Sequence record: MK327940.1
Reading direction: 5' to 3' (one strand)
DNA: 64,000 nt
Source of the DNA: Escherichia phage vB_EcoM_G29
Part shown: positions 1 to 64,000 of the stretch, one piece after another
How the letters are laid out: every line of letters starts with the position of its first letter
Position numbering within the stretch: position 1 is the stretch's first letter
The notes under the pieces: model-generated
What the model saw: only the letters and a program-made list of their open reading frames with translations
The model's database searches: none
Told to the model about the DNA's origin: nothing
Translations under genes and position numbers: made by a program

Positions 1-371
1 ATTAAAATTTTTTCATCAAGTCGTTGTTGACTCAATTTAATAGCTGATTTGCATGGATTATAATCATTTTTCCATTCTACTGGAATATCGCTGATGTCAG
101 GAACTTCAGTATCTTTTATACTGAACCCGCGTTTTAAGCATTCCGTTATAATGTCCGATTGACGCTTTCGCAAAAATTCTAACTTATCGTAAAAGAAAGT
201 AACATGACCAGAACCTAAAATAAATTTAGAAGATATTTTAAAATCTTTAACGCGCTTACCGTTTGCCACATGCTTACGAACTATACCAAAAACGCGTGGC
301 AATTCACGGTATTCTGCGATTAAATGTTGATCAGCAAGTTCAGATACTAAAGTCAAATTAATACGAGTCAT
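1..371 (-). CDS. denV: endonuclease V (pyrimidine-dimer DNA glycosylase); C-terminal end cut by window edge
   Basis: Hand translation from ATG at 371 gives [29 protein letters not shown]..., matching my memory of the T4 DenV N-terminus; ORF runs off position 1. Confidence 0.8.
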
Positions 372-430
372 TTTATCCCTCCAAGTAACTGTGAATATAC
401 TATCACAATTCTAGGAGAAAGTAAACCACT

Positions 431-961
<531 letters not shown>

Positions 962-1417
962 TTAAAAGAGGCTGTTCATTATTCGGTAAAGTGAAGGACC
1001 CATCACATATTGCCACTGAGTACGAGGAATAAGAGCAAAAGCATCCATCTCTGGAATCATAACGCCATCTTTATTTTCAAAATAAGACTCACAACGGCAA
1101 TTTCTGAACATCTCATGCTCTACTGGAATCGTATAATAAAATAACTGTAAGTCTTTATTACTAGAATATTTAAATACACCTAGGTCTTCTAGAAGGTCTG
1201 GATTATAATTGTTAAAACCAGTCTCTTCTGAGCATTCTCTTCGTGCTGCATCTAATGCGCTTAAATCAGAATTTTCTACACGCCCCTTTGGAATATCCCA
1301 GCGATGTGCCATCATTCCAGGCTTACGAGAACCAGTAACTCGTCCCATAAATAAATCTTTATCTTCTGTCATAAAGATAATACCAGCTGATAGTGTTTTC
1401 ATTTTAATTTCCTGCAT
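962..1417 (-). CDS. nudE: Nudix hydrolase
   Basis: 151 aa with Nudix box GRVENSDLSALDAARRECSEETG; position next to e as in T4; a second in-frame ATG at 1402 preceded by AGGAAA may be the true start. Confidence 0.85.
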   Translation of the reverse strand: MQEIKMKTLSAGIIFMTEDKDLFMGRVTGSRKPGMMAHRWDIPKGRVENSDLSALDAARRECSEETGFNNYNPDLLEDLGVFKYSSNKDLQLFYYTIPVEHEMFRNCRCESYFENKDGVMIPEMDAFALIPRTQWQYVMGPSLYRIMNSLF

Positions 1418-1887
1418 TCAGTGATAAAATTATTTAAATTTTGAGTATATTTCTTTTCATCAAAAATCTTTTGCTGCCTACGTAACCGCCATGGCATTTC
1501 AATGAACACGCACCATATTCCTGATAGTACTGCTGCTGTAAAAATATTAACAAGTATAATTAAAAGAATCCAATCTTCCGTTCTGCCTACTGGACTTTCT
1601 CCAAAGAAGCAAAATACAAATGATGTCACAGGAAAACTAATAATATACCACAGAATAACCTTCTTATCTGTGAACCAATCAGCGTTCGTTAACTTAGCAC
1701 GACCATTTTGAATACACACGAATTTATCATCTGTTACAGTAGATGGCTTAACTGCTTGATATCCCATTCTAAACTCCCTAATTAATCGTTTCTTTGTATC
1801 TTCAGAACAGCCGCTCCAGTCAACTCTATCGACTGAAATGCCATCGTCCCCATCATCTAAATCATACCAGAGAGTTTTTAAAATCAT
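1399..1887 (-). CDS. hypothetical protein, C-terminal transmembrane segments (e.2-e.8-like region)
   Basis: 162 aa track ORF; hydrophobic stretches; start overlaps the upstream stop as ATGA. Confidence 0.6.
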   Translation of the reverse strand: MILKTLWYDLDDGDDGISVDRVDWSGCSEDTKKRLIREFRMGYQAVKPSTVTDDKFVCIQNGRAKLTNADWFTDKKVILWYIISFPVTSFVFCFFGESPVGRTEDWILLIILVNIFTAAVLSGIWCVFIEMPWRLRRQQKIFDEKKYTQNLNNFITECRKLK

Positions 1888-2258
1888 TTGATTTTCCTAC
1901 AATCATTCACGAATTCTTTCATTGATTCATTTTCAATATAAGACATGTAGTTATTATATTCTTTTAATTGTATTTTGTAATCCTTTTTTCTTTGCCAATT
2001 TATTTTAAAATTATCATAATGAAAATATAAAATGATACTAAAGAATGAAAATAATGAAATTGCTATAGTATAATGAAGTTCACTCCAAACTTCTATTATA
2101 TCTACTATACCGCTGACGTTACTGCGGATGTTTAAAATAATACAGTCAATCATTAATCCAATAAGACTACCAGCAAGAGCTGCAGCCAACGCCACAGCAA
2201 AAATTAAAAATGACTCAGAAAAAGAATATTTGACTTTATTTAGTTTTGGCTTTTGCAT
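1884..2258 (-). CDS. hypothetical small membrane protein
   Basis: 124 aa track ORF with long hydrophobic segments; translationally coupled to neighbours. Confidence 0.6.
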   Translation of the reverse strand: MQKPKLNKVKYSFSESFLIFAVALAAALAGSLIGLMIDCIILNIRSNVSGIVDIIEVWSELHYTIAISLFSFFSIILYFHYDNFKINWQRKKDYKIQLKEYNNYMSYIENESMKEFVNDCRKIK

Positions 2259-2632
2259 CGTGATTCCTTAACAAATTTCATAATTTCATTAAATTCATAC
2301 ATATTTAGTTTAAGCTGGTGTTCCTTTTTGATCTTTTTACACTGAGCTTTCCATTCACGTACACGTTTACGATAATGCCTTCCTTGATACCAATATCCTA
2401 CCCAATTTACAGGTACCAATAAAAATGGAACTACTAATGGAAGAATTAATACTAACAAAAATATTACGCCAGATTCAATATCAGTCATAAAGTCTATAAC
2501 CATTCCAACAATCAATAGAATTACAAATGATATAGCTGTCACAGGACCTATTAATACATCAGTAGGAATTAGCTGGCGCTTTAATTCATACTTCAACGGT
2601 TTACTTGGAAGGTATAGTGATGGTTTTGACAT
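2240..2632 (-). CDS. hypothetical small membrane protein
   Basis: Track ORF 2240..2653 begins at a non-ATG codon; I prefer the ATG at 2632 (MSKPSLYL...) preceded by AGGAA. Confidence 0.55.
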   Translation of the reverse strand: MSKPSLYLPSKPLKYELKRQLIPTDVLIGPVTAISFVILLIVGMVIDFMTDIESGVIFLLVLILPLVVPFLLVPVNWVGYWYQGRHYRKRVREWKAQCKKIKKEHQLKLNMYEFNEIMKFVKESRCKSQN

Positions 2633-3209
2633 ATTCTCTACATTCCTTAACAAATTTTTCTAGTAATAAATCGCTTTCAAAATTGGGATTTTCTACGAAT
2701 TTATCAAAAAGATCATCAACAATAGTTAAGATATTCTTTTTACTAAGAATACGTTTATTTTCATGCTTCGTTTCAGAATCAACTATAAGAGTAAAGAAAT
2801 ATTTCTTGCCCTGAAATTTTACAGTAGTATCAATATAAAATAAATTTGACTTTTGTAAATTACGTTTAAACCATGCGTCACTTAAACTATAAACACCGAG
2901 ATAATCAAAATCGTCGTTTAAATAACAAACTGACCATTCAGGAGAAATGAAATCAGTAAATTCAACATCAAAATCACATGTCAATGAATGAATTGATTCA
3001 ATACTGTTAATAAGTATTCCAGGACGTATTAAAGACTTTTTACCTCTAGAAAATCTTCCAGAAAGACTTTCATCAGTTTCATATGAAGAACCCCAATAAT
3101 AATTACGTCCTTCTGCCATACGTTTAAGAGCATTTAATAATTGGTCTGGAACATCAACTTGTCTTTGGAATTCTTCAAACATTGAATTGAAATCACTTTG
3201 CATTTTCAT
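2601..3209 (-). CDS. hypothetical protein
   Basis: 202 aa track ORF with ATG start and GGAG upstream. Confidence 0.6.
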   Translation of the reverse strand: MKMQSDFNSMFEEFQRQVDVPDQLLNALKRMAEGRNYYWGSSYETDESLSGRFSRGKKSLIRPGILINSIESIHSLTCDFDVEFTDFISPEWSVCYLNDDFDYLGVYSLSDAWFKRNLQKSNLFYIDTTVKFQGKKYFFTLIVDSETKHENKRILSKKNILTIVDDLFDKFVENPNFESDLLLEKFVKECREYVKTITIPSK

Positions 3210-3229
3210 TCCTATTTACTCCAAGTAAT

Positions 3230-3245
3230 AGGGGCCGAAGCCCCT
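3230..3245 (-). other. GC-rich UUCG-tetraloop hairpin immediately after a stop codon
   Basis: aggggccgaagcccct; 19-nt identical copy at 44298-44316 downstream of hoc; no U-run. Confidence 0.6.
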
Positions 3246-3250
3246 TATCA

Positions 3251-3844
3251 TTATTTCAGAGAATTAATATATTCCTGAACATCGGCAGAGGTAGTTTCAA
3301 CCCCAGAAATATTACCATTAAAGGTTTCAACTCGAGCAAGAGTATCTTCAATATCAACCTTAGTCAGTGCTGCAATTTCAACTACATCATCGGCAGTACT
3401 AATTCCGAGGGCATTCGCGGCGCGAGTTTCACGGATATATTCCAATTTAACTGCAAGTTCTTGGCGAGCATCATCTAACTCAACTACTTTCTTGGCGATT
3501 TCAATTCGCATTTCAGCATAACCATCAGCTTTAGTAGTCAACTGCTCAGCTGTTCGACGATATAGTAAACCAAGTTTAGCATGCATTGTTACATCTTGAC
3601 CTTCCGAAAGAAGCTTGCGAATTTCACGCTCTTTTGATTCGGCCTGCTTATTCTTTTCGACAATAAGTTCACGAATACGCTTTTCTTCATTAATAGATTT
3701 AACAGAAGCAGTTTTTAGATCTTTAATCTTATCAAGTAGTTTTGCTGCTGCAGCAGTATACTGTTCTTCAACAGATAGATTTTTAGCCATAGCAGAACCA
3801 AGTTTAGTGCGAATAAACTCAACAATTTTCTTCAGTGTGTTCAT
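3251..3844 (-). CDS. coiled-coil protein, possibly PspA/IM30-like
   Basis: 197 aa; long charged heptad-like stretches; resemblance to PspA judged by eye only; own early-type promoter upstream. Confidence 0.55.
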
Positions 3845-3871
3845 AGTATTTCCTTAGGTTGGTATAATTAG

Positions 3872-3899
3872 ATAATATCACGTTTTAATAGATTGTAAA
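3872..3899 (-). promoter_or_regulatory. early sigma70-type promoter for the 3251..3844 gene
   Basis: Minus strand: GTTTACA, 16 bp, TGaTATTAT. Confidence 0.55.
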
Positions 3900-3900
3900 C

Positions 3901-4236
3901 TTATTCTTCGTCTAGCTCGTCGATAAAGACGTTGATGGCCTCGATAACGGCATCATTGATAGCTAATAAAATAAAATCATCGTCAGTACCTTTAGAAGAT
4001 TCTAAAGCATTGATATATGCTTGGTTGGCGAGTTCCCAAGCCTTTTTAAAATAAGGAGCTTCATCATCAGGACAAATATCCCGCACGCCTTCAAAGATAC
4101 GTTTGGCATAATCTAACACCCATTGTACAGGCATGTTTTGAGAACGTTCGTTAAACTCTTTAAAGTCCTTAGATTCAAAAAGCTCTTTAGGATAATTATT
4201 TCTATTACAAAAAGCTTTACTAAAGTTACGTTTCAT
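3901..4236 (-). CDS. hypothetical protein
   Basis: 111 aa track ORF; early promoter with inverted repeat immediately upstream (4255-4292). Confidence 0.6.
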   Translation of the reverse strand: MKRNFSKAFCNRNNYPKELFESKDFKEFNERSQNMPVQWVLDYAKRIFEGVRDICPDDEAPYFKKAWELANQAYINALESSKGTDDDFILLAINDAVIEAINVFIDELDEE

Positions 4237-4254
4237 AATGTTTTCCTCATTTGT

Positions 4255-4292
4255 ATAGGCTCATAATATCTCAATCATGAGCCTATGTAAAC
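4255..4292 (-). promoter_or_regulatory. early promoter with inverted repeat bracketing the -10
   Basis: Minus strand: TTTACA (4287-4292), 17 bp, TATTAT (4264-4269); inverted repeat ataggctcat/atgagcctat at 4255-4264 and 4277-4286. Confidence 0.6.
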
Positions 4293-4556
4293 TTATTTCA
4301 TATTATTGAAATATTCTTCTGCGATTTCGTCGTTATCATGGTAAACTTTAGAAGACAGTTTAACATAACCTTCTGCTGTGAACATATTAATCACAACTTT
4401 TACAGTATACCACTGACCGTCTTCATTACCCATTACTGCGTAAGTTTCAAACATCGGATGATCAGGACCGATAACTTTAATATCATTCACTGTACGACCG
4501 AAATCTTCTGAAACGCATTTCATAAAGAAGTTGAACAGTTCGCCGTAATTATCCAT
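4293..4556 (-). CDS. hypothetical protein
   Basis: Track ORF 4293..4676 shortened to the ATG at 4556 (MDNYGELF...) because 4557-4676 holds a -35/-10 promoter and the GGAGA ribosome-binding site. Confidence 0.55.
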   Translation of the reverse strand: MDNYGELFNFFMKCVSEDFGRTVNDIKVIGPDHPMFETYAVMGNEDGQWYTVKVVINMFTAEGYVKLSSKVYHDNDEIAEEYFNNMK

Positions 4557-4599
4557 TTCATTCTCCAAGTTGTTTTCTGTATCAGTAGTTGATAGTTGT

Positions 4600-4650
4600 A
4601 TAGTACCATGGAAGAACAGAGATGTAAACAGTTTTGTGAAAAAATTTTTA
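4600..4650 (-). promoter_or_regulatory. early sigma70-type promoter for the 4293..4556 gene
   Basis: Minus strand: AT-rich upstream element, GTTTACA (4623-4629), 17 bp, TGgTACTAT (4600-4605). Confidence 0.6.
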
Positions 4651-4752
4651 GGGAATTCTAGGGCAGGGATGGGCAATTAAAGGATAGGATAATATATTAT
4701 AAAGGGTATAAACTAAATGATGCCTAGAGAGGTCCAGAAAGGCCTAGATACC

Positions 4753-4777
4753 AAAAAGCCCTATCATTTAGATAGGG
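4753..4777 (-). terminator. Rho-independent terminator
   Basis: Hairpin ccctatc/gataggg followed by U-run on minus strand, downstream of the 4786..5187 gene. Confidence 0.6.
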
Positions 4778-4785
4778 ATTTAAAA

Positions 4786-5187
4786 TTATTTACCTAGTTT
4801 ACTTATTATAGCTTCTGCAGCAGCTTTTAGCTTAGATGCAGTGTTAATACGATTTTTAATTTCAGTATACGCATCGCCAAGAACATCAAGGCTATCAGAA
4901 TAAACACTTACACTATTGCGTTCGCTATTTGAAATAGAACCTTTAGTTTTGCGGTCAAAATCGGTGTACACGTCTTGAAGATCGCGGGCTGCCTTCTTTG
5001 CATCATCCAATGCATCAAGAGCTTTATTCAAAGCATTAACGTATTTTTTAGTGTCGAACATATTCTTAGAAATTTTAACAGGTGCGCGTTCAGGAGTAGC
5101 TAACACAGATTTAGGAACCTGAGCGCCAGATGCCAATTTCTTAGAAATTTTGAAAAATGCTTTATTGAATTTATTTTCTTGACTCAT
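4786..5187 (-). CDS. hypothetical protein
   Basis: 133 aa track ORF; start overlaps stop of the small upstream ORF (ATGA); Rho-independent terminator downstream. Confidence 0.6.
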   Translation of the reverse strand: MSQENKFNKAFFKISKKLASGAQVPKSVLATPERAPVKISKNMFDTKKYVNALNKALDALDDAKKAARDLQDVYTDFDRKTKGSISNSERNSVSVYSDSLDVLGDAYTEIKNRINTASKLKAAAEAIISKLGK

Positions 5188-5348
5188 TGTAAAAGAACAT
5201 TATCGATGTTGTACATTTCAATAGCTTTAGCTTTCCACTTAAGAAAATCGCCGCGGTCTTTTGGGTCCAATTGGAAGAATACTTTAGTAAGATCTGCTTC
5301 AGATGGTAATTTTGCTGCTTCGGTTAAAAATTCGGCATAGGTTTTCAT
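5184..5348 (-). CDS. small protein with capsid-targeting-sequence-like N-terminus (internal-protein-like)
   Basis: Hand-translated 54 aa MKTYAEFLTEAAKLPSEADLTKVFFQLDPKDRGDFLKWKAKAIEMYNIDNVLLQ; below the 60-aa track cutoff; N-terminus matches the T4 internal-protein motif MKTYQEFIAE. Confidence 0.5.
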   Translation of the reverse strand: MKTYAEFLTEAAKLPSEADLTKVFFQLDPKDRGDFLKWKAKAIEMYNIDNVLLQ

Positions 5349-5438
5349 TTAAAATCCTTGAAATAATTTATCGGTTGGTTATTAATTATTTATTACTTTG
5401 TTACTATCCGTAACAGCGTTATCCGAGTGATTCAAACT

Positions 5439-5465
5439 AAAAAGCCCCAACCTTTCGGTCGGGGC
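5439..5465 (-). terminator. Rho-independent terminator (GC hairpin plus U-run on minus strand)
   Basis: gccccaacctttcggtcggggc hairpin preceded on the plus strand by an A-run; same 31-bp element recurs at 5996-6026. Confidence 0.7.
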
Positions 5466-5473
5466 TAAGAATG

Positions 5474-5947
5474 TCATTTGATTTGTTTAGCAGACCAAAT
5501 GCGGTCTTTAATAATTTTTTGGATGTCTTCAACATACTCAAGAGAGTGAACATGTGGATTATCTTTGAAACTATAAGCACGGGCTAACTTTTGGCCTTCG
5601 GTTTTGATTACTAAAAGCTCTTTAAGGATAGCTTCATATTTAGCGATAATTCCTTTAACGATATTTTTTTCTTGTGCCGCTTTAGGATCTGCTTTAGGAG
5701 CAGGTTTACCCGAAGCCTTTGCAAAAGCAGCGCCAGTAGCAACTAAACTTTTCCAGGCCATACTAACTGCATTTCCCGTAAATCCTTCCGCTTTCATGTC
5801 GCGTGCAAACTGGAATCGCGATTCATCAGAAGCATCTTTATAGGAATATTTACCCGCGGCAATGGCAGCTTTTGCAACAGCTTGAATTTCGGTGCTAGAT
5901 GCTTCATTTAACACCGCTTCATTTAAAAATTGAGTATATGATTTCAT
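5474..5947 (-). CDS. internal head protein-like (capsid-targeting-sequence N-terminus)
   Basis: Start moved to ATG 5947 (MKSYTQFLNEAV...); TATAAATA late promoter at 5986-5993 and terminator at 5996-6022 lie inside the longer track ORF. Confidence 0.65.
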   Translation of the reverse strand: MKSYTQFLNEAVLNEASSTEIQAVAKAAIAAGKYSYKDASDESRFQFARDMKAEGFTGNAVSMAWKSLVATGAAFAKASGKPAPKADPKAAQEKNIVKGIIAKYEAILKELLVIKTEGQKLARAYSFKDNPHVHSLEYVEDIQKIIKDRIWSAKQIK

Positions 5948-5985
5948 CTTATTTCCTGTTTTAATTTGTAGATTTAATATACTAA

Positions 5986-5993
5986 TATTTATA
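5986..5993 (-). promoter_or_regulatory. T4 late promoter upstream of the internal-protein-like gene
   Basis: Plus-strand tatttata equals minus-strand TATAAATA, about 40 nt upstream of ATG 5947. Confidence 0.7.
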
Positions 5994-5995
5994 CC

Positions 5996-6022
5996 AAAAA
6001 GCCCCAACCTTTCGGTCGGGGC
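5996..6022 (-). terminator. Rho-independent terminator, second copy of the same element
   Basis: Identical hairpin and A-run; sits between the stable-RNA/tRNA region and the late promoter of the internal-protein gene. Confidence 0.7.
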
Positions 6023-6039
6023 TAAGCCTTGCGGCAACC

Positions 6040-6330
6040 TTGTCGGGGTTCCACCTGCTAAGGCAAGTGTTTGTACGAAACGCCGGGATTCGAACCCGGT
6101 TATTAAGTAGTTGACGCTACTCAATATTTTAAAAGGCCATATCTCGACCATATCCGAACGTTCCGTCAAAAACGCTACTCGGCTTACGGCAAAGATATTT
6201 CCTCGAATCGATAATTCGGTGCGCCGTTTCTGCTGTGATAGTAAAGAGCCAGAACACAGTAAAACTGTGGGAGGAAACTATACTCCAGGGAACATCAGTC
6301 CGACGACTTACCGGTAGCGACCCGGTTTCT
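6040..6330 (-). ncRNA. candidate small stable RNA(s), by analogy to T4 species 1/2 (rnaC/rnaD)
   Basis: Non-coding gap downstream of the tRNA cluster on the same strand; contains a tRNA-like T-arm (ccgggattcgaacccgg) but no complete cloverleaf. Confidence 0.25.
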
Positions 6331-6680
6331 TAATATTCTTTTAAAGAATCAATATATTCACGGCGTTTACGCCACAAATCAATTGCTTCATACGCGGATT
6401 CAGCATTTCGAATTAGCCGGCATTTATGTAAAGACTTATGATTTTGATATTGTGTAGATAACGGAATTGTATCTAAAAGGTCTTTACGATCAAAATATTC
6501 GTAACCATCTAAACCAAATGAACGATTTTTGAGAAATTGCCAATGACCATATTCGTTTTCGACATAAACATAATCTGCATGCTGATAAAGCAAATTAATT
6601 ACACGTTCAGAAATAACAGTATCATTATGATTAAAATAGAATGTTAAATCATGAACTACTAAATAAACATTACCTTTCAT
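6330..6680 (-). CDS. hypothetical protein
   Basis: 116 aa track ORF with GAGGAAA ribosome-binding site, immediately downstream of tRNA-Arg. Confidence 0.55.
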   Translation of the reverse strand: MKGNVYLVVHDLTFYFNHNDTVISERVINLLYQHADYVYVENEYGHWQFLKNRSFGLDGYEYFDRKDLLDTIPLSTQYQNHKSLHKCRLIRNAESAYEAIDLWRKRREYIDSLKEY

Positions 6681-6698
6681 ATTTTCCTCACTTATAAT

Positions 6699-6774
6699 TG
6701 GTCGAGGCAGTAGGGATCGAACCTACGACCTAGGACTTAGAAGGTCCTTGCTCTTCCTTCTGAGCTATGCCCCG
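6699..6774 (-). tRNA. tRNA-Arg (anticodon UCU)
   Basis: Cloverleaf folded by hand; anticodon loop cuUCUaa; T-loop TTCGATC; encoded CCA. Confidence 0.85.
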
Positions 6775-6778
6775 TAAT

Positions 6779-6854
6779 TGGGGTGACCGATGGGAGTCGA
6801 ACCCATGACTACGAGAATCACAATCTCGAGTTCTACCAACTGAACTACGGCCAC
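6779..6854 (-). tRNA. tRNA-His (anticodon GUG)
   Basis: Hand fold; anticodon stem cgaga/tctcg, loop uuGUGau; discriminator C73; no encoded G-1. Confidence 0.75.
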
Positions 6855-6968
6855 ATTAATACCTACTCCAACAATCAAGATGTCTTCACACGAAATTAAG
6901 AGAAGAGTGATCAGTTCAACCCCTATAATCGCGTCAAGTAGATATTAATGTGACAGTTGTCACAAATT

Positions 6969-7043
6969 TGGCGGACGTGATAGGATTCGAACCTATAACC
7001 AATCGCTTAACAGGCGATCGCTCTGCCATTGAGCTACACATCC
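6969..7043 (-). tRNA. tRNA-Asn (anticodon GUU)
   Basis: Hand fold; anticodon stem atcgc/gcgat, loop cuGUUaa; encoded CCA. Confidence 0.8.
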
Positions 7044-7047
7044 AAAT

Positions 7048-7134
7048 TGGTGGGGAGTGGTGGAGTCGAACCACCCGAGTCGCAATGACAATGGATTTAC
7101 AGTCCACACCGCTACCTCTACGGGATAACTCCCC
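7048..7134 (-). tRNA. tRNA-Tyr (anticodon GUA), long variable arm
   Basis: Hand fold; 87 nt; anticodon loop cuGUAaa; encoded CCA. Confidence 0.75.
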
Positions 7135-7143
7135 AAATTAATT

Positions 7144-7218
7144 TGGTGGCCCTGGGTGGAATTGAACCACCATCTGGCGATTATGAGTCGCTTGCTTGAA
7201 CCTTCCAGCTACAGGGCC
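7144..7218 (-). tRNA. tRNA with CAU anticodon (elongator Met or lysidine-modified Ile)
   Basis: Hand fold; anticodon loop cuCAUaa; T-stem ggtgg/ccacc; position matches the T4 tRNA-Ile slot. Confidence 0.75.
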
Positions 7219-7219
7219 T

Positions 7220-7295
7220 TGGTGCTGATTGACGGAATCGAACCGCCGACCTTCTCATTACAAGTGAGTTGCTCTACCTACTGAGCTAAATCAGC
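7220..7295 (-). tRNA. tRNA-Thr (anticodon UGU)
   Basis: Hand fold; anticodon loop cuUGUaa; encoded CCA. Confidence 0.85.
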
Positions 7296-7300
7296 AAAAC

Positions 7301-7390
7301 TGGCGGAGGCGATAGGATTTGAACCTATGAGTCGCCGGAGCGACTGCCGGTTTTCAAGACCGGTGCATTAAACCACTCTGCCACGCCTCC
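7301..7390 (-). tRNA. tRNA-Ser (anticodon UGA), long variable arm
   Basis: Hand fold; 90 nt; anticodon stem ccggt/accgg, loop cuUGAaa. Confidence 0.85.
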
Positions 7391-7392
7391 AG

Positions 7393-7466
7393 TCTCCGTG
7401 GCAGGATTTGAACCTACGACATTCTGCTCCCAAAGCAGACGCTCTACCAAACTGAGCTACACGGAG
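7393..7466 (-). tRNA. tRNA-Pro (anticodon UGG), CCA not encoded
   Basis: Hand fold; anticodon loop uuUGGga; 3' end abuts the tRNA-Ser 5' end, as in the T4 Pro-Ser dimeric precursor. Confidence 0.85.
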
Positions 7467-7476
7467 TAAATTAAAT

Positions 7477-7550
<74 letters not shown>

Positions 7551-7555
7551 AAATT

Positions 7556-7642
7556 TGGTGCGAGAAGTGGGACTCGAACCCACAAGGAAATCATTCCGCA
7601 GCATTTTAAGTGCTGTGCCTTTACCAATTTGGCCATTCTCGC
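7556..7642 (-). tRNA. tRNA-Leu (anticodon UAA), long variable arm
   Basis: Hand fold; anticodon stem cagca/tgctg, loop cuUAAaa. Confidence 0.85.
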
Positions 7643-7643
7643 G

Positions 7644-7716
7644 CTGGGAATAAAGGACTCGAACCTTTGCATCCTGGAATCAAAATCCAGTGCCTTACCA
7701 ACTTGGCTAATTCCCA
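7644..7716 (-). tRNA. tRNA-Gln (anticodon UUG), CCA not encoded
   Basis: Hand fold; anticodon stem ctgga/tccag, loop uuUUGau; one nucleotide from the tRNA-Leu 5' end (Gln-Leu dimer). Confidence 0.85.
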
Positions 7717-7813
7717 ATTATTAACAAAGGCTCTTAAGCAAGAACCCTTGATGATAGAGGGTATTAATCAGTGCGATATGAGTTAATAATAACAAATAAT
7801 TCTTAAAGCATAT

Positions 7814-8101
7814 TTACCATTTATAATAATACATATTTACGATGCATTCAAGACCCAAAGGATTCTTGAAAATATCATATTCAAGAGGACCTTTTTCTGT
7901 TTCAATAAAGAAATCAAAATTTACTGTATTAAATTTACGTTCTTCCTTCACTAATTTAACTTGAGAAGATGAACGGTCAATGTAAACCTTTTCAACTTCA
8001 AAACATGTTAAAATGCCATAATCATCAATCAAAGCTTTAGCCGCGTCTTGATCATATTTATATCCATTTTCAATGGATGATACTTTCGCATAAAGAATCA
8101 T
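7814..8101 (-). CDS. hypothetical protein
   Basis: 95 aa track ORF in the operon upstream of the tRNA cluster. Confidence 0.55.
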   Translation of the reverse strand: MILYAKVSSIENGYKYDQDAAKALIDDYGILTCFEVEKVYIDRSSSQVKLVKEERKFNTVNFDFFIETEKGPLEYDIFKNPLGLECIVNMYYYKW

Positions 8102-8103
8102 TA

Positions 8104-8502
8104 TCAGCCTTCATCAACAATAGTGTGAGTATTAGCATTTACGATTTGCCACCAATCAAAGCGATTAGAATCCATCGGTTTGTTTTCATTTTCTTTGATA
8201 ATGTCACGGAGTTCATCTTCAGAGAATGCTTTAGCGATTAAATCGGTATACCCACCACGTGGATAATAATTATCACCTGCAAACAAAAGGAAATTTACCT
8301 TCCCGGAAGGAACATACGCTTCCTTAGGATACTTGTTTCCTGCGTGGTCAACCACTTCAATATAACGGTAAGGAATATCGGTTCTTTCAACCCATTGCCA
8401 TGCCGCCGCAGGGGAATCGAAAGCATCTACACCTAAACGATTATCTTCATCTTTAGACGGATTATTTTCGTAATCCGCATATACATAATATTCAACGTTC
8501 AT
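8104..8502 (-). CDS. hypothetical protein
   Basis: 132 aa track ORF; stop abuts the next start. Confidence 0.55.
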   Translation of the reverse strand: MNVEYYVYADYENNPSKDEDNRLGVDAFDSPAAAWQWVERTDIPYRYIEVVDHAGNKYPKEAYVPSGKVNFLLFAGDNYYPRGGYTDLIAKAFSEDELRDIIKENENKPMDSNRFDWWQIVNANTHTIVDEG

Positions 8503-8687
8503 TATTCACCTTTAGAAATTTTATCCATAACAATAGCAATTAAACCAATTAAAAATGCTACTACAAGTGAAAAAACATTTTCTGCCGTAGTCAATAATCC
8601 GCATATAAATCCAACAAACATTGAAAAACTGAAAGCGGAAGCAGAAATTGCAATAGCAACATTTCGAATTAATTCACAACGTTTCAT
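8502..8687 (-). CDS. hypothetical small membrane protein
   Basis: 61 aa, mostly hydrophobic; GAGGAG ribosome-binding site; early promoter with inverted repeat upstream. Confidence 0.5.
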   Translation of the reverse strand: MKRCELIRNVAIAISASAFSFSMFVGFICGLLTTAENVFSLVVAFLIGLIAIVMDKISKGE

Positions 8688-8706
8688 TTTATTCTCCTCA
8701 GTAGTA

Positions 8707-8745
8707 GATAGGGTAATAGTATCACTACCCTATCTAAAAGTAAAC
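8707..8745 (-). promoter_or_regulatory. early sigma70-type promoter with inverted repeat bracketing the -10 (PeSL-like cassette)
   Basis: Minus strand: GTTTAC, about 17-18 bp, TGaTACTAT; inverted repeat gatagggta/taccctatc at 8707-8715 and 8726-8734. Confidence 0.6.
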
Positions 8746-8979
8746 TTATTTTTTACGAAAAATTGATTTATTTTCTGCTGCCCATTTTTCAATAACTGCA
8801 GCAGGACCAGTAACAACAATTTTATCACCGTAATCTTCTGCGGCGAGTTGACCGAAATTATCTAATGCATCACGAAGAACTCCATGAGGCATTTCACCCA
8901 TTTTATCTTTCTTGCCAGTGTAAATAAACTCAACTTTTACATCAGCAGTTTCAGCAATAAATTCTTGGTAAGTTTTCAT
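8746..8979 (-). CDS. internal head protein-like (capsid-targeting sequence MKTYQEFIAE)
   Basis: Start placed at the ATG giving MKTYQEFIAETADV... (77 aa); exact match to the T4 internal-protein targeting motif. Confidence 0.7.
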   Translation of the reverse strand: MKTYQEFIAETADVKVEFIYTGKKDKMGEMPHGVLRDALDNFGQLAAEDYGDKIVVTGPAAVIEKWAAENKSIFRKK

Positions 8980-9005
8980 TTTGATTTCCATTTGGTTTTG
9001 TTTTG

Positions 9006-9050
9006 ATAGGGTAATAGTATCACAACTAAAACCCTATGTAAACAACTTTG
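9006..9050 (-). promoter_or_regulatory. early promoter with inverted repeat (PeSL-like cassette)
   Basis: Minus strand: TTTACA (9037-9042), 17 bp, TACTAT (9014-9019) with TGa; inverted repeat atagggt/accctat. Confidence 0.6.
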
Positions 9051-9055
9051 TGAAA

Positions 9056-9313
9056 TTATTTTAAATCTTCTAATCGTTTCTTCATCTTAGAACCATTTTT
9101 AGCAATTTCTCCTGCATCGGAGCATAATGCTAAAAGTGCTTTAACTTTAGTTTGGTCTCCTTTAAAAGATGAAGGATCGACCGCAGCAGCAAGTTCTTTA
9201 ATACGAGAGAAAAGACGCTCAGCTTCAGCTAAAGCCATTCCAAGCTTTACTTCCATACCGTGGGAAGATTCAGTGATAGTAGTTTTTGTAGCAAACTCTT
9301 TGAAAGTTTTCAT
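9056..9313 (-). CDS. internal head protein-like (MKTFKEFATK N-terminus)
   Basis: 85 aa track ORF; N-terminus resembles the capsid-targeting sequence; ipI-equivalent position beside 57B. Confidence 0.6.
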   Translation of the reverse strand: MKTFKEFATKTTITESSHGMEVKLGMALAEAERLFSRIKELAAAVDPSSFKGDQTKVKALLALCSDAGEIAKNGSKMKKRLEDLK

Positions 9314-9335
9314 TTTTATTTTCCTAATTAATTTT

Positions 9336-9380
9336 GATGAGGTAATAGTATCACTACCTCATCAGTATGTAAACAACTTT
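9336..9380 (-). promoter_or_regulatory. early promoter with inverted repeat (PeSL-like cassette)
   Basis: Minus strand: TTTACA (9368-9373), 17 bp, TACTAT (9345-9350); inverted repeat gatgaggta/tacctcatc with paired changes relative to the 8707 copy. Confidence 0.6.
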
Positions 9381-9386
9381 GTGAAA

Positions 9387-10071
<685 letters not shown>

Positions 10072-10072
<1 letters not shown>

Positions 10073-10797
10073 TATAGTACCTTTAGCGTATTTTTAATTT
10101 TAGAAAAAAGTTCTTCAAGAGAACCATCGTTTGTAATTACTAAATCGCCATCACGAATTGGCAATCCAGCTTCTGTAATATGTGTATCATTGGATTTTTG
10201 ACCAGGACGAACTACATGAATTACTGTAGCACCCATCGCCCTAGCCGCATCCATTTCATGATCTTGACGGGTATCAGGAACGATATAATAATCATAACCT
10301 GAGTTAAATTTATCAAGATAATCTAAAGCAAATAATTTTATCCAGTACATGCGGTCGAAGTTATTAACAATCAAATCCGTACCTAGGGCTTGCATCAGAC
10401 GACGGACTGACCATTGATCTTCAATATTATTTATAACGTCAATAATCTTGTTAAATGCTACGGAATTAACTGATTCTTGTCCTTCGTCATCAAAAACAAA
10501 CACACCTTTAATTGGGCTTTTACCATTAAGATAGCAAAATGCTTGTTCCATAATCGTGATTACTTCTAATTTAGTTAGATTTAAATTAGTCTCACGATCA
10601 TAGTCAATTCCTTCAAACTCTTTACGAGTTAAGCAAGGATAGTCGGTATTTGCTGCAAATACTCCCCATGCATAAGCCAATGCATCCTTAATAGGACCAG
10701 CAAGTTGGTATTTAACTGCAGAATAATTGCTCATGATAAAATCAGCAGTAGTATCTTTTCCACTACGCTTTACACCGCTTAAAAAGATTAGTTTCAT
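10072..10797 (-). CDS. 1: deoxynucleoside monophosphate kinase
   Basis: 241 aa; P-loop GVKRSGKDT; T4 gene 1 length and synteny. Confidence 0.92.
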
Positions 10798-10846
10798 ATG
10801 TTTCTCCTCAAATTTAGTTAAGATTATAACACATGAAACTGAAGCA

Positions 10847-11377
10847 TTAAACTTCCGCTATAATTTTTCCATCTTTTTCTACTTGAAAATACGTATAAGG
10901 AATCGTTGCTGTACATACTAAAGCCGGGTCTGAATCTTCTGTGTAGCTAAATTCTACTTCAGACAGGTCAGAAACCCAAGGCTTATAAAAATTTATTGAC
11001 ATCACGATTTCAGTTTTGCTATTATCTAAAATGTAAAGCGTAATGTATTCAGGACCTGTTTTTTGGGCAGTATTTTCACCTGTAAGATAGTTGCTAGTTC
11101 CTAGCATCCATTCATACATTCCTATCCATGACTTAAGTTCTTCATCAACTATAAATCTCACGATGAGTGGATCGTACTCAAATGTAGCACCTGGACGTTG
11201 TGCTCGGCCCAGTCCAAACGGCCCAGTCACGGTATCAGTAACAGGTATTCTAATTCCTGGAATAGGAACTGACTGAGCATTTAAAGTAAAAGCAGATGTA
11301 GTATTACTATGTGGTATTGATACTACAAAGTTAGTTGTATTTGCTTGGTTAAAAATTTGTTGCAGTGCTTGCGACAT
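10847..11377 (-). CDS. 3: tail completion / sheath stabiliser gp3
   Basis: Start moved to the ATG at 11377 (MSQALQQIF..., 176 aa) with GAGGAA upstream; synteny 1-3-2-4. Confidence 0.8.
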   Translation of the reverse strand: MSQALQQIFNQANTTNFVVSIPHSNTTSAFTLNAQSVPIPGIRIPVTDTVTGPFGLGRAQRPGATFEYDPLIVRFIVDEELKSWIGMYEWMLGTSNYLTGENTAQKTGPEYITLYILDNSKTEIVMSINFYKPWVSDLSEVEFSYTEDSDPALVCTATIPYTYFQVEKDGKIIAEV

Positions 11378-11483
11378 ATATTCCTCATAATGCTTTATAA
11401 CTGTTGGTGGTATAATGGGTCTAAGTCCCTTCCATTCAATTCCATTTAGAACAAACAACAGAAAAGAATGGAAGATAATAGAA

Positions 11484-12308
11484 TTAGATATTTGACCAGA
11501 CTTTGTTTGCAGAGAAACGTTTTCCTTTTGAAACGAACTGCTGAAGTGGCATTAACACAACGTTCGCCCAGTCTTTCGGGGCGATTTCAACAAGGCTACC
11601 CATAATATTACCAGGTATATATGCCTTAATCATTTGGTCTGCACCCCTAAATCCTTTCACTTGACTCCAATCAATTTTTAATTTCGTTTTATTAGTAATA
11701 GTAGGTGTATTTGAATATTGCTTTAAAAGCTCTTCTAGGAATTGCTGGCGAGCTTTAGGTGGAATATAGTGCAAGTTCAATCCGTACATTAAATTATGCT
11801 TACCTAAACCAAGGTAAATTATCAAAGGAAATTTATCCCAGTAAGGAAGAGTTTCCTTGTGTTTAGCATCATAAGCAAAAGCATATATTCGTCCCGGCTG
11901 CGGGCGAACAACTTTATGTCCTTTTACTTGCTTAATAGTTTCAGCAAACCACTTTCTGGTTTTATTATTAATTGCTGCGCCTTCATTACGAATTTTATCG
12001 CGCAATGTTTGTCTGAATGAATTTATCATAAGCAGTTGTCTTTCTTGCTTATTGAGTTTATTCATTGGTTTTGATTCAAGCTTTTGAATCTTTTCAGCCG
12101 TTTTAATTCCTGAAGCATATTTTGACATTGCTGAAGTAAACGTAGAGTATTTGATTCCTCTTTCTTCAGCAAATTGCTTTCCGGTCATTCCTTTTGCTTT
12201 GGCCTTTTTATATTCAAGACCTATCTGAATCCATTTCTTTTCGTTTAATGATTGCTTAACCTTTGGAACTTGGGGAGTGCTTTCATTAATTATTTGAAAA
12301 ATAGCCAT
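11484..12308 (-). CDS. 2: DNA end protector gp2
   Basis: 274 aa track ORF; T4 length and synteny. Confidence 0.85.
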
Positions 12309-12760
12309 TATGCCCCCTTAAAGCCAAGAGCTCGTAATCCATCTTCTGTTAAAATTCTAAATTTTATTCCACGCTTTTCAGCTAAAGCTTGAGCTGCTTT
12401 CCATTTGTCAGTATTAACGGAATATGTATAAATTTCATTCATAAATCTTTTCTTCGCTGCAGTTGTTAGATGTGCTGGTTTAACTGGTGGTTGTGTTTCT
12501 TTTTTAGGTTTTATTTCAATAAAAAATTCTTGTCCAGAAGAATCTTTCATCCAAATATCCATGAAGTATCTACGTTTTTTCCCTTCTGCATTACAAAAAT
12601 AAGGAATTACTGCTGTTTCACTACCCCATGCAATAATTTCTGGATTTTTATCTAACCATTCAAAAAAGAATTTTTCCCAATTTGATCTATACGTAATTTT
12701 TTTAGGGTCACCTCTATACTTTGATATATTTTTAGGAACCCATTTTCCAGAATATGCCAT
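12308..12760 (-). CDS. 4: head completion protein gp4
   Basis: 150 aa track ORF; synteny; late promoter TATAAATA (minus) at 12787-12794. Confidence 0.85.
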
Positions 12761-12771
12761 TGGATTCTCCT

Positions 12772-12794
12772 TATAAATAGATAATATATTTATA
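12772..12794. promoter_or_regulatory. divergent late promoters between gene 4 (minus) and gene 53 (plus)
   Basis: Exact TATAAATA on plus strand at 12772-12779 and on minus strand at 12787-12794. Confidence 0.8.
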
Positions 12795-12807
12795 AACAGG
12801 AGGGCCC

Positions 12808-13398
12808 ATGCTCTTTACATTTTTTGATCCGATTGAATATGCGGCCAAAACGGTGAATAAAAACGCGCCGACTATTCCTATGACAGATATTTTTAGAAAC
12901 TATAAAGACTATTTTAAACGCGCTCTTGCGGGATACCGCTTACGTACTTATTATATCAAAGGTTCACCACGCCCGGAAGAATTAGCAAATACTATATATG
13001 GAAATCCACAGTTGTATTGGGTTTTATTGATGTGTAATGATAATTATGACCCGTATTATGGATGGATTACTTCACAAGAAGCAGCTTATCAAGCATCTAT
13101 ACAAAAATACAAAAATGTAGGTGGAGACCAAATAGTATATCATGTGAATGAGAACGGTGAAAAATTTTATAATTTAATATCATACGATGATAATCCATAT
13201 GTTTGGTATGATAAAGGTGATAAAGCTAGAAAATATCCTCAATATGAAGGAGCACTTGCTGCTGTTAATACGTATGAAGATGCTGTTCTTGAAAATGAAA
13301 AACTTCGTCAAATAAAAATAATAGCAAAATCAGACATTAATTCATTTATGAACGACCTTATACGTATAATGGAGAAATCTTATGGAAATGATAAGTAA
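12808..13398 (+). CDS. 53: baseplate wedge protein gp53
   Basis: 196 aa; T4 length and synteny. Confidence 0.9.
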   Translation: MLFTFFDPIEYAAKTVNKNAPTIPMTDIFRNYKDYFKRALAGYRLRTYYIKGSPRPEELANTIYGNPQLYWVLLMCNDNYDPYYGWITSQEAAYQASIQKYKNVGGDQIVYHVNENGEKFYNLISYDDNPYVWYDKGDKARKYPQYEGALAAVNTYEDAVLENEKLRQIKIIAKSDINSFMNDLIRIMEKSYGNDK

Positions 13399-15109
13399 TA
13401 ACCTTAATTGGTTTGTTGGTGTTGTTGAAGATAGAATGGACCCATTAAAATTAGGTCGTGTTCGTGTTCGTGTGGTTGGTCTGCATCCACCTCAAAGAGC
13501 ACAAGGCGATGTAATGGGTATTCCAACTGAAAAATTACCATGGATGTCAGTTATTCAACCTATAACTTCTGCAGCAATGTCTGGAATTGGAGGTTCTGTT
13601 ACTGGACCGGTAGAAGGAACTAGAGTTTATGGTCATTTTTTAGACAAATGGAAAACTAACGGAATTGTCCTTGGCACGTATGGTGGAATAGTTCGCGAAA
13701 AACCGAATAGACTTGAAGGATTTTCTGACCCAACTGGGCAATATCCTAGACGTTTAGGAAATGATACTAATGTATTAAACCAAGGCGGAGAAGTAGGATA
13801 TGATTCGTCTTCTAACATTATCCAAGATAGTAACTTAGACACTGCAATAAATCCCGATGATAGACCACTATCAGAGATTCCAACCGATGATAATCCAAAT
13901 ATGTCAATGGCTGACATGCTTCGCCGTGATGAAGGATTAAGACTAAAAGTTTATTGGGATACTGAAGGATATCCGACAATTGGTATTGGTCATCTTATCA
14001 TGAAGCAGCCAGTTCGTGATATGGCTCAAATTAATAAAGTTTTATCAAAACAAGTTGGTCGTGAAATTACTGGAAACCCAGGTTCTATTACGATGGAAGA
14101 GGCGACGACTTTATTTGAACGTGATTTGGCTGATATGCAACGGGACATTAAATCACATTCTAAAGTAGGACCAGTCTGGCAAGCTGTCAACCGTTCTCGT
14201 CAAATGGCGTTAGAAAATATGGCATTTCAAATGGGTGTTGGCGGTGTAGCTAAATTTAACACAATGTTAACTGCTATGTTAGCCGGAGATTGGGAAAAAG
14301 CATATAAAGCCGGTCGTGATTCATTGTGGTATCAACAAACAAAAGGCCGTGCATCCCGTGTTACCATGATTATTCTTACGGGGAATTTGGAATCATATGG
14401 TGTTGAAGTGAAAACCCCAGCTAGGTCTCTATCAGCAATGGCTGCTACTGTAGCTAAATCTTCTGACCCGGCTGACCCTCCTATTCCAAATGACTCGAGA
14501 ATTTTATTCAAAGAACCAGTTTCTTCATATAAAGGTGAATATCCTTATGTGCATACAATGGAAACTGAAAGCGGACATATTCAGGAATTTGATGATACTC
14601 CTGGGCAAGAACGATACAGATTAGTTCATCCGACTGGAACTTATGAAGAAGTATCACCGTCAGGAAGAAGAACAAGAAAAACTGTCGATAATTTGTATGA
14701 TATAACCAACGCTGATGGTAATTTTTTGGTAGCCGGTGATAAAAAGACTAACGTCGGTGGATCAGAAATTTATTACAACATGGATAATCGTCTTCACCAA
14801 ATAGATGGAAGCAATACAATATTTGTACGTGGCGATGAAACTAAGACAGTTGAAGGCAATGGAACTATCCTAGTTAAAGGTAATGTTACTATTGTAGTTG
14901 AAGGTAATGCTGACATTACAGTTAAAGGAGATGCTACCACTTTAGTTGAAGGAAATCAAACTAACACAGTAAATGGAAATCTTTCTTGGAAAGTTGCTGG
15001 GACAGTTGATTGGGACGTTGGTGGTGATTGGACAGAAAAAATGGCATCTATGAGTTCTATTTCATCTGGTCAATACACAATTGATGGATCGAGGATTGAC
15101 ATTGGCTAA
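13382..15109 (+). CDS. 5: baseplate hub + tail lysozyme gp5
   Basis: 575 aa; internal lysozyme domain MADMLRRDEGLRLKVYWDTEGYPTIGIGHL paralogous to e; C-terminal VxGxxxxx beta-helix repeats. Confidence 0.95.
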   Translation: MEMISNNLNWFVGVVEDRMDPLKLGRVRVRVVGLHPPQRAQGDVMGIPTEKLPWMSVIQPITSAAMSGIGGSVTGPVEGTRVYGHFLDKWKTNGIVLGTYGGIVREKPNRLEGFSDPTGQYPRRLGNDTNVLNQGGEVGYDSSSNIIQDSNLDTAINPDDRPLSEIPTDDNPNMSMADMLRRDEGLRLKVYWDTEGYPTIGIGHLIMKQPVRDMAQINKVLSKQVGREITGNPGSITMEEATTLFERDLADMQRDIKSHSKVGPVWQAVNRSRQMALENMAFQMGVGGVAKFNTMLTAMLAGDWEKAYKAGRDSLWYQQTKGRASRVTMIILTGNLESYGVEVKTPARSLSAMAATVAKSSDPADPPIPNDSRILFKEPVSSYKGEYPYVHTMETESGHIQEFDDTPGQERYRLVHPTGTYEEVSPSGRRTRKTVDNLYDITNADGNFLVAGDKKTNVGGSEIYYNMDNRLHQIDGSNTIFVRGDETKTVEGNGTILVKGNVTIVVEGNADITVKGDATTLVEGNQTNTVNGNLSWKVAGTVDWDVGGDWTEKMASMSSISSGQYTIDGSRIDIG

Positions 15110-15638
15110 TATACTTCCAATGAGCGCTGATTTAGGAGAATCCATGGAAGGTTCTTCTATCGACGTCACCTTTACCGCTCAATTAGAAACAGGTGAAACG
15201 TTAGTATCTATAAATATAACTAGTTACGAAGAAACTCCTGGGGTTTTAGTAGAAGAAAATCGCTTATACGGAACATATGAATCTGTGTTTGGATTTGGAA
15301 ATGACGCGTTGAAATATCGTTTAGGCGATGAATTTAAAACTGCTGCTTCATGGGAAGAACTTCCTACTGATTCTGATACTCAGTTGTATTTATGGAAAGC
15401 TCCTCAAAACCTCCAGAAGACATTCACTTACGAAGTAACATTAATATATGACTACCAAGAACAAAGTGAATCTGGAGGTTCTGGCAGTAATTCTAGGTCA
15501 TCCTCTGATACTACTGAACCGACGGATCCTCCTGCTCCAGTAAGAAAAACTCTAGTTAAAAATTACACAAAAACTATAGTTGGAAATTGGAGTCGTTGGG
15601 CTAATAAATTAAGAAGCTATGTGTATGAGAGGTCATAG
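15081..15638 (+). CDS. 5.1: gp5.1-like protein
   Basis: 185 aa track ORF between 5 and 5.4; start uncertain. Confidence 0.65.
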
Positions 15639-15932
15639 ATGTCAGGATTAAGTTATGATAAGTGTGTTACTGCTGGCCATGAAGCATGGCCTCCAACAGT
15701 TGTGAATGCCACACAAAGTAAAGTATTCACTGGAGGAATTGCTGTTCTCGTAGCAGGTGATCCAATTACAGAACATACAGAAATTAAAAAGCCATATGAA
15801 ACACATGGCGGAGTGACACAACCCAGAACTTCTAAGGTATATGTCACTGGAAAGAAAGCTGTTCAAATGGCTGATCCAATATCATGCGGTGATACTGTGG
15901 CTCAGGCATCATCTAAAGTATTCATTAAATAG
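15639..15932 (+). CDS. 5.4: PAAR-repeat spike tip protein gp5.4
   Basis: 97 aa; size and position as T4 gp5.4. Confidence 0.8.
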
Positions 15933-15940
15933 GATTTAAA

Positions 15941-17923
15941 ATGGCAAATACCCCTGTAAATTATCAATTAACAAGAACAGCAAATGCTATTCCCGAGATA
16001 TTCGTCGGGGGTACGTTTGCTGAAATAAAACAAAACCTCATTGAATGGCTTAATGGCCAAAATGAATTTTTGGATTATGATTTTGAAGGCTCAAGATTAA
16101 ACGTTCTGTGTGACCTTTTGGCTTATAATACATTGTACATTCAGCAGTTTGGTAATGCTGCTGTGTATGAAAGCTTTATGCGTACTGCTAACTTACGAAG
16201 TTCAGTTGTTCAAGCTGCACAAGATAACGGATATTTACCTACTTCAAAATCCGCTGCGCAGACCGAAATTATGTTAACATGCACCGACGCATTGAATAGG
16301 AATTACATTACAATTCCTCGCGGAACTCGCTTTTTAGCATATGCAAAAGATACTTCTGTTAATCCATATAACTTTGTATCTACCGAAGATGTTATTGCTA
16401 TTCGTGATAAAAATAACCAATATTTTCCACGATTAAAATTGGCCCAAGGACGTATAGTAAGAACTGAAATCATTTATGATAAATTGACACCTATTATCAT
16501 TTATGATAAAAATATTGATAGAAACCAGGTTAAATTATACGTTGATGGAGCGGAATGGATTAACTGGACAAGAAAGTCAATGGTTCATGCTGGTTCTACA
16601 TCAACAATTTACTACATGCGTGAAACTATTGATGGAAACACTGAATTCTATTTTGGTGAAGGTGAAATTTCTGTTAATGCTTCTGAAGGAGCTTTGACCG
16701 CTAATTATATCGGAGGTCTCAAACCTACTCAGAACTCTACGATTGTTATTGAGTACATTAGTACTAATGGTGCTGACGCGAACGGAGCAGTCGGATTTTC
16801 ATACGCAGATACATTAACAAATATAACTATCATCAATATTAATGAAAATCCAAACGGTGACCCAGATTTTGTTGGGGCAGATGGAGGCGGTGATCCAGAA
16901 GATATTGAGCGTATTCGCGAATTGGGTACTATTAAACGCGAAACCCAGCAACGATGCGTAACTGCGACTGACTACGATACATTCGTTTCAGAGAGATTTG
17001 GTTCTATTATTCAGGCAGTTCAGACTTTCACTGATTCTACTAAACCTGGGTATGCATTTATTGCTGCTAAACCTAAATCAGGTCTGTATTTAACTACTGT
17101 ACAGCGTGAAGATATTAAAAATTATCTCAAAGACTATAATTTAGCTCCTATTACGCCATCAATTATTTCTCCTAATTACCTTTTTATTAAGACTAATTTA
17201 AAAGTCACATATGCTTTAAATAAACTACAAGAATCCGAGCAGTGGCTTGAAGGTCAAATAATTGATAAAATTGATCGCTATTATACCGAAGATGTAGAAA
17301 TTTTTAACTCGTCTTTCGCTAAATCTAAGATGTTAACTTATGTAGATGATGCAGATCATTCTGTCATTGGTTCATCAGCGACTATTCAAATGGTTCGTGA
17401 AGTACAAAACTTCTATAAAACACCTGAAGCAGGTATTAAATACAATAATCAAATAAAAGATCGTTCTATGGAATCTAATACGTTTTCATTTAATTCTGGA
17501 CGAAAGGTTGTAAATCCTGATACTGGTTTAGAAGAAGATGTATTATATGATGTTCGTATAGTATCAACAGACCGAGATTCTAAAGGAATTGGTAAAGTTA
17601 TTATTGGTCCATTTGCTTCTGGCGATGTTACAGAAAATGAAAACATTCAGCCATATACAGGCAATGATTTTAATAAATTAGCAAATTCTGATGGACGCGA
17701 CAAATACTATGTTATCGGTGAAATAAATTATCCGGCTGACATGATTTATTGGAATATCGCTAAAATTAATTTAACATCTGAAAAATTTGAGGTTCAGACT
17801 ATTGAATTATATTCTGACCCAACCGATGATGTTATCTTTACCCGTGATGGTTCACTGATTGTATTTGAAAATGATTTACGTCCGCAATACTTAACTATCG
17901 ATTTGGAGCCTATATCACAATGA
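15941..17923 (+). CDS. 6: baseplate wedge protein gp6
   Basis: 660 aa; T4 length and synteny. Confidence 0.92.
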   Translation: MANTPVNYQLTRTANAIPEIFVGGTFAEIKQNLIEWLNGQNEFLDYDFEGSRLNVLCDLLAYNTLYIQQFGNAAVYESFMRTANLRSSVVQAAQDNGYLPTSKSAAQTEIMLTCTDALNRNYITIPRGTRFLAYAKDTSVNPYNFVSTEDVIAIRDKNNQYFPRLKLAQGRIVRTEIIYDKLTPIIIYDKNIDRNQVKLYVDGAEWINWTRKSMVHAGSTSTIYYMRETIDGNTEFYFGEGEISVNASEGALTANYIGGLKPTQNSTIVIEYISTNGADANGAVGFSYADTLTNITIININENPNGDPDFVGADGGGDPEDIERIRELGTIKRETQQRCVTATDYDTFVSERFGSIIQAVQTFTDSTKPGYAFIAAKPKSGLYLTTVQREDIKNYLKDYNLAPITPSIISPNYLFIKTNLKVTYALNKLQESEQWLEGQIIDKIDRYYTEDVEIFNSSFAKSKMLTYVDDADHSVIGSSATIQMVREVQNFYKTPEAGIKYNNQIKDRSMESNTFSFNSGRKVVNPDTGLEEDVLYDVRIVSTDRDSKGIGKVIIGPFASGDVTENENIQPYTGNDFNKLANSDGRDKYYVIGEINYPADMIYWNIAKINLTSEKFEVQTIELYSDPTDDVIFTRDGSLIVFENDLRPQYLTIDLEPISQ

Positions 17924-20900
17924 CAGTAAAAGCACCTTCAGTCACTAGTCTCAGAATTTCCAAGTTATCCGCAAATCAGGTGCAAGTACGCTGGGATGAC
18001 GTTGGTGCTAATTTCTACTATTTTGTAGAAATCGCTGAGACAAAAACAGACTCGGGGGAAAATCTCCCGAGTGATCAATATCGTTGGATTAATTTAGGAT
18101 ATACAGCAAACAATAGTTTCTTTTTTGATGATGCTGATCCACTAACATCATACATCATTAGAGTAGCTACAGCTGCACAAGATTTTGAGCAATCTGATTG
18201 GGTTTATACGGAAGAGTTTGAAACTTTTGCTACGAATGCTTACACATTTCAAAACATGATTGAAATGCAATTAGCCAATAAATTCATTCAGGAAAAATTT
18301 ACTCTTAACAATTCTAATTATGTCAATTTTAATAATGACACTATAATGGCTGCATTGATGAATGAATCGTTCCAATTCAGCCCATCATATGTTGATGTTT
18401 CATCAATCAGTAATTTTATTATTGGTGAAAATGAGTATCATGAAATACAAGGTTCCATTCAGCAAGTATGTAAGGATATTAACCGAGTTTATTTGATGGA
18501 ATCAGAAGGGATTCTATATCTTTTTGAGCGTTATCAACCCGTGGTTAAAGTATCTAATGATAAAGGACAAACCTGGAAAGCTGTGAAGCTCTTCAATGAC
18601 CGTGTAGGATATCCTTTATCTAAGACAGTATATTACCAATCTGCGAACACAACATACGTTCTAGGATACGACAAGATTTTCTATGGCCGTAAATCGACTG
18701 ACGTTAGATGGTCAGCAGATGATGTCAGATTCAGTTCGCAGGATATAACATTTGCTAAACTTGGCGACCAGTTACATTTAGGATTTGATGTAGAAATCTT
18801 TGGTACTTATGCGACTTTACCAGCGAATGTATATCGTATAGCTGAAGCCATTACTTGTACGGATGATTATATCTATGTTGTTGCCAGAGATAAAGTTAGA
18901 TATATAAAAACGAGTAATGCACCTATAGATTCTGACCCGTTATCACCAACATACTCGGAAAGACTTTTTGAACCTGATACAATGACTATAACTGGAAATC
19001 CTAAAGCAGTATGCTATAAAATGGATTCTATCGGTGATAAAGTTTTTGCTCTTATTATTGGTGAAGTTGAAACATTAAATGCCAATCCGAGAATTTCAAA
19101 AATAATTGATTCTGCTGATAAAGGAATATATGTTTTAAATCATGACGAAAAAACATGGAAAAGAGTTTTCGGTAATACCGAAGAAGAAAGAAGACGTATT
19201 CAACCTGGATACGCAAACATGTCAACTGACGGTAAATTAGTTTCTCTGTCTTCGAGTAATTTTAAATTTTTAAGTGATAATGTTGTTAATGACCCTGAAA
19301 CTGTAGCAAAATATCAGTTAATCGGTGCCGTTAAATATGAATTTCCTCGTGAATGGTTAGCTGATAAGCATTATCATATGATGGCATTTATAGCGGATGA
19401 AAAATCTGATTGGGAGACTTTTACTCCTCAACCAATGAAATACTACGCAGAACCGTTCTTTAATTGGTCTAAAAAATCTAACACACGCTGTTGGATAAAC
19501 AACTCTAATAGAGCTGTAGTAGTTTATGCTGATTTAAAATACACTAAAGTTATAGAAAATATTCCGGAAACATCACCAGATAGATTAGTTCATGAATACT
19601 GGGATGATGGTGATTGTACGATAGTAATGCCAAATGTTAAATTCACGGGATTTAAAAAATATGCGTCTGGGATGCTTTTTTATAAATCTTCTGGTGAAAT
19701 AATTTCTTACTATGATTTTAACTATCGTGTGAGAGATACAGTAGAAATTATTTGGAAGCCGACTGGAGTATTTTTAAAAGCATTTTTACAAAACCAAGAG
19801 CATGAGACTCCTTGGTCACCAGAAGAAGAGCATGGATTAGCTGATCCTGATTTAAGACCATTAATTGGCACAATGATGCCTGATTCTTATTTGTTGCAGG
19901 ATTCGAATTTTGAGGCATTTTGCGAAGCATATATTCAGTATCTTTCTGATGGATATGGAACTCAGTATAACAATTTACGAAATTTAATTCGTAACCAATA
20001 TCCACGAGAAGAGCATGCGTGGGAATATTTGTGGTCAGAGATATATAAAAGAAACATTTATTTAAATGCTGATAAACGTGATGCTGTTGCGAGATTCTTT
20101 GAATCACGTAGCTATGATTTTTATTCTACTAAAGGAATTGAAGCATCATACAAGTTTCTTTTTAAAGTTCTTTATAATGAAGAAGTTGAAATTGAAATTG
20201 AATCTGGGGCCGGTACTGAATATGACATAATCGTTCAATCTGATTCTTTGACTGAAGATTTAGTAGGACAAACGATTTATACGGCAACAGGAAGATGTAA
20301 TGTTACTTATATAGAAAGAAGTTATTCTAATGGTAAATTGCAATGGACCGTAACTATTCATAATCTTTTGGGAAGATTAATTGCTGGTCAAGAAGTTAAA
20401 GCAGAAAGACTCCCTAGTTTTGAAGGCGAAATTATTCGTGGAGTTAAAGGAAAGGATTTGCTTCAAAACAATATAGACTATATTAATAGAAGTAGATCAT
20501 ACTATGTAATGAAAATTAAATCCAATTTACCTTCTTCCCGCTGGAAATCTGACGTTATTCGTTTTGTTCATCCAGTAGGATTTGGATTTATAGCAATTAC
20601 CCTTTTAACGATGTTTATTAATGTTGGTTTAACTCTTAAACACACAGAGACAATAATTAATAAATATAAAAACTATAAATGGGATTCTGGATTGCCTACT
20701 GAATATGCTGATAGAGTAGCTAAATTAACTCCAACCGGTGAAATTGAGCATGATTCAGTAACAGGCGAAGCAATTTATGAGCCTGGCCCAATGGCTGGTG
20801 TAAAATATCCTCTTCCTGATGACTATAATGCTGAAAATAGTAATTCAATATTTCAAGGTCAATTGCCTTCTGAACGACGCAAGTTAATGAGTCCTCTATT

Positions 20901-21018
20901 TGACGCATCTGGAACAACATTTGCACAGTTTAGGGATTTAGTTAATAAACGTCTAAAAGATAATATAGGAAATCCAAGAGACCCTGAAAATCCAACACAG
21001 GTTAAAATAGATGAATGA
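17920..21018 (+). CDS. 7: baseplate wedge protein gp7
   Basis: 1032 aa; T4 length and synteny. Confidence 0.92.
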   Translation: MTVKAPSVTSLRISKLSANQVQVRWDDVGANFYYFVEIAETKTDSGENLPSDQYRWINLGYTANNSFFFDDADPLTSYIIRVATAAQDFEQSDWVYTEEFETFATNAYTFQNMIEMQLANKFIQEKFTLNNSNYVNFNNDTIMAALMNESFQFSPSYVDVSSISNFIIGENEYHEIQGSIQQVCKDINRVYLMESEGILYLFERYQPVVKVSNDKGQTWKAVKLFNDRVGYPLSKTVYYQSANTTYVLGYDKIFYGRKSTDVRWSADDVRFSSQDITFAKLGDQLHLGFDVEIFGTYATLPANVYRIAEAITCTDDYIYVVARDKVRYIKTSNAPIDSDPLSPTYSERLFEPDTMTITGNPKAVCYKMDSIGDKVFALIIGEVETLNANPRISKIIDSADKGIYVLNHDEKTWKRVFGNTEEERRRIQPGYANMSTDGKLVSLSSSNFKFLSDNVVNDPETVAKYQLIGAVKYEFPREWLADKHYHMMAFIADEKSDWETFTPQPMKYYAEPFFNWSKKSNTRCWINNSNRAVVVYADLKYTKVIENIPETSPDRLVHEYWDDGDCTIVMPNVKFTGFKKYASGMLFYKSSGEIISYYDFNYRVRDTVEIIWKPTGVFLKAFLQNQEHETPWSPEEEHGLADPDLRPLIGTMMPDSYLLQDSNFEAFCEAYIQYLSDGYGTQYNNLRNLIRNQYPREEHAWEYLWSEIYKRNIYLNADKRDAVARFFESRSYDFYSTKGIEASYKFLFKVLYNEEVEIEIESGAGTEYDIIVQSDSLTEDLVGQTIYTATGRCNVTYIERSYSNGKLQWTVTIHNLLGRLIAGQEVKAERLPSFEGEIIRGVKGKDLLQNNIDYINRSRSYYVMKIKSNLPSSRWKSDVIRFVHPVGFGFIAITLLTMFINVGLTLKHTETIINKYKNYKWDSGLPTEYADRVAKLTPTGEIEHDSVTGEAIYEPGPMAGVKYPLPDDYNAENSNSIFQGQLPSERRKLMSPLFDASGTTFAQFRDLVNKRLKDNIGNPRDPENPTQVKIDE

Positions 21019-22015
21019 TTCAAGTGTTATCTATCGTGCGATAGTTACTTCAAAATTTAGAACAGAAAAAATGTTGAATTTTTATAATTCAATTGGGAGT
21101 GGTCCGGATAAAAACACTATCTTTATCACATTTGGAAGATCAGAACCGTGGTCATCAAATGAAAATGAGGTGGGCTTTGCTCCACCTTATCCAACTGATT
21201 CTGTATTGGGTGTAACTGACATGTGGACTCATATGATGGGAACCGTAAAGGTTCTTCCATCTATGCTTGACGCAGTTATTCCTCGTCGAGATTGGGGAGA
21301 TACTAGATATCCGGATCCATACACATTTAGAATTAACGATATTGTAGTGTGTAACTCAGCTCCTTACAACGCTACTGAATCAGGCGCAGGCTGGTTAGTA
21401 TATCGTTGTTTAGATGTTCCTGATACTGGAATGTGTTCAATTGCATCTTTAACTGATAAGGATGAATGCCTTAAATTAGGCGGAAAATGGACACCTTCTG
21501 TTAGGTCAATGACTCCTCCTGAAGGTCGAGGAGATGCTGAAGGAACAATTGAACCTGGGGACGGGTATGTATGGGAATATCTTTTTGAGATTCCACCCGA
21601 TGTATCTATAAATAGATGCACGAATGAATATATTGTGGTTCCTTGGCCTGAGGAATTAAAAGAAGACCCGACTAGATGGGGATATGAAGATAATCTCACT
21701 TGGCAACAAGATGATTTTGGATTAATTTACCGGGTTAAGGCAAATACTATCCGTTTTAAAGCATATTTAGATTCAGTTTATTTTCCTGATGCTGCATTGC
21801 CAGGAAATAAAGGATTTAGACAAATATCAATAATCACGAATCCTCTTGAAGCTAAAGCTCATCCAAATGACCCAAACGTTAAAGCTGAAAAGGATTATTA
21901 TGACCCAGAAGATTTAATGAGGCATTCGGGCGAAATGATTTATATGGAAAATAGGCCACCTATTATTATGGCAATGGATCAAACAGAAGAAATCAATATT
22001 CTGTTTACATTTTAA
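21011..22015 (+). CDS. 8: baseplate wedge protein gp8
   Basis: 334 aa; synteny; terminator hairpin plus T-run at 22021-22046. Confidence 0.92.
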   Translation: MNDSSVIYRAIVTSKFRTEKMLNFYNSIGSGPDKNTIFITFGRSEPWSSNENEVGFAPPYPTDSVLGVTDMWTHMMGTVKVLPSMLDAVIPRRDWGDTRYPDPYTFRINDIVVCNSAPYNATESGAGWLVYRCLDVPDTGMCSIASLTDKDECLKLGGKWTPSVRSMTPPEGRGDAEGTIEPGDGYVWEYLFEIPPDVSINRCTNEYIVVPWPEELKEDPTRWGYEDNLTWQQDDFGLIYRVKANTIRFKAYLDSVYFPDAALPGNKGFRQISIITNPLEAKAHPNDPNVKAEKDYYDPEDLMRHSGEMIYMENRPPIIMAMDQTEEINILFTF

Positions 22016-22020
22016 ATTAA

Positions 22021-22046
22021 GGGAGCCCATGGGCTCCCTTTTTCTT
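22021..22046 (+). terminator. Rho-independent terminator after gene 8
   Basis: gggagcccatgggctccc hairpin followed by tttttcttt; late promoter TATAAATA for gene 9 at 22047-22054. Confidence 0.7.
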
Positions 22047-22078
22047 TATAAATACTATAAACTCATAAGGAAACCGCT

Positions 22079-22945
22079 ATGTTCATTCAAGAACCAAAGA
22101 AATTGATTGATACCGGCGAAATTGGTAACGCTTCTACTGGTGATATCTTATTCGACGGTGGTAATAAAATTAATAGTGATTTTAACGCAATTTATAATGC
22201 GTTTGGCGATCAGCGTAAAATGGCAGTAGCAAATGGCACTGGAGCAGATGGTCAAATTATCCATGCTACTGGGTATTATCAAAAACACTCTATTACAGAG
22301 TACGCAACTCCAGTGAAAGTTGGCACTAGACATGATATTGATACCTCTACTGTAGGTGTTAAAGTTATTATTGAAAGAGGCGAACTCGGCGATTGTGTTG
22401 AATTCATTAACTCTAATGGATCAATATCAGTTACTAATCCTTTAACAATTCAAGCTATTGATTCAATTAAAGGTGTTTCAGGTAATTTAGTAGTAACTAG
22501 CCCATATAGTAAAGTAACTTTACGCTGTATTTCATCTGATAATTCTACATCGGTTTGGAATTATTCTATTGAAAGTATGTTTGGACAAAAGGAATCACCA
22601 GCTGAAGGTACATGGAATATTTCTACATCCGGATCAGTTGATATTCCACTATTTCATCGCACTGAATACAATATGGCTAAATTGTTAGTTACGTGCCAAT
22701 CGGTAGATGGAAGAAAAATTAAAACGGCAGAAATAAATATTCTTGTAGATGCTGTTAATTCAGAAGTCATTTCTTCTGAATATGCTGTCATGCGGGTTGG
22801 AAATGAAACAGAAGAAGACGAAATCGCTAATATTGCATTTAGTATTAAAGAAAATTATGTAACGGCAACTATAAGTTCTTCAATTGTCGGTATGAGAGCA
22901 GCAGTTAAAGTTATCGCTACGCAGAAAATCGGGGTGGCTCAATAA
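22079..22945 (+). CDS. 9: baseplate wedge / long tail fibre socket gp9
   Basis: 288 aa; synteny. Confidence 0.92.
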   Translation: MFIQEPKKLIDTGEIGNASTGDILFDGGNKINSDFNAIYNAFGDQRKMAVANGTGADGQIIHATGYYQKHSITEYATPVKVGTRHDIDTSTVGVKVIIERGELGDCVEFINSNGSISVTNPLTIQAIDSIKGVSGNLVVTSPYSKVTLRCISSDNSTSVWNYSIESMFGQKESPAEGTWNISTSGSVDIPLFHRTEYNMAKLLVTCQSVDGRKIKTAEINILVDAVNSEVISSEYAVMRVGNETEEDEIANIAFSIKENYVTATISSSIVGMRAAVKVIATQKIGVAQ

Positions 22946-24750
22946 TGAAACAAAATATTAATATCGGTAATGTTGTAGATGATGGTACCGGTGACTACCT
23001 GCGTAAAGGTGGTATAAAAATAAATGAAAACTTTGATGAGCTTTATTACGAGCTTGGTGATGGAGATGTTCCATATTCAGCCGGTGCCTGGAAAACTTAT
23101 AATGCTTCATCAGGACAAACATTAACAGCAGAATGGGGAAAATCATATGCTATTAACACTTCATCTGGAAGAGTAACTCTACAACTTCCTAAAGGAACCG
23201 TTAATGATTATAATAAAGTAATTAAAGCTAGGGATGTATTTGCAACATGGAATGTTAATCCAGTTACTCTAGTAGCCGCTTCTGGTGATACTATTAAAGG
23301 ATCATCGTCATCAGTTGAAATTAATGTTCAATTTAGCGATTTAGAGTTAGTTTATTGTGCTCCAGGACGTTGGGAATATGTCAAAAACAAACAAATTGAC
23401 AAAATTATTAGTTCAGATATTAGTAATGTAGCACGTAAAGAATTTTTAGTCGAAGTTCAAGGACAAACAGACTTTTTAGATGTTTTCCGCGGAACTAGCT
23501 ATAATGTTAATAACATCCGAGTAAAACACCGTGGTAATGAATTATATTACGGCGATGTATTTAGTGAAAACAGTGACTTTGGCTCTCCCGGAGAAAATGA
23601 AGGAGAATTGATTCCTCTTGATGGATTTAATATTAGGTTAAGACAGCCTTGTAATATTGGTGACACTGTTCAAATTGAAACATTTATGGATGGTGTATCA
23701 CAATGGAGAAGTTCATATACAAGACGCCAAATAAAAGTACTGGATTCAAAACTAACGTCAAAAACGTCTTTAGAAGGAAGTATTTACGTTACTGATTTAT
23801 CAACAATGAAATCAATTCCATTTTCTGCATTTGGATTAATTCCTGGAGAACCTATTAATCCTAATTCTCTTGAAGTTCGTTTTAATGGAATTTTACAACA
23901 ACAAGCTGGAACAGCAGGATATCCTCTGTTTTTGTGTGAAGGTGCTAACTCAGATACGCAAGCAGGATGTATATCTCTTGGTGGTGAATGGAAAGAATCG
24001 AACACAGATTATTCTATAGAATATGAAGATGGAAAACCTGTCAGTCTTTTATTTGATAGAAAATTTGAATCAGGTGATATAATCGTTATAACATGGTTTA
24101 ATAATGATTTAGGAACTCTTTTAGAAAAAGATGACATTATTGAATTAACTGATGACCGTTATGTTAGTAAAGGATCATCTACTGAAGTTACTGGGGATGT
24201 AGCCTTAACAGATTTTGATAAAATCGGTTGGCCAAATGTTGAAAAAGTTGATTCTTATACTAGAACGTATAATTCAATATCATCTATTTTCGACAGCATT
24301 TATCCTGTTGGTTCAATTTATGAAAATGCTATAAACCCAAATAATCCGGTGACTTATATGGGATTTGGTTCATGGAAATTATTTGGTAAAGGACAAGTTT
24401 TAGTAGGATGGAATGATGATGTTACGGATCCAAACTTTGCTTTAAACAATAATGATTTAGATTCTAGCGGAAATCCTTCACATACTGCCGGTGGAACAGT
24501 TGGTACAACATCAGTAACGCTTGAAAACGCAAATCTTCCTGCGACTAAAACTGATGAAAGAGTTTTAATTGAAGACGAAAATGGATCAGTTATTATTGGA
24601 GGATGTCAATATGACCCAGACGAAACTGGTCCTATATATACAAAATATCGTGAAGACTACGCAACAACAAACTCTTCACATACTCCTCCTACTAATATTA
24701 GTAATATTCAACCGTCTATTACTGTATACCGTTGGATAAGGATTGCATAA
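22945..24750 (+). CDS. 10: baseplate wedge protein gp10
   Basis: 601 aa; synteny. Confidence 0.92.
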
Positions 24751-25409
24751 TGAGTTTACTTAATAATAAAGCGGGAGTTATTTCCCGCTTAGCAGATTTT
24801 CTTGGTTTTAGAACTAAGAAAAATGATATTTCGGTTATGAATAATCAGCCGGTAGGCGCTGTAACAATTTCACAAATAGCAAAAGGTTTTTATGACTCAA
24901 ATGTAGAATCTGCTATCAATGATGTTAGAAATATGGCAGAGCAACAGGTTGGAGCTGTATTAATTAATATAAGCGGCGTATCTCCTACTGGCGTGCAACA
25001 AACCGACTATTGGTCATTTGAAGGAACTGTTACTGATACTTCAGCCAAACCAGGTGACCCAGTTATTGTTAACATGTTTGGTATTCCAGTTAAAGCTACT
25101 AATGGAATGACTTCAATTGAATTTACTAGTGCCGTTAGAATAGCTCTACAGGAAATGGTTGTAAAATTTATTGCAATTGATTCATTTGAAGACCATCCTA
25201 CCATAGGGAATAAAATACAAGTTAAGTATTTAGATAACCAAGAACATATCTTAGAACAATACTCTGATAAAGGAATTACTTTCAAACAAGAAATAATTTC
25301 TCCTTCTAAACCCGGGTATGGAACTTGGCAATTATTAGGTGCGCAAACTGTTACGCTAGATAGTCACACACAACCTACAGTATTTTATTATTTTGAGAGA
25401 ATAGCATGA
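24750..25409 (+). CDS. 11: baseplate wedge / short tail fibre attachment gp11
   Basis: Start set at the ATG overlapping the gene 10 stop (taATGa), giving 219 aa as in T4. Confidence 0.88.
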
Positions 25410-26956
25410 GTAACAATACATATCAGCACGTATCAAATGAATCAAAATATGTTAAATTCGATCCAGTAGGATCGAATTTTCCTGGCACTGTTACGACAGT
25501 ACAGTCTGCATTATCAAAAATAAGTAATATCGGCGTAAATGGTATTCCTGATGCAACTATGGAAGTTAAAGGAATAGCAATGATTGCATCAGAGCAAGAG
25601 GTTTTAGATGGAACAAATAATTCTAAAATCGTTACACCAGCTACATTAGCAACAAGATTATTGTATCCAAATGCTACTGAAACTAAATATGGTTTAACGC
25701 GCTATTCAACAAATGAAGAAACATTAGAAGGCTCAGATAATAATTCATCAATAACGCCGCAAAAACTGAAATACCATACTGATGATGTGTTCCGAAATAG
25801 ATATTCATCTGAGTCATCAAACGGGGTTATTAAAATATCATCTACGCCTGCGGCTTTGGCTGGTGTTGATGATACTACGGCGATGACTCCGCTAAAAACC
25901 CAAAAACTCGCAATAAAATTAATTTCACAAATAGCTCCTTCCGAAGATACTGCATCAGAATCTGTGAGAGGTGTGGTTCAATTATCAACTGTTGCGCAAA
26001 CTCGTCAAGGAACTCTCCGCGAAGGATATGCAATTTCTCCGTATACCTTTATGAATTCTGTTGCAACACAAGAATATAAGGGTGTTATACGTTTAGGAAC
26101 ACAATCGGAAATTAACAGTAATTTAGGAGATGTTGCAGTAACAGGTGAAACACTAAATGGTCGAGGAGCTACTGGTTCTATGCGTGGAGTAGTTAAATTA
26201 ACGACGCAAGCCGGTATTGCCCCTGAAGGTGATAGTTCTGGAGCATTAGCGTGGAACGCAGATGTAATTAATACGCGTGGTGGACAAACTATTAATGGTT
26301 CTTTAAATTTAGACCATCTTACAGCAAATGGAATTTGGTCACGCGGTGGAATGTGGAAAAATGGCGATCAACCTGTTGCCACTGAAAGATATGCGTCCGA
26401 ACGAGTTCCGGTTGGAACTATTATGATGTTTGCGGGTGATTCAGCACCTCCAGGTTGGATTATGTGTCATGGTGGAACCGTGTCAGGTGACCAATTTCCT
26501 GATTATAGAAACGTAGTTGGAACAAGATTTGGTGGCGATTGGAATAATCCTGGCGTTCCTGATATGCGGGGTCTTTTCGTCAGAGGAGCTGGCACAGGCG
26601 GTCATATTTTAAATCAACGAGGACAAGATGGTTATGGAAAGGATAGACTTGGCGTAGGATGTGACGGAATGCATGTTGGTGGTGTTCAAGCACAACAAAT
26701 GTCATACCATAAACACGCCGGTGGTTGGGGGGAATATAACAGAAGTGAAGGCCCATTTGGCGCGTCTGTTTATCAAGGATATCTTGGAACTAGAAAATAT
26801 GCCGACTGGGATAATGCTTCATACTTCACTAATGATGGATTTGAATTAGGCGGACCGAGAGATGCCCTTGGTACACTTAATCGTGAAGGATTAATTGGTT
26901 ATGAAACTAGACCATGGAATATATCATTAAACTATATTATTAAAGTTCATTACTAA
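25406..26956 (+). CDS. 12: short tail fibre gp12
   Basis: 516 aa; synteny. Confidence 0.9.
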
Positions 26957-26965
26957 GGATTACAA

Positions 26966-28423
26966 ATGATTGAATTAAAAGATTTACCTTTTGTTGATAG
27001 CGTTCCTGATGAAGGTCAGGAACGTATTTCATGGATTAAAAATGGTGAAGAAATACTAGGAGCTAGCACTAAGTATGGAAACGATGGATCAATGAATAGA
27101 CCAATTGTTTCCGTGTTTAAAAATGTTGAGGTTCTTGACGAAAATATAGGAATTCTTAAAACTGCCATTGAAACATCGCAGAAAGATATTAAAACAATTC
27201 AAGGAGTTTTAGATGTATCAGGAGATATAGAAGCACTATCGCAGATCAGTGTTAATAAAAATGACATATCAAATTTAAAGACACTTACTAATGAACACAC
27301 TGATATATTAACTGGAACTAATAATACAGTTGACAAAATTATTGCTGATATAGGTCCATTTAATGATGAAGAAAACTCTGTTTATAGAACAATTAGAAAT
27401 GATTTATTGTGGATTAAACAAGAACTAGGGCAATATTCTGGCCAAGACATTAACGGTCTTCCTGTTGTTGGTAATGCTAGCACAGGAATGAAACATAGAA
27501 TAATAACAAATAGTACATTATTATCTTCACAAGGCATTCGTTTAAGTGAATTAGAAAATAAATTTACTGAATCTGACGTAGGATCATTGACGGTTGAAGT
27601 TGGTAAATTACGCGATGAACTTGGTAATAAACCAGTAGATTTTGGACCAAATATTTATAATAGATTAAACACTATAGATGATAAACAAACTTTAATAAAT
27701 TCTGATATAGCAGAAATTAAATCTTCTATTGGATACCCAGAAAATGTTTCTATAATAACAGAAATTAATAATAACAAAAGTAGCATTGAATCTATTAATA
27801 ATGAATTAAATCAGAGTGAAGGTGTTAAACAGCGCTTAACGGCTATTGAAACTTCTATAGGTTCAGATGATATTCCTTCTAGTATTAAAGGAAAAATTAA
27901 AAATCACACAACTTCTATTGAGTCTTTAAACGGAATTGTTGGTGAAAACACTTCGTCTGGTTTAAGAGCGAATGTTTCGTGGTTAAATCAAATTGTTGGA
28001 ACTGACTCCAGCGGAGGACAACCGTCTCCTTCTGGATCTCTATTAAATAAAGTTTCAGTGCTTGAAGGAGAAGTTTCAGTTTTAAACAATAATGTTCAAA
28101 ATATACAAGTTGAAATAGGAAATAATAGAACAGGAATTAAAGGTCAAGTTATTGAACTTACTTCACTTATAAATGGAAATAATCCTGACGGATCAACTGT
28201 TGAAGAACGAGGATTAACTAATTCTATAAAAACGAATGAAACTAACATTGCGGCAGTCACGCATGAAGTAAATACAGCTAAAGACAATATATCCTCTTTA
28301 CAGAGCAGCGTTCAAGCTCTACAAGAAGCGGGTTATATTCCTGAAGCTCCAAAAGATGGCCAAGCTTACGTTCGTAAAGACGGCGAATGGGTACTACTTT
28401 CTACCTTTTTATCACCAGCATAA
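26966..28423 (+). CDS. wac: fibritin (whisker)
   Basis: 485 aa coiled-coil protein ending ...[27 protein letters not shown] (foldon-like C-terminus). Confidence 0.93.
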
Positions 28424-28454
28424 CATGGGGCCTTGCGGCCCCAAAGGATTTTAA

Positions 28455-30156
<1,702 letters not shown>

Positions 30157-30197
30157 TAAATATTATAAACTAATTAAAGCCCAGATTAGGAGAAATC

Positions 30198-33338
<3,141 letters not shown>

Positions 33339-33366
33339 TATTAAAGCATATTAAAGAGGATTAAAA

Positions 33367-35346
33367 ATGACTTTATTATCTCCGGGCATTGAGCTCAAAG
33401 AAACTACGGTTCAAAGCACCGTGGTTAATAACTCTACTGGTACAGCAGCTTTGGCCGGTAAATTCCAGTGGGGTCCTGCTTTTCAGATTAAACAGGTTAC
33501 AAACGAAGTAGATTTAGTTAATACTTTTGGTCAACCTACAGCTGAAACTGCTGACTATTTTATGTCTGCAATGAATTTCTTACAATATGGAAATGATTTG
33601 CGAGTTGTGCGCGCTGTCGATAGAGATACCGCTAAAAACTCATCTCCGATTGCTGGTAATATTGAATACACAATTTCTACCCCAGGTAGTAACTACGCGG
33701 TTGGAGATAAAATCACGGTCAAATATGTTTCAGAAGATGTTGAAACAGAAGGTAAAATTACCGAAGTAGATGCTGATGGAAAAATTAAGAAAATTAATAT
33801 TCCTACTGCAAAAATTATTGCTAAAGCTAAAGAAGTTGGCGAATACCCAACATTAGGTTCTAACTGGACTGCAGAAATTTCTTCTTCATCTTCCGGTTTA
33901 GCTGCAGTAATAACTCTTGGAAAAATTATTACTGATTCCGGTATTTTATTAGCTGAAATCGAGAGCGCTGAAACTGCTATGACAGCAGTTGATTTTCAGG
34001 CAAATCTTGAAAAATATGGAATTCCAGGAGTAGTAGCTCTCTATCCAGGCGAATTAGGCGATAAAATTGAAATTGAAATCGTATCTAAAGCTGACTATGC
34101 GAAAGGCGCTTCTGCATTACTGCCAATTTATCCAGGTGGTGGTACTCGTGCATCTACTGCCAAGGCAGTATTTGGATATGGGCCGCAGACTGACTCACAG
34201 TACGCTATTATAGTTCGTCGAAATGATGCTATTGTTCAAAGCGTTGTTCTTTCAACTAAGCGTGGTGAAAAAGATATTTACGATAGTAACATCTATATTG
34301 ATGACTTTTTCGCAAAAGGTGGTTCAGAATATATTTTCGCAACTGCGCAAAACTGGCCAGAAGGCTTCTCTGGAATTTTAACTCTGTCTGGTGGATTATC
34401 ATCAAATGCTGAAGTAACAGCAGGAGATTTGATGGAAGCTTGGGACTTCTTTGCTGACCGCGAATCTGTTGACGTTCAGTTGTTTATTGCGGGTTCTTGT
34501 GCCGGTGAATCTCTTGAAACAGCATCTACTGTCCAAAAACATGTTGTTTCAATTGGTGATGCTCGTCAAGATTGCTTAGTATTGTGCTCACCTCCGCGTG
34601 AAACTGTAGTTGGAATTCCTGTAACTCGTGCAGTAGATAATTTAGTTAACTGGAGAACTGCAGCAGGTTCATACACTGATAATAACTTTAATATCAGTTC
34701 AACCTACGCAGCAATTGATGGTAACTACAAATATCAGTATGACAAATATAATGATGTGAATCGTTGGGTTCCATTAGCAGCTGATATTGCTGGTTTATGC
34801 GCAAGAACTGATAACGTATCTCAGACTTGGATGTCTCCAGCTGGTTATAATCGTGGCCAGATTCTTAACGTTATTAAACTTGCTATTGAAACTCGCCAAG
34901 CTCAGCGCGACCGTTTATACCAAGAAGCTATTAATCCAGTAACTGGTACAGGTGGCGATGGTTACGTATTGTATGGTGATAAAACAGCTACTTCTGTTCC
35001 TTCTCCATTTGATCGTATTAACGTTCGTCGTCTGTTTAATATGTTGAAAACGAATATCGGACGTAGTTCAAAATATCGTTTGTTCGAATTAAACAACGCG
35101 TTTACTCGTTCATCATTCCGCACAGAAACTGCCCAATACTTACAGGGAATTAAAGCTCTCGGTGGAATTTATGAATATCGTGTAGTTTGCGATACAACAA
35201 ATAACACTCCGTCAGTAATTGATAGAAATGAGTTTGTTGCAACATTCTACATTCAACCGGCTAGAAGCATTAACTACATTACCTTGAACTTCGTAGCAAC
35301 TGCTACTGGTGCAGATTTCGATGAGTTAACTGGTCTTGCTGGTTAA
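33367..35346 (+). CDS. 18: tail sheath protein gp18
   Basis: 659 aa; synteny. Confidence 0.95.
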   Translation: MTLLSPGIELKETTVQSTVVNNSTGTAALAGKFQWGPAFQIKQVTNEVDLVNTFGQPTAETADYFMSAMNFLQYGNDLRVVRAVDRDTAKNSSPIAGNIEYTISTPGSNYAVGDKITVKYVSEDVETEGKITEVDADGKIKKINIPTAKIIAKAKEVGEYPTLGSNWTAEISSSSSGLAAVITLGKIITDSGILLAEIESAETAMTAVDFQANLEKYGIPGVVALYPGELGDKIEIEIVSKADYAKGASALLPIYPGGGTRASTAKAVFGYGPQTDSQYAIIVRRNDAIVQSVVLSTKRGEKDIYDSNIYIDDFFAKGGSEYIFATAQNWPEGFSGILTLSGGLSSNAEVTAGDLMEAWDFFADRESVDVQLFIAGSCAGESLETASTVQKHVVSIGDARQDCLVLCSPPRETVVGIPVTRAVDNLVNWRTAAGSYTDNNFNISSTYAAIDGNYKYQYDKYNDVNRWVPLAADIAGLCARTDNVSQTWMSPAGYNRGQILNVIKLAIETRQAQRDRLYQEAINPVTGTGGDGYVLYGDKTATSVPSPFDRINVRRLFNMLKTNIGRSSKYRLFELNNAFTRSSFRTETAQYLQGIKALGGIYEYRVVCDTTNNTPSVIDRNEFVATFYIQPARSINYITLNFVATATGADFDELTGLAG

Positions 35347-35381
35347 TACGGTGCATTCTAAAGGCCTGTTTCGGCAGGCCA

Positions 35382-35448
35382 TATAAATACACTATATCCT
35401 TAATTCTTTAATTCTATATGCCCTAGGTTAAACATAGGGATATAAATA
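35382..35448 (+). promoter_or_regulatory. two T4 late promoters (TATAAATA at 35382-35389 and 35441-35448) for gene 19
   Basis: Exact matches to the late consensus; preceded by hairpin ggcctg/caggcc at 35363-35380. Confidence 0.75.
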
Positions 35449-35462
35449 CTACAGAGGCTAAT

Positions 35463-35954
35463 ATGTTTGTAGATGATGTAACACGAGCGTTTGAATCTGG
35501 TGATTTTGCTCGACCTAACTTATTCCAAGTAGAAATTTCTTATCTTGGACAAAATTTTACATTCCAATGTAAAGCCACTGCTTTACCAGCTGGTATTGTA
35601 GAAAAAATTCCAGTCGGATTTATGAACCGTAAAATTAACGTAGCAGGCGATCGTACATTCGATGACTGGACTGTTACAGTAATGAACGATGAAGCTCATG
35701 ATGCTCGCCAGAAGTTTGTTGATTGGCAAAGCATTGCTGCTGGTCAAGGAAACGAAATTACTGGTGGAAAACCTGCAGAGTATAAAAAGAGCGCTATTGT
35801 TCGTCAATATGCTCGTGATGCTAAAACAGTAACAAAAGAAATTGAAATTAAAGGTCTGTGGCCTACTAACGTGGGTGAACTTCAATTAGATTGGGATTCA
35901 AACAATGAAATCCAAACCTTTGAAGTAACTCTTGCTCTCGATTATTGGGAATAA
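35463..35954 (+). CDS. 19: tail tube protein gp19
   Basis: 163 aa; synteny. Confidence 0.95.
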   Translation: MFVDDVTRAFESGDFARPNLFQVEISYLGQNFTFQCKATALPAGIVEKIPVGFMNRKINVAGDRTFDDWTVTVMNDEAHDARQKFVDWQSIAAGQGNEITGGKPAEYKKSAIVRQYARDAKTVTKEIEIKGLWPTNVGELQLDWDSNNEIQTFEVTLALDYWE

Positions 35955-35986
35955 AATGAATGGGGAGAAATCCCCATCCTGCTTAA

Positions 35987-37611
<1,625 letters not shown>

Positions 37612-37612
<1 letters not shown>

Positions 37613-37851
37613 TGGAAGGTTTAATTGAAGCTATTAAATCAAACGACCTCGTAGCCGCTCGTAAATTATTTGCTGAAGCCATGGCTGCAAGAACGACTGA
37701 TTTAATTAAAGAAGAAAAAATCGCTATCGCTCGTAATTTCTTAATCGAAGGTGAAGAACCTGATGACGAGGATGATGACGAAGACGAAGATAGTGATGAT
37801 AAAGACGACAAAAAAGACAAAGACTCTGACGAAGACGAGGATGATGAATAA
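37612..37851 (+). CDS. 67: prohead core protein gp67
   Basis: 79 aa with poly-acidic C-terminus. Confidence 0.9.
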
Positions 37852-38276
37852 TGCTTCTGATCCCTGAAACTCATGAATTAGTTCTCGAGAATGTCGAAGC
37901 ACTTATTCCTGAAGCACAGGGTCGCTTTGACGAATTGTCTTCTGCTTTAAATAAAGACGATATAAATACAATTGTCGAGAATATGCTTGATGATGAAACT
38001 GATTTAGCGGTTGCATTAGCTTCTATTAATGAAAATATGCCGTTAAATGAATTTATCGTTAAACATGTTTCTGCCCGTGGTGAAATTACTCGCACTAAAG
38101 ATCGCAAAACCCGCGAACGTAATGCATTTCAAACTACCGGGTTGTCTAAAGCAAAACGTAGACAAATTGCTCGTAAAGCTACCAAAACGAAGATTGCCAA
38201 TCCAGCAGGTCAATCTCGTGCTCAGCGTAAGCGTAAAAAAGCTCTTAAACGCCGTAAAGCATTAGGATTAAGCTAA
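37851..38276 (+). CDS. 68: prohead core protein gp68
   Basis: 141 aa; synteny. Confidence 0.88.
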
Positions 38277-38914
38277 TGAATGAACCCCAATTACTAATTG
38301 AAACTTGGGGTCAACCTGGCGAAATTATTGATGGCGTACCAATGCTTGAATCTCATGATGGAAAAGACTTAGGTTTAAAACCGGGTTTATACATCGAAGG
38401 AATATTCATGCAAGCGGAAGTCGTCAATAGAAATAAACGTCTTTATCCAAAACGTATATTAGAAAAAGCGGTAAAAGACTATATTAATGAGCAAGTTTTA
38501 ACTAAACAAGCTCTCGGAGAATTAAATCATCCTCCACGCGCTAATGTTGACCCGATGCAAGCCGCTATCATTATAGAAGATATGTGGTGGAAAGGAAATG
38601 ACGTATACGGACGAGCTCGTGTTATTGAAGGTGACCACGGTCCTGGAGATAAATTAGCAGCTAATATTCGTGCCGGATGGATTCCAGGAGTTTCTTCTCG
38701 TGGATTAGGTTCATTGACTGACACAAATAAAGGTTATCGTATCGTAAACGAAGGATTCAAATTAACTGTAGGTGTTGATGCAGTATGGGGTCCAAGTGCT
38801 CCAGATGCATGGGTAACTCCTAAGGAAATTACCGAATCACAGACGGCGGAAGCCGATACAAGTGCCGATGACGCCTATATGGCTCTCGCAGAGGCCATGA
38901 AAAAAGCGTTATAA
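38276..38914 (+). CDS. 21: prohead core protease gp21
   Basis: 212 aa; synteny. Confidence 0.93.
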   Translation: MNEPQLLIETWGQPGEIIDGVPMLESHDGKDLGLKPGLYIEGIFMQAEVVNRNKRLYPKRILEKAVKDYINEQVLTKQALGELNHPPRANVDPMQAAIIIEDMWWKGNDVYGRARVIEGDHGPGDKLAANIRAGWIPGVSSRGLGSLTDTNKGYRIVNEGFKLTVGVDAVWGPSAPDAWVTPKEITESQTAEADTSADDAYMALAEAMKKAL

Positions 38915-38917
38915 ATA
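38910..38917 (+). promoter_or_regulatory. T4 late promoter (TATAAATA) for gene 22
   Basis: Exact TATAAATA overlapping the end of gene 21. Confidence 0.75.
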
Positions 38918-38944
38918 TTATTATCTAAACAACAGGACTACAAA

Positions 38945-39754
38945 ATGCTTAAAGAACAACTGATTGCCGAAGCGCAGAAAATTGATGCTTCCGTTGCTCT
39001 TGATAGTATTTTCGAATCAGTTAATATTTCTCCGGAAGCAAAAGAAACTTTCGGCACTGTATTCGAAGCTACCGTCAAGCAGCACGCCGTTAAATTAGCT
39101 GAATCTCATATCGCTAAAATTGCTGAAAAAGCAGAAGAAGAAGTAGAAAAAAATAAAGAAGAAGCAGAAGAAAAAGCTGAGAAGAAAATCGCTGAGCAAG
39201 CTTCTAAATTCCTTGACCATCTTGCAAAAGAATGGCTCACTGAAAATAAATTAGCAGTAGATAAAGGTATCAAAGCCGAACTGTTTGAATCCATGCTTGG
39301 TGGATTGAAAGAGCTCTTCGTTGAACACAACGTTGTTGTTCCAGAAGAATCAGTTGATGTTGTAGCTGAAATGGAAGAAGAACTGCAAGAACATAAAGAA
39401 GAATCAGCTCGTCTGTTCGAAGAACTCAATAAGCGTGACGCATATATCAATTATGTGCAGCGTGAAGTGGCATTGAGCGAAAGTACTAAAGATCTGACTG
39501 AGTCTCAAAAAGAAAAAGTCTCTGCTCTGGTCGAAGGTATGGATTATTCAGATGCATTCTCAAGTAAATTGAGTGCAATCGTAGAAATGGTGAAGAAATC
39601 TAATAAAGATGAAAGCACTATTACTGAGAGTATAAATACTCCTGATACTGAAGCAGCCGGACTGAATTTCGTCACTGAAGCTGTAGAAGATAAATCTGCA
39701 CAAGGTGCAGAAGATATTGTAAGTGTATATGCGAAAGTCGCATCTCGTTTCTAA
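38945..39754 (+). CDS. 22: prohead core scaffold protein gp22
   Basis: 269 aa, highly charged. Confidence 0.93.
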   Translation: MLKEQLIAEAQKIDASVALDSIFESVNISPEAKETFGTVFEATVKQHAVKLAESHIAKIAEKAEEEVEKNKEEAEEKAEKKIAEQASKFLDHLAKEWLTENKLAVDKGIKAELFESMLGGLKELFVEHNVVVPEESVDVVAEMEEELQEHKEESARLFEELNKRDAYINYVQREVALSESTKDLTESQKEKVSALVEGMDYSDAFSSKLSAIVEMVKKSNKDESTITESINTPDTEAAGLNFVTEAVEDKSAQGAEDIVSVYAKVASRF

Positions 39755-39772
39755 TTTTAAAGGTTAACACAA

Positions 39773-41338
39773 ATGACTATCAAAACTAAAGCTGAACTTT
39801 TGAACAAATGGAAGCCATTACTGGAAGGTGAAGGTTTACCGGAAATTGCTAATAGCAAACAAGCGATTATCGCTAAAATCTTTGAAAACCAGGAAAAAGA
39901 TTTCCAGACAGCTCCGGAATATAAAGACGAAAAAATTGCTCAGGCATTCGGTTCTTTCTTAACAGAAGCTGAAATCGGTGGTGACCACGGTTACAATGCT
40001 ACCAACATCGCCGCAGGTCAGACTTCTGGCGCAGTAACTCAGATTGGCCCAGCTGTTATGGGTATGGTACGTCGTGCTATTCCTAACCTGATTGCTTTCG
40101 ATATTTGTGGTGTTCAGCCAATGAACAGCCCGACTGGCCAGGTATTCGCGCTGCGCGCAGTATATGGTAAAGATCCAATCGCTTCCGGCGCTAAAGAAGC
40201 ATTCCACCCAATGTATGGTCCAGATGCAATGTTCTCTGGTCAGGGTGCTGCTAAGAAATTCGCTGCTTTGAAAGCAAGTGATACTCTTGAAGTCGGAACT
40301 ATTTACACTCACTTCTTCCAGGAAACTGGTACAGTATATCTGCAAGCTACAGCAGCTAAACAAATTGATTCAGGCGCATCTGACGCAGACAAATTAGATG
40401 CTGAAATTAAGAAACAAATGGAAGCTGGTGTACTGGTAGAAATCGCTGAAGGTATGGCTACTTCTATCGCTGAACTTCAGGAAGGTTTCAACGGTTCTAC
40501 CGATAACCCATGGAATGAAATGGGCTTCCGTATCGATAAACAAGTTATCGAAGCTAAATCTCGTCAGCTGAAAGCTGCTTACTCTATTGAATTAGCACAA
40601 GACCTTCGCGCTGTTCACGGTATGGATGCTGATGCTGAACTGTCTGGTATTCTGGCTACCGAAATTATGCTGGAAATCAACCGCGAAGTTGTTGATTGGA
40701 TTAACTACTCCGCTCAGGTTGGTAAATCTGGTATGACCCTGACTCCGGGTTCTAAAGCTGGTGTATTTGACTTCCAGGACCCAATCGATATTCGTGGTGC
40801 TCGCTGGGCAGGTGAATCCTTTAAAGCTCTGTTGTTCCAGATTGACAAAGAAGCAGTTGAAATTGCTCGTCAGACTGGTCGCGGCGAAGGTAACTTCATT
40901 ATCGCTTCCCGTAACGTAGTTAACGTTCTGGCTTCAGTTGATACCGGCATTTCTTATGCTGCACAAGGTCTGGCTACTGGCTTTAACACTGATACTACCA
41001 AGTCAGTATTTGCTGGTGTTCTGGGTGGTAAATACCGTGTATATATCGACCAGTATGCTAAACAGGATTATTTCACCGTAGGTTATAAAGGTCCGAACGA
41101 AATGGATGCTGGTATTTACTATGCTCCATATGTAGCTCTGACTCCGCTGCGTGGTTCTGATCCGAAGAACTTCCAACCGGTAATGGGATTCAAAACTCGT
41201 TACGGTATCGGTATCAACCCATTTGCAGAATCCGCTGCTCAGGCTCCGGCTTCTCGCATCCAGAGCGGTATGCCTTCTATTCTGAATAGCCTTGGTAAAA
41301 ACGCTTACTTCCGCCGTGTATATGTTAAAGGTATCTAA
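39773..41338 (+). CDS. 23: major capsid protein gp23
   Basis: 521 aa MTIKTKAELLNKWKPLLEGEG... matches my memory of T4 gp23. Confidence 0.97.
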   Translation: MTIKTKAELLNKWKPLLEGEGLPEIANSKQAIIAKIFENQEKDFQTAPEYKDEKIAQAFGSFLTEAEIGGDHGYNATNIAAGQTSGAVTQIGPAVMGMVRRAIPNLIAFDICGVQPMNSPTGQVFALRAVYGKDPIASGAKEAFHPMYGPDAMFSGQGAAKKFAALKASDTLEVGTIYTHFFQETGTVYLQATAAKQIDSGASDADKLDAEIKKQMEAGVLVEIAEGMATSIAELQEGFNGSTDNPWNEMGFRIDKQVIEAKSRQLKAAYSIELAQDLRAVHGMDADAELSGILATEIMLEINREVVDWINYSAQVGKSGMTLTPGSKAGVFDFQDPIDIRGARWAGESFKALLFQIDKEAVEIARQTGRGEGNFIIASRNVVNVLASVDTGISYAAQGLATGFNTDTTKSVFAGVLGGKYRVYIDQYAKQDYFTVGYKGPNEMDAGIYYAPYVALTPLRGSDPKNFQPVMGFKTRYGIGINPFAESAAQAPASRIQSGMPSILNSLGKNAYFRRVYVKGI

Positions 41339-41352
41339 TCTTTGACGATTTA

Positions 41353-41382
41353 AGGGACCTTCGGGTCCCTTTAGTTGTTTTT
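41353..41382 (+). terminator. Rho-independent terminator after gene 23
   Basis: agggacc-ttcg-ggtccct hairpin followed by a T-rich run; late promoter TATAAATA for gene 24 at 41387-41394. Confidence 0.75.
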
Positions 41383-41421
41383 ATGGTATAAATAAATCAT
41401 ATAAACTGAAAGGAAAGCGCA

Positions 41422-42705
41422 ATGGCTAAAATCAACGAACTTCTGCGCGAATCAACCACAACGAATAGCAACTCAATCGGTCGCCCAAATCTCGTTGCTT
41501 TGACTCGCGCTACCACTAAATTAATATATTCTGACATTGTAGCAACGCAAAGAACTAATCAACCTGTTGCTGCTTTTTATGGTATCAAATACCTTAACCC
41601 GGATAACGAATTTACATTTAAAACTGGTGCTACTTACGCCGGCGAAGCTGGATATGTAGACCGAGAACAAATCACAGAATTAACAGAAGAGTCTAAATTA
41701 ACTCTCAATAAGGGCGATTTATTCAAATATAATAATATCGTTTATAAAGTATTAGAAGATACACCATTTGCTGATATTGAAGAAAGCGATTTAGAATTAG
41801 CTCTTCAGATTGCAATTGTTCTTTTAAAGGTTCGTCTATTTTCTGACGCAGCGTCAACAAGCAAATTTGAAAGCTCTGATAGTGAAATTGCGGATGCTAG
41901 ATTCCAGATTAATAAATGGCAAACCGCAGTTAAATCTCGTAAACTTAAAACTGGTATCACAGTTGAATTAGCACAAGATTTAGAAGCAAATGGATTCGAT
42001 GCTCCTAATTTCTTGGAAGATTTGCTTGCAACCGAAATGGCAGATGAAATCAATAAAGATATTCTGCAGTCTTTGATTACAGTGTCAAAACGCTATAAAG
42101 TTACAGGAATTACTGATACTGGATTCATCGATTTGAGTTATGCATCTGCACCTGAAGCTGGTCGTTCATTATACCGAATGGTATGTGAAATGGTTTCACA
42201 TATCCAGAAAGAATCAACTTATACAGCAACGTTCTGTGTTGCTTCAGCTCGTGCCGCTGCGATTCTTGCTGCATCAGGTTGGTTAAAACATAAACCAGAA
42301 GATGACAAATATCTTTCACAAAATGCCTACGGGTTCTTAGCTAATGGTTTACCGCTTTATTGCGATACCAACAGCCCATTAGATTATGTAATCGTTGGCG
42401 TAGTAGAAAATATCGGTGAAAAAGAAATTGTTGGATCAATTTTCTATGCTCCGTATACAGAAGGTCTTGACTTAGATGACCCTGAACATGTAGGTGCATT
42501 TAAAGTTGTAGTTGATCCAGAAAGTTTGCAGCCATCTATCGGTTTATTAGTTAGATATGCTTTATCTGCAAATCCTTACACTGTAGCAAAAGATGAAAAA
42601 GAAGCAAGAGTAATTGATGGTGGAGACATGGATAAAATGGCGGGTCGTTCAGATTTGTCTGTTTTATTAGGTGTTAAGCTACCAAAAATTATCATTGATG
42701 AATAA
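41422..42705 (+). CDS. 24: capsid vertex protein gp24
   Basis: 427 aa gp23 paralogue; synteny. Confidence 0.95.
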   Translation: MAKINELLRESTTTNSNSIGRPNLVALTRATTKLIYSDIVATQRTNQPVAAFYGIKYLNPDNEFTFKTGATYAGEAGYVDREQITELTEESKLTLNKGDLFKYNNIVYKVLEDTPFADIEESDLELALQIAIVLLKVRLFSDAASTSKFESSDSEIADARFQINKWQTAVKSRKLKTGITVELAQDLEANGFDAPNFLEDLLATEMADEINKDILQSLITVSKRYKVTGITDTGFIDLSYASAPEAGRSLYRMVCEMVSHIQKESTYTATFCVASARAAAILAASGWLKHKPEDDKYLSQNAYGFLANGLPLYCDTNSPLDYVIVGVVENIGEKEIVGSIFYAPYTEGLDLDDPEHVGAFKVVVDPESLQPSIGLLVRYALSANPYTVAKDEKEARVIDGGDMDKMAGRSDLSVLLGVKLPKIIIDE

Positions 42706-42708
42706 AAC

Positions 42709-42730
42709 AAAGGGACCTTTCGGTCCCTTT
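42709..42730. terminator. bidirectional terminator between convergent genes 24 and rnlB
   Basis: Perfect palindrome aaagggacctttcggtcccttt flanked by A/T runs on both sides. Confidence 0.75.
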
Positions 42731-42734
42731 TTAT

Positions 42735-43739
42735 TTAACTTACCAATTCAATCCAAGCCGGACGAAGTACATCTTGTACCATTTTAACTAATTCCTTCTT
42801 AATCAAAGAAGGATTATCCGCTTGAGTTAGAGTAATACCTTCACGAGAAGTTTCTTCCAAAATATCTTGAACCGTTAGTCCCATCACCTTTCCAAAATCT
42901 TTTGGACCAATTTCACCAATTTTAGAAATAACGTTATTTACTCGGTTCAGTGTAACATAACAAGCTAAAATTCCCAGCAATTTATTATCAGCTTCTGACA
43001 ACTCAACTTTAGCTTTAATAGGCTTATCAGACTTTTTCTTTTCACTAAATTTAGAGTTCTTGCATTTGATGGCTACACGATTGCGATTAGGCAGCCAAGA
43101 AGGATAACAAGGTTTCAATACATATCCTTCAGCGGTAAATACTTCGCCTTTTGCTTCAGCATTCCAAACGCATTTATTTGCATCAACTAATCCAGCATGG
43201 TCTACCGTAAAATTATAATCCTGTACGACAGAATCTAAATCATTTGGCAATTTAATAAGTTCTTCAAATTTACCACGACCTAAAAGTGGAGCCATTTTAA
43301 ATTTAAATGTATTACAGAATGATTCCATCATATAATCATCGACATAAATTACATCACCACTTTCTGTAGTAACAATAATGTCAAATACATAAAAATCTTT
43401 ATCACCATAATCGACATTCTTCTGAATGCCAGGTCCGGCGAATTCACCAAAGACTTGATAAGATACAACCGCTGAAGTTTCCATAATATCTTGTACTGCT
43501 TTAATGGAATCAGCGTAATTCTTCAAAATAATTTCATACCCAAAGAAATCTTCAGCAGGAAGAATAGGACCAGTTCGTTTAGCACAAGTTACTTTATCAC
43601 GCTCAATAATCAATGAGAAATTTGTGCCGTGAATCTTTTCACGAGCTACCCATTCGCCGCCAGTCAATCCTAAACTGTAAAGTTTTTCAATAAATTTAGA
43701 GTTGTAATGATTTTCAAGACTGCTATACTTTTTAAACAT
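42735..43739 (-). CDS. rnlB: RNA ligase 2
   Basis: 334 aa; nucleotidyltransferase lysine motif context KIHGTN; T4 length and position. Confidence 0.9.
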
Positions 43740-43748
43740 AATTAATCC

Positions 43749-44027
43749 TCAAAATGTAATTTCTAACCAATCACCATCACGCTGATCACTATTGACTTTA
43801 AAGCTAAATCCTTCTTTTCTCAGCCAATCACCAATTTCTTCAGTAATCAATTTATCGCGAGCAGTACAATAATAACTAAAATATGTTTTACCTTGTTCAG
43901 CTGCTTTATTAGCAAGTTCCGAAAAATCTTTAATAAAACACTCTAGCTTAAACTGTTTACTTTTAAGTGCTTTTTCACGTAATTGATTAGCAAAAGATTC
44001 ATTTTCATAAAGATCATACTGTTCCAT
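43749..44027 (-). CDS. 24.2: hypothetical protein (24.2-like by position)
   Basis: 92 aa track ORF; symbol assigned by synteny only. Confidence 0.6.
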   Translation of the reverse strand: MEQYDLYENESFANQLREKALKSKQFKLECFIKDFSELANKAAEQGKTYFSYYCTARDKLITEEIGDWLRKEGFSFKVNSDQRDGDWLEITF

Positions 44028-44229
44028 TTTTCACCTTTTTATTAATATGCCTTTTTCTATAGACAACTTTTTCTCGAGTTTCAAATTTATTCTTAGCAGT
44101 CATAGCTCGAGCCCATAATACAGCCACTTCTTTCGCCTGTAAGTTTAATTCACGAGCAATTTCAATGAATGACTTTCCAGACTCATGAAGAGTAAACACC
44201 ACAACCTCAGTTCTCATAATCAATCTCAT
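44014..44229 (-). CDS. 24.3: small helix-turn-helix-like protein (24.3-like by position)
   Basis: 71 aa track ORF; symbol by synteny only. Confidence 0.6.
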   Translation of the reverse strand: MRLIMRTEVVVFTLHESGKSFIEIARELNLQAKEVAVLWARAMTAKNKFETREKVVYRKRHINKKVKNGTV

Positions 44230-44318
44230 GTTATCGAGTTGATGCCATTATATACATCATTTTCTGAGTATGTTTTGTGTGCTTTCAAAATGAAGAAAGG
44301 GGCCGAAGCCCCTTATGA

Positions 44319-45792
44319 TTATGGATAGGTATAGATGATACCAGTTTCTAAAGCAGTTTTATGAATGATGTATCCATTGCGTGATTCTTGAACATCAACT
44401 TCTGGATAGTCTTTCATCATCTTCTGAAGAGTGTAACGATGCAGGTAGTATTTACTATCTGGATCTTCAGTTTTCCAATCTTTACCTTCTTCGGTCATTT
44501 TTTGGATTTCATCCATAACCCACCAACCGCACCAGATATAAGCTGAAGTGCGATGTGGAAGAGGATGAACATAAGGCAATTCACCTTCTGGTTCCGGAGC
44601 AACTTTATCAGTTACCTGAACTTGGCCTGTTGCTTTAACTGTTTTACTATCATAGTCGGTTGCTGTAACGGTTGCAGTAACTTCAATAGTTTGACTTCCA
44701 ATAGATGATGTATCAACCGTGTATACATTAGTTGATTCTTCTACAGGAGAAGAATCTTTCTTCCATGAATATTCGATTTGTGCTTCTTCTGGAGCATCCG
44801 TAACATTAGCAGTAAATGTAGCCGAAGCATCTTGCTGAACGTTAATAGAAGGAGGAGTCAATGTAACCTGTGGATTCATTGTCTTCTTATTAACTGTTAA
44901 TGATACTTCATTAGAAGTAACTTCCTTTTCATTGTAATTTTCAGCCGTTACTTGGGCTACGCATTTAATTCTTTTTACTCCACTTGTAGTTGGAGTATAG
45001 TTAAATGTAGAGTTAGTTTCTCCACCAATTTGAGAATCATCTACATACCATTTATATGTAGCAGACGCTCCATCAGGTTGAGAAACCAAGGCAGCAGTAA
45101 ATTGAACTGGGGTTCCAATTACTCCAGCTGGAGGACTATCAGGAGTTACTGCCAAGGTAGTTGTCTGCGTCTTTTTATTAACAGTCAGTGACACTTCATT
45201 GGAAGTAACTTCCTTTGTATCATAATCTGTCGCGGTTACTTGAGCTACGCACTTAATTGTTTTAACTCCGCTTGCGTCAGGAGTGTAATTGAATGTAGTG
45301 CTAGTTGCTTCGCCCACAGGAGAACCGTCAACGTACCATTGATACGTAGCGTTTGCACCTGATGGCTGTGAAGCTAAGGCAGCCAACGTACCATTGATAC
45401 GTAGCGTTTGCACCTGATGGCTGTGAAGCTAAGGCAGCGGTAAATTCAATTGGAGTTCCAATCACTCCAGCATCAGGGCTACCAGGAGTTACTGCCAAAG
45501 TAGTTGTTTGTGTCTTATTTTGAACTGTGATAGTTGTACTAATTTCAGCTGTTTCAGGTTCAGATTCTGCAACTTGATTGGTTGCAACTACTTTAATAGT
45601 CTTTTGACCGGCAGGTCCTTTTAGTACATAACTAAAAGTTGCTGACGTTTCTTCCTGTGGAGCGTCGTCTACAGTCCAAGCATATGTAATAGGTCCATCT
45701 CCAGTTTGACCACTGGGTGTAGCAGTAAACTGCTGAGTCTGATCTATAACTCCAGTAGGTGTTTTAGGAGTTATATCAACTGTAAAAGCCAT
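44319..45792 (-). pseudogene. hoc: hoc (highly immunogenic outer capsid protein), split by a frameshifting 55-bp tandem duplication
   Basis: Two overlapping ORFs (45328..45792 and 44319..45413) both encode ALASQPSGANATYQWYV; exact 55-bp direct repeat at 45329-45383 and 45384-45438. Confidence 0.85.
45329..45438. repeat. exact 2 x 55-bp tandem direct duplication inside hoc
   Basis: caacgtaccattgatacgtagcgtttgcacctgatggctgtgaagctaaggcagc present twice back to back. Confidence 0.95.
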
Positions 45793-45801
45793 AAGTTATC
45801 C

Positions 45802-46482
45802 TTATTTTAATGTTACGAAAGAAGAATTACGTGTTTCACGAATTAGAACTGATCCGTCACGATTAATGTAGTAAATTAAGCTAAATAAAGTTTGGTGTGC
45901 CGACGCATGTTCAAAACTAGTTGGGTGAGATTTCCAATCTGGGGTTTCAGCAATCCATTGATAAATCCACCAAGGAACAGTGCAGAATCCTGGATTTTTT
46001 CCAATCAGCTGAAGATTCGGACTAAAGTTTTCCGGAAGAGTAAATACAGACGGCTTTTCAGATTCAATAATCTCAGCTACAGCCTGTTCGAATTTTTCTT
46101 CAACAAAAGGAGTATCTTCAATTAAAACAGTGGTATTTTCAGGAATTTTATCCGTTTCTACTACTTCAATTTTAATGTCAGATTTAACCGGAGAATCAAT
46201 CAGAAGTGCTGCCTCTGGATTGACTTCTTCATCGTCATATTTTAATCCGTCTGCGGCATCAGCAGCATCAATTAAGTCTTTAATAGATAACCCATCAGTC
46301 TCTGGCATAGGTTCACTAGCGAGCTTCTGGAGAGCTTCTTCAATATCATTAACGATATTATCAAAAGATTTATTCTTTTTGACCTTTATACCAAACTGTT
46401 CAGCATATTCAGCTAATTTAGCTTTAGCTTCTTTATTATCATCAAGAGCCTTCAGCTCTGCAATATAATCTTTATCTATCAT
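45802..46482 (-). CDS. inh: prohead protease inhibitor Inh-like protein
   Basis: 226 aa; position next to hoc. Confidence 0.8.
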   Translation of the reverse strand: MIDKDYIAELKALDDNKEAKAKLAEYAEQFGIKVKKNKSFDNIVNDIEEALQKLASEPMPETDGLSIKDLIDAADAADGLKYDDEEVNPEAALLIDSPVKSDIKIEVVETDKIPENTTVLIEDTPFVEEKFEQAVAEIIESEKPSVFTLPENFSPNLQLIGKNPGFCTVPWWIYQWIAETPDWKSHPTSFEHASAHQTLFSLIYYINRDGSVLIRETRNSSFVTLK

Positions 46483-46495
46483 AATATTTCCTCAG

Positions 46496-46503
46496 TATAA
46501 ATA
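46496..46503 (+). promoter_or_regulatory. T4 late promoter (TATAAATA) for uvsW
   Basis: Exact TATAAATA about 30 nt upstream of the uvsW ATG. Confidence 0.75.
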
Positions 46504-46532
46504 TAGATATATTTATTACATGGTATTTAGAC

Positions 46533-48044
46533 ATGACTGACATTAAAGTACATTTTTATGATTTTAGTCACGTGAGAATTGATTGCGAAGAAAGTACATT
46601 TCATGAACTCCGTGATTTCTTTAGCTTTGAAGCTGATGGGTATCGTTTTAATCCGAAGTACAAATATGGCCACTGGGATGGACGAATTCGTCTTTTAGAT
46701 TATAATCGCCTTCTTCCATTCGGTTTAGTCGGGCAAATTAAAAAGTTCTGCGATAACTTTGGCTATAAAGCCTGGATTGACCCACAGATTAACGAAAAAG
46801 AAGAATTATCAAGAAAAGATTTTGATGAATGGCTTTCTAAATTAGAAATCTATTCAGGAAATAAAAGAATTGAACCACACTGGTATCAAAAAGATGCAGT
46901 GTTCGAAGGATTAGTTAATCGTCGTAGAATTCTTAATCTTCCAACATCCGCTGGTAAATCTTTAATTCAAGCTTTGCTTGCGCGATATTATTTGGAAAAT
47001 TATGAAGGTAAAATTCTTATCATTGTTCCAACAACTGCTTTAACAACTCAGATGGCTGATGACTTTGTTGATTATCGTTTATTCAGTCATGCAATGATAA
47101 AGAAAATCGGTGGTGGAGCATCAAAAGATGATAAATATAAAAATGATGCACCAGTCGTTGTTGGTACATGGCAAACTGTAGTAAAACAACCGAAAGAATG
47201 GTTCTCACAGTTTGGAATGATGATGAATGATGAATGCCATCTTGCTACAGGAAAAAGTATTTCATCTATCATATCAGGTTTAAATAACTGCATGTTCAAA
47301 TTTGGTCTATCTGGTTCATTACGTGATGGCAAAGCCAATATCATGCAGTATGTTGGAATGTTTGGTGAAATATTTAAGCCAGTAACGACTTCTAAGTTAA
47401 TGGAAGATGGACAAGTAACTGAGCTAAAAATTAATAGTATTTTTCTTCGCTATCCCGATGAGTTCACTACTAAATTAAAGGGAAAAACTTATCAAGAAGA
47501 AATAAAAATTATTACGGGGCTTAGTAAAAGAAATAAATGGATCGCTAAATTGGCTATTAAGCTTGCACAAAAAGATGAAAACGCTTTTGTCATGTTTAAA
47601 CATGTATCACATGGTAAAGCTATTTTCGATTTAATTAAAAATGAATACGATAAAGTTTATTACGTATCAGGGGAAGTTGATACCGAAACCCGCAATATAA
47701 TGAAAACCTTAGCTGAAAATGGTAAAGGAATAATTATAGTAGCTAGTTATGGTGTATTTTCTACTGGTATTTCAGTTAAAAATCTGCATCACGTTGTTTT
47801 AGCGCACGGTGTTAAATCAAAAATCATTGTATTACAAACAATCGGTCGTGTATTACGTAAGCATGGTTCTAAAACAATCGCAACAGTCTGGGACCTCATA
47901 GATGACTGTGGTGTCAAGCCAAAATCTGCTAATACTAAAAAGAAATATGTTCACTTGAACTATCTTTTAAAACACGGCATTGATCGTATTCAGCGCTACG
48001 CAGATGAAAAATTTAATTACGTAATGAAAACAGTTAATTTATAA
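46533..48044 (+). CDS. uvsW: UvsW RNA-DNA / DNA-DNA helicase
   Basis: 503 aa; Walker A-like PTSAGKS, DECH box. Confidence 0.93.
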   Translation: MTDIKVHFYDFSHVRIDCEESTFHELRDFFSFEADGYRFNPKYKYGHWDGRIRLLDYNRLLPFGLVGQIKKFCDNFGYKAWIDPQINEKEELSRKDFDEWLSKLEIYSGNKRIEPHWYQKDAVFEGLVNRRRILNLPTSAGKSLIQALLARYYLENYEGKILIIVPTTALTTQMADDFVDYRLFSHAMIKKIGGGASKDDKYKNDAPVVVGTWQTVVKQPKEWFSQFGMMMNDECHLATGKSISSIISGLNNCMFKFGLSGSLRDGKANIMQYVGMFGEIFKPVTTSKLMEDGQVTELKINSIFLRYPDEFTTKLKGKTYQEEIKIITGLSKRNKWIAKLAIKLAQKDENAFVMFKHVSHGKAIFDLIKNEYDKVYYVSGEVDTETRNIMKTLAENGKGIIIVASYGVFSTGISVKNLHHVVLAHGVKSKIIVLQTIGRVLRKHGSKTIATVWDLIDDCGVKPKSANTKKKYVHLNYLLKHGIDRIQRYADEKFNYVMKTVNL

Positions 48045-48057
48045 GGGCTTCGGCCCT

Positions 48058-48300
48058 TTGGAGAAAAAGATGTTACTAGAATTTAAACAATTTCTTTATG
48101 AAGCTTCTATTGATGAATTTATGGGTAAAATTGCCTCTTGTCAAACATTAGAAGGTTTAGAAGAACTTGAAGCTTATTATAAGAAAAGAGTTAAAGAAAC
48201 TGAATTAAAAGATACTGATGACATCTCAGTCAGAGATGCTTTGGCAGGAAAAAGAGCTGAATTAGAAGATTCAGACGATGAAGTAGAAGAAAGCTTTTAA
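48058..48300 (+). CDS. uvsW.1: UvsW.1-like small acidic protein
   Basis: 80 aa track ORF immediately downstream of uvsW. Confidence 0.7.
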   Translation: MEKKMLLEFKQFLYEASIDEFMGKIASCQTLEGLEELEAYYKKRVKETELKDTDDISVRDALAGKRAELEDSDDEVEESF

Positions 48301-48355
48301 ATTAAAAAAGGCCCAACCAAAAAGGAAGGGCCAAAACTATAGACTAAAGGTCACA

Positions 48356-48523
48356 CTATAGCAAAAGTTGCGTTTCATTTAATTGTTCTTCCGAACTTTC
48401 TGAAACTGGTAGTTCTTTAATGTAATTATAGCAAGGCCCAGGATGTACAGGACCTTTGTCTGTTTCAACAACCAATGCAGAATCGATTGGAGTTTTACAG
48501 ACAACACAAATCTTATCTGACAT
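48356..48523 (-). CDS. small Cys-containing protein (uvsY.-1 position)
   Basis: Hand-translated 55 aa MSDKICVVCKTPIDSALVVETDKGPVHPGPCYNYIKELPVSESSEEQLNETQLLL; below the track size cutoff. Confidence 0.45.
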   Translation of the reverse strand: MSDKICVVCKTPIDSALVVETDKGPVHPGPCYNYIKELPVSESSEEQLNETQLLL

Positions 48524-48551
48524 GATTGTCTCCTCTGAATTATATATCTAT

Positions 48552-48776
48552 TTATACAACTCTCATATGCATATCAATGCCCATATCTTTAGAATAAAAA
48601 TATTCATCAAGATATCCGGCAAATTTTCCTTTAATATAAAGAACATCTTCACCGCACGGGTGGTCGGCCAGGATACGAATATCCTGACGCTTAAGATTAT
48701 GCTTTTTCATTAAGAATTGAATTTCCGTTTCAAATTCTTCTTCATAATTAAAAGCATCATCAATGTTATATCTCAT
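48552..48776 (-). CDS. uvsY.-2: hypothetical protein (uvsY.-2 position)
   Basis: 74 aa track ORF; stop of uvsY overlaps its start. Confidence 0.65.
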   Translation of the reverse strand: MRYNIDDAFNYEEEFETEIQFLMKKHNLKRQDIRILADHPCGEDVLYIKGKFAGYLDEYFYSKDMGIDMHMRVV

Positions 48777-49189
48777 TATTTTCCAGCCTCAAATGCTCGC
48801 ATGTCTTGAATATGCTTAATAGCAAATCCACGTGATTTAATAGCATCAAGAGCTCCGCTACAGAAATCTAATAAAATCCCCCAATACTGTAACGAGGTAT
48901 CAACCTTTAAAACATCCTTATCAGCTGATAGAACTGTCTTCATTTCTGATTTCTCGTAACGATCCATACTAAATTCATCACCATCTCCTCGTCCCGAGTA
49001 GTAGTCTAATTTAGCTTTAAGAGCAACTTTTTTCTGTGCTTCAATTCTAAGCATTTCCTTTTTAATACTTGAATGCTTATTAAGCCATTTACTATATAAC
49101 ATCACATTATTAGCTGCTTCATACTGTAATTTAGTCGAATCTATAAACACATCTTTCTTCAATTCTTCTTGAAGATCTTCTAATCTCAT
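48776..49189 (-). CDS. uvsY: recombination mediator UvsY
   Basis: 137 aa MRLEDLQEELKKDVFIDSTKLQYEAANNVMLYSKWLNK... matches my memory of T4 UvsY. Confidence 0.93.
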   Translation of the reverse strand: MRLEDLQEELKKDVFIDSTKLQYEAANNVMLYSKWLNKHSSIKKEMLRIEAQKKVALKAKLDYYSGRGDGDEFSMDRYEKSEMKTVLSADKDVLKVDTSLQYWGILLDFCSGALDAIKSRGFAIKHIQDMRAFEAGK

Positions 49190-49255
49190 ATTGTTCTCTA
49201 TTCAATTGTTATTGGATGGACTTAGATTCATTATACCACGTTTATACGTGAAGCA

Positions 49256-49654
49256 TTATACTCTATTACTGGAAGCCAGTTGTAGTTTTATCTGCTCAAT
49301 ATCATCAGGGTTATCGATGACTGAAAAGCGTATTTCTACTATCAAAGTATAATCATCATAAACCGGTATTACATTAACTGCTAATTTATCAATACGTGGC
49401 TCATAGTTTCTTACTGCGCTTTCGATATTACGCTCAACCGTGTCAGCAGTAAGAGGAGTCATATTCTCAAAAAGTTGGTCAGATAAATCGCATCCAAATT
49501 CAGGGTCAAACGGTCTTGAACCTTTTCTTGTTGTAATAATTCCTAAAAGACTATTTTTAATTGACCTTAATCCAAGTGATCTTGAAACGTCTTTGTTCCA
49601 ATCCATTTTCATCTCTGGGTCAATATCAGAATAAAGCTTATTAATATTTGCCAT
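49256..49654 (-). CDS. 25: baseplate wedge protein gp25
   Basis: 132 aa; T4 length and synteny. Confidence 0.92.
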   Translation of the reverse strand: MANINKLYSDIDPEMKMDWNKDVSRSLGLRSIKNSLLGIITTRKGSRPFDPEFGCDLSDQLFENMTPLTADTVERNIESAVRNYEPRIDKLAVNVIPVYDDYTLIVEIRFSVIDNPDDIEQIKLQLASSNRV

Positions 49655-50280
49655 TACAATAGCTCAAAGAATTCTTTGAGTCCTCTTATTACATGAGCGT
49701 GAGTTTTTCCACACTCTGGACATTTAATTGGAACAGCCAAATAAACAGTAGGCTTTAAAAGCATATCTTTTATAGCTACAATATCTGACTCTGTGATGAT
49801 AGAATATAAATCTTCTAGTTCCTTTTCATTTAAGTCTTCAACTGGAATGCTTTCCCCGTTAGCATGAATCGTTTCTATACATGATACTATCATGTGGGCT
49901 ATATTTTTATCATCAAAAATTTTAGGGTATCGGAATTTAATTTTAATGTCACCCAGTGTATACCAAAGGTCTTCTGGTGCATCTATTTGTGTATGTAATA
50001 GATTTATATGGGTTGGTATTTCAGTTCCGCAGGTGCACTTCCAGGAGTTTTCGTGATTAACTTCTCCAAGAGAATGCGCCCATAAATGAATCAACAATAG
50101 TTCTGATTCTTGGCGATTTAAATCTTTTGCATTTGTGCAGTCTTTGATTAGCTTTTTAACAATTACTTCTACAGAACCATTATTTTTGGCAGTAATAAGT
50201 TCTAGATATTCTTTAAGAGTAAATGCGCGACAGTTGATTATTTTAGAACCAACTCTCACATCAAATTTGTATTCATACAT
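49654..50280 (-). CDS. 26: baseplate hub protein gp26
   Basis: 208 aa; synteny. Confidence 0.9.
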
Positions 50281-50301
50281 ATTTAGCTCCTTTATTTATC
50301 A

Positions 50302-50313
50302 TATTTATAAATA
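50302..50313. promoter_or_regulatory. overlapping divergent late promoters for gene 26 (minus) and gene 51 (plus)
   Basis: tatttataaata contains TATAAATA on the plus strand (50306-50313) and on the minus strand (50302-50309). Confidence 0.75.
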
Positions 50314-50330
50314 GAATAAAAGGAGCATCT

Positions 50331-51080
50331 ATGGCAAACATTATTCGTTGTAAATTACCAGATGGTGTTCATCGTTTTAAACCATTTACGGTAGAAGATT
50401 ATCGAGATTTTTTGTTAGTTCGAAACGATATAGAGCATCGGTCACCACAAGAACAAAAAGAAATAATTACTGATTTAATTGATGATTATTTTGGAGACTA
50501 TCCGAAGACTTGGCAACCATTTATATTTTTGCAGGTATTTGTAGGTTCAATAGGTAAAACTAAAGTACCAGTCACATTTGTATGTCCAAAATGTAAAAAA
50601 GAAAAGACAGTTCCATTTGAAATATATCAAAAAGAATTAAAGGAACCTATTTTTGATGTAGCTAATGTTAAAATTAAATTAAATTTTCCTTCTGAGTTTT
50701 ATGAAAATAAAGCAAAGATGATTACTGAAAATATTCATTCTGTTCAAGTAGATGAAATGTGGTATGATTGGAAGGAAATTAGTGAATCGAGTCAAATAGA
50801 ACTTGTTGACGCCATCGAGATAGAAACATTAGAAAAAATTCTCGATGCAATGAATCCTATTAATTTAACATTGCACATGTCGTGTTGTGATAAGTACATT
50901 AAAAAATACACTGATATAGTAGATGTGTTTAAGCTATTAGTTAATCCAGATGAGATATTTACTTTTTATCAAATTAATCACACGCTTGTAAAAAGTAATT
51001 ATAGCTTAAATTCAATAATGAAAATGATTCCTGCCGAGCGCGGATTCGTATTAAAACTGATTGAGAAGGATAAACAATAA
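50331..51080 (+). CDS. 51: baseplate hub assembly protein gp51
   Basis: 249 aa; synteny. Confidence 0.9.
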
Positions 51081-52252
51081 TGAGTATGTTGCAACGCCCC
51101 GGATATCCAAATCTCAGCGTTAAATTATTTGAGAGTTATGACGCTTGGAGTAATAATAGATTTGTTGAATTAGCTGCTACTATTACCACATTAACTATGC
51201 GGGATTCTCTTTATGGTCGAAATGAAGGAATGCTACAATTTTATGATTCTAAAAATATCCATACAAAAATGGATGGAAATGAAATAATTCAGATTTCTGT
51301 AGCTAATGCAAACGATATTAATAATGTTAAAACAAGAATTTATGGATGTAAGCATTTTTCTGTATCTGTAGATTCAAAAGGTGATAACATCATTGCTATT
51401 GAATTGGGAACTATTCATTCTATAGAAAATCTTAAATTTGGTAGACCATTTTTCCCTGATGCAGGTGAATCTATAAAAGAAATGCTTGGTGTCATTTATC
51501 AAGACCGCACATTATTAACTCCAGCAATAAATGCTATAAATGCTTATGTTCCTGATATTCCATGGACTAGCACATTTGAAAACTATTTGTCATATGTAAG
51601 AGAAGTTGCTCTAGCGGTAGGAAGCGATAAGTTCGTATTTGTATGGCAAGACATCATGGGAGTTAACATGATGGACTATGATATGATGATAAATCAAGAA
51701 CCATATCCAATGATTGTAGGTGAGCCAACTTTAATAGGTCAATTCGTCCAAGAATTGAAATATCCATTAGCATATGATTTTGTTTGGTTGACTAAATCAA
51801 ACCCGCATAAACGTGATCCAATGAAAAATGCTACTATCTATGCTCATTCATTTTTAGATTCTTCATTACCAATGATTACTACAGGAAAGGGTGAAAACTC
51901 TATTGTAGTGTCAAGGTCAGGTGCTTATTCTGAAATGACTTATAGAAATGGATATGAAGAAGCTATTCGTCTTCAGACTATGGCGCAATATGACGGCTAT
52001 GCTAAATGTTCTACTGTCGGTAATTTTAACTTGACTCCTGGCGTTAAAATTATTTTTAATGATAGTAAAAACCAATTTAAAACAGAATTTTACGTTGATG
52101 AAGTTATTCACGAATTATCAAATAATAATTCCGTAACTCATCTATATATGTTCACTAATGCAACGAAACTGGAAACAATCGACCCAGTTAAGGTTAAAAA
52201 TGAATTTAAAACTGATACTACCACTGAAGAAAGTAGTTCTTCCGATAAGTAA
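51080..52252 (+). CDS. 27: baseplate hub protein gp27
   Basis: 390 aa; synteny. Confidence 0.92.
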
Positions 52253-52733
52253 TAAAGAAGTTTCTATTCCTAAGATGGGTCTTAAACATTATAACATTTT
52301 AAAAGATGTTAAAGGTCCTGATGAAAATTTAAAGCTTCTTATTGATTCTATTTGTCCAAATTTATCACCGGCAGAAGTTGATTTCGTTTCTATTCATTTA
52401 TTGGAATTTAATGGAAAGATTAAATCTCGTAAAGAAATAGATGGCTATACTTATGACATTAATGATGTTTATGTATGCCAAAGATTAGAATTTCAATACC
52501 AAGGAAATACATTTTATTTTAGACCTCCTGGAAAATTTGAACAATTTTTAACGGTGAGCGATATGTTATCTAAATGCTTGCTTAAGGTCAACGATGAAGT
52601 TAAAGAAATTAATTTTCTTGAGATGCCAGCATTCGTTTTAAAATGGGCAAATGATATTTTTACAACTTTAGCAATTCCTGGCCCTAATGGTCCAATAACT
52701 GGAATTGGCAATATTATTGGATTATTTGAATGA
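52200..52733 (+). CDS. 28: baseplate hub protein gp28
   Basis: Start set at ATG 52200 (MNLKLILPL..., 177 aa); track ORF begins further upstream inside gene 27. Confidence 0.8.
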
Positions 52734-54502
52734 AAAAGCCACAAGAAATGCAAACGATGCGTAGAAAAGTTATTTCAGATAATAAACCAACACAGGAAGC
52801 GGCTAAATCCGCTTCCAATACTTTATCTGGACTTAATGACATTTCTACAAAATTGGATGATGCTCAAGCTGCTTCTGAATTAATAGCTCAAACCGTTGAA
52901 GAAAAATCGAATGAAATAATTGGAGCAATTGACAATGTAGAAAGCGCAGTGAGTGATACTACTGCTGGTTCTGAGTTAATTGCTGAAACTGTCGAAATTG
53001 GCAATAATATTAATAAAGAAATCGGTGAATCGCTCGGAAGTAAATTAGATAAATTAACGAGTTTACTCGAGCAAAAAATCCAGACAGCCGGAATTCAACA
53101 AACAGGAACTAGTTTAGCTACGGTTGAAAGCGCTATTCCTGTTAAAGTTGTTGAGGACGATACAGCTGAATCCGTGGGTCCTTTATTACCAGCTCCTGAA
53201 GCAGTTAATAATGATCCTGACGCTGATTTTTTCCCTGCCCCTCAACCAGTTGAACCTAAGCGAGAGTCACCGGAAGAAAAACAGAAAAAAGAAGCATTTA
53301 ATTTAAAATTATCTCAAGCTTTAGATAAATTAACAAAGACTGTTGATTTTGGATTTAAAAAATCCATTTCAATTACTGATAAAATATCAAGCATGCTATT
53401 TAAGTATACTGTCAGTGCTGCTATTGAAGCTGCTAAAATGGTTGCATTAATAATGGCTGTTGTTATTGGAATAGACCTACTGATGGTTCATTTTAAATAT
53501 TGGTCAGATAAATTTTCAAAAGCCTGGGATTTGTTTAGCACTGATTTTAAAACTTTTTCAAGCGAAACCGGAACTTGGGGTCCTTTATTACAGAGCATCT
53601 TTGAATCTATTGATGAAATTAAAAAGTTCTGGGAAGCGGGAGATTGGGGCGGTTTGACGGTAGCTATTGTAGAAGGGCTTGGAAAGGTTCTTTATAATTT
53701 AGGAGAACTTATTCAGCTTGGAATGGCTAAATTATCAGCAGCAATTCTTCGAGTTATTCCTGGTATGAAAGATACTGCTGACGAAGTAGAAGGAAGAGCA
53801 CTGGAAAATTTCCAAAATTCTACTGGAGCATCTCTCAATAAAGAAGACCAGGAAAAAGTTGCGAATTATCAAGATAAACGAATGAATGGAGACCTTGGTC
53901 CGATAGCAGAAGGACTAGACAAAATTGCGAACTGGAAAACTCGTGCATCTAACTGGATTCGTGGTGTTGATAATAAAGAAGCATTGACAACTGATGAAGA
54001 ACGCGCAGCAGAAGAAGAAAAATTAAAGCAGCTTTCACCAGAAGAAAGAAAAAATGCTTTAATGAAGGCTAATGAAGCCCGTGCCGCGATGATTCGTTTT
54101 GAAAAATATGCTGATTCAGCTGATATGAGTAAAGACTCAACGGTTAAATCAGTTGAAGCTGCCTATGAAGACCTTAAAAAACGAATGGATGACCCGGATT
54201 TAAATAATTCACCGGCAGTTAAAAAAGAACTTGCTGCTAGATTTTCTAAAATTGATGCTACTTATCAAGAGCTCAAGAAAAATCAGCCTAATGCCAAACC
54301 TCAAACTTCTGCTAAATCGCCAGAAGCAAAACAAGTCCAGGTAATAGAAAAGAACAAAGCACAGCAAGCTCCTATTCAACAAGCATCTCCTTCAATCAAT
54401 AATACTAATAATGTTATTAAGAAAAATACTGTCGTTCATAATATGACACCCGTAACGAGCACGACTGCTCCTGGTGTATTTGATGCGACTGGAGTTAATT
54501 AA
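52730..54502 (+). CDS. 29: tail tape measure / baseplate hub protein gp29
   Basis: 590 aa; synteny. Confidence 0.92.
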   Translation: MKKPQEMQTMRRKVISDNKPTQEAAKSASNTLSGLNDISTKLDDAQAASELIAQTVEEKSNEIIGAIDNVESAVSDTTAGSELIAETVEIGNNINKEIGESLGSKLDKLTSLLEQKIQTAGIQQTGTSLATVESAIPVKVVEDDTAESVGPLLPAPEAVNNDPDADFFPAPQPVEPKRESPEEKQKKEAFNLKLSQALDKLTKTVDFGFKKSISITDKISSMLFKYTVSAAIEAAKMVALIMAVVIGIDLLMVHFKYWSDKFSKAWDLFSTDFKTFSSETGTWGPLLQSIFESIDEIKKFWEAGDWGGLTVAIVEGLGKVLYNLGELIQLGMAKLSAAILRVIPGMKDTADEVEGRALENFQNSTGASLNKEDQEKVANYQDKRMNGDLGPIAEGLDKIANWKTRASNWIRGVDNKEALTTDEERAAEEEKLKQLSPEERKNALMKANEARAAMIRFEKYADSADMSKDSTVKSVEAAYEDLKKRMDDPDLNNSPAVKKELAARFSKIDATYQELKKNQPNAKPQTSAKSPEAKQVQVIEKNKAQQAPIQQASPSINNTNNVIKKNTVVHNMTPVTSTTAPGVFDATGVN

Positions 54503-54510
54503 GGAATAAT

Positions 54511-55605
54511 ATGGCAATTGTTAAAGAAATAACTGCTGATTTAATTAAAAAGTCCGGTGAGAAAATTTCAGCCGGACAGAGTACTAAATCAGAAGTAGCA
54601 ACTAAAACATACACTGCCCAGTTTCCAACTGGGCGTGCTAGTGGTAATGACACTACAGGGGACTTCCAGGTAACAGATCTATATAAGAATGGATTATTAT
54701 TTACTGCATACAATATGTCATCTAGGGATTCTGGAAGTCTTAGAACGATGAGATCTAACTACTCTTCTTCATCTTCGAGTATTTTACGTACAGCCAGAAA
54801 CACTATCAGTAATACAGTATCAAAACTATCAAATGGACTAATATCAGATAATAATTCAGGAACAATAAGTAAAGTTCCTGTTGCAAATATTCTTTTACCT
54901 AGATCTAAATCTGACGTCGATACGTCATCACATAGATTTAATGATGTTCAAGATAGTCTTATTACAAAAGGTGGAGGTACTGCTACTGGTGTGCTAAGCA
55001 ATATGGCTTCAACCGCAGTATTTGGAGCGCTGGAAAGTATAACACAAGGTATAATGGCTGATAATAATGAACAGATTTATACGACAGCCAGAAGCATGTA
55101 CGGCGGTGCTGAAAATAGAACTAAAGTGTTCACTTGGGATTTGACTCCGCGCTCAACAGAAGATTTAATGGCTATTATTAATATCTATCAGTATTTTAAC
55201 TATTTTTCTTACGGTGAAACTGGTAAATCTCAATATGCTGCTGAAATAAAAGGATATCTAGATGAGTGGTACCGTTCTACTTTTATTGAGCCGTTAACTC
55301 CAGAAGATGCAGTTAAAAATAAGACGTTATTTGAGAAAATGACATCGAGTTTAACTAACGTTCTTGTAGTTTCAAACCCGACAATTTGGATGGTGAAAAA
55401 CTTTGGTGCAACATCTAAGTTTGATGGAAAAACGGAAATATTCGGTCCATGTCAAATCCAGAGTATCAGATTTGATAAAACACCTAATGGTAACTTTAAC
55501 GGATTAGCTATTGCTCCAAATCTCCCTAGTACATTTACTCTCGAGATTACTATGAGAGAAATTATCACGTTAAACCGTGCTTCTTTATATGCGGGGACTT
55601 TTTAA
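54511..55605 (+). CDS. 48: baseplate tail tube cap gp48
   Basis: 364 aa; synteny. Confidence 0.92.
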   Translation: MAIVKEITADLIKKSGEKISAGQSTKSEVATKTYTAQFPTGRASGNDTTGDFQVTDLYKNGLLFTAYNMSSRDSGSLRTMRSNYSSSSSSILRTARNTISNTVSKLSNGLISDNNSGTISKVPVANILLPRSKSDVDTSSHRFNDVQDSLITKGGGTATGVLSNMASTAVFGALESITQGIMADNNEQIYTTARSMYGGAENRTKVFTWDLTPRSTEDLMAIINIYQYFNYFSYGETGKSQYAAEIKGYLDEWYRSTFIEPLTPEDAVKNKTLFEKMTSSLTNVLVVSNPTIWMVKNFGATSKFDGKTEIFGPCQIQSIRFDKTPNGNFNGLAIAPNLPSTFTLEITMREIITLNRASLYAGTF

Positions 55606-56570
55606 TGTATTCTTTAGAGGAATTTAATAATCAAGCAATAAACGCAGATTTCCAACGTAATAATATGTTCAGCTGTGTTTTTGCTACAACTCCATCAACT
55701 AAAAGCTCTTCGTTGATAAGTTCAATTAGCAACTTTTCTTATAATAACTTGGGCCTAAATTCAGATTGGTTAGGATTAACTCAAGGCGATATTAATCAGG
55801 GAATTACTACGCTAATTACAGCTGGCACACAAAAACTGATAAGAAAATCAGGGGTTAGTAAATATCTTATTGGTGCCATGAGTCAACGTACAGTTCAAAG
55901 TTTATTAGGCTCATTTACAGTTGGTACATATTTAATTGACTTCTTTAACATGGCATATAACTCATCTGGATTGATGATATACTCTGTAAAAATGCCAGAG
56001 AATAGATTATCCTATGAAACTGACTGGAACTATAATTCTCCTAATATTCGTATAACTGGGAGAGAATTAGACCCTTTGGTTATTTCATTCAGAATGGATT
56101 CAGAAGCTTGTAACTATCGTGCAATGCAAGACTGGGTTAACGCTGTTCAAGACCCAGTAACTGGATTGCGTGCTTTGCCGCAAGATGTCGAGGCTGATAT
56201 TCAGGTTAATCTTCATTCTCGCAATGGATTACCACATACTGCGGTGATGTTCACTGGATGCATTCCAGTGTCCGTAAGCGCTCCTGAGTTATCATATGAT
56301 GGAGATAACCAAATAACTACATTTGATGTTACTTTTGCGTATAGAGTCATGCAGGCTGGAGCAGTTGATAGACAAGCTGCGCTTGAATGGCTTGAATCTG
56401 CTGCTATAAATGGTATTCAAAGCGTTCTCGGAAATAGTGGAGGTGTCACTGGACTATCTAATTCGCTTTCACGACTTAGTAGATTAGGGGGAACTGCAGG
56501 AAGCATTTCAAATATTAACACTATGACAGGAATTGTCAATTCGCAAAGTAAAATATTAGGAGCAATATAA
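55605..56570 (+). CDS. 54: baseplate tail tube initiator gp54
   Basis: 321 aa; synteny. Confidence 0.92.
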   Translation: MYSLEEFNNQAINADFQRNNMFSCVFATTPSTKSSSLISSISNFSYNNLGLNSDWLGLTQGDINQGITTLITAGTQKLIRKSGVSKYLIGAMSQRTVQSLLGSFTVGTYLIDFFNMAYNSSGLMIYSVKMPENRLSYETDWNYNSPNIRITGRELDPLVISFRMDSEACNYRAMQDWVNAVQDPVTGLRALPQDVEADIQVNLHSRNGLPHTAVMFTGCIPVSVSAPELSYDGDNQITTFDVTFAYRVMQAGAVDRQAALEWLESAAINGIQSVLGNSGGVTGLSNSLSRLSRLGGTAGSISNINTMTGIVNSQSKILGAI

Positions 56571-56573
56571 CAA

Positions 56574-56600
56574 TGGGGACCTTTCGGTCCCCATATTTTT
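56574..56600. terminator. bidirectional terminator after gene 54
   Basis: tggggacctttcggtcccca hairpin followed by tattttta; lies between convergent genes. Confidence 0.75.
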
Positions 56601-56889
56601 ATTTACGGAATGAAATGAAAGCAGCAACTGAAGCAACTAAACTGTCTTCAATATAAACTTCAATTTTTACCGGAGCTTCTGACTCAAATTTACCTGTTAC
56701 TACACCCTGAAAAATACTTTCAGTCTGTTCTGGCTTTGAAAAATTTTCAGAAGGAAAAATTCCGAACTTTTTATCTGTTCCAAAAATTTTGATAAATTCA
56801 TCGTAAACTGCTTCATTAAAAGCATTATCAGCAGGAATAACGCCTTCAACTACAAGTTCTTGACCTAAAAAGCGCAAAGAAGATTTCAT
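56599..56889 (-). CDS. hypothetical protein (alt.-3 position)
   Basis: 96 aa track ORF; early promoter GTTTACA, 17 bp, TATAGT on the minus strand at 56906-56948. Confidence 0.6.
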   Translation of the reverse strand: MKSSLRFLGQELVVEGVIPADNAFNEAVYDEFIKIFGTDKKFGIFPSENFSKPEQTESIFQGVVTGKFESEAPVKIEVYIEDSLVASVAAFISFRK

Positions 56890-56949
56890 TTTGTGTTCCT
56901 CATGTTATGTCAGTAAGACTACTATAACACAACACGAGGGACTTGTAAA

Positions 56950-59007
56950 CTACATCTTGAACTTTTTAGACATTCCGTTGATGTTAACCAAAGAAGCTAA
57001 GATTTGAGAAACTTCGTTTTCCTCTTCTTTTGATTCTTCTACAAGGAATTGATTAAATCCAGCCATTGGACGAACTTCACCAGTTTCCATTAGATGGTCG
57101 CCATCATATACTGATTCTTCTAATTGTTCAGAAGGAGGAACGATTGTACCTTCGATTAGATACTTGTTATAAGCAGTTTCTTTCATAAAGTAAGTACTTA
57201 CTTTATTAATCTTCAGTAAAATTCCACGTGGTAGAATAACTTCAGCTTCTGACGGAAATCCTGATAAATGACCCGGAACGATAACTTTGATTCGCTCAGC
57301 TCCTTTAATTACCATACCCACGCTAGTTTCAGCATCTTCATTAGCATATGTAGAATGACTACCCATATGCATCAAATCTTCTGCATCAACGGAACCTTCT
57401 CCTTCACCAGAAAATACTGCGCCGGAATCATCTAGAGCCATATAGTTTTTACCATGCTCACCGAAGATATTTGGTTTAAGCGATGTGGATACGAAGTTCT
57501 TGAAATAGAACATTTTATTTTCAATGTTATGACGCAAAGTTTTAAAGGTAACTTCTTGTCCACGGTAAAGTGTAGTTCCTGGAGGAAGAACTGAACCTTT
57601 AGCGAATGCAGAATCAAGCGTCTCAATATGTTTAATAGCTCGTTCCATATATTCTTCACGGGTAGAATCTGGTTTACCCAAAAGGAACGAGTTCATTTCA
57701 ACATATGAATCTGCACAATAATCTTCAATTACATCAGATTCAGCTTGAGTTAATCCTTTTGGAGTTACTTCAGTGCTTGCGTATTCATATGCCTGAGCAG
57801 CAGATTCATTAATCAATTTATAAATGCCATTCATGACAAATTGAATAATAGCTGTCTTTTCATCTGGCGTAGCTTTAGAACCTTTAACCAAATCATTGAT
57901 AATTTTCTTAATAACATCAAAGCTATTAGAAATATTAATATCAGCAAGATCGCTTAAAATTTTATCAGTCTTATAATCAAAGAATTCTTTATTCTTTAAA
58001 TATTCTTGAGAACCTTGATATGTTATATCGCTCTGTAACTTGATAGATGGATCACGTAAACGTGCATGGGCTAATGCAATATGATTTCGGAAGCTTTCGA
58101 GTTCATAATCACTAGATTTAAAACGAGAAGCGCTTCTCATACCGCCTATAGCTCCTTTGCTGAAGTTTGAACCAATTTGAATAACGCCAGAGTTCATTGG
58201 TCCTTCTGCTTTATACACCGGAACTTTAGATTCAAACTCTTGATATTTCTTAGCAGCGAAGCTATCACCCTGAAGTGAAGCATCAACAGTAGAATATTGA
58301 GCTTGTGCTGCTAATCGACGACTAATTTTAGTTTTCTGAATAACAGCTTGGTCCGTGCGCTTATCATTTTCTAAAGCAATAGAAGCAGCAACAGCAACAG
58401 CTTTAGGAACAGCATTACCTGTTTTAACATCTACATAAACATCACCAACCTTTGATTCAACTTTTGTGAATAACTCAGTTGAAATAGGAGGTACACCTGG
58501 AATGTCTTCTAAATTGGCATTTTTACGATAAACCATAATATATGCGTACTTTTTATCATAATCCCAGATTTCCTTTAAAAGAACATATCGACCTGCTCCT
58601 TTAGTACGTACTAAACGGTCAGCAATAACTTGCATTTGACGAGCAGCGCCATTTGTTTTACTCTTTAGTACGCGGAATAAGCATGCATCAATTTTATACT
58701 GTTTCATTGTTTGAAGAGCAGTATCAAAAACAGCGTTAATGACGCCAATTGGATTTCCACCCAAGTTTCTAAGTTTAACCAGTGATAATTTCTCGTTGAC
58801 ACCTATCATTACGATATGCATCATTTTATCGCCCGGCTTAACGTTTTTATTTGTATCACCTCCAGAGGTGTATGTACAAAATCTAAATCCAGGAAGCACG
58901 CTTTCTTCGCCGGCTTGAATAGCAAAAATTTGAGGTATTTTATGCTTAGGATTTAAGTTAACAACCGGCGCCGAAGCGCCGTCAAATAATTCTGTAATAA
59001 GTTCCAT
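56950..59007 (-). CDS. Alt-like ADP-ribosyltransferase paralogue
   Basis: 685 aa; shares N-terminus MELITELFD and LYRG...FVSTSL...EAEVILPRG motifs with the adjacent alt but is divergent overall. Confidence 0.8.
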   Translation of the reverse strand: MELITELFDGASAPVVNLNPKHKIPQIFAIQAGEESVLPGFRFCTYTSGGDTNKNVKPGDKMMHIVMIGVNEKLSLVKLRNLGGNPIGVINAVFDTALQTMKQYKIDACLFRVLKSKTNGAARQMQVIADRLVRTKGAGRYVLLKEIWDYDKKYAYIMVYRKNANLEDIPGVPPISTELFTKVESKVGDVYVDVKTGNAVPKAVAVAASIALENDKRTDQAVIQKTKISRRLAAQAQYSTVDASLQGDSFAAKKYQEFESKVPVYKAEGPMNSGVIQIGSNFSKGAIGGMRSASRFKSSDYELESFRNHIALAHARLRDPSIKLQSDITYQGSQEYLKNKEFFDYKTDKILSDLADINISNSFDVIKKIINDLVKGSKATPDEKTAIIQFVMNGIYKLINESAAQAYEYASTEVTPKGLTQAESDVIEDYCADSYVEMNSFLLGKPDSTREEYMERAIKHIETLDSAFAKGSVLPPGTTLYRGQEVTFKTLRHNIENKMFYFKNFVSTSLKPNIFGEHGKNYMALDDSGAVFSGEGEGSVDAEDLMHMGSHSTYANEDAETSVGMVIKGAERIKVIVPGHLSGFPSEAEVILPRGILLKINKVSTYFMKETAYNKYLIEGTIVPPSEQLEESVYDGDHLMETGEVRPMAGFNQFLVEESKEEENEVSQILASLVNINGMSKKFKM

Positions 59008-59010
59008 GAT

Positions 59011-61062
59011 TTATCCTTGAACGAACTTGTAAGGCATGTTTGTAATATCTATGCAAGACGCAATAATTCCAAGAGATGATTCTACTTTCTGTTTAACATT
59101 TGATGAAACAAATGATGCAAAGTCAACTCTATCTTCTATATCACCTGTCATTGTAACTACTTCGCCGGTTTCCATTAAACGGTCACCGTCATAAATTACT
59201 GATTCGGTGAGTTCTTCGGTGGTCATAACTTCAGCTTGAATAAGCTTGTTGTTAGTTTTGACTGTTCCATCATTGTAAGATGCATCAGTTATTTTATTAA
59301 CTTTGACCATTAATCCACGTGGCAAAATGACTTCCATTTCATTTGAAGGCGCTAAACTTCCACCGGGTAAAACAACATTGACTTTATCAGCCCCAGTAAT
59401 AACCCATCCAATTCCGACTAAATTATCGCTAGAATTAACAAGCCCTTCATCATTTTTATCGATAGAAATGTTTAGACGCTTTTCATCTGGTAAAACACCA
59501 ACAGCTGAATCAGTCATCCAAGTACCAAAAATGTTTGGATATAATGATGTTGATACAAAATTTCTAAAATAAAAAACTCGATTTTTTACCATTGCTTCGT
59601 ATATTGAAGGTAACATTCGTTGTGAACGATACAAAGTAATACCTTTTGGTAATCGTTCACCATTTTTAAAGGCTGAATCTAAATTATCAATAGCTTTTTC
59701 TATGTCAGATGCTGTCAAAATACTTGTACGCTCATCTGGATTATATAATCCCAAAAGAGCATTATTTATGTCTACATATCCTGAACCTACGTATTCACGA
59801 ATTCCGCGTTTTTGTGCTGGTGTGTATTTAGATGAATCTTTATTTTCGACTATAGGATGTAATGACCATCCAGCTGTAAGAGCATATCCACGTAATTCTC
59901 TTCGAATAATCTTTGTTTTTATTGCATTCCAAGAATTTTGTACTAACTCATTTGCAGCATCTTGGTTTAAATGCGAATGTTTGTTAATATTTCTTTCAAA
60001 CCAAGCACCTTTATATTTTTCTAAAGTATTATCGACGATAGAAGCAATAGTTTCTAAAGTTTTTATTGAAGTAATAGATTCTTTTCGTAATTTTTCTAAA
60101 GCTTTATTTTTTATTTCTGCATTAATAATGGATTCTTTATCTTCAGGAATTATAGAAGCTTCTCTGAATGCCATCCCAGCTGTAACACTGCTAAGAGCAT
60201 TCTCTAGTGCAAATCCTGAAGTAGAAATTACCGTTAATTCATTAGAATCAGAAATTAAAGGCGCATCAGCGGGTTTATTTAATTCTGCTGCTGAAGCCTC
60301 AAATTTTTGAAACATCGGTGTTTCAAATCTAGAAGATTCCAATGACTGACTTTGTGCAATTGCTCTACGGGAAATTTTAACTTTAACGATTACAGCTTGG
60401 TCAGAACGTTTATCATTTTCTTGTGCAATAGATGCTGCAATTGCCTCATTTTTGGTTACTTGAGCTCCGGTATCTTTATTGATATAAACATCACCGACCT
60501 TCGATTCAACTTTAGTAAAGAGCTCGGTACTAATTTCCGGAACTCCTGGAATGTCTTCTAGTGATACATTTTTGCGATGTATAAGAATATATGCATACTT
60601 TTTATCATAATCCCAGAGTTCCTTAAGAAGGACGTATCTGCCACCTGAACGACTACGGATAAGTCTATCAGCAATAACTTGAATTTGTCGAGCTTGATCA
60701 GCGGTTTTAGACTTAAGAATACGAAGCATACAAGCATCAATTTTATACTGACGCATTGTTTGCATTGCAACAGTAAAAACTGAATTGATATAATTAATTG
60801 GGCTTGGACCAAGACCTTTTAATTTAGCAATTGAACCTTTAGCGGTTAATGTAAAAGGAACAATATGCATCATTTTATCGCCCATTTTTAAATCGCGATT
60901 AGTATCACCTCCAGATGTATAGGTACATAAACGAAAGCCTGGTTGTTCAATTGCATCATCAACATGAACTGAAAAAATTTGCGGTATTTTCTTCTTTGGA
61001 TTTAAGTTTGTAATCGGAAGAGTAGTATCTTCGTCAAATAATTCTGTAATAAGTTCCATCAT
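59011..61062 (-). CDS. alt: ADP-ribosyltransferase Alt (packaged, modifies host RNA polymerase)
   Basis: 683 aa; matches my memory of T4 Alt; LYRS...FVSTSL...EMEVILPRG; late promoter TATAAATA (minus) at 61083-61090. Confidence 0.9.
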   Translation of the reverse strand: MMELITELFDEDTTLPITNLNPKKKIPQIFSVHVDDAIEQPGFRLCTYTSGGDTNRDLKMGDKMMHIVPFTLTAKGSIAKLKGLGPSPINYINSVFTVAMQTMRQYKIDACMLRILKSKTADQARQIQVIADRLIRSRSGGRYVLLKELWDYDKKYAYILIHRKNVSLEDIPGVPEISTELFTKVESKVGDVYINKDTGAQVTKNEAIAASIAQENDKRSDQAVIVKVKISRRAIAQSQSLESSRFETPMFQKFEASAAELNKPADAPLISDSNELTVISTSGFALENALSSVTAGMAFREASIIPEDKESIINAEIKNKALEKLRKESITSIKTLETIASIVDNTLEKYKGAWFERNINKHSHLNQDAANELVQNSWNAIKTKIIRRELRGYALTAGWSLHPIVENKDSSKYTPAQKRGIREYVGSGYVDINNALLGLYNPDERTSILTASDIEKAIDNLDSAFKNGERLPKGITLYRSQRMLPSIYEAMVKNRVFYFRNFVSTSLYPNIFGTWMTDSAVGVLPDEKRLNISIDKNDEGLVNSSDNLVGIGWVITGADKVNVVLPGGSLAPSNEMEVILPRGLMVKVNKITDASYNDGTVKTNNKLIQAEVMTTEELTESVIYDGDRLMETGEVVTMTGDIEDRVDFASFVSSNVKQKVESSLGIIASCIDITNMPYKFVQG

Positions 61063-61111
61063 AGCCTCTCTAGTGTTTATTCTATTTATAAAATTAAAGG
61101 CCCGAAGGCCT

Positions 61112-61300
61112 TTAGTAATCTAGTGGTAAGAGAGTACGATATATTTCAAACTTTGGTCCTTTTTCATAGGCATCAAATGTTTCTGTAAATTTATTATAAG
61201 CGTATGCATCTACAAATTCGAGAATGACTTGTGATACAGAAGTAGAAACATCTCCACCTTCTTTTTGAGCAATGACAATTGTTTCTAAGTAAGCTTTCAT
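61112..61300 (-). CDS. 30.9: hypothetical small protein (30.9 position)
   Basis: 62 aa track ORF; symbol by synteny only. Confidence 0.55.
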   Translation of the reverse strand: MKAYLETIVIAQKEGGDVSTSVSQVILEFVDAYAYNKFTETFDAYEKGPKFEIYRTLLPLDY

Positions 61301-62760
61301 AAACCAGTTACCTCATGAAAATCACCAAATACATCCTCGAATGTATTAGCTTTAGTTTTATCTTCACGTAAACGAATCGCAATCGGAAGAAATAATTTAA
61401 CGTAATCAGTGCGGCCATCAGATTTTAACCAACCGTTGCATTCGCACTCTAGAATTTTTCCAATATAATAATTTTGGTTTTCCATAATGCGAGTACGGTC
61501 AAGTTCATGCGATTTTACACCGGCTTTATCTTTTAAGCCTGAACCAGCATTTACCTTAATTTTTCCACACTCTGATTCAAGAATAAATCCACCCGCTTTA
61601 GTAGGGTCTTTACGGTGAGGATAAATTCCTACAATTTTTAAATCAACATCAATTACTTCTTTAAATTTATAGAGATTTTTTGAACGAGCATTTTCCCACA
61701 ATCCATCGGTATTTTTGAGAATAATACCTTCAAGACCTTGGTCAATATACTTTTTATAAATTACCTTAGCTTCATCTAGGTTATTTACTACCTGGTTTTC
61801 AATTAAAATTACTTTATCATAACCTGATGTCATTTGTTCTAGTTTAGAAAAACGTACATCATATTTCAAACGAAATGCAGGAAGACCGTATATTTCTACC
61901 AACGGGACATAATCCCAGACCTGAAACTTCATGCATTGAGCTTCTTTTTCAGAAATGGTTCCCTTTAAAGATTTATTGGCGATGCCATTAGATGCAGTAC
62001 GTGATTCAGCTACTTCGGCGAATTCTTTAGCTTTACTAATTTCAGGATAAGCATCAAAAAGAAAATCTAGGCCTTCTGGCTCCTTTTCAACTTGCTCATG
62101 GTATACCAATTCGCCATCAATTAACACACCTTCTGGATGAATCTGGCGAGCTTCTGTAGTCATTTTGATTAACTCTTCCTTAAGAAGATCTAATCCTAGA
62201 TATTCATTACCAGCTCGTGATAAAAGACGAACATCATCTAATTCATCACCTCTGACTTCAGCAAAACACCGAGCTCCATCAGCTTTTAACTGGGCAAAGG
62301 CTGGAAATTTGATATTCTTATTAATGCCTTTTTCATCATAAGAACTTGCAAGCATTTGAGGTTGTTCAGGAATTAAACCTGGCCAAACTTTGTTTGCAAT
62401 AGATACTGAAGCACCGCATTCAAGGTCTCGCATCATCACCCGACGCAAAACTTCAACATCATCTTTTTTACCGTCAGTAATATATCCAGTTAATTCCTCA
62501 ATTGCCGCATTTCCAGTCAATTTCCGAGTAGCTAACGTGAATTCAATGAAGTCAAGCATATCGGTAAGAGTCAACATTCCAAAACTCTGGGTAGCAATAC
62601 CCGGTTTAGGCCATTTCTTGATATAATACTGTAACCCACGAGAATAAGTCAGACGATATACTCGTTTAAGCAATTCATTATCTTTATTCTTTTCAAGAAT
62701 TGCTTGCTTCTGCTTAGTTGAACCAATAGATGCTATTTCGTTCAGAATTTTAAGAATCAT
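61297..62760 (-). CDS. 30: ATP-dependent DNA ligase gp30
   Basis: 487 aa; adenylation lysine motif context KADGAR. Confidence 0.95.
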   Translation of the reverse strand: MILKILNEIASIGSTKQKQAILEKNKDNELLKRVYRLTYSRGLQYYIKKWPKPGIATQSFGMLTLTDMLDFIEFTLATRKLTGNAAIEELTGYITDGKKDDVEVLRRVMMRDLECGASVSIANKVWPGLIPEQPQMLASSYDEKGINKNIKFPAFAQLKADGARCFAEVRGDELDDVRLLSRAGNEYLGLDLLKEELIKMTTEARQIHPEGVLIDGELVYHEQVEKEPEGLDFLFDAYPEISKAKEFAEVAESRTASNGIANKSLKGTISEKEAQCMKFQVWDYVPLVEIYGLPAFRLKYDVRFSKLEQMTSGYDKVILIENQVVNNLDEAKVIYKKYIDQGLEGIILKNTDGLWENARSKNLYKFKEVIDVDLKIVGIYPHRKDPTKAGGFILESECGKIKVNAGSGLKDKAGVKSHELDRTRIMENQNYYIGKILECECNGWLKSDGRTDYVKLFLPIAIRLREDKTKANTFEDVFGDFHEVTGL

Positions 62761-63026
62761 TGTTCATCCTTTAGAGTTTGGTTTACAGCTCTATTATAAA
62801 TCAATTCATCATTAAGCTCAGTCAAAGACCTGTGGTACGTGGTTCTAACTTTATTTCCTTGCATCCAGTGCTTGACGTAAATGAAACCTTGCTCTACACA
62901 TTTTTTAAAAATTCGTTCGTCTTTTTGAGCTCGGAATTCTGGATTGCATCTAAAAAATTGATTTACGTGACCGTAATCACGTGTAGTATTACCTTCATTT
63001 TCATAAATAGTATGAACAACAAACAT
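62757..63026 (-). CDS. 30.1: hypothetical protein (30.1 position)
   Basis: 89 aa track ORF; start overlaps the upstream stop. Confidence 0.65.
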   Translation of the reverse strand: MFVVHTIYENEGNTTRDYGHVNQFFRCNPEFRAQKDERIFKKCVEQGFIYVKHWMQGNKVRTTYHRSLTELNDELIYNRAVNQTLKDEQ

Positions 63027-63880
63027 TAGAATGCTCCTTGGAAAATATTATCACCACTACCACTAGTAAGTCTATTAAAATACCCTGCGTCGCCAGGCTT
63101 AATATAACTCCACGTATGGAATGGATGCATCTGATGTGAGTGTGTATAATATGGATGATATGGATTATAAGGATTAAATCCAGGAGTTCTCCAAGTAGTG
63201 TTCCAACGAAAAGAATCGTTTTTAATCATCTTCTCAATTACATCTTTTATAACTTTTTCACTATCAAAACTTTCTTTATTTTCCTTCGATGGAAAAAGCT
63301 TATTCTCTACATCATTCCATGTATAAACTCGCTGTGCAGTTTTTGGAATACTGTCACGTTCCCCTCGAGCCATCCAATAAACAGGAACATTTAATATTTC
63401 ACTCGCGTGATCGCAGTGGTGAGCGAGATCGTCAATATAACAAATTACGTTATATTTCTCTTTTGCCTTTTTGAACAACTCTTCTTTTGAAGAATCATGA
63501 CCACACATCAATACTTCTGAGAAGGCACCAGGAAAAAGAGCATTCAAATTAAATTGACGATTCAGCAGAGCGTCAATAGAATCACCCAATGCTGTAACAG
63601 CTACAAAATTATAATCTTCTTTTAATTTGTTAATTACACACAGGGCATCTTTATATGGAGACAAGTAACGAATAAAATCTGAACGATTGTATTTTTCAAT
63701 TAACTTGACGCCAAGTTCTTCATCACAATTAAAGAGTTTACCAGGAGAAATAAATTTCTCATCTTGGATCATTTTTAAAATATGTTCTAACGGAAGATTA
63801 TATTTCTGAGCAAAATAAGGAAGGCCTGATTGCCAGCTTAAACATACTCCATCAATATCAGTTAAAATAGTAGGCTTCAT
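63026..63880 (-). CDS. 30.2: hypothetical protein with HAD-like DxDG motif (30.2 position)
   Basis: 284 aa; N-terminal ILTDIDGV resembles HAD phosphatase motif I. Confidence 0.65.
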   Translation of the reverse strand: MKPTILTDIDGVCLSWQSGLPYFAQKYNLPLEHILKMIQDEKFISPGKLFNCDEELGVKLIEKYNRSDFIRYLSPYKDALCVINKLKEDYNFVAVTALGDSIDALLNRQFNLNALFPGAFSEVLMCGHDSSKEELFKKAKEKYNVICYIDDLAHHCDHASEILNVPVYWMARGERDSIPKTAQRVYTWNDVENKLFPSKENKESFDSEKVIKDVIEKMIKNDSFRWNTTWRTPGFNPYNPYHPYYTHSHQMHPFHTWSYIKPGDAGYFNRLTSGSGDNIFQGAF

Positions 63881-64000
63881 AGAGAGTCTCTTAATAGGTT
63901 TAACACATCAATAAATTCAGCTTCGGTTAATATTGTATCATCTTTTGTTAGACCACTAGCCATGCTGTGCTTCAAAACTTTTCCTTTCGAGGCGTGTAAT
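63877..64000 (-). CDS. 30.3: hypothetical protein, N-terminal end cut by window edge (30.3 position)
   Basis: Open minus-strand frame from the window end to TGA overlapping the 30.2 ATG (ATGA); C-terminus ...DVLNLLRDSL. Confidence 0.5.
   Translation of the reverse strand, partial: LHASKGKVLKHSMASGLTKDDTILTEAEFIDVLNLLRDSL

Follow-up and report, generated by a model that had tools for sequence, protein, structure and literature searches.

We analyzed a 64,000-nucleotide segment of the genome of the Tequatrovirus (T4-like) Escherichia phage vB_EcoM_G29 (MK327940.1), hereafter the window. On its minus strand, the gene order runs from gene 1 (dNMP kinase) through 57A, 57B, ip5, ip6, trna.4, trna.3, and trna.2 to eleven tRNA genes (Table 1). 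In T4, a single gene, ipI, fills the slot between 57B and trna.4, and the site of ip5 and ip6 is thus the classical ipI locus, in line with an earlier note, made from the sequence alone, that had proposed an internal-protein locus of a T4-like phage here. Because the adjoining gene 57B is Acb1, a verified anti-defense gene, the internal-protein (IP) locus lies in an anti-defense neighborhood; in many phage records, this clear Acb1 homologue is still labeled "RNA ligase". The window also encodes the capsid protein gp23 and the portal protein gp20.

Table 1. The ip5-ip6 locus, its flanks, and head-assembly genes of the same phage (positions are those of the window)
Feature	Position	Strand	Description	Basis
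gene 57B, upstream flank	9387-9845	minus	Acb1 anti-CBASS phosphodiesterase homologue; position as in T4	Pfam PF23474, 2.7e-60
57B-to-ip5 cassette	9314-9389	minus	predicted T4-type early promoter (-35 GTTTACA, -10 TACTAT, 9373 to 9345); 13-bp hairpin 9335-9364, overlapping the -10, -17.4 kcal/mol; SD AGGAAA	
ip5	9056-9313	minus	85 aa, starts MKTFKEFATKTTITESSHG	ORF call
ip5 leader	codons 1-15, 9269-9313	minus	MKTFKEFATKTTITE	
predicted mature Ip5	9059-9268	minus	70 aa, 7.5 kDa, pI 9.2	
ip5-to-ip6 cassette	8980-9055	minus	same promoter motif, 9042 to 9014; hairpin 9006-9037; SD GGAAA	
ip6	8746-8979	minus	77 aa, starts MKTYQEFIAETADVK	ORF call and phrog_8111 match
ip6 leader	codons 1-10, 8950-8979	minus	MKTYQEFIAE	
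predicted mature Ip6	8749-8949	minus	67 aa, 7.4 kDa, pI 6.5	
ip6-to-trna.4 cassette	8688-8745	minus	third, more diverged copy, 61% to the reference copy; 14-bp hairpin 8705-8736, -19.8 kcal/mol	
trna.4 homologue, downstream flank	8502-8687	minus	61 aa, hydrophobic; Trna.4 in fFiEco06	phrog_1692, 6e-35
gp21 prohead protease	38276-38914	plus		Pfam Peptidase_S77, 1.5e-111
gp22 scaffolding core protein	38945-39754	plus		Pfam T4_CASP, 5.2e-90

By sequence, the two small genes encode internal head proteins that already have names in T4-like phages, Ip5 and Ip6. Ip5 is identical to Ip5 of phage RB15 (CAA84462; 100% amino acid identity over 85 residues), which likewise carries this leader and is encoded by the first gene after 57B, and it matches phrog_3499 over its full length (positions 1-85, 1.2e-49). 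Similarly, Ip6 matches phrog_8111, "internal virion protein", from end to end (positions 1-77, 1.2e-52), and the corresponding protein is annotated as ip6 or ipVI in phages fFiEco06, VR7, PST, and GiZh. These Ip6/IpVI proteins are 78-100% identical to that of the window, with the same leader and the same locus, and show no difference of substance. The pair therefore cannot be regarded as the unplaced, novel candidates that the earlier note had taken them for. The genes, their leaders, the plasticity of the locus, and the anti-defense hypothesis have all been published, and no new object is described here. Polymorphic ip genes, Ip5 and Ip6 among them, and their leader reportedly go back to Repoila et al. 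(1994), whom later papers name as the source. Arbiol et al. (2010) speak of "more than 30 known variants" of ip genes (PMC2839356).

The ORF starts MKTYQEFIAE and MKTFKEFATK were found where they had been read before, both on the minus strand. For ip6, the mechanical ORF begins four codons earlier, at the ATG at 8991, and gives an 81-aa protein with the prefix MEIK-. Public annotations of ip6 differ on the start, listing either 81 aa (MEIKMKTYQ…) or 77 aa (MKTYQ…). A GGAAA Shine-Dalgarno (SD) sequence lies 8-9 nt 5' of the ATG at 8979, a placement also seen in ip5 (AGGAAAATAAAAATG), and reading the sequence upstream of the ATG at 8991 revealed none. Since the SD is present only at 8979 and is placed as in ip5, we consider the 77-aa start the better one; of the two starts, only this form puts the capsid-targeting sequence (CTS) at the N-terminus.

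Two Escherichia phages, vB_EcoM_G4500 and AV121, carry DNA 100% identical to positions 8500-9900, and matches to some or all of this stretch were found in 772 phage records. Among 50,697 phage records, the Ip5 family was found in 496 (T2 among the carriers), Ip6 in 245, and the ip5-ip6 junction itself in 162. In word-indexed homologue searches, Ip6 gave 11 matches and Ip5 gave 5, and none led beyond T4-like phages. An exhaustive HMMER search with an Ip6 profile against 1.84 billion representatives yielded seven matches, five of which were genuine phage relatives or fragments (the full-length ones bearing the CTS) and two spurious repeat proteins. As far as the sequences tell, the Ip5 and Ip6 families are restricted to T4-like phages and are fast-evolving behind a fixed leader.

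The leaders connect these proteins to the internal proteins of T4. Translating the window in six frames gives three instances of MKT[YF]xEF, compared with 0.005 expected from 200 shuffles, each of them at the start of an ORF and all on one strand. The N-terminal 10 residues of T4 IPIII are enough to bring foreign proteins into the head; within the CTS, residues 4 and 7 serve targeting and residues 8 and 10 processing, the motif of the gp21 protease being L/I-x-E (PMC9026906). The Ip6 leader agrees with the decapeptide CTS of T4 IPII and IPIII at 10 of 10 residues, MKTFKEF of Ip5 equals the first seven residues of T4 IPI, and both proteins have the targeting residues at positions 4 and 7. The claim of capsid-targeting leaders on both thus held, with Ip6 bearing the IPII/IPIII decapeptide and Ip5 a leader of the IPI type.

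The gp21 motif closes both leaders, as I8-A9-E10 in Ip6 and as I13-T14-E15 in Ip5. The leader of T4 IPI (MKTFKEFTSTTTPVSTITE, followed by A) has no site at residue 10 and runs to ITE19, where cleavage gives the published 76-residue IPI* (PMC3012670). In five Ip5 homologues, I13-T14-E15 and all downstream residues are invariant and the preceding residues vary, and one Ip5 homologue has a plain 10-mer leader, MQTYQTFITE. Because the ITE is invariant, because IPI is cut at ITE19, and because the homologue's 10-mer ends in ITE, Ip5 is likely cleaved after Glu15, and not at residue 10 as expected when MKTFKEFATK was taken for a decapeptide CTS. The same phage encodes the cognate prohead protease gp21 and the scaffold gp22.

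CTS-like starts are also present elsewhere in the window. A 157-aa ORF (5474-5947, minus strand) starts MKSYTQFLNEAVLNE, with L-N-E at residues 8-10 and 13-15, and its entire length matches phrog_2280 ("unknown function"; 2.3e-60). The ORF is located between e.8 and the tRNA cluster, in the region that holds rnaC and rnaD in T4; it has the T4 late-promoter motif TATAAATA upstream at ~5993 and, on its flanks, GC-rich hairpins followed by T-runs. Packaged proteins may thus have a third locus here, expressed late and unannotated as IP. Two further minus-strand ORFs, joined by an ATGA overlap, match phrog_2280 in succession: a 54-aa ORF with the CTS-like start MKTYAEFLTE… (5184-5348; positions 1-52) and a 133-aa ORF (4786-5187; positions 59-178). 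Taken together, they resemble the two parts of another phrog_2280 paralogue, and the break could reflect a frameshifted pseudogene, a split gene, or a site of recoding. A 116-aa ORF (6330-6680, minus strand; phrog_3355, unknown function) sits between a tRNA-Arg gene and the rnaC/rnaD-like region and marks another variable slot, since T4 and fFiEco06 lack it in the equivalent region. At 6073-6166 on the minus strand, outside the main tRNA cluster, ARAGORN called a 94-nt tRNA-Lys(ttt) where T4 has the stable RNAs rnaC and rnaD. Rfam reported no tRNA at this position at E ≤ 0.1, and the RNA may be a tRNA-like stable RNA instead of a true tRNA.

The motif GTTTACA-17 nt-TACTAT, with a TG before it, stands ahead of both ip genes. 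It belongs to a cassette of ~71 nt (repeat family D1) that occurs three times (8703-8773, 9001-9071, and 9332-9402) and brackets each gene; the cassette hairpins span 13-14 bp, have energies of -17 to -20 kcal/mol, and overlap the -10 element. The 76-nt spacer from 57B to ip5 is base for base that of T4 between 57B and ipI (100%), and the ip5-to-ip6 cassette is similar to the T4 ipI-to-trna.4 spacer. T4 IPI has in common with Ip5 the locus, the 76-nt upstream region, the MKTFKEF start, and an ITE site. A generic sigma-70 scan was overall not above chance (9 sites versus 8.9 expected), so the early-promoter status rests on the repeat and on the identity with T4. On these grounds, the early promoters that the earlier note had assigned to the two genes are retained as predicted T4-type promoters.

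We do not call the cassette hairpins terminators, because an intrinsic terminator scan of 7700-10100 found none. Similarly, an Rfam search of 4600-10200 at a permissive threshold returned only tRNAs and no family for the hairpin cassettes. The late-promoter motif TATAAATA does not occur directly upstream of ip5 or ip6, the nearest on the minus strand being at 10435; we assume that the proteins are supplied at the time of prohead assembly in the same way as the product of T4 ipI, a gene with the identical upstream region. The cassettes resemble the PeSL cassettes of phages RB49 and phi1, in which an early promoter and a stem-loop are likewise repeated beside small accessory genes and which have been proposed as a recombination substrate for gene swapping (PMC2839356). 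The T-even IP-locus elements are considered analogues of PeSL, not homologues (Arbiol et al. 2010, PMC2839356); unlike PeSL, they are of the T4 early-promoter type and have AT-richer stems without polyG/polyC (PMC2839356).

The slot next to 57B varied considerably among close relatives, as had been claimed when the locus was called hyperplastic. T4 carries ipI alone, RB15 carries ip5-ip9-ip7-ip8, T2 carries ip5-ip7, and the window carries ip5-ip6; thus, Ip5 is followed by a different gene in each of its three arrays. In slur07 and pSe_SNUABM_01, an ip6 variant directly follows 57B, without ip5. Ip5 of T2 is 98.8% identical to that of the window. A distant, Mosigvirus-type form of Ip5 was found in 228 records. 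In Mosigvirus O157 typing phage 6 (L005; locus 1501-1782), an Ip5 relative with 48% identity lies between e and denV, its start overlapping the end of the lysozyme gene e. Because this relative sits at the T4 ipIII/ipII position, we infer that the Ip5 family has moved between two IP loci and between genera. The cassettes and the common leader codons would provide homology patches for exchanging ip genes among phages and from one IP locus to the other.

Behind the leaders, the resemblance to characterized proteins ends. A Pfam scan assigned no family to Ip5 or Ip6, and a PDB sequence search gave nothing for Ip6 and only noise for Ip5 (E > 0.7). In blastp comparisons, the mature bodies matched none of the other internal proteins of T4, RB15, and T2, and the T4 IPI body is unrelated in sequence to both (E > 0.3). 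The mature sizes are similar, with 76 aa in IPI*, 70 aa in Ip5, and 67 aa in Ip6. IPI* has a pair of β-sheets between its N-terminal and C-terminal helices (PMC3012670), whereas Ip6 is predicted to form a ferredoxin-like β-α-β-β-α-β domain (pLDDT 82) and Ip5 an all-helical two-helix hairpin, at modest confidence (pLDDT 71), that matches only designed hairpins and similar structures. Mature Ip5 is basic with a lysine-rich C-terminus; Ip6 is near-neutral, unlike the basic T4 IPs. We considered Ip5 as a diverged IPI and rejected this, as only the leader and the promoter are common to both. By sequence or fold of the body, neither protein resembles the GmrSD inhibitors IPI*, Ip2, and Ip3. Clear homology to known internal proteins whose function is established had been named beforehand as an outcome that would refute the earlier reading; the homology is clear, and the established function is lacking.

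What is known of function comes from T4. T4 IPI inhibits GmrSD-CT596, and IPII (Ip2) and IPIII (Ip3) inhibit GmrSD-ECOR21 and GmrSD-ECOR17. The latter two carry the same decapeptide CTS as Ip6 and follow the same logic of packaging, cleavage, and injection; they differ in their locus between e and denV, in their unrelated bodies, and in their larger mature size (90 and 183 aa). Silas et al. (2025) reported that Ip1, Ip2, and Ip3 of T4 each inhibit one distinct GmrSD, without cross-protection (PMC12373910). The literature examined yielded no report of virion proteomics or injection for Ip5 or Ip6: the fPS-65/fPS-90 paper contains no virion proteomics, and the Durham collection and Phage DisCo papers do not mention either protein. 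By analogy with T4, both are very likely packed in the capsid and injected with the DNA, and an injected anti-defense effector, as suggested before, appears to be the most reasonable function. This hypothesis for internal proteins is already in print (PMC3012670, PMC12373910).

Our preferred reading, to which we assign a probability of roughly 0.6, is that ip5 and ip6 belong to the polymorphic set of the ipI locus and encode packaged, gp21-cut, and injected inhibitors of specific nucleases, with the cassettes mediating swaps. Following T4, each ip gene would be transcribed from its own T4-type early promoter, and the precursor would be bound, through its N-terminal CTS, to the gp22 core that scaffolds the prohead. 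There, gp21 would cut after L/I-x-E, that is, after IAE10 in Ip6 and after ITE15 in Ip5. The mature proteins of ~7.5 kDa would remain in the head with the DNA, be ejected together with it into the next host, and so act ahead of any phage gene expression. By analogy, each Ip would act stoichiometrically, inhibiting a single specific host nuclease directed against glucosyl-hmC DNA.

The published screen bears on the identity of that nuclease. No reproducible inhibition of GmrSD variants was observed for ip4-10 (PMC12373910, Supplementary Fig. 9). The screen sampled 15 GmrSD groups; eight of its systems acted against T-even phages, a count that includes the three known targets (PMC12373910). T2, which carries Ip5 and Ip7, is restricted by GmrSD-ECOR21 and GmrSD-ECOR17 (PMC12373910), and hence Ip5 does not neutralize these two at its natural dose. 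Since GmrSD diversity is very large and just 15 groups were sampled, the negative result for ip4-10 is weak evidence, and the target of Ip5 and Ip6 is, by analogy, probably a GmrSD-family type IV enzyme of a subtype outside those screened. Going further, Ip5, Ip6, or both might counter a defense not yet linked to T-even IPs, be it an unsampled GmrSD clade beyond the 15 groups or a non-GmrSD sensor of incoming glucosyl-hmC DNA; the ferredoxin-like domain (67 aa) and the helical hairpin (70 aa) would then be new minimal inhibitor folds. We offer this tentatively, at somewhat less than even odds.

Three alternatives were weighed against specific GmrSD-type inhibition. In the first, which we hold to be unlikely, one or both proteins inhibit a defense other than GmrSD, such as a modification-dependent nuclease, a sensor of DNA ends or entry, or an abortive-infection trigger that is disarmed before transcription. 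The lack of inhibition by ip4-10 in the screen (PMC12373910) is consistent with this, as are the near-neutral Ip6 (pI 6.5, unlike the basic T4 IPs), bodies unrelated to IPI, IPII, and IPIII, and a locus that adjoins the Acb1 anti-CBASS gene; however, all three characterized T-even IPs hit GmrSD enzymes, and no positive evidence points to any other system. The second alternative, less probable still, is that Ip5 and Ip6 are mainly structural cargo, filling the head or associating with the DNA and aiding charge balance, packaging, or ejection without a specific target in the host. T4 heads hold ~1000 IP molecules within the DNA, IP lysines touch DNA phosphates (PMC3012670), and mature Ip5, with its pI of 9.2 and lysine-rich C-terminus, would suit such a role. 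Ip6, however, is not basic, and T4 Ip1-3, formerly thought structural, all turned out to be specific inhibitors. Moreover, the proteins are dispensable and freely swapped among close relatives, a pattern that an arms race fits better than a structural need. The third, that one protein (Ip5, given its atypical leader, would be the likelier) is left unpackaged and acts as an ordinary early cytoplasmic protein, is highly improbable: the Ip5 leader does lack Glu10, having A8 and K10 at the expected processing residues, and the promoters immediately upstream are of the early type only, but T4 IPI has the same MKTFKEF, also lacks a residue-10 site, and is nevertheless packaged and cut at ITE19, the ITE of Ip5 is invariant while the residues ahead of it vary, and the promoter region is that of T4 ipI.

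Injected proteins act before phage gene expression and thereby decide whether a T4-like phage survives its first seconds in a wild strain. Ip5 and Ip6 are among the most widespread of the orphan IPs, being carried by T2 and by many phage-therapy isolates. Should the more tentative proposal of a defense not yet linked to T-even IPs be true, the ip5-ip6 pair (~160 phages) would mark a host-range determinant for therapeutic T4-like phages. The targets of Ip5 and Ip6, once found, would extend the phage-host specificity map.

Follow-up and report, generated by a model that had tools for sequence, protein, structure and literature searches.

As written in the window analysed here (the whole stretch of DNA, 64,000 nt in length), the hoc gene is interrupted by a 55-bp segment that occurs twice in succession. 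The locus thus raises the question of whether the phage had lost its Hoc protein through a duplication or whether the second copy entered the sequence when the genome was assembled. The preliminary description of this DNA gave prominence to the first reading, a hoc-null isolate with an altered virion surface. The features needed for the argument, in window coordinates, are the following.

44319..45792, minus strand: hoc (Hoc-like head decoration protein) as written, 1474 nt including the extra 55.
45328..45792, minus strand: apparent N-terminal hoc ORF, 154 aa, made up of 136 native and 18 frameshifted residues.
44319..45413, minus strand: apparent C-terminal hoc ORF, 364 aa, opening at an internal GTG (45413) inside a repeat copy.
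45329..45383: 55-bp unit, copy 1 in plus-strand order; along the gene this copy comes second and is translated out of frame (GCLSFTAIRCKRYVSMVR up to the stop).
45384..45438: 55-bp unit, copy 2, identical to copy 1.

The exact tandem duplication described earlier at 45329-45438 was recovered by TRF, which reported a period of 55, 2.0 copies, 100% matches, 0 indels and a score of 220, and by a string comparison in which direct reading showed the two 55-mers to be identical and abutting. The repeated unit is CAACGTACCATTGATACGTAGCGTTTGCACCTGATGGCTGTGAAGCTAAGGCAGC, and at the junction between the copies ...GCTAAGGCAGC is followed immediately by CAACGTACCATT... Outside the two copies the period-55 identity does not continue (0 bases on the left, 0 on the right); the junctions therefore lack microhomology, in keeping with a cut made at an arbitrary point. 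In 64 kb, chance would yield an exact tandem repeat of 55 bp ~64000 x 4^-55 times, effectively zero, and the hoc repeat is therefore not a chance match. It is also the sole exact 55-nt close repeat within the 64-kb window, and string comparison found no second site for the unit there. The nearest relative of the unit within the window is a paralogous stretch in the neighbouring Ig-like domain (45041-45095), which is 69% identical and 288 bp away. Given this divergence and distance, and the confinement of the duplication to one domain, recombination between Ig-like domain repeats and an assembly graph break at them were both rejected as its origin.

Because 55 leaves a remainder of 1 when divided by three, hoc appears frameshifted. 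The 154-aa ORF (45328-45792, minus strand) ends in ...ATYQWYVGCLSFTAIRCKRYVSMVR before its stop codon, and its 136 native plus 18 out-of-frame residues bear out the earlier statement that the upstream frame ends 18 codons into the first copy; the downstream frame likewise reopens inside a repeat copy, with the GTG at 45413 as the start of ORF 44319-45413. When one 55-bp copy is taken out, hoc measures 1419 nt and encodes an uninterrupted protein of 472 aa, the continuous Hoc that had been foreseen. The collapsed gene is 100% identical to G4500_00197 / QBO65873.1 and to the hoc gene of phage G4507. Its 472-aa product matches PHROG 1149 'Hoc-like head decoration' (E = 4e-139), matches the C-terminal Hoc model phrog_21694 over residues 408-472, and matches Pfam PKD and Ig models, and this architecture agrees with that published for Hoc, in which the capsid-binding domain is C-terminal (PMC10385173). 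By these profile matches, the collapsed protein is identified as a member of the Hoc family. On one side hoc adjoins inh (45802-46482), whose product was assigned PF26097/PF26098, with uvsW lying beyond inh; on the other side there are small ORFs and then an RNA ligase gene.

Two further observations concern the variability of this neighbourhood. Hoc is 472 aa long here versus 366-379 aa in many relatives with an identical Inh neighbour, and the length difference among relatives is about one 288-bp repeat unit, two adjacent units being ~80% identical by TRF (a value measured on the hoc gene of Escherichia phage BYEP02). The number of Ig-like modules in hoc appears to vary among otherwise near-identical Tequatroviruses. 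In addition, several close relatives have a 205-aa GIY-YIG gene (SegE-like, annotated as 'group I intron endonuclease') between inh and uvsW, located at 2334-2951 in loci L011, L014 and L017 and at 109980-110597 in G4507. The gene is absent from the window (about 46483-46532) and from G4500, and is a presence/absence polymorphism of a homing endonuclease next to hoc.

A megablast search against 50,697 phage records matched the window to Escherichia phage vB_EcoM_G4500 (MK327945.1), a Tequatrovirus from manure in Germany, and the two sequences were then compared base by base. Apart from two indels, the window corresponds to MK327945.1 64001-128122 with 100% identity in three blocks.

Window 1-45383: MK327945.1 64001-109383, 100% identical.
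Window 45384-60016: MK327945.1 109329-123961, 100% identical.
Window 59962-64000: MK327945.1 124084-128122, 100% identical.

Both indels in these 64 kb are built on an exact 55-mer. The first is the additional 55 bp of the window in hoc, where MK327945.1 carries the unit once and its 1419-nt gene (G4500_00197) is uninterrupted. At the second, it is MK327945.1 that is longer, by 177 bp at 123962-124138, and the window has the 55-mer once (59962-60016) and no junk. Of these 177 bp, the first 122 are Nextera adapter read-through (CTGTCTCTTATACACATCTCCGAGCCCACGAGAC-index-ATCTCGTATGCCGTCTTCTGCTTG) and poly-A, after which the 55-mer that precedes them is repeated. This adapter scar (123907-124138) lies inside an alt-like gene, which as deposited (G4500_00214 / QBO65890.1) is 2226 nt long versus 2049 nt in G4507, the scar making it 177 nt (59 codons) too long; at the same site the window has an intact 683-aa ORF (59011-61062). 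The window and MK327945.1 appear, from this comparison, to be two versions of one genome that disagree only at 55-mer overlap scars in different places, as two assemblies of a single circle would produce. Base 1 of the window is position 64001 of MK327945.1, and that record takes the rIIA end as its start.

The window also contains two families of short intergenic direct repeats, both located around the tRNA cluster region. One is 71 nt long (4250-4320, 8703-8773, 9001-9071 and 9332-9402); the other is 40 nt long (4744-4783, 5430-5469 and 5987-6026) and contains a GC-rich hairpin resembling a terminator. Both families are genuine, since they are common to the G4500 record.

Extending the comparison with T4-like hoc genes, as the preliminary description had recommended, supports a single ancestral copy, in that MK327945.1 and the relatives have one copy and an intact hoc. 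The phage-search records listed match the region in 2 pieces over 136 bp, which corresponds to a single copy, and in all 10 contigs with an identical Inh, hoc is intact (366-472 aa) and the 55-mer occurs no more than once. When the phage collection (50,697 records) was queried with the 40 bp centred on the point where the copies meet, no match was obtained, and IMG/VR, GTDB genomes and JGI metagenomes likewise lacked the 41-mer across this junction. In a gene index of 153 billion positions, there was no gene with exactly the 154-aa split product as its product, and none with exactly the 364-aa product. This distribution bears on the idea that the duplication is functional, either as a programmed frameshift or recoding site or as a phase-variable switch of Hoc display. 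The overlap of the two frames speaks for such a role and nothing beyond it does, whereas the duplication is unique to one sequence, all relatives, even those with 100% identity, show one copy and a continuous ORF, and a simple-repeat tract of the phase-variation type is absent. We regard a functional duplication as highly improbable, the least credible of the explanations considered here.

T4-like genomes are circularly permuted. From such a genome, a de Bruijn short-read assembler would close the circle and emit a linear contig whose last k bases equal its first k, and SPAdes with a final k of 55 would leave an exact 55-base terminal repeat on the contig. If this contig were then cut and rotated so as to begin at the usual T4 origin (the rIIA end), its old end being fused to its old start with the overlap copy untrimmed, the former ends would meet inside the sequence as a perfect tandem duplication of 55 bp, wherever they happened to lie. 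In the present case the old contig ends would have fallen in hoc, and with 55 not being a multiple of 3 the gene would appear frameshifted.

The properties of the hoc repeat agree with this scheme. Its length (55) equals the final k of the G4500 assembly, given as SPAdes 3.12.0 '(55kmer)', and the methods of the same study state that T4-like contigs were re-arranged after assembly to match published relatives (Korf et al. 2019). The copies are perfect and abutting, with an arbitrary breakpoint that lacks microhomology; the phage is a Tequatrovirus, and as such circularly permuted; and the extra copy is absent from MK327945.1 and from the nearest genomes. These are the traits of a SPAdes circular-contig overlap: a length of exactly k = 55, perfect copies, an arbitrary cut, a circularly permuted genome and absence from independent assemblies. 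The one difference is that such overlaps normally lie at record ends, whereas the hoc repeat is internal and tandem, as an untrimmed rotation produces. By every in-silico criterion tested, the hoc repeat agrees with this known overlap; it represents no new kind of element and very probably does not exist in the phage itself.

Our favoured explanation is that one of the two copies, 45329..45383 or 45384..45438, is the redundant k = 55 end overlap of a circular SPAdes contig. We assign a probability of roughly 0.88 to the reading in which the hoc duplication, instead of being a mutation, was left by an untrimmed contig-end overlap (k = 55) when G4500, or a phage identical to it, was assembled as a circle. 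This reading is derived from comparison of sequences and records rather than observed directly. We infer that the source assembly came from this k = 55 procedure or one equivalent to it, with contig ends that lay in hoc, and the link of the window to the k = 55 pipeline of Korf et al. 2019 is circumstantial.

Further scars of this length are present in the same set of genomes. A search with the adapter junk located them in four T4-like genomes of Korf et al. 2019, all of which were checked, and in 4 of 4 (G4500, G4507, KAW1E185 and G10400) an exact 55-bp direct repeat with an offset of 177 surrounds 122 bp of adapter plus poly-A. In addition to the G4500 scar described above, their positions are as follows.

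G4507 (MK327946.1 / NC_054919.1), 76583-76814: scar inside gp5.
KAW1E185 (MK373781.1 / NC_054922.1), locus 352-583: scar.
G10400 (MK327937.1), locus 350-581: scar.

In G4507, gp5 (baseplate hub, tail lysozyme) is annotated as two CDSs (76072-76752 and 76768-77976). The gp5 gene is essential, and adapter sequence within it cannot be biological. These four scars resemble the hoc repeat in occurring in the same phage group (for G4500, in the same genome), in having the same length of 55 and in causing similar annotation damage. They differ from it in that the 55-mers are separated by 122 bp of adapter plus poly-A at an offset of 177, whereas the hoc repeat is clean, has an offset of 55 and lies at another position. 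Adapter junk separated the 55-mers in every sibling-record scar found. A genome-wide scan of G4507 revealed no clean 55 + 55 tandem, and G4498 and G9062 have no extra 55 bp in the 24-kb region compared. A pure 55 + 55 tandem was thus not found in any deposited genome of Korf et al. 2019, with genome-wide scanning covering G4507. Internal repeats of this kind in short-read phage assemblies were elsewhere shown to be artefacts by Sanger sequencing (PMC10438801).

The overlap reading has to be weighed against a genuine, very recent 55-bp tandem duplication, produced by slippage or illegitimate recombination, that inactivated hoc in a stock of the G4500 lineage. In that case the phage would make a 154-aa fragment without the C-terminal capsid-binding domain, and its capsids would be without Hoc fibres. 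Several points speak for such an allele. It is established knowledge from T4 that hoc is non-essential, so that a real null allele would be viable, and the C-terminal position of the capsid-binding domain (PMC10385173) means that the frameshift would give a null. No SD-like sequence was found before the internal GTG/TTG start candidates of hoc, so that restart at the internal GTG is unlikely; rescue of hoc by translational restart or recoding was in fact rejected on this ground and on the ground that the feature is not conserved. The hoc gene is also annotated in two parts in MZ501066.1 (FriedrichMiescher), MZ234018.1 (101117BS1) and OR887633.1 (vb_GEC_SH_GT), whose matched spans deviate from 1419 nt by +1, -1 and +1 nt, respectively; disruptions of hoc by such 1-nt indels are at least on record, and the three split genes could be real frameshift alleles or homopolymer sequencing errors. 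Finally, the window differs from the GenBank record MK327945.1, and a different stock is therefore possible.

A real duplication would nevertheless need to be 55 bp long by coincidence with the documented k-mer and with the sibling scars in 4 of 4 genomes, and the window shows no difference from G4500 in 64 kb apart from 55-mer scars. The junction and both split products are moreover absent from all collections searched. Its endpoints are also devoid of microhomology (0 bases at either edge). Slippage-type duplications usually have short direct repeats at their endpoints, and homology-independent events exist; the absence of microhomology does not strictly exclude duplication by slippage or illegitimate recombination. 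Taken together, these points make a genuine duplication in hoc very unlikely, and we consider its homology-independent form, a spontaneous Hoc-less phage in which the length equals the assembler k-mer by coincidence, to be similarly improbable.

T4 strains with hoc deletions or amber mutations are used in the laboratory for display and mucus-adherence studies. If the duplication were real, the phage would resemble these T4 hoc-null mutants in having capsids without Hoc through loss of the C-terminal capsid-binding domain (PMC10385173), with the difference that their lesions are verified and the lesion in the window bears the signature of an assembler parameter. The hoc-null isolate put forward in the preliminary description is thus not upheld, in view of a repeat length equal to the SPAdes k, the sibling scars, the lack of microhomology and a junction found nowhere else. 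Its more general statement, that a perfect duplication implies a recent event in an isolate or an assembly artefact, is better borne out in its second part, and perfection at the length of k points away from mutation and to an untrimmed overlap.

Another way in which a non-biological duplication could have arisen is a different manual or scripted editing error, for example the joining of overlapping contigs or of PCR/Sanger pieces, or a coordinate slip during re-orientation, with 55 bp as an accidental length. The outcome would likewise be a duplication that the phage does not have, and a parallel is provided by Escherichia phage BYEP02 (OR757454.1), a genome from another laboratory with three imperfect 77-bp tandem repeats (92-97%) in 4.5 kb.

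BYEP02 locus 641-795: 77-bp repeat in the RNA ligase gene.
BYEP02 locus 1716-1869: 77-bp repeat in hoc.
BYEP02 locus 3109-3265: 77-bp repeat in inh.

Each of these genes is split or disturbed, and the hoc span of BYEP02 is 77 nt too long. The repeats resemble joins of contigs at k = 77 in an assembly from a mixed or variant population, and BYEP02 is a precedent for joins of k-mer length, hoc included, that says nothing direct about the window. The BYEP02 record, at 154.7 kb, is also short for a T4-like phage. For the duplication studied here, equality with the SPAdes k = 55 and the 55-mer scars of the sibling genomes make a k-mer overlap the more economical account, and an unrelated editing error is very unlikely, less probable still than a genuine duplication.

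In the real phage, the 55-bp unit most likely occurs once and the 472-aa Hoc is intact. Were the duplication genuine after all, it would add one more null allele of a long-known dispensable gene and would carry little biological weight. The consequences of the artefact reading are wider, beginning with deposited sequences. Adapter-containing 55-mer scars occur in at least four deposited genomes of Korf et al. 2019, two of which are also in RefSeq (the affected records are MK327945, MK327946/NC_054919, MK373781/NC_054922 and MK327937), where they split the annotation of gp5 (G4507) or pad a deposited protein with 59 spurious codons (G4500). Such scars would be caught automatically by a simple screen for exact repeats of 55, 77, 99 or 127 nt in tandem or near-tandem arrangement. 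In hoc, an untrimmed overlap of 55 bases makes a structural gene that is whole look like two pseudo-ORFs. This scar would distort annotation, the counting of pangenome genes and pseudogenes, and any inference on the role of Hoc in mucus adherence or display for this phage.

Follow-up and report, generated by a model that had tools for sequence, protein, structure and literature searches.

[quoted passage not shown] In the 64,000-nt stretch of Escherichia phage vB_EcoM_G29 analysed here (MK327940.1; the window), two genes of this type lie in tandem, which raises the question of what the second one (ORF B) is and whether it might supply the phage with another injected enzyme. As judged from sequence comparisons, ORF B most likely encodes a second packaged, injected, arginine-specific ART. 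The novelty implied in a preliminary description of the locus does not hold: in the RefSeq record of the identical phage vB_EcoM_G4498 both genes are already named "Alt-like RNA polymerase ADP-ribosyltransferase", and full-length alt duplications in T4-like phages were noted as early as 2006 (PMC1524935). ORF B is thus an already known but functionally unstudied gene, neither a discovery nor a new kind of system, and the literature searched yielded no functional or virion-proteomics work on a second Alt.

The alt locus and its expression signals

The preliminary description had reported two adjacent minus-strand open reading frames of 685 and 683 aa and had likened the promoter-proximal one to T4 Alt; both points were borne out. 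The upstream, promoter-proximal frame (gene A) runs from its first ATG over 59011-61062 (minus strand, 683 aa); in the T4 annotation alt starts at the second ATG (59011-61059, 682 aa), a choice favoured by the spacing to the ribosome-binding site. With 96% nucleotide and 98% amino acid identity to T4 alt, gene A is the orthologue of T4 Alt. It has the catalytic set R478, S-T-S and E574-x-E576, as well as the sites ITE-6 and LTE-619, at which the prohead protease gp21 cuts T4 Alt (PMC5694885). The locus comprises the following features, in the direction of transcription.

61112..61300, minus strand: alt.1 (62 aa, Pfam Phage_blade), the upstream neighbour
61095..61114, minus strand: intrinsic-terminator-like hairpin, TAAAGGCCTTCGGGCCTTTA followed by ATTTTAT..., seen in the sequence; a terminator is also annotated in NC_054918
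61083..61090, minus strand: T4 late-promoter box TATAAATA, 23 nt 5' of the alt start codon
59011..61059, minus strand: alt (gene A), T4 Alt orthologue, 682 aa; the frame is open to 61062
56950..59007, minus strand: ORF B, 685-aa Alt paralogue, by comparison the full-length form of T4 alt.-1/alt.-2
56921..56949, minus strand: promoter-like site of sigma-70/T4-early type, (G)TTTACA-17-TATAGT with extended TG, a consensus match only
56599..56889, minus strand: alt.-3 (96 aa, DUF5498), final gene of the minus-strand block
56573..56594, unstranded: bidirectional terminator hairpin in the alt.-3/gene 54 interval, from the sequence and the NC_054918 annotation

The hairpin at 61095..61114 probably marks the end of the upstream ligase/alt.1 transcript, directly ahead of the alt late promoter. 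Late-promoter boxes number 24 in the whole window against 10 expected; because TATAAATA at 61083-61090 is the sole box within 50314-64000, alt and ORF B have no other candidate late promoter. Only 3 nt separate the alt stop codon from the start of ORF B, which has its own Shine-Dalgarno sequence, AAGGA. A sequence scan detected no promoter between the two genes, and the only terminator-like site between alt and ORF B was a weak 6-pair hairpin lying within ORF B. Since the sigma-70 promoter scan showed no enrichment (20 sites vs 18 in shuffles), we report only the late box and the single strong site ahead of alt.-3, which directly follows the ORF B stop codon and is kept in T4. As for alt.-3 itself, its C-terminal extensions are the means by which T4 escapes the CmdTAC defence (PMC11618068). 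A 202-aa antisense frame inside alt (59702-60310, plus strand) was set aside as a by-product of the long opposite open frame.

Architecture and catalytic set of ORF B

ORF B (685 aa, N-terminus MELITELFDGAS...) aligns with Alt over its full length at 42% identity (BLASTP, E 9e-161), a similarity far above chance, and matches PHROG 802 'Alt-like' at E 2e-256. This agrees with the earlier reading of the pair as tandem, strongly diverged Alt-type ART genes, as do the matches of both products to PF03496 ADPrib_exo_Tox (E 6e-20 and 3e-36). The candidate catalytic motifs then quoted as retained in both genes are all there: LYRG/LYRS, FVSTSL in both, and EAEVILPRG/EMEVILPRG. For the N-terminal domain, precomputed annotation of ORF B homologues lists PF26846 Tevenvirinae_ADPRT; NCBIfam has no model for gene A or ORF B. 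The protein can be divided as follows.

58291..59007, minus strand: residues 1-239, N-terminal domain common to Alt, about 66% identity
57712..58290, minus strand: residues 240-432, all-helical central region, 7-25% identity to that of Alt
57115..57711, minus strand: residues 433-631, ADP-ribosyltransferase domain (Pfam, alignment, model), closing with the gp21-type motif LEE-631
57562-57564, minus strand: catalytic R482 (alignment)
57487-57489, minus strand: catalytic S507 of the S507-T-S509 motif (alignment)
57247-57249, minus strand: catalytic E587 of the E587-A-E589 motif (alignment)
57241-57243, minus strand: catalytic E589 (alignment)
56950..57114, minus strand: residues 632-685 and stop codon, acidic C-terminal end containing YDGD..ETGE, a motif found family-wide

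The first nine residues are the same in ORF B, which opens MELITE|LFD, and in Alt, and we propose that residues 1-239 constitute a prohead-core targeting module. The central region (240-432) is essentially unalignable with its Alt counterpart and is proposed to be the target-selection part of the effector. In the ART domain, the alignment shows a complete catalytic set, R482/S507-x-S509/E587-x-E589. Loss of the catalytic glutamates on careful alignment had been named as grounds for doubt; it was looked for, and E587 and E589, like R482 and S507, are invariant in 60 homologues and in six orthologues. A sequence search of the PDB returned no solved relative at E <= 0.01, so that the fold was established through an AF2 model, according to which ORF B has the ART catalytic fold; it belongs with the Alt/VIP2-type R-S-E ADP-ribosyltransferases (PF03496). 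The ARTT loop reads LSGFPSEAE in ORF B vs SLAPSNEME in Alt, and contains an aromatic residue in the former but not in the latter.

Residues 632-685 correspond by homology to the C-terminal propeptide of T4 Alt, 63 residues long, which gp21 cuts off. The gp21 motif ITE-6 is identical to that of Alt, LEE-631 occupies the column homologous to Alt LTE-619, E631 is invariant in a 12-sequence alignment (A1), and both motifs are conserved family-wide. ORF B therefore displays the features that characterize the T-even Alt family, namely an Alt-type N-terminal domain and gp21 motifs at the T4 Alt positions. Short (L/I)-x-E motifs turn up several times in each of the two proteins, so the predicted cleavage sites rest on positional homology and not on the motif alone.

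Conservation, loss in T4 and hybrids

ORF B is under strong purifying selection. Whole-gene dN/dS is 0.03-0.07, with 1,150 synonymous vs 206 non-synonymous differences (15 pairs combined), and values of 0.022, 0.075 and 0.036 for the N-terminal, central and ART parts, respectively. All six phages sampled have an unbroken frame of exactly 685 codons; together with the catalytic residues, all kept, this upholds the earlier statement that the second paralogue is intact. A total of 401 phage records, T2 and T6 included, have the gene with >=95% identity, while truncated versions also occur in the protein database (P0007, P0008 and P0010). Dhakavirus (IME281) has the same gene pair, with a clade orthologous to ORF B: identity of ORF B is 52% to Dhakavirus gene B vs 34% to gene A. 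ORF B thus clusters with Dhakavirus gene B and not with any Alt, and is not the orthologue of T4 gpAlt. Cross-identity between the A and B lineages in Tequatrovirus and Dhakavirus is 33-44%, and the two lineages have probably been separate since before these genera split.

Could ORF B simply be the ordinary neighbour of alt in T4? In part it is, as T4 alt.-1 and alt.-2, hypothetical ORFs of 61 and 67 aa, are the same gene, corresponding to ORF B residues 1-~117 (the PHROG families of alt.-1 and alt.-2 match ORF B at 2e-40 and 1e-37). However, T4 has only a deleted, frameshifted remnant, whereas the gene is whole here, in T2, in T6 and in about 400 other records. T4 is colinear with this locus at 96-97% identity, and two lesions disrupt its copy, a 1-nt frameshift and a deletion bounded by direct repeats.

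56970..58668, unstranded: 1,699-bp segment without counterpart in T4 and T4-type phages (colinear comparison)
58660-58668, unstranded: direct repeat CTAAAGAGT bounding the 1,699-bp segment
56961-56969, unstranded: direct repeat CTAAAAAGT bounding the 1,699-bp segment

The repeats conform to CTAAA(G/A)AGT, and a single copy is left in T4. According to the T4 annotation, alt.-1/alt.-2 arose by duplication of 'the first part' of alt; in the T6 record the intact gene is labelled 'insertion in alt.-2'. Both the partial-duplication and the insertion reading are countered by the comparative data, which indicate that alt.-1/alt.-2 are the remnant of a whole-gene paralogue lost by T4. The same deletion was found in at least 40 other records among the matches listed, counted as those with a full, uninterrupted 421-nt match to the T4 remnant. 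A count based on at least 80% coverage of the 421 nt (487 records) is uninformative, as phages with an intact ORF B already share the first 348 nt of the remnant. The deletion in T4 and in these at least 40 further listed records marks ORF B as dispensable.

Loss has also gone the other way. The isolates ECML-134, SCS4 and PST have only a hybrid, in which the Alt N-terminus is joined to the effector part of ORF B. Apparent A/B chimeras were also seen in k-mer assemblies (Logan contigs; P0005 and P0006); because the isolates carry such a hybrid, artefact was rejected as a general explanation.

Proposed role of ORF B and its alternatives

Our full model, to which we assign a probability of roughly 0.6, is that ORF B is a late-made, packaged, gp21-trimmed and injected arginine ART, whose targets differ from, or partly overlap, those of Alt. 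The single TATAAATA promoter 5' of alt would drive late transcription of both genes, and ribosomes would initiate on ORF B at its own Shine-Dalgarno sequence, 3 nt past the alt stop. The Alt-like N-terminal domain would bring it into the prohead core, where gp21 would cut at ITE-6 and LEE-631, yielding a mature enzyme of about 69 kDa. This enzyme would enter the host with the injected DNA and use NAD+ to mono-ADP-ribosylate arginines on host proteins. Packaging is predicted from three features common to ORF B and Alt, namely the N-terminal domain, the pair of gp21 motifs and the late operon. A different or partly overlapping target set is expected because the central helical region and the ARTT loop are unlike those of Alt; these differences suggest different targets, although diverged recognition regions are no proof of them.

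Were ORF B packaged and active but redundant with Alt, it would modify the same targets (RNA polymerase alpha Arg265 and other Alt substrates) as a dosage or back-up copy. Its architecture, N-terminus, processing motifs and operon indeed match those of Alt, and viable phages lose either effector, that of B (T4-type) or that of Alt (ECML-134, PST), which fits partial redundancy. We nevertheless regard redundancy as fairly unlikely, given that the two lineages have apparently been apart since before the Tequatrovirus/Dhakavirus split (33-44% cross-identity), that the ARTT loop differs and the central region cannot be aligned, and that both genes are kept under strong constraint in most phages, which is unexpected for a purely redundant copy.

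Packaging itself might be questioned. ModA and ModB are proteins of about 200 aa that are made early, are not packaged and lack the N-terminal and central regions. ORF B, in contrast, keeps the Alt N-terminal domain (66% identity, dN/dS 0.022), both gp21 motifs and the acidic C-terminal propeptide, which would be purposeless outside the prohead. It is thus improbable that ORF B is an active but unpackaged ART, acting late in the producing cell or freed at lysis, even though two T4 ARTs of this superfamily, ModA and ModB, are not packaged; both fall into the same Alt/VIP2 R-S-E clade as Alt (PMC5512222). Finally, the deletion in T4-type phages and the truncated database entries could be taken as signs of a decaying duplicate or non-catalytic pseudoenzyme on its way to the T4 state. 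An intact frame of 685 codons in six sampled phages, invariant catalytic residues, an ART-domain dN/dS of 0.036 and orthologues kept across genera make this highly improbable.

Among known systems, the packaged and injected ART that we favour is closest to T4 Alt in length (682 vs 685 aa), three-part architecture, R-S-ExE fold, positions of gp21 motifs and operon, but is a paralogue rather than the orthologue, with 42% overall identity and a dissimilar central region and ARTT loop. Tandem full-length Alt paralogues likewise lie between alt.1 and alt.-3 in 44RR (ORF187c), in Dhakavirus IME281/JS10 (second alt) and in SP18 ('altb'), of which IME281 gene B is an ORF B orthologue, yet with only 52% identity. 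The bacterial R-S-E toxins Vis, C3, iota/CDTa/VIP2 and Certhrax differ in being secreted, with other delivery modules and no phage-head targeting.

The practical value of these results is modest: they correct the reading of alt.-1/alt.-2 to that of a deletion remnant. Nearly all knowledge of injected phage ARTs, however, comes from T4, a phage without the second enzyme, whereas ORF B is retained under strong constraint in T2, T6 and the majority of sequenced Tequatroviruses; it is therefore a part of the T-even takeover toolkit that has probably never been studied biochemically. Testing it should be easy, as both T2 and T6 are in standard laboratory use. More tentatively, and with the odds somewhat against it, we suggest that T-even phages normally inject two ARTs and that the T4 set (Alt, ModA and ModB) is a reduced one. 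If so, ORF B would act on targets of its own other than RNA polymerase alpha, such as a component of defence, of a toxin-antitoxin system or of translation, and its presence or absence would contribute to the known differences in host takeover or defence sensitivity between T2/T6 and T4. The Alt locus would then be a polymorphic-effector locus, combining a lineage-specific N-terminal delivery module with swappable effector cassettes.

Two Alt-family genes in tandem

The window is a segment of a Tequatrovirus genome; positions 56500-61400 are matched at 100% identity in the Escherichia phages vB_EcoM_G4498 and G4500. The gene order of T4 is kept: genes 29, 48 and 54 (plus strand) are followed on the minus strand by alt.-3, a pair of long ORFs, alt.1 and DNA ligase. 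Elsewhere in the window, 11 Rfam-confirmed tRNA genes occupy 6699-7716(-) (Arg, His, Asn, Tyr, Met(CAT), Thr, Ser, Pro, Gly, Leu and Gln). T4 has eight tRNA genes, with none known for His, Asn or Tyr. An additional 94-nt tRNA-Lys(TTT) called by ARAGORN at 6073-6166(-) lies within an ORF (5474-6169), lacks Rfam support and is probably a false positive.

The preliminary description took the two long ORFs for tandem Alt-type ADP-ribosyltransferase (ART) genes:

59011-61059, minus strand: gene A (alt), 682 aa with the start annotated in T4, which is the second ATG of an adjacent pair; the frame is open to 61062
56950-59007, minus strand: ORF B, 685 aa

Our analysis bears this out. The two products align over their full length at 42% identity (E 9e-161), both match Pfam ADPrib_exo_Tox and PHROG 802 ('Alt-like RNA polymerase ADP-ribosyltransferase'), and all the motifs originally quoted are present. 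The promoter-proximal gene A was rightly matched to T4 Alt (96% nucleotide and 98% amino-acid identity); judged by these identities, it is the T4 Alt orthologue and ORF B is a paralogue. At the alt start, two ATG codons stand side by side (61057-62(-)), and the ribosome-binding-site spacing favours the second. The N-terminal propeptide of Alt has been given as 6 residues (PMC5694885, ITE-6) or 7 residues (PMC9026906), a discrepancy that would disappear if the first ATG (MMELITE) were used.

The proposed pairwise alignment against Alt homologues, run as an identity matrix of Tequatroviruses and Dhakavirus IME281, resolved two orthologous clades, A and B, with cross-clade identity of 33-44%. ORF B of the window is 97-99% identical to its counterparts in ZCEC15, SH7 and HY01, 99% to those in T2 and T6, and 52% to the second gene of IME281. 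Since the order alt.1, A, B, alt.-3 is also found in IME281, the A/B duplication is older than the Tequatrovirus/Dhakavirus split.

The second gene is also intact, as had been supposed. In all six ORF B orthologues the frame spans exactly 685 codons and is free of stops. Their 15 pairs together show 1,150 synonymous and 206 non-synonymous differences, a dN/dS of 0.044; by region, the values are 0.022 for the N-terminal (residues 1-239), 0.075 for the central (240-432), 0.036 for the ART (433-631) and 0.032 for the C-terminal region (632-685). The catalytic glutamates are not lost on alignment: an alignment of 60 diverse homologues has just nine invariant columns, and these include E587 and E589 together with R482 and S507, while S509 is at least 90% conserved. 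On such sequence criteria, we consider ORF B established as a functional second Alt-family ART gene.

The remnant in T4

The possibility had been raised that the second gene is just the ordinary neighbour of alt in T4. As to the locus this is correct, because alt.-1 (61 aa) and alt.-2 (67 aa) lie at the same place, but the T4 copy is a deleted and frameshifted remnant. The T4 annotation traces these small ORFs to an old duplication involving the first part of alt, a reading contradicted by direct alignment of T4 with the window. The two are colinear and 96-97% identical across alt.1, alt and the opening 348 nt of ORF B; the match then skips to the final 20 nt of ORF B and extends across alt.-3. 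The junction is a 9-nt direct repeat (CTAAAGAGT at 58660-58668, CTAAAAAGT at 56961-56969), and the segment absent from T4 measures 1,699 bp. An extra 1-nt frameshift after ...GGDTNK splits the T4 remnant into alt.-1 and alt.-2, whose PHROG families match ORF B residues 1-56 (2e-40) and 62-117 (1e-37), respectively, far better than Alt. Taken together, the alignment, the repeat junction, the frameshift and the PHROG matches indicate that T4 holds the wreck of a full-length ORF B gene. The deletion is a natural polymorphism, not a laboratory artefact: an uninterrupted 421-nt match to the T4-type junction was found in at least 40 records, including RB55, RB59, ACG-C40, SG1 and vB_EcoM_112.

In both T2 (MH751506, 5744-7801 of our extract) and T6 (MH550421, 8302-10359), ORF B is whole, at 685 codons, and labelled 'hypothetical protein', with the notes 'alt.-1' and 'apparent insertion in alt.-2; also similar to alt', respectively. 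The T6 note has the polarity reversed, as it is T4 that carries a deletion. The annotations of all three phages would gain from correction at this locus. Three shortened ORF B database proteins, P0007 (624 aa), P0008 (528 aa) and P0010 (415 aa), are 98-99% identical to ORF B and have 7-36 member sequences each, some on contigs of ~166 kb; they could reflect separate disruptions that differ from the T4-type deletion, or else a different choice of gene call.

Predicted packaging, expression and targets

Packaging of ORF B in the virion is strongly suggested by its N-terminal domain, its motifs for the prohead protease gp21, its position in the alt operon behind a single late promoter and the placement of the terminator after alt.-3. 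Residues 1-239, the most constrained region, are ~66% identical to the Alt N-terminus, and the first nine residues are the same. In T4, gp21 cuts Alt at ITE-6 and LTE-619 to yield a 68.2-kDa mature protein (PMC5694885); the mass calculated for gene A residues 7-619 is likewise 68.2 kDa. ORF B has ITE-6, and its LEE-631 falls in the alignment column of LTE-619, followed, as in Alt, by YDGD..ETGE and an acidic tail. The family as a whole conserves both (L/I)-x-E motifs, and the predicted mature ORF B protein (residues 7-631) would have a mass of 69.1 kDa. Only 3 nt separate the alt stop from the ORF B start, which has an AAGGA Shine-Dalgarno sequence. Transcription would start from one element:

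61083-61090, minus strand: late-promoter box upstream of alt, the sole such box in 50314-64000

This box sits right behind the terminator hairpin that ends the upstream transcript, and the next terminator comes after alt.-3.

Directly 3' of ORF B lies alt.-3 (DUF5498; 56599-56889(-)). Abutting the ORF B stop and preceding alt.-3, the site at 56921-56949(-) strongly resembles an early promoter ((G)TTTACA-17-TATAGT, extended TG) and is spared by the T4 deletion; besides late expression by read-through, alt.-3 may thus have an early expression of its own. T4 can evade the CmdTAC ADP-ribosyltransferase defence system through C-terminal extensions of alt.-3 (PMC11618068).

It is plausible that the target set of ORF B differs from, or only partly overlaps, that of Alt. 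Residues 240-432, modelled as helical, are practically unalignable with Alt (7-25% identity). The ARTT loop contributes to substrate recognition in related toxins; in ORF B it reads LSGFPSEAE, with the aromatic residue found in most family members, whereas SLAPSNEME and LSPQSQEME, the versions in the T4-Alt lineage, have none. Both differences fit such targets without proving them.

Probable cassette exchange, and distribution

The locus exists in three states among Tequatroviruses: the majority state with A and B (the window, T2 and T6 included), the T4 type with A and a deleted B, and a single A/B hybrid that replaces the tandem pair in ECML-134, SCS4 and Yersinia phage PST:

1602-3662 of the ECML-134 extract: hybrid gene, Alt residues 1 to ~150, then ORF B

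SCS4 and PST have the same make-up. The crossover, as located in ECML-134, falls at a 22-nt exact word that the paralogues have in common, at nt 443 of window gene A and nt 440 of ORF B. The three hybrids mean that viable isolates exist with the B type as their only Alt-family effector region. Two Logan metagenomic contigs (L003 5001-7055, L004 5001-7061) carry hybrids with different crossover points and could be assembly artefacts.

Gene A itself, compared between the window (59011-61059), ZCEC15, HY01, T2, T6 and IME281, is dimorphic in Tequatrovirus, with a T4 type of 682-686 aa and a T2/T6/HY01 type of 697 aa. Between the two, identity is 97-100% for residues 1-240 and 88-100% from 586 on, but merely 12-68% across 241-585. 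The HY01 type and IME281 gene A share 88-97% identity in the ART region against 30-62% in the N-terminal domains. It looks as though an effector cassette was swapped between genera, and the comparison points to a lineage-specific delivery module with exchangeable effector cassettes.

The tandem pair is not novel as a feature: it is annotated in RefSeq for the same phage, and T2, T6 and hundreds of relatives have it. By tblastn, 401 phage records match the part of ORF B missing in T4 with ≥95% of amino acids identical, and in 15 of 15 sampled rows of this class the second matching place was Alt. The RefSeq record identical to the window names both genes 'Alt-like RNA polymerase ADP-ribosyltransferase', and Nolan et al. 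(2006) reported alt.-1/alt.-2 as paralogous to alt and a full-length alt duplicate in 44RR (PMC1524935); ORF B was thus already known as annotation. Among phage papers in the searched literature, alt.-1/alt.-2 are mentioned in PMC1524935 only, and no functional study of ORF B was found there. The preliminary interpretation, an additional packaged transferase with a different host target, was reasonable and is supported in part. Two by-products are useful: the correction of alt.-1/alt.-2 to a deletion remnant, and the observation that the T4 model lacks an enzyme retained by most of its relatives.
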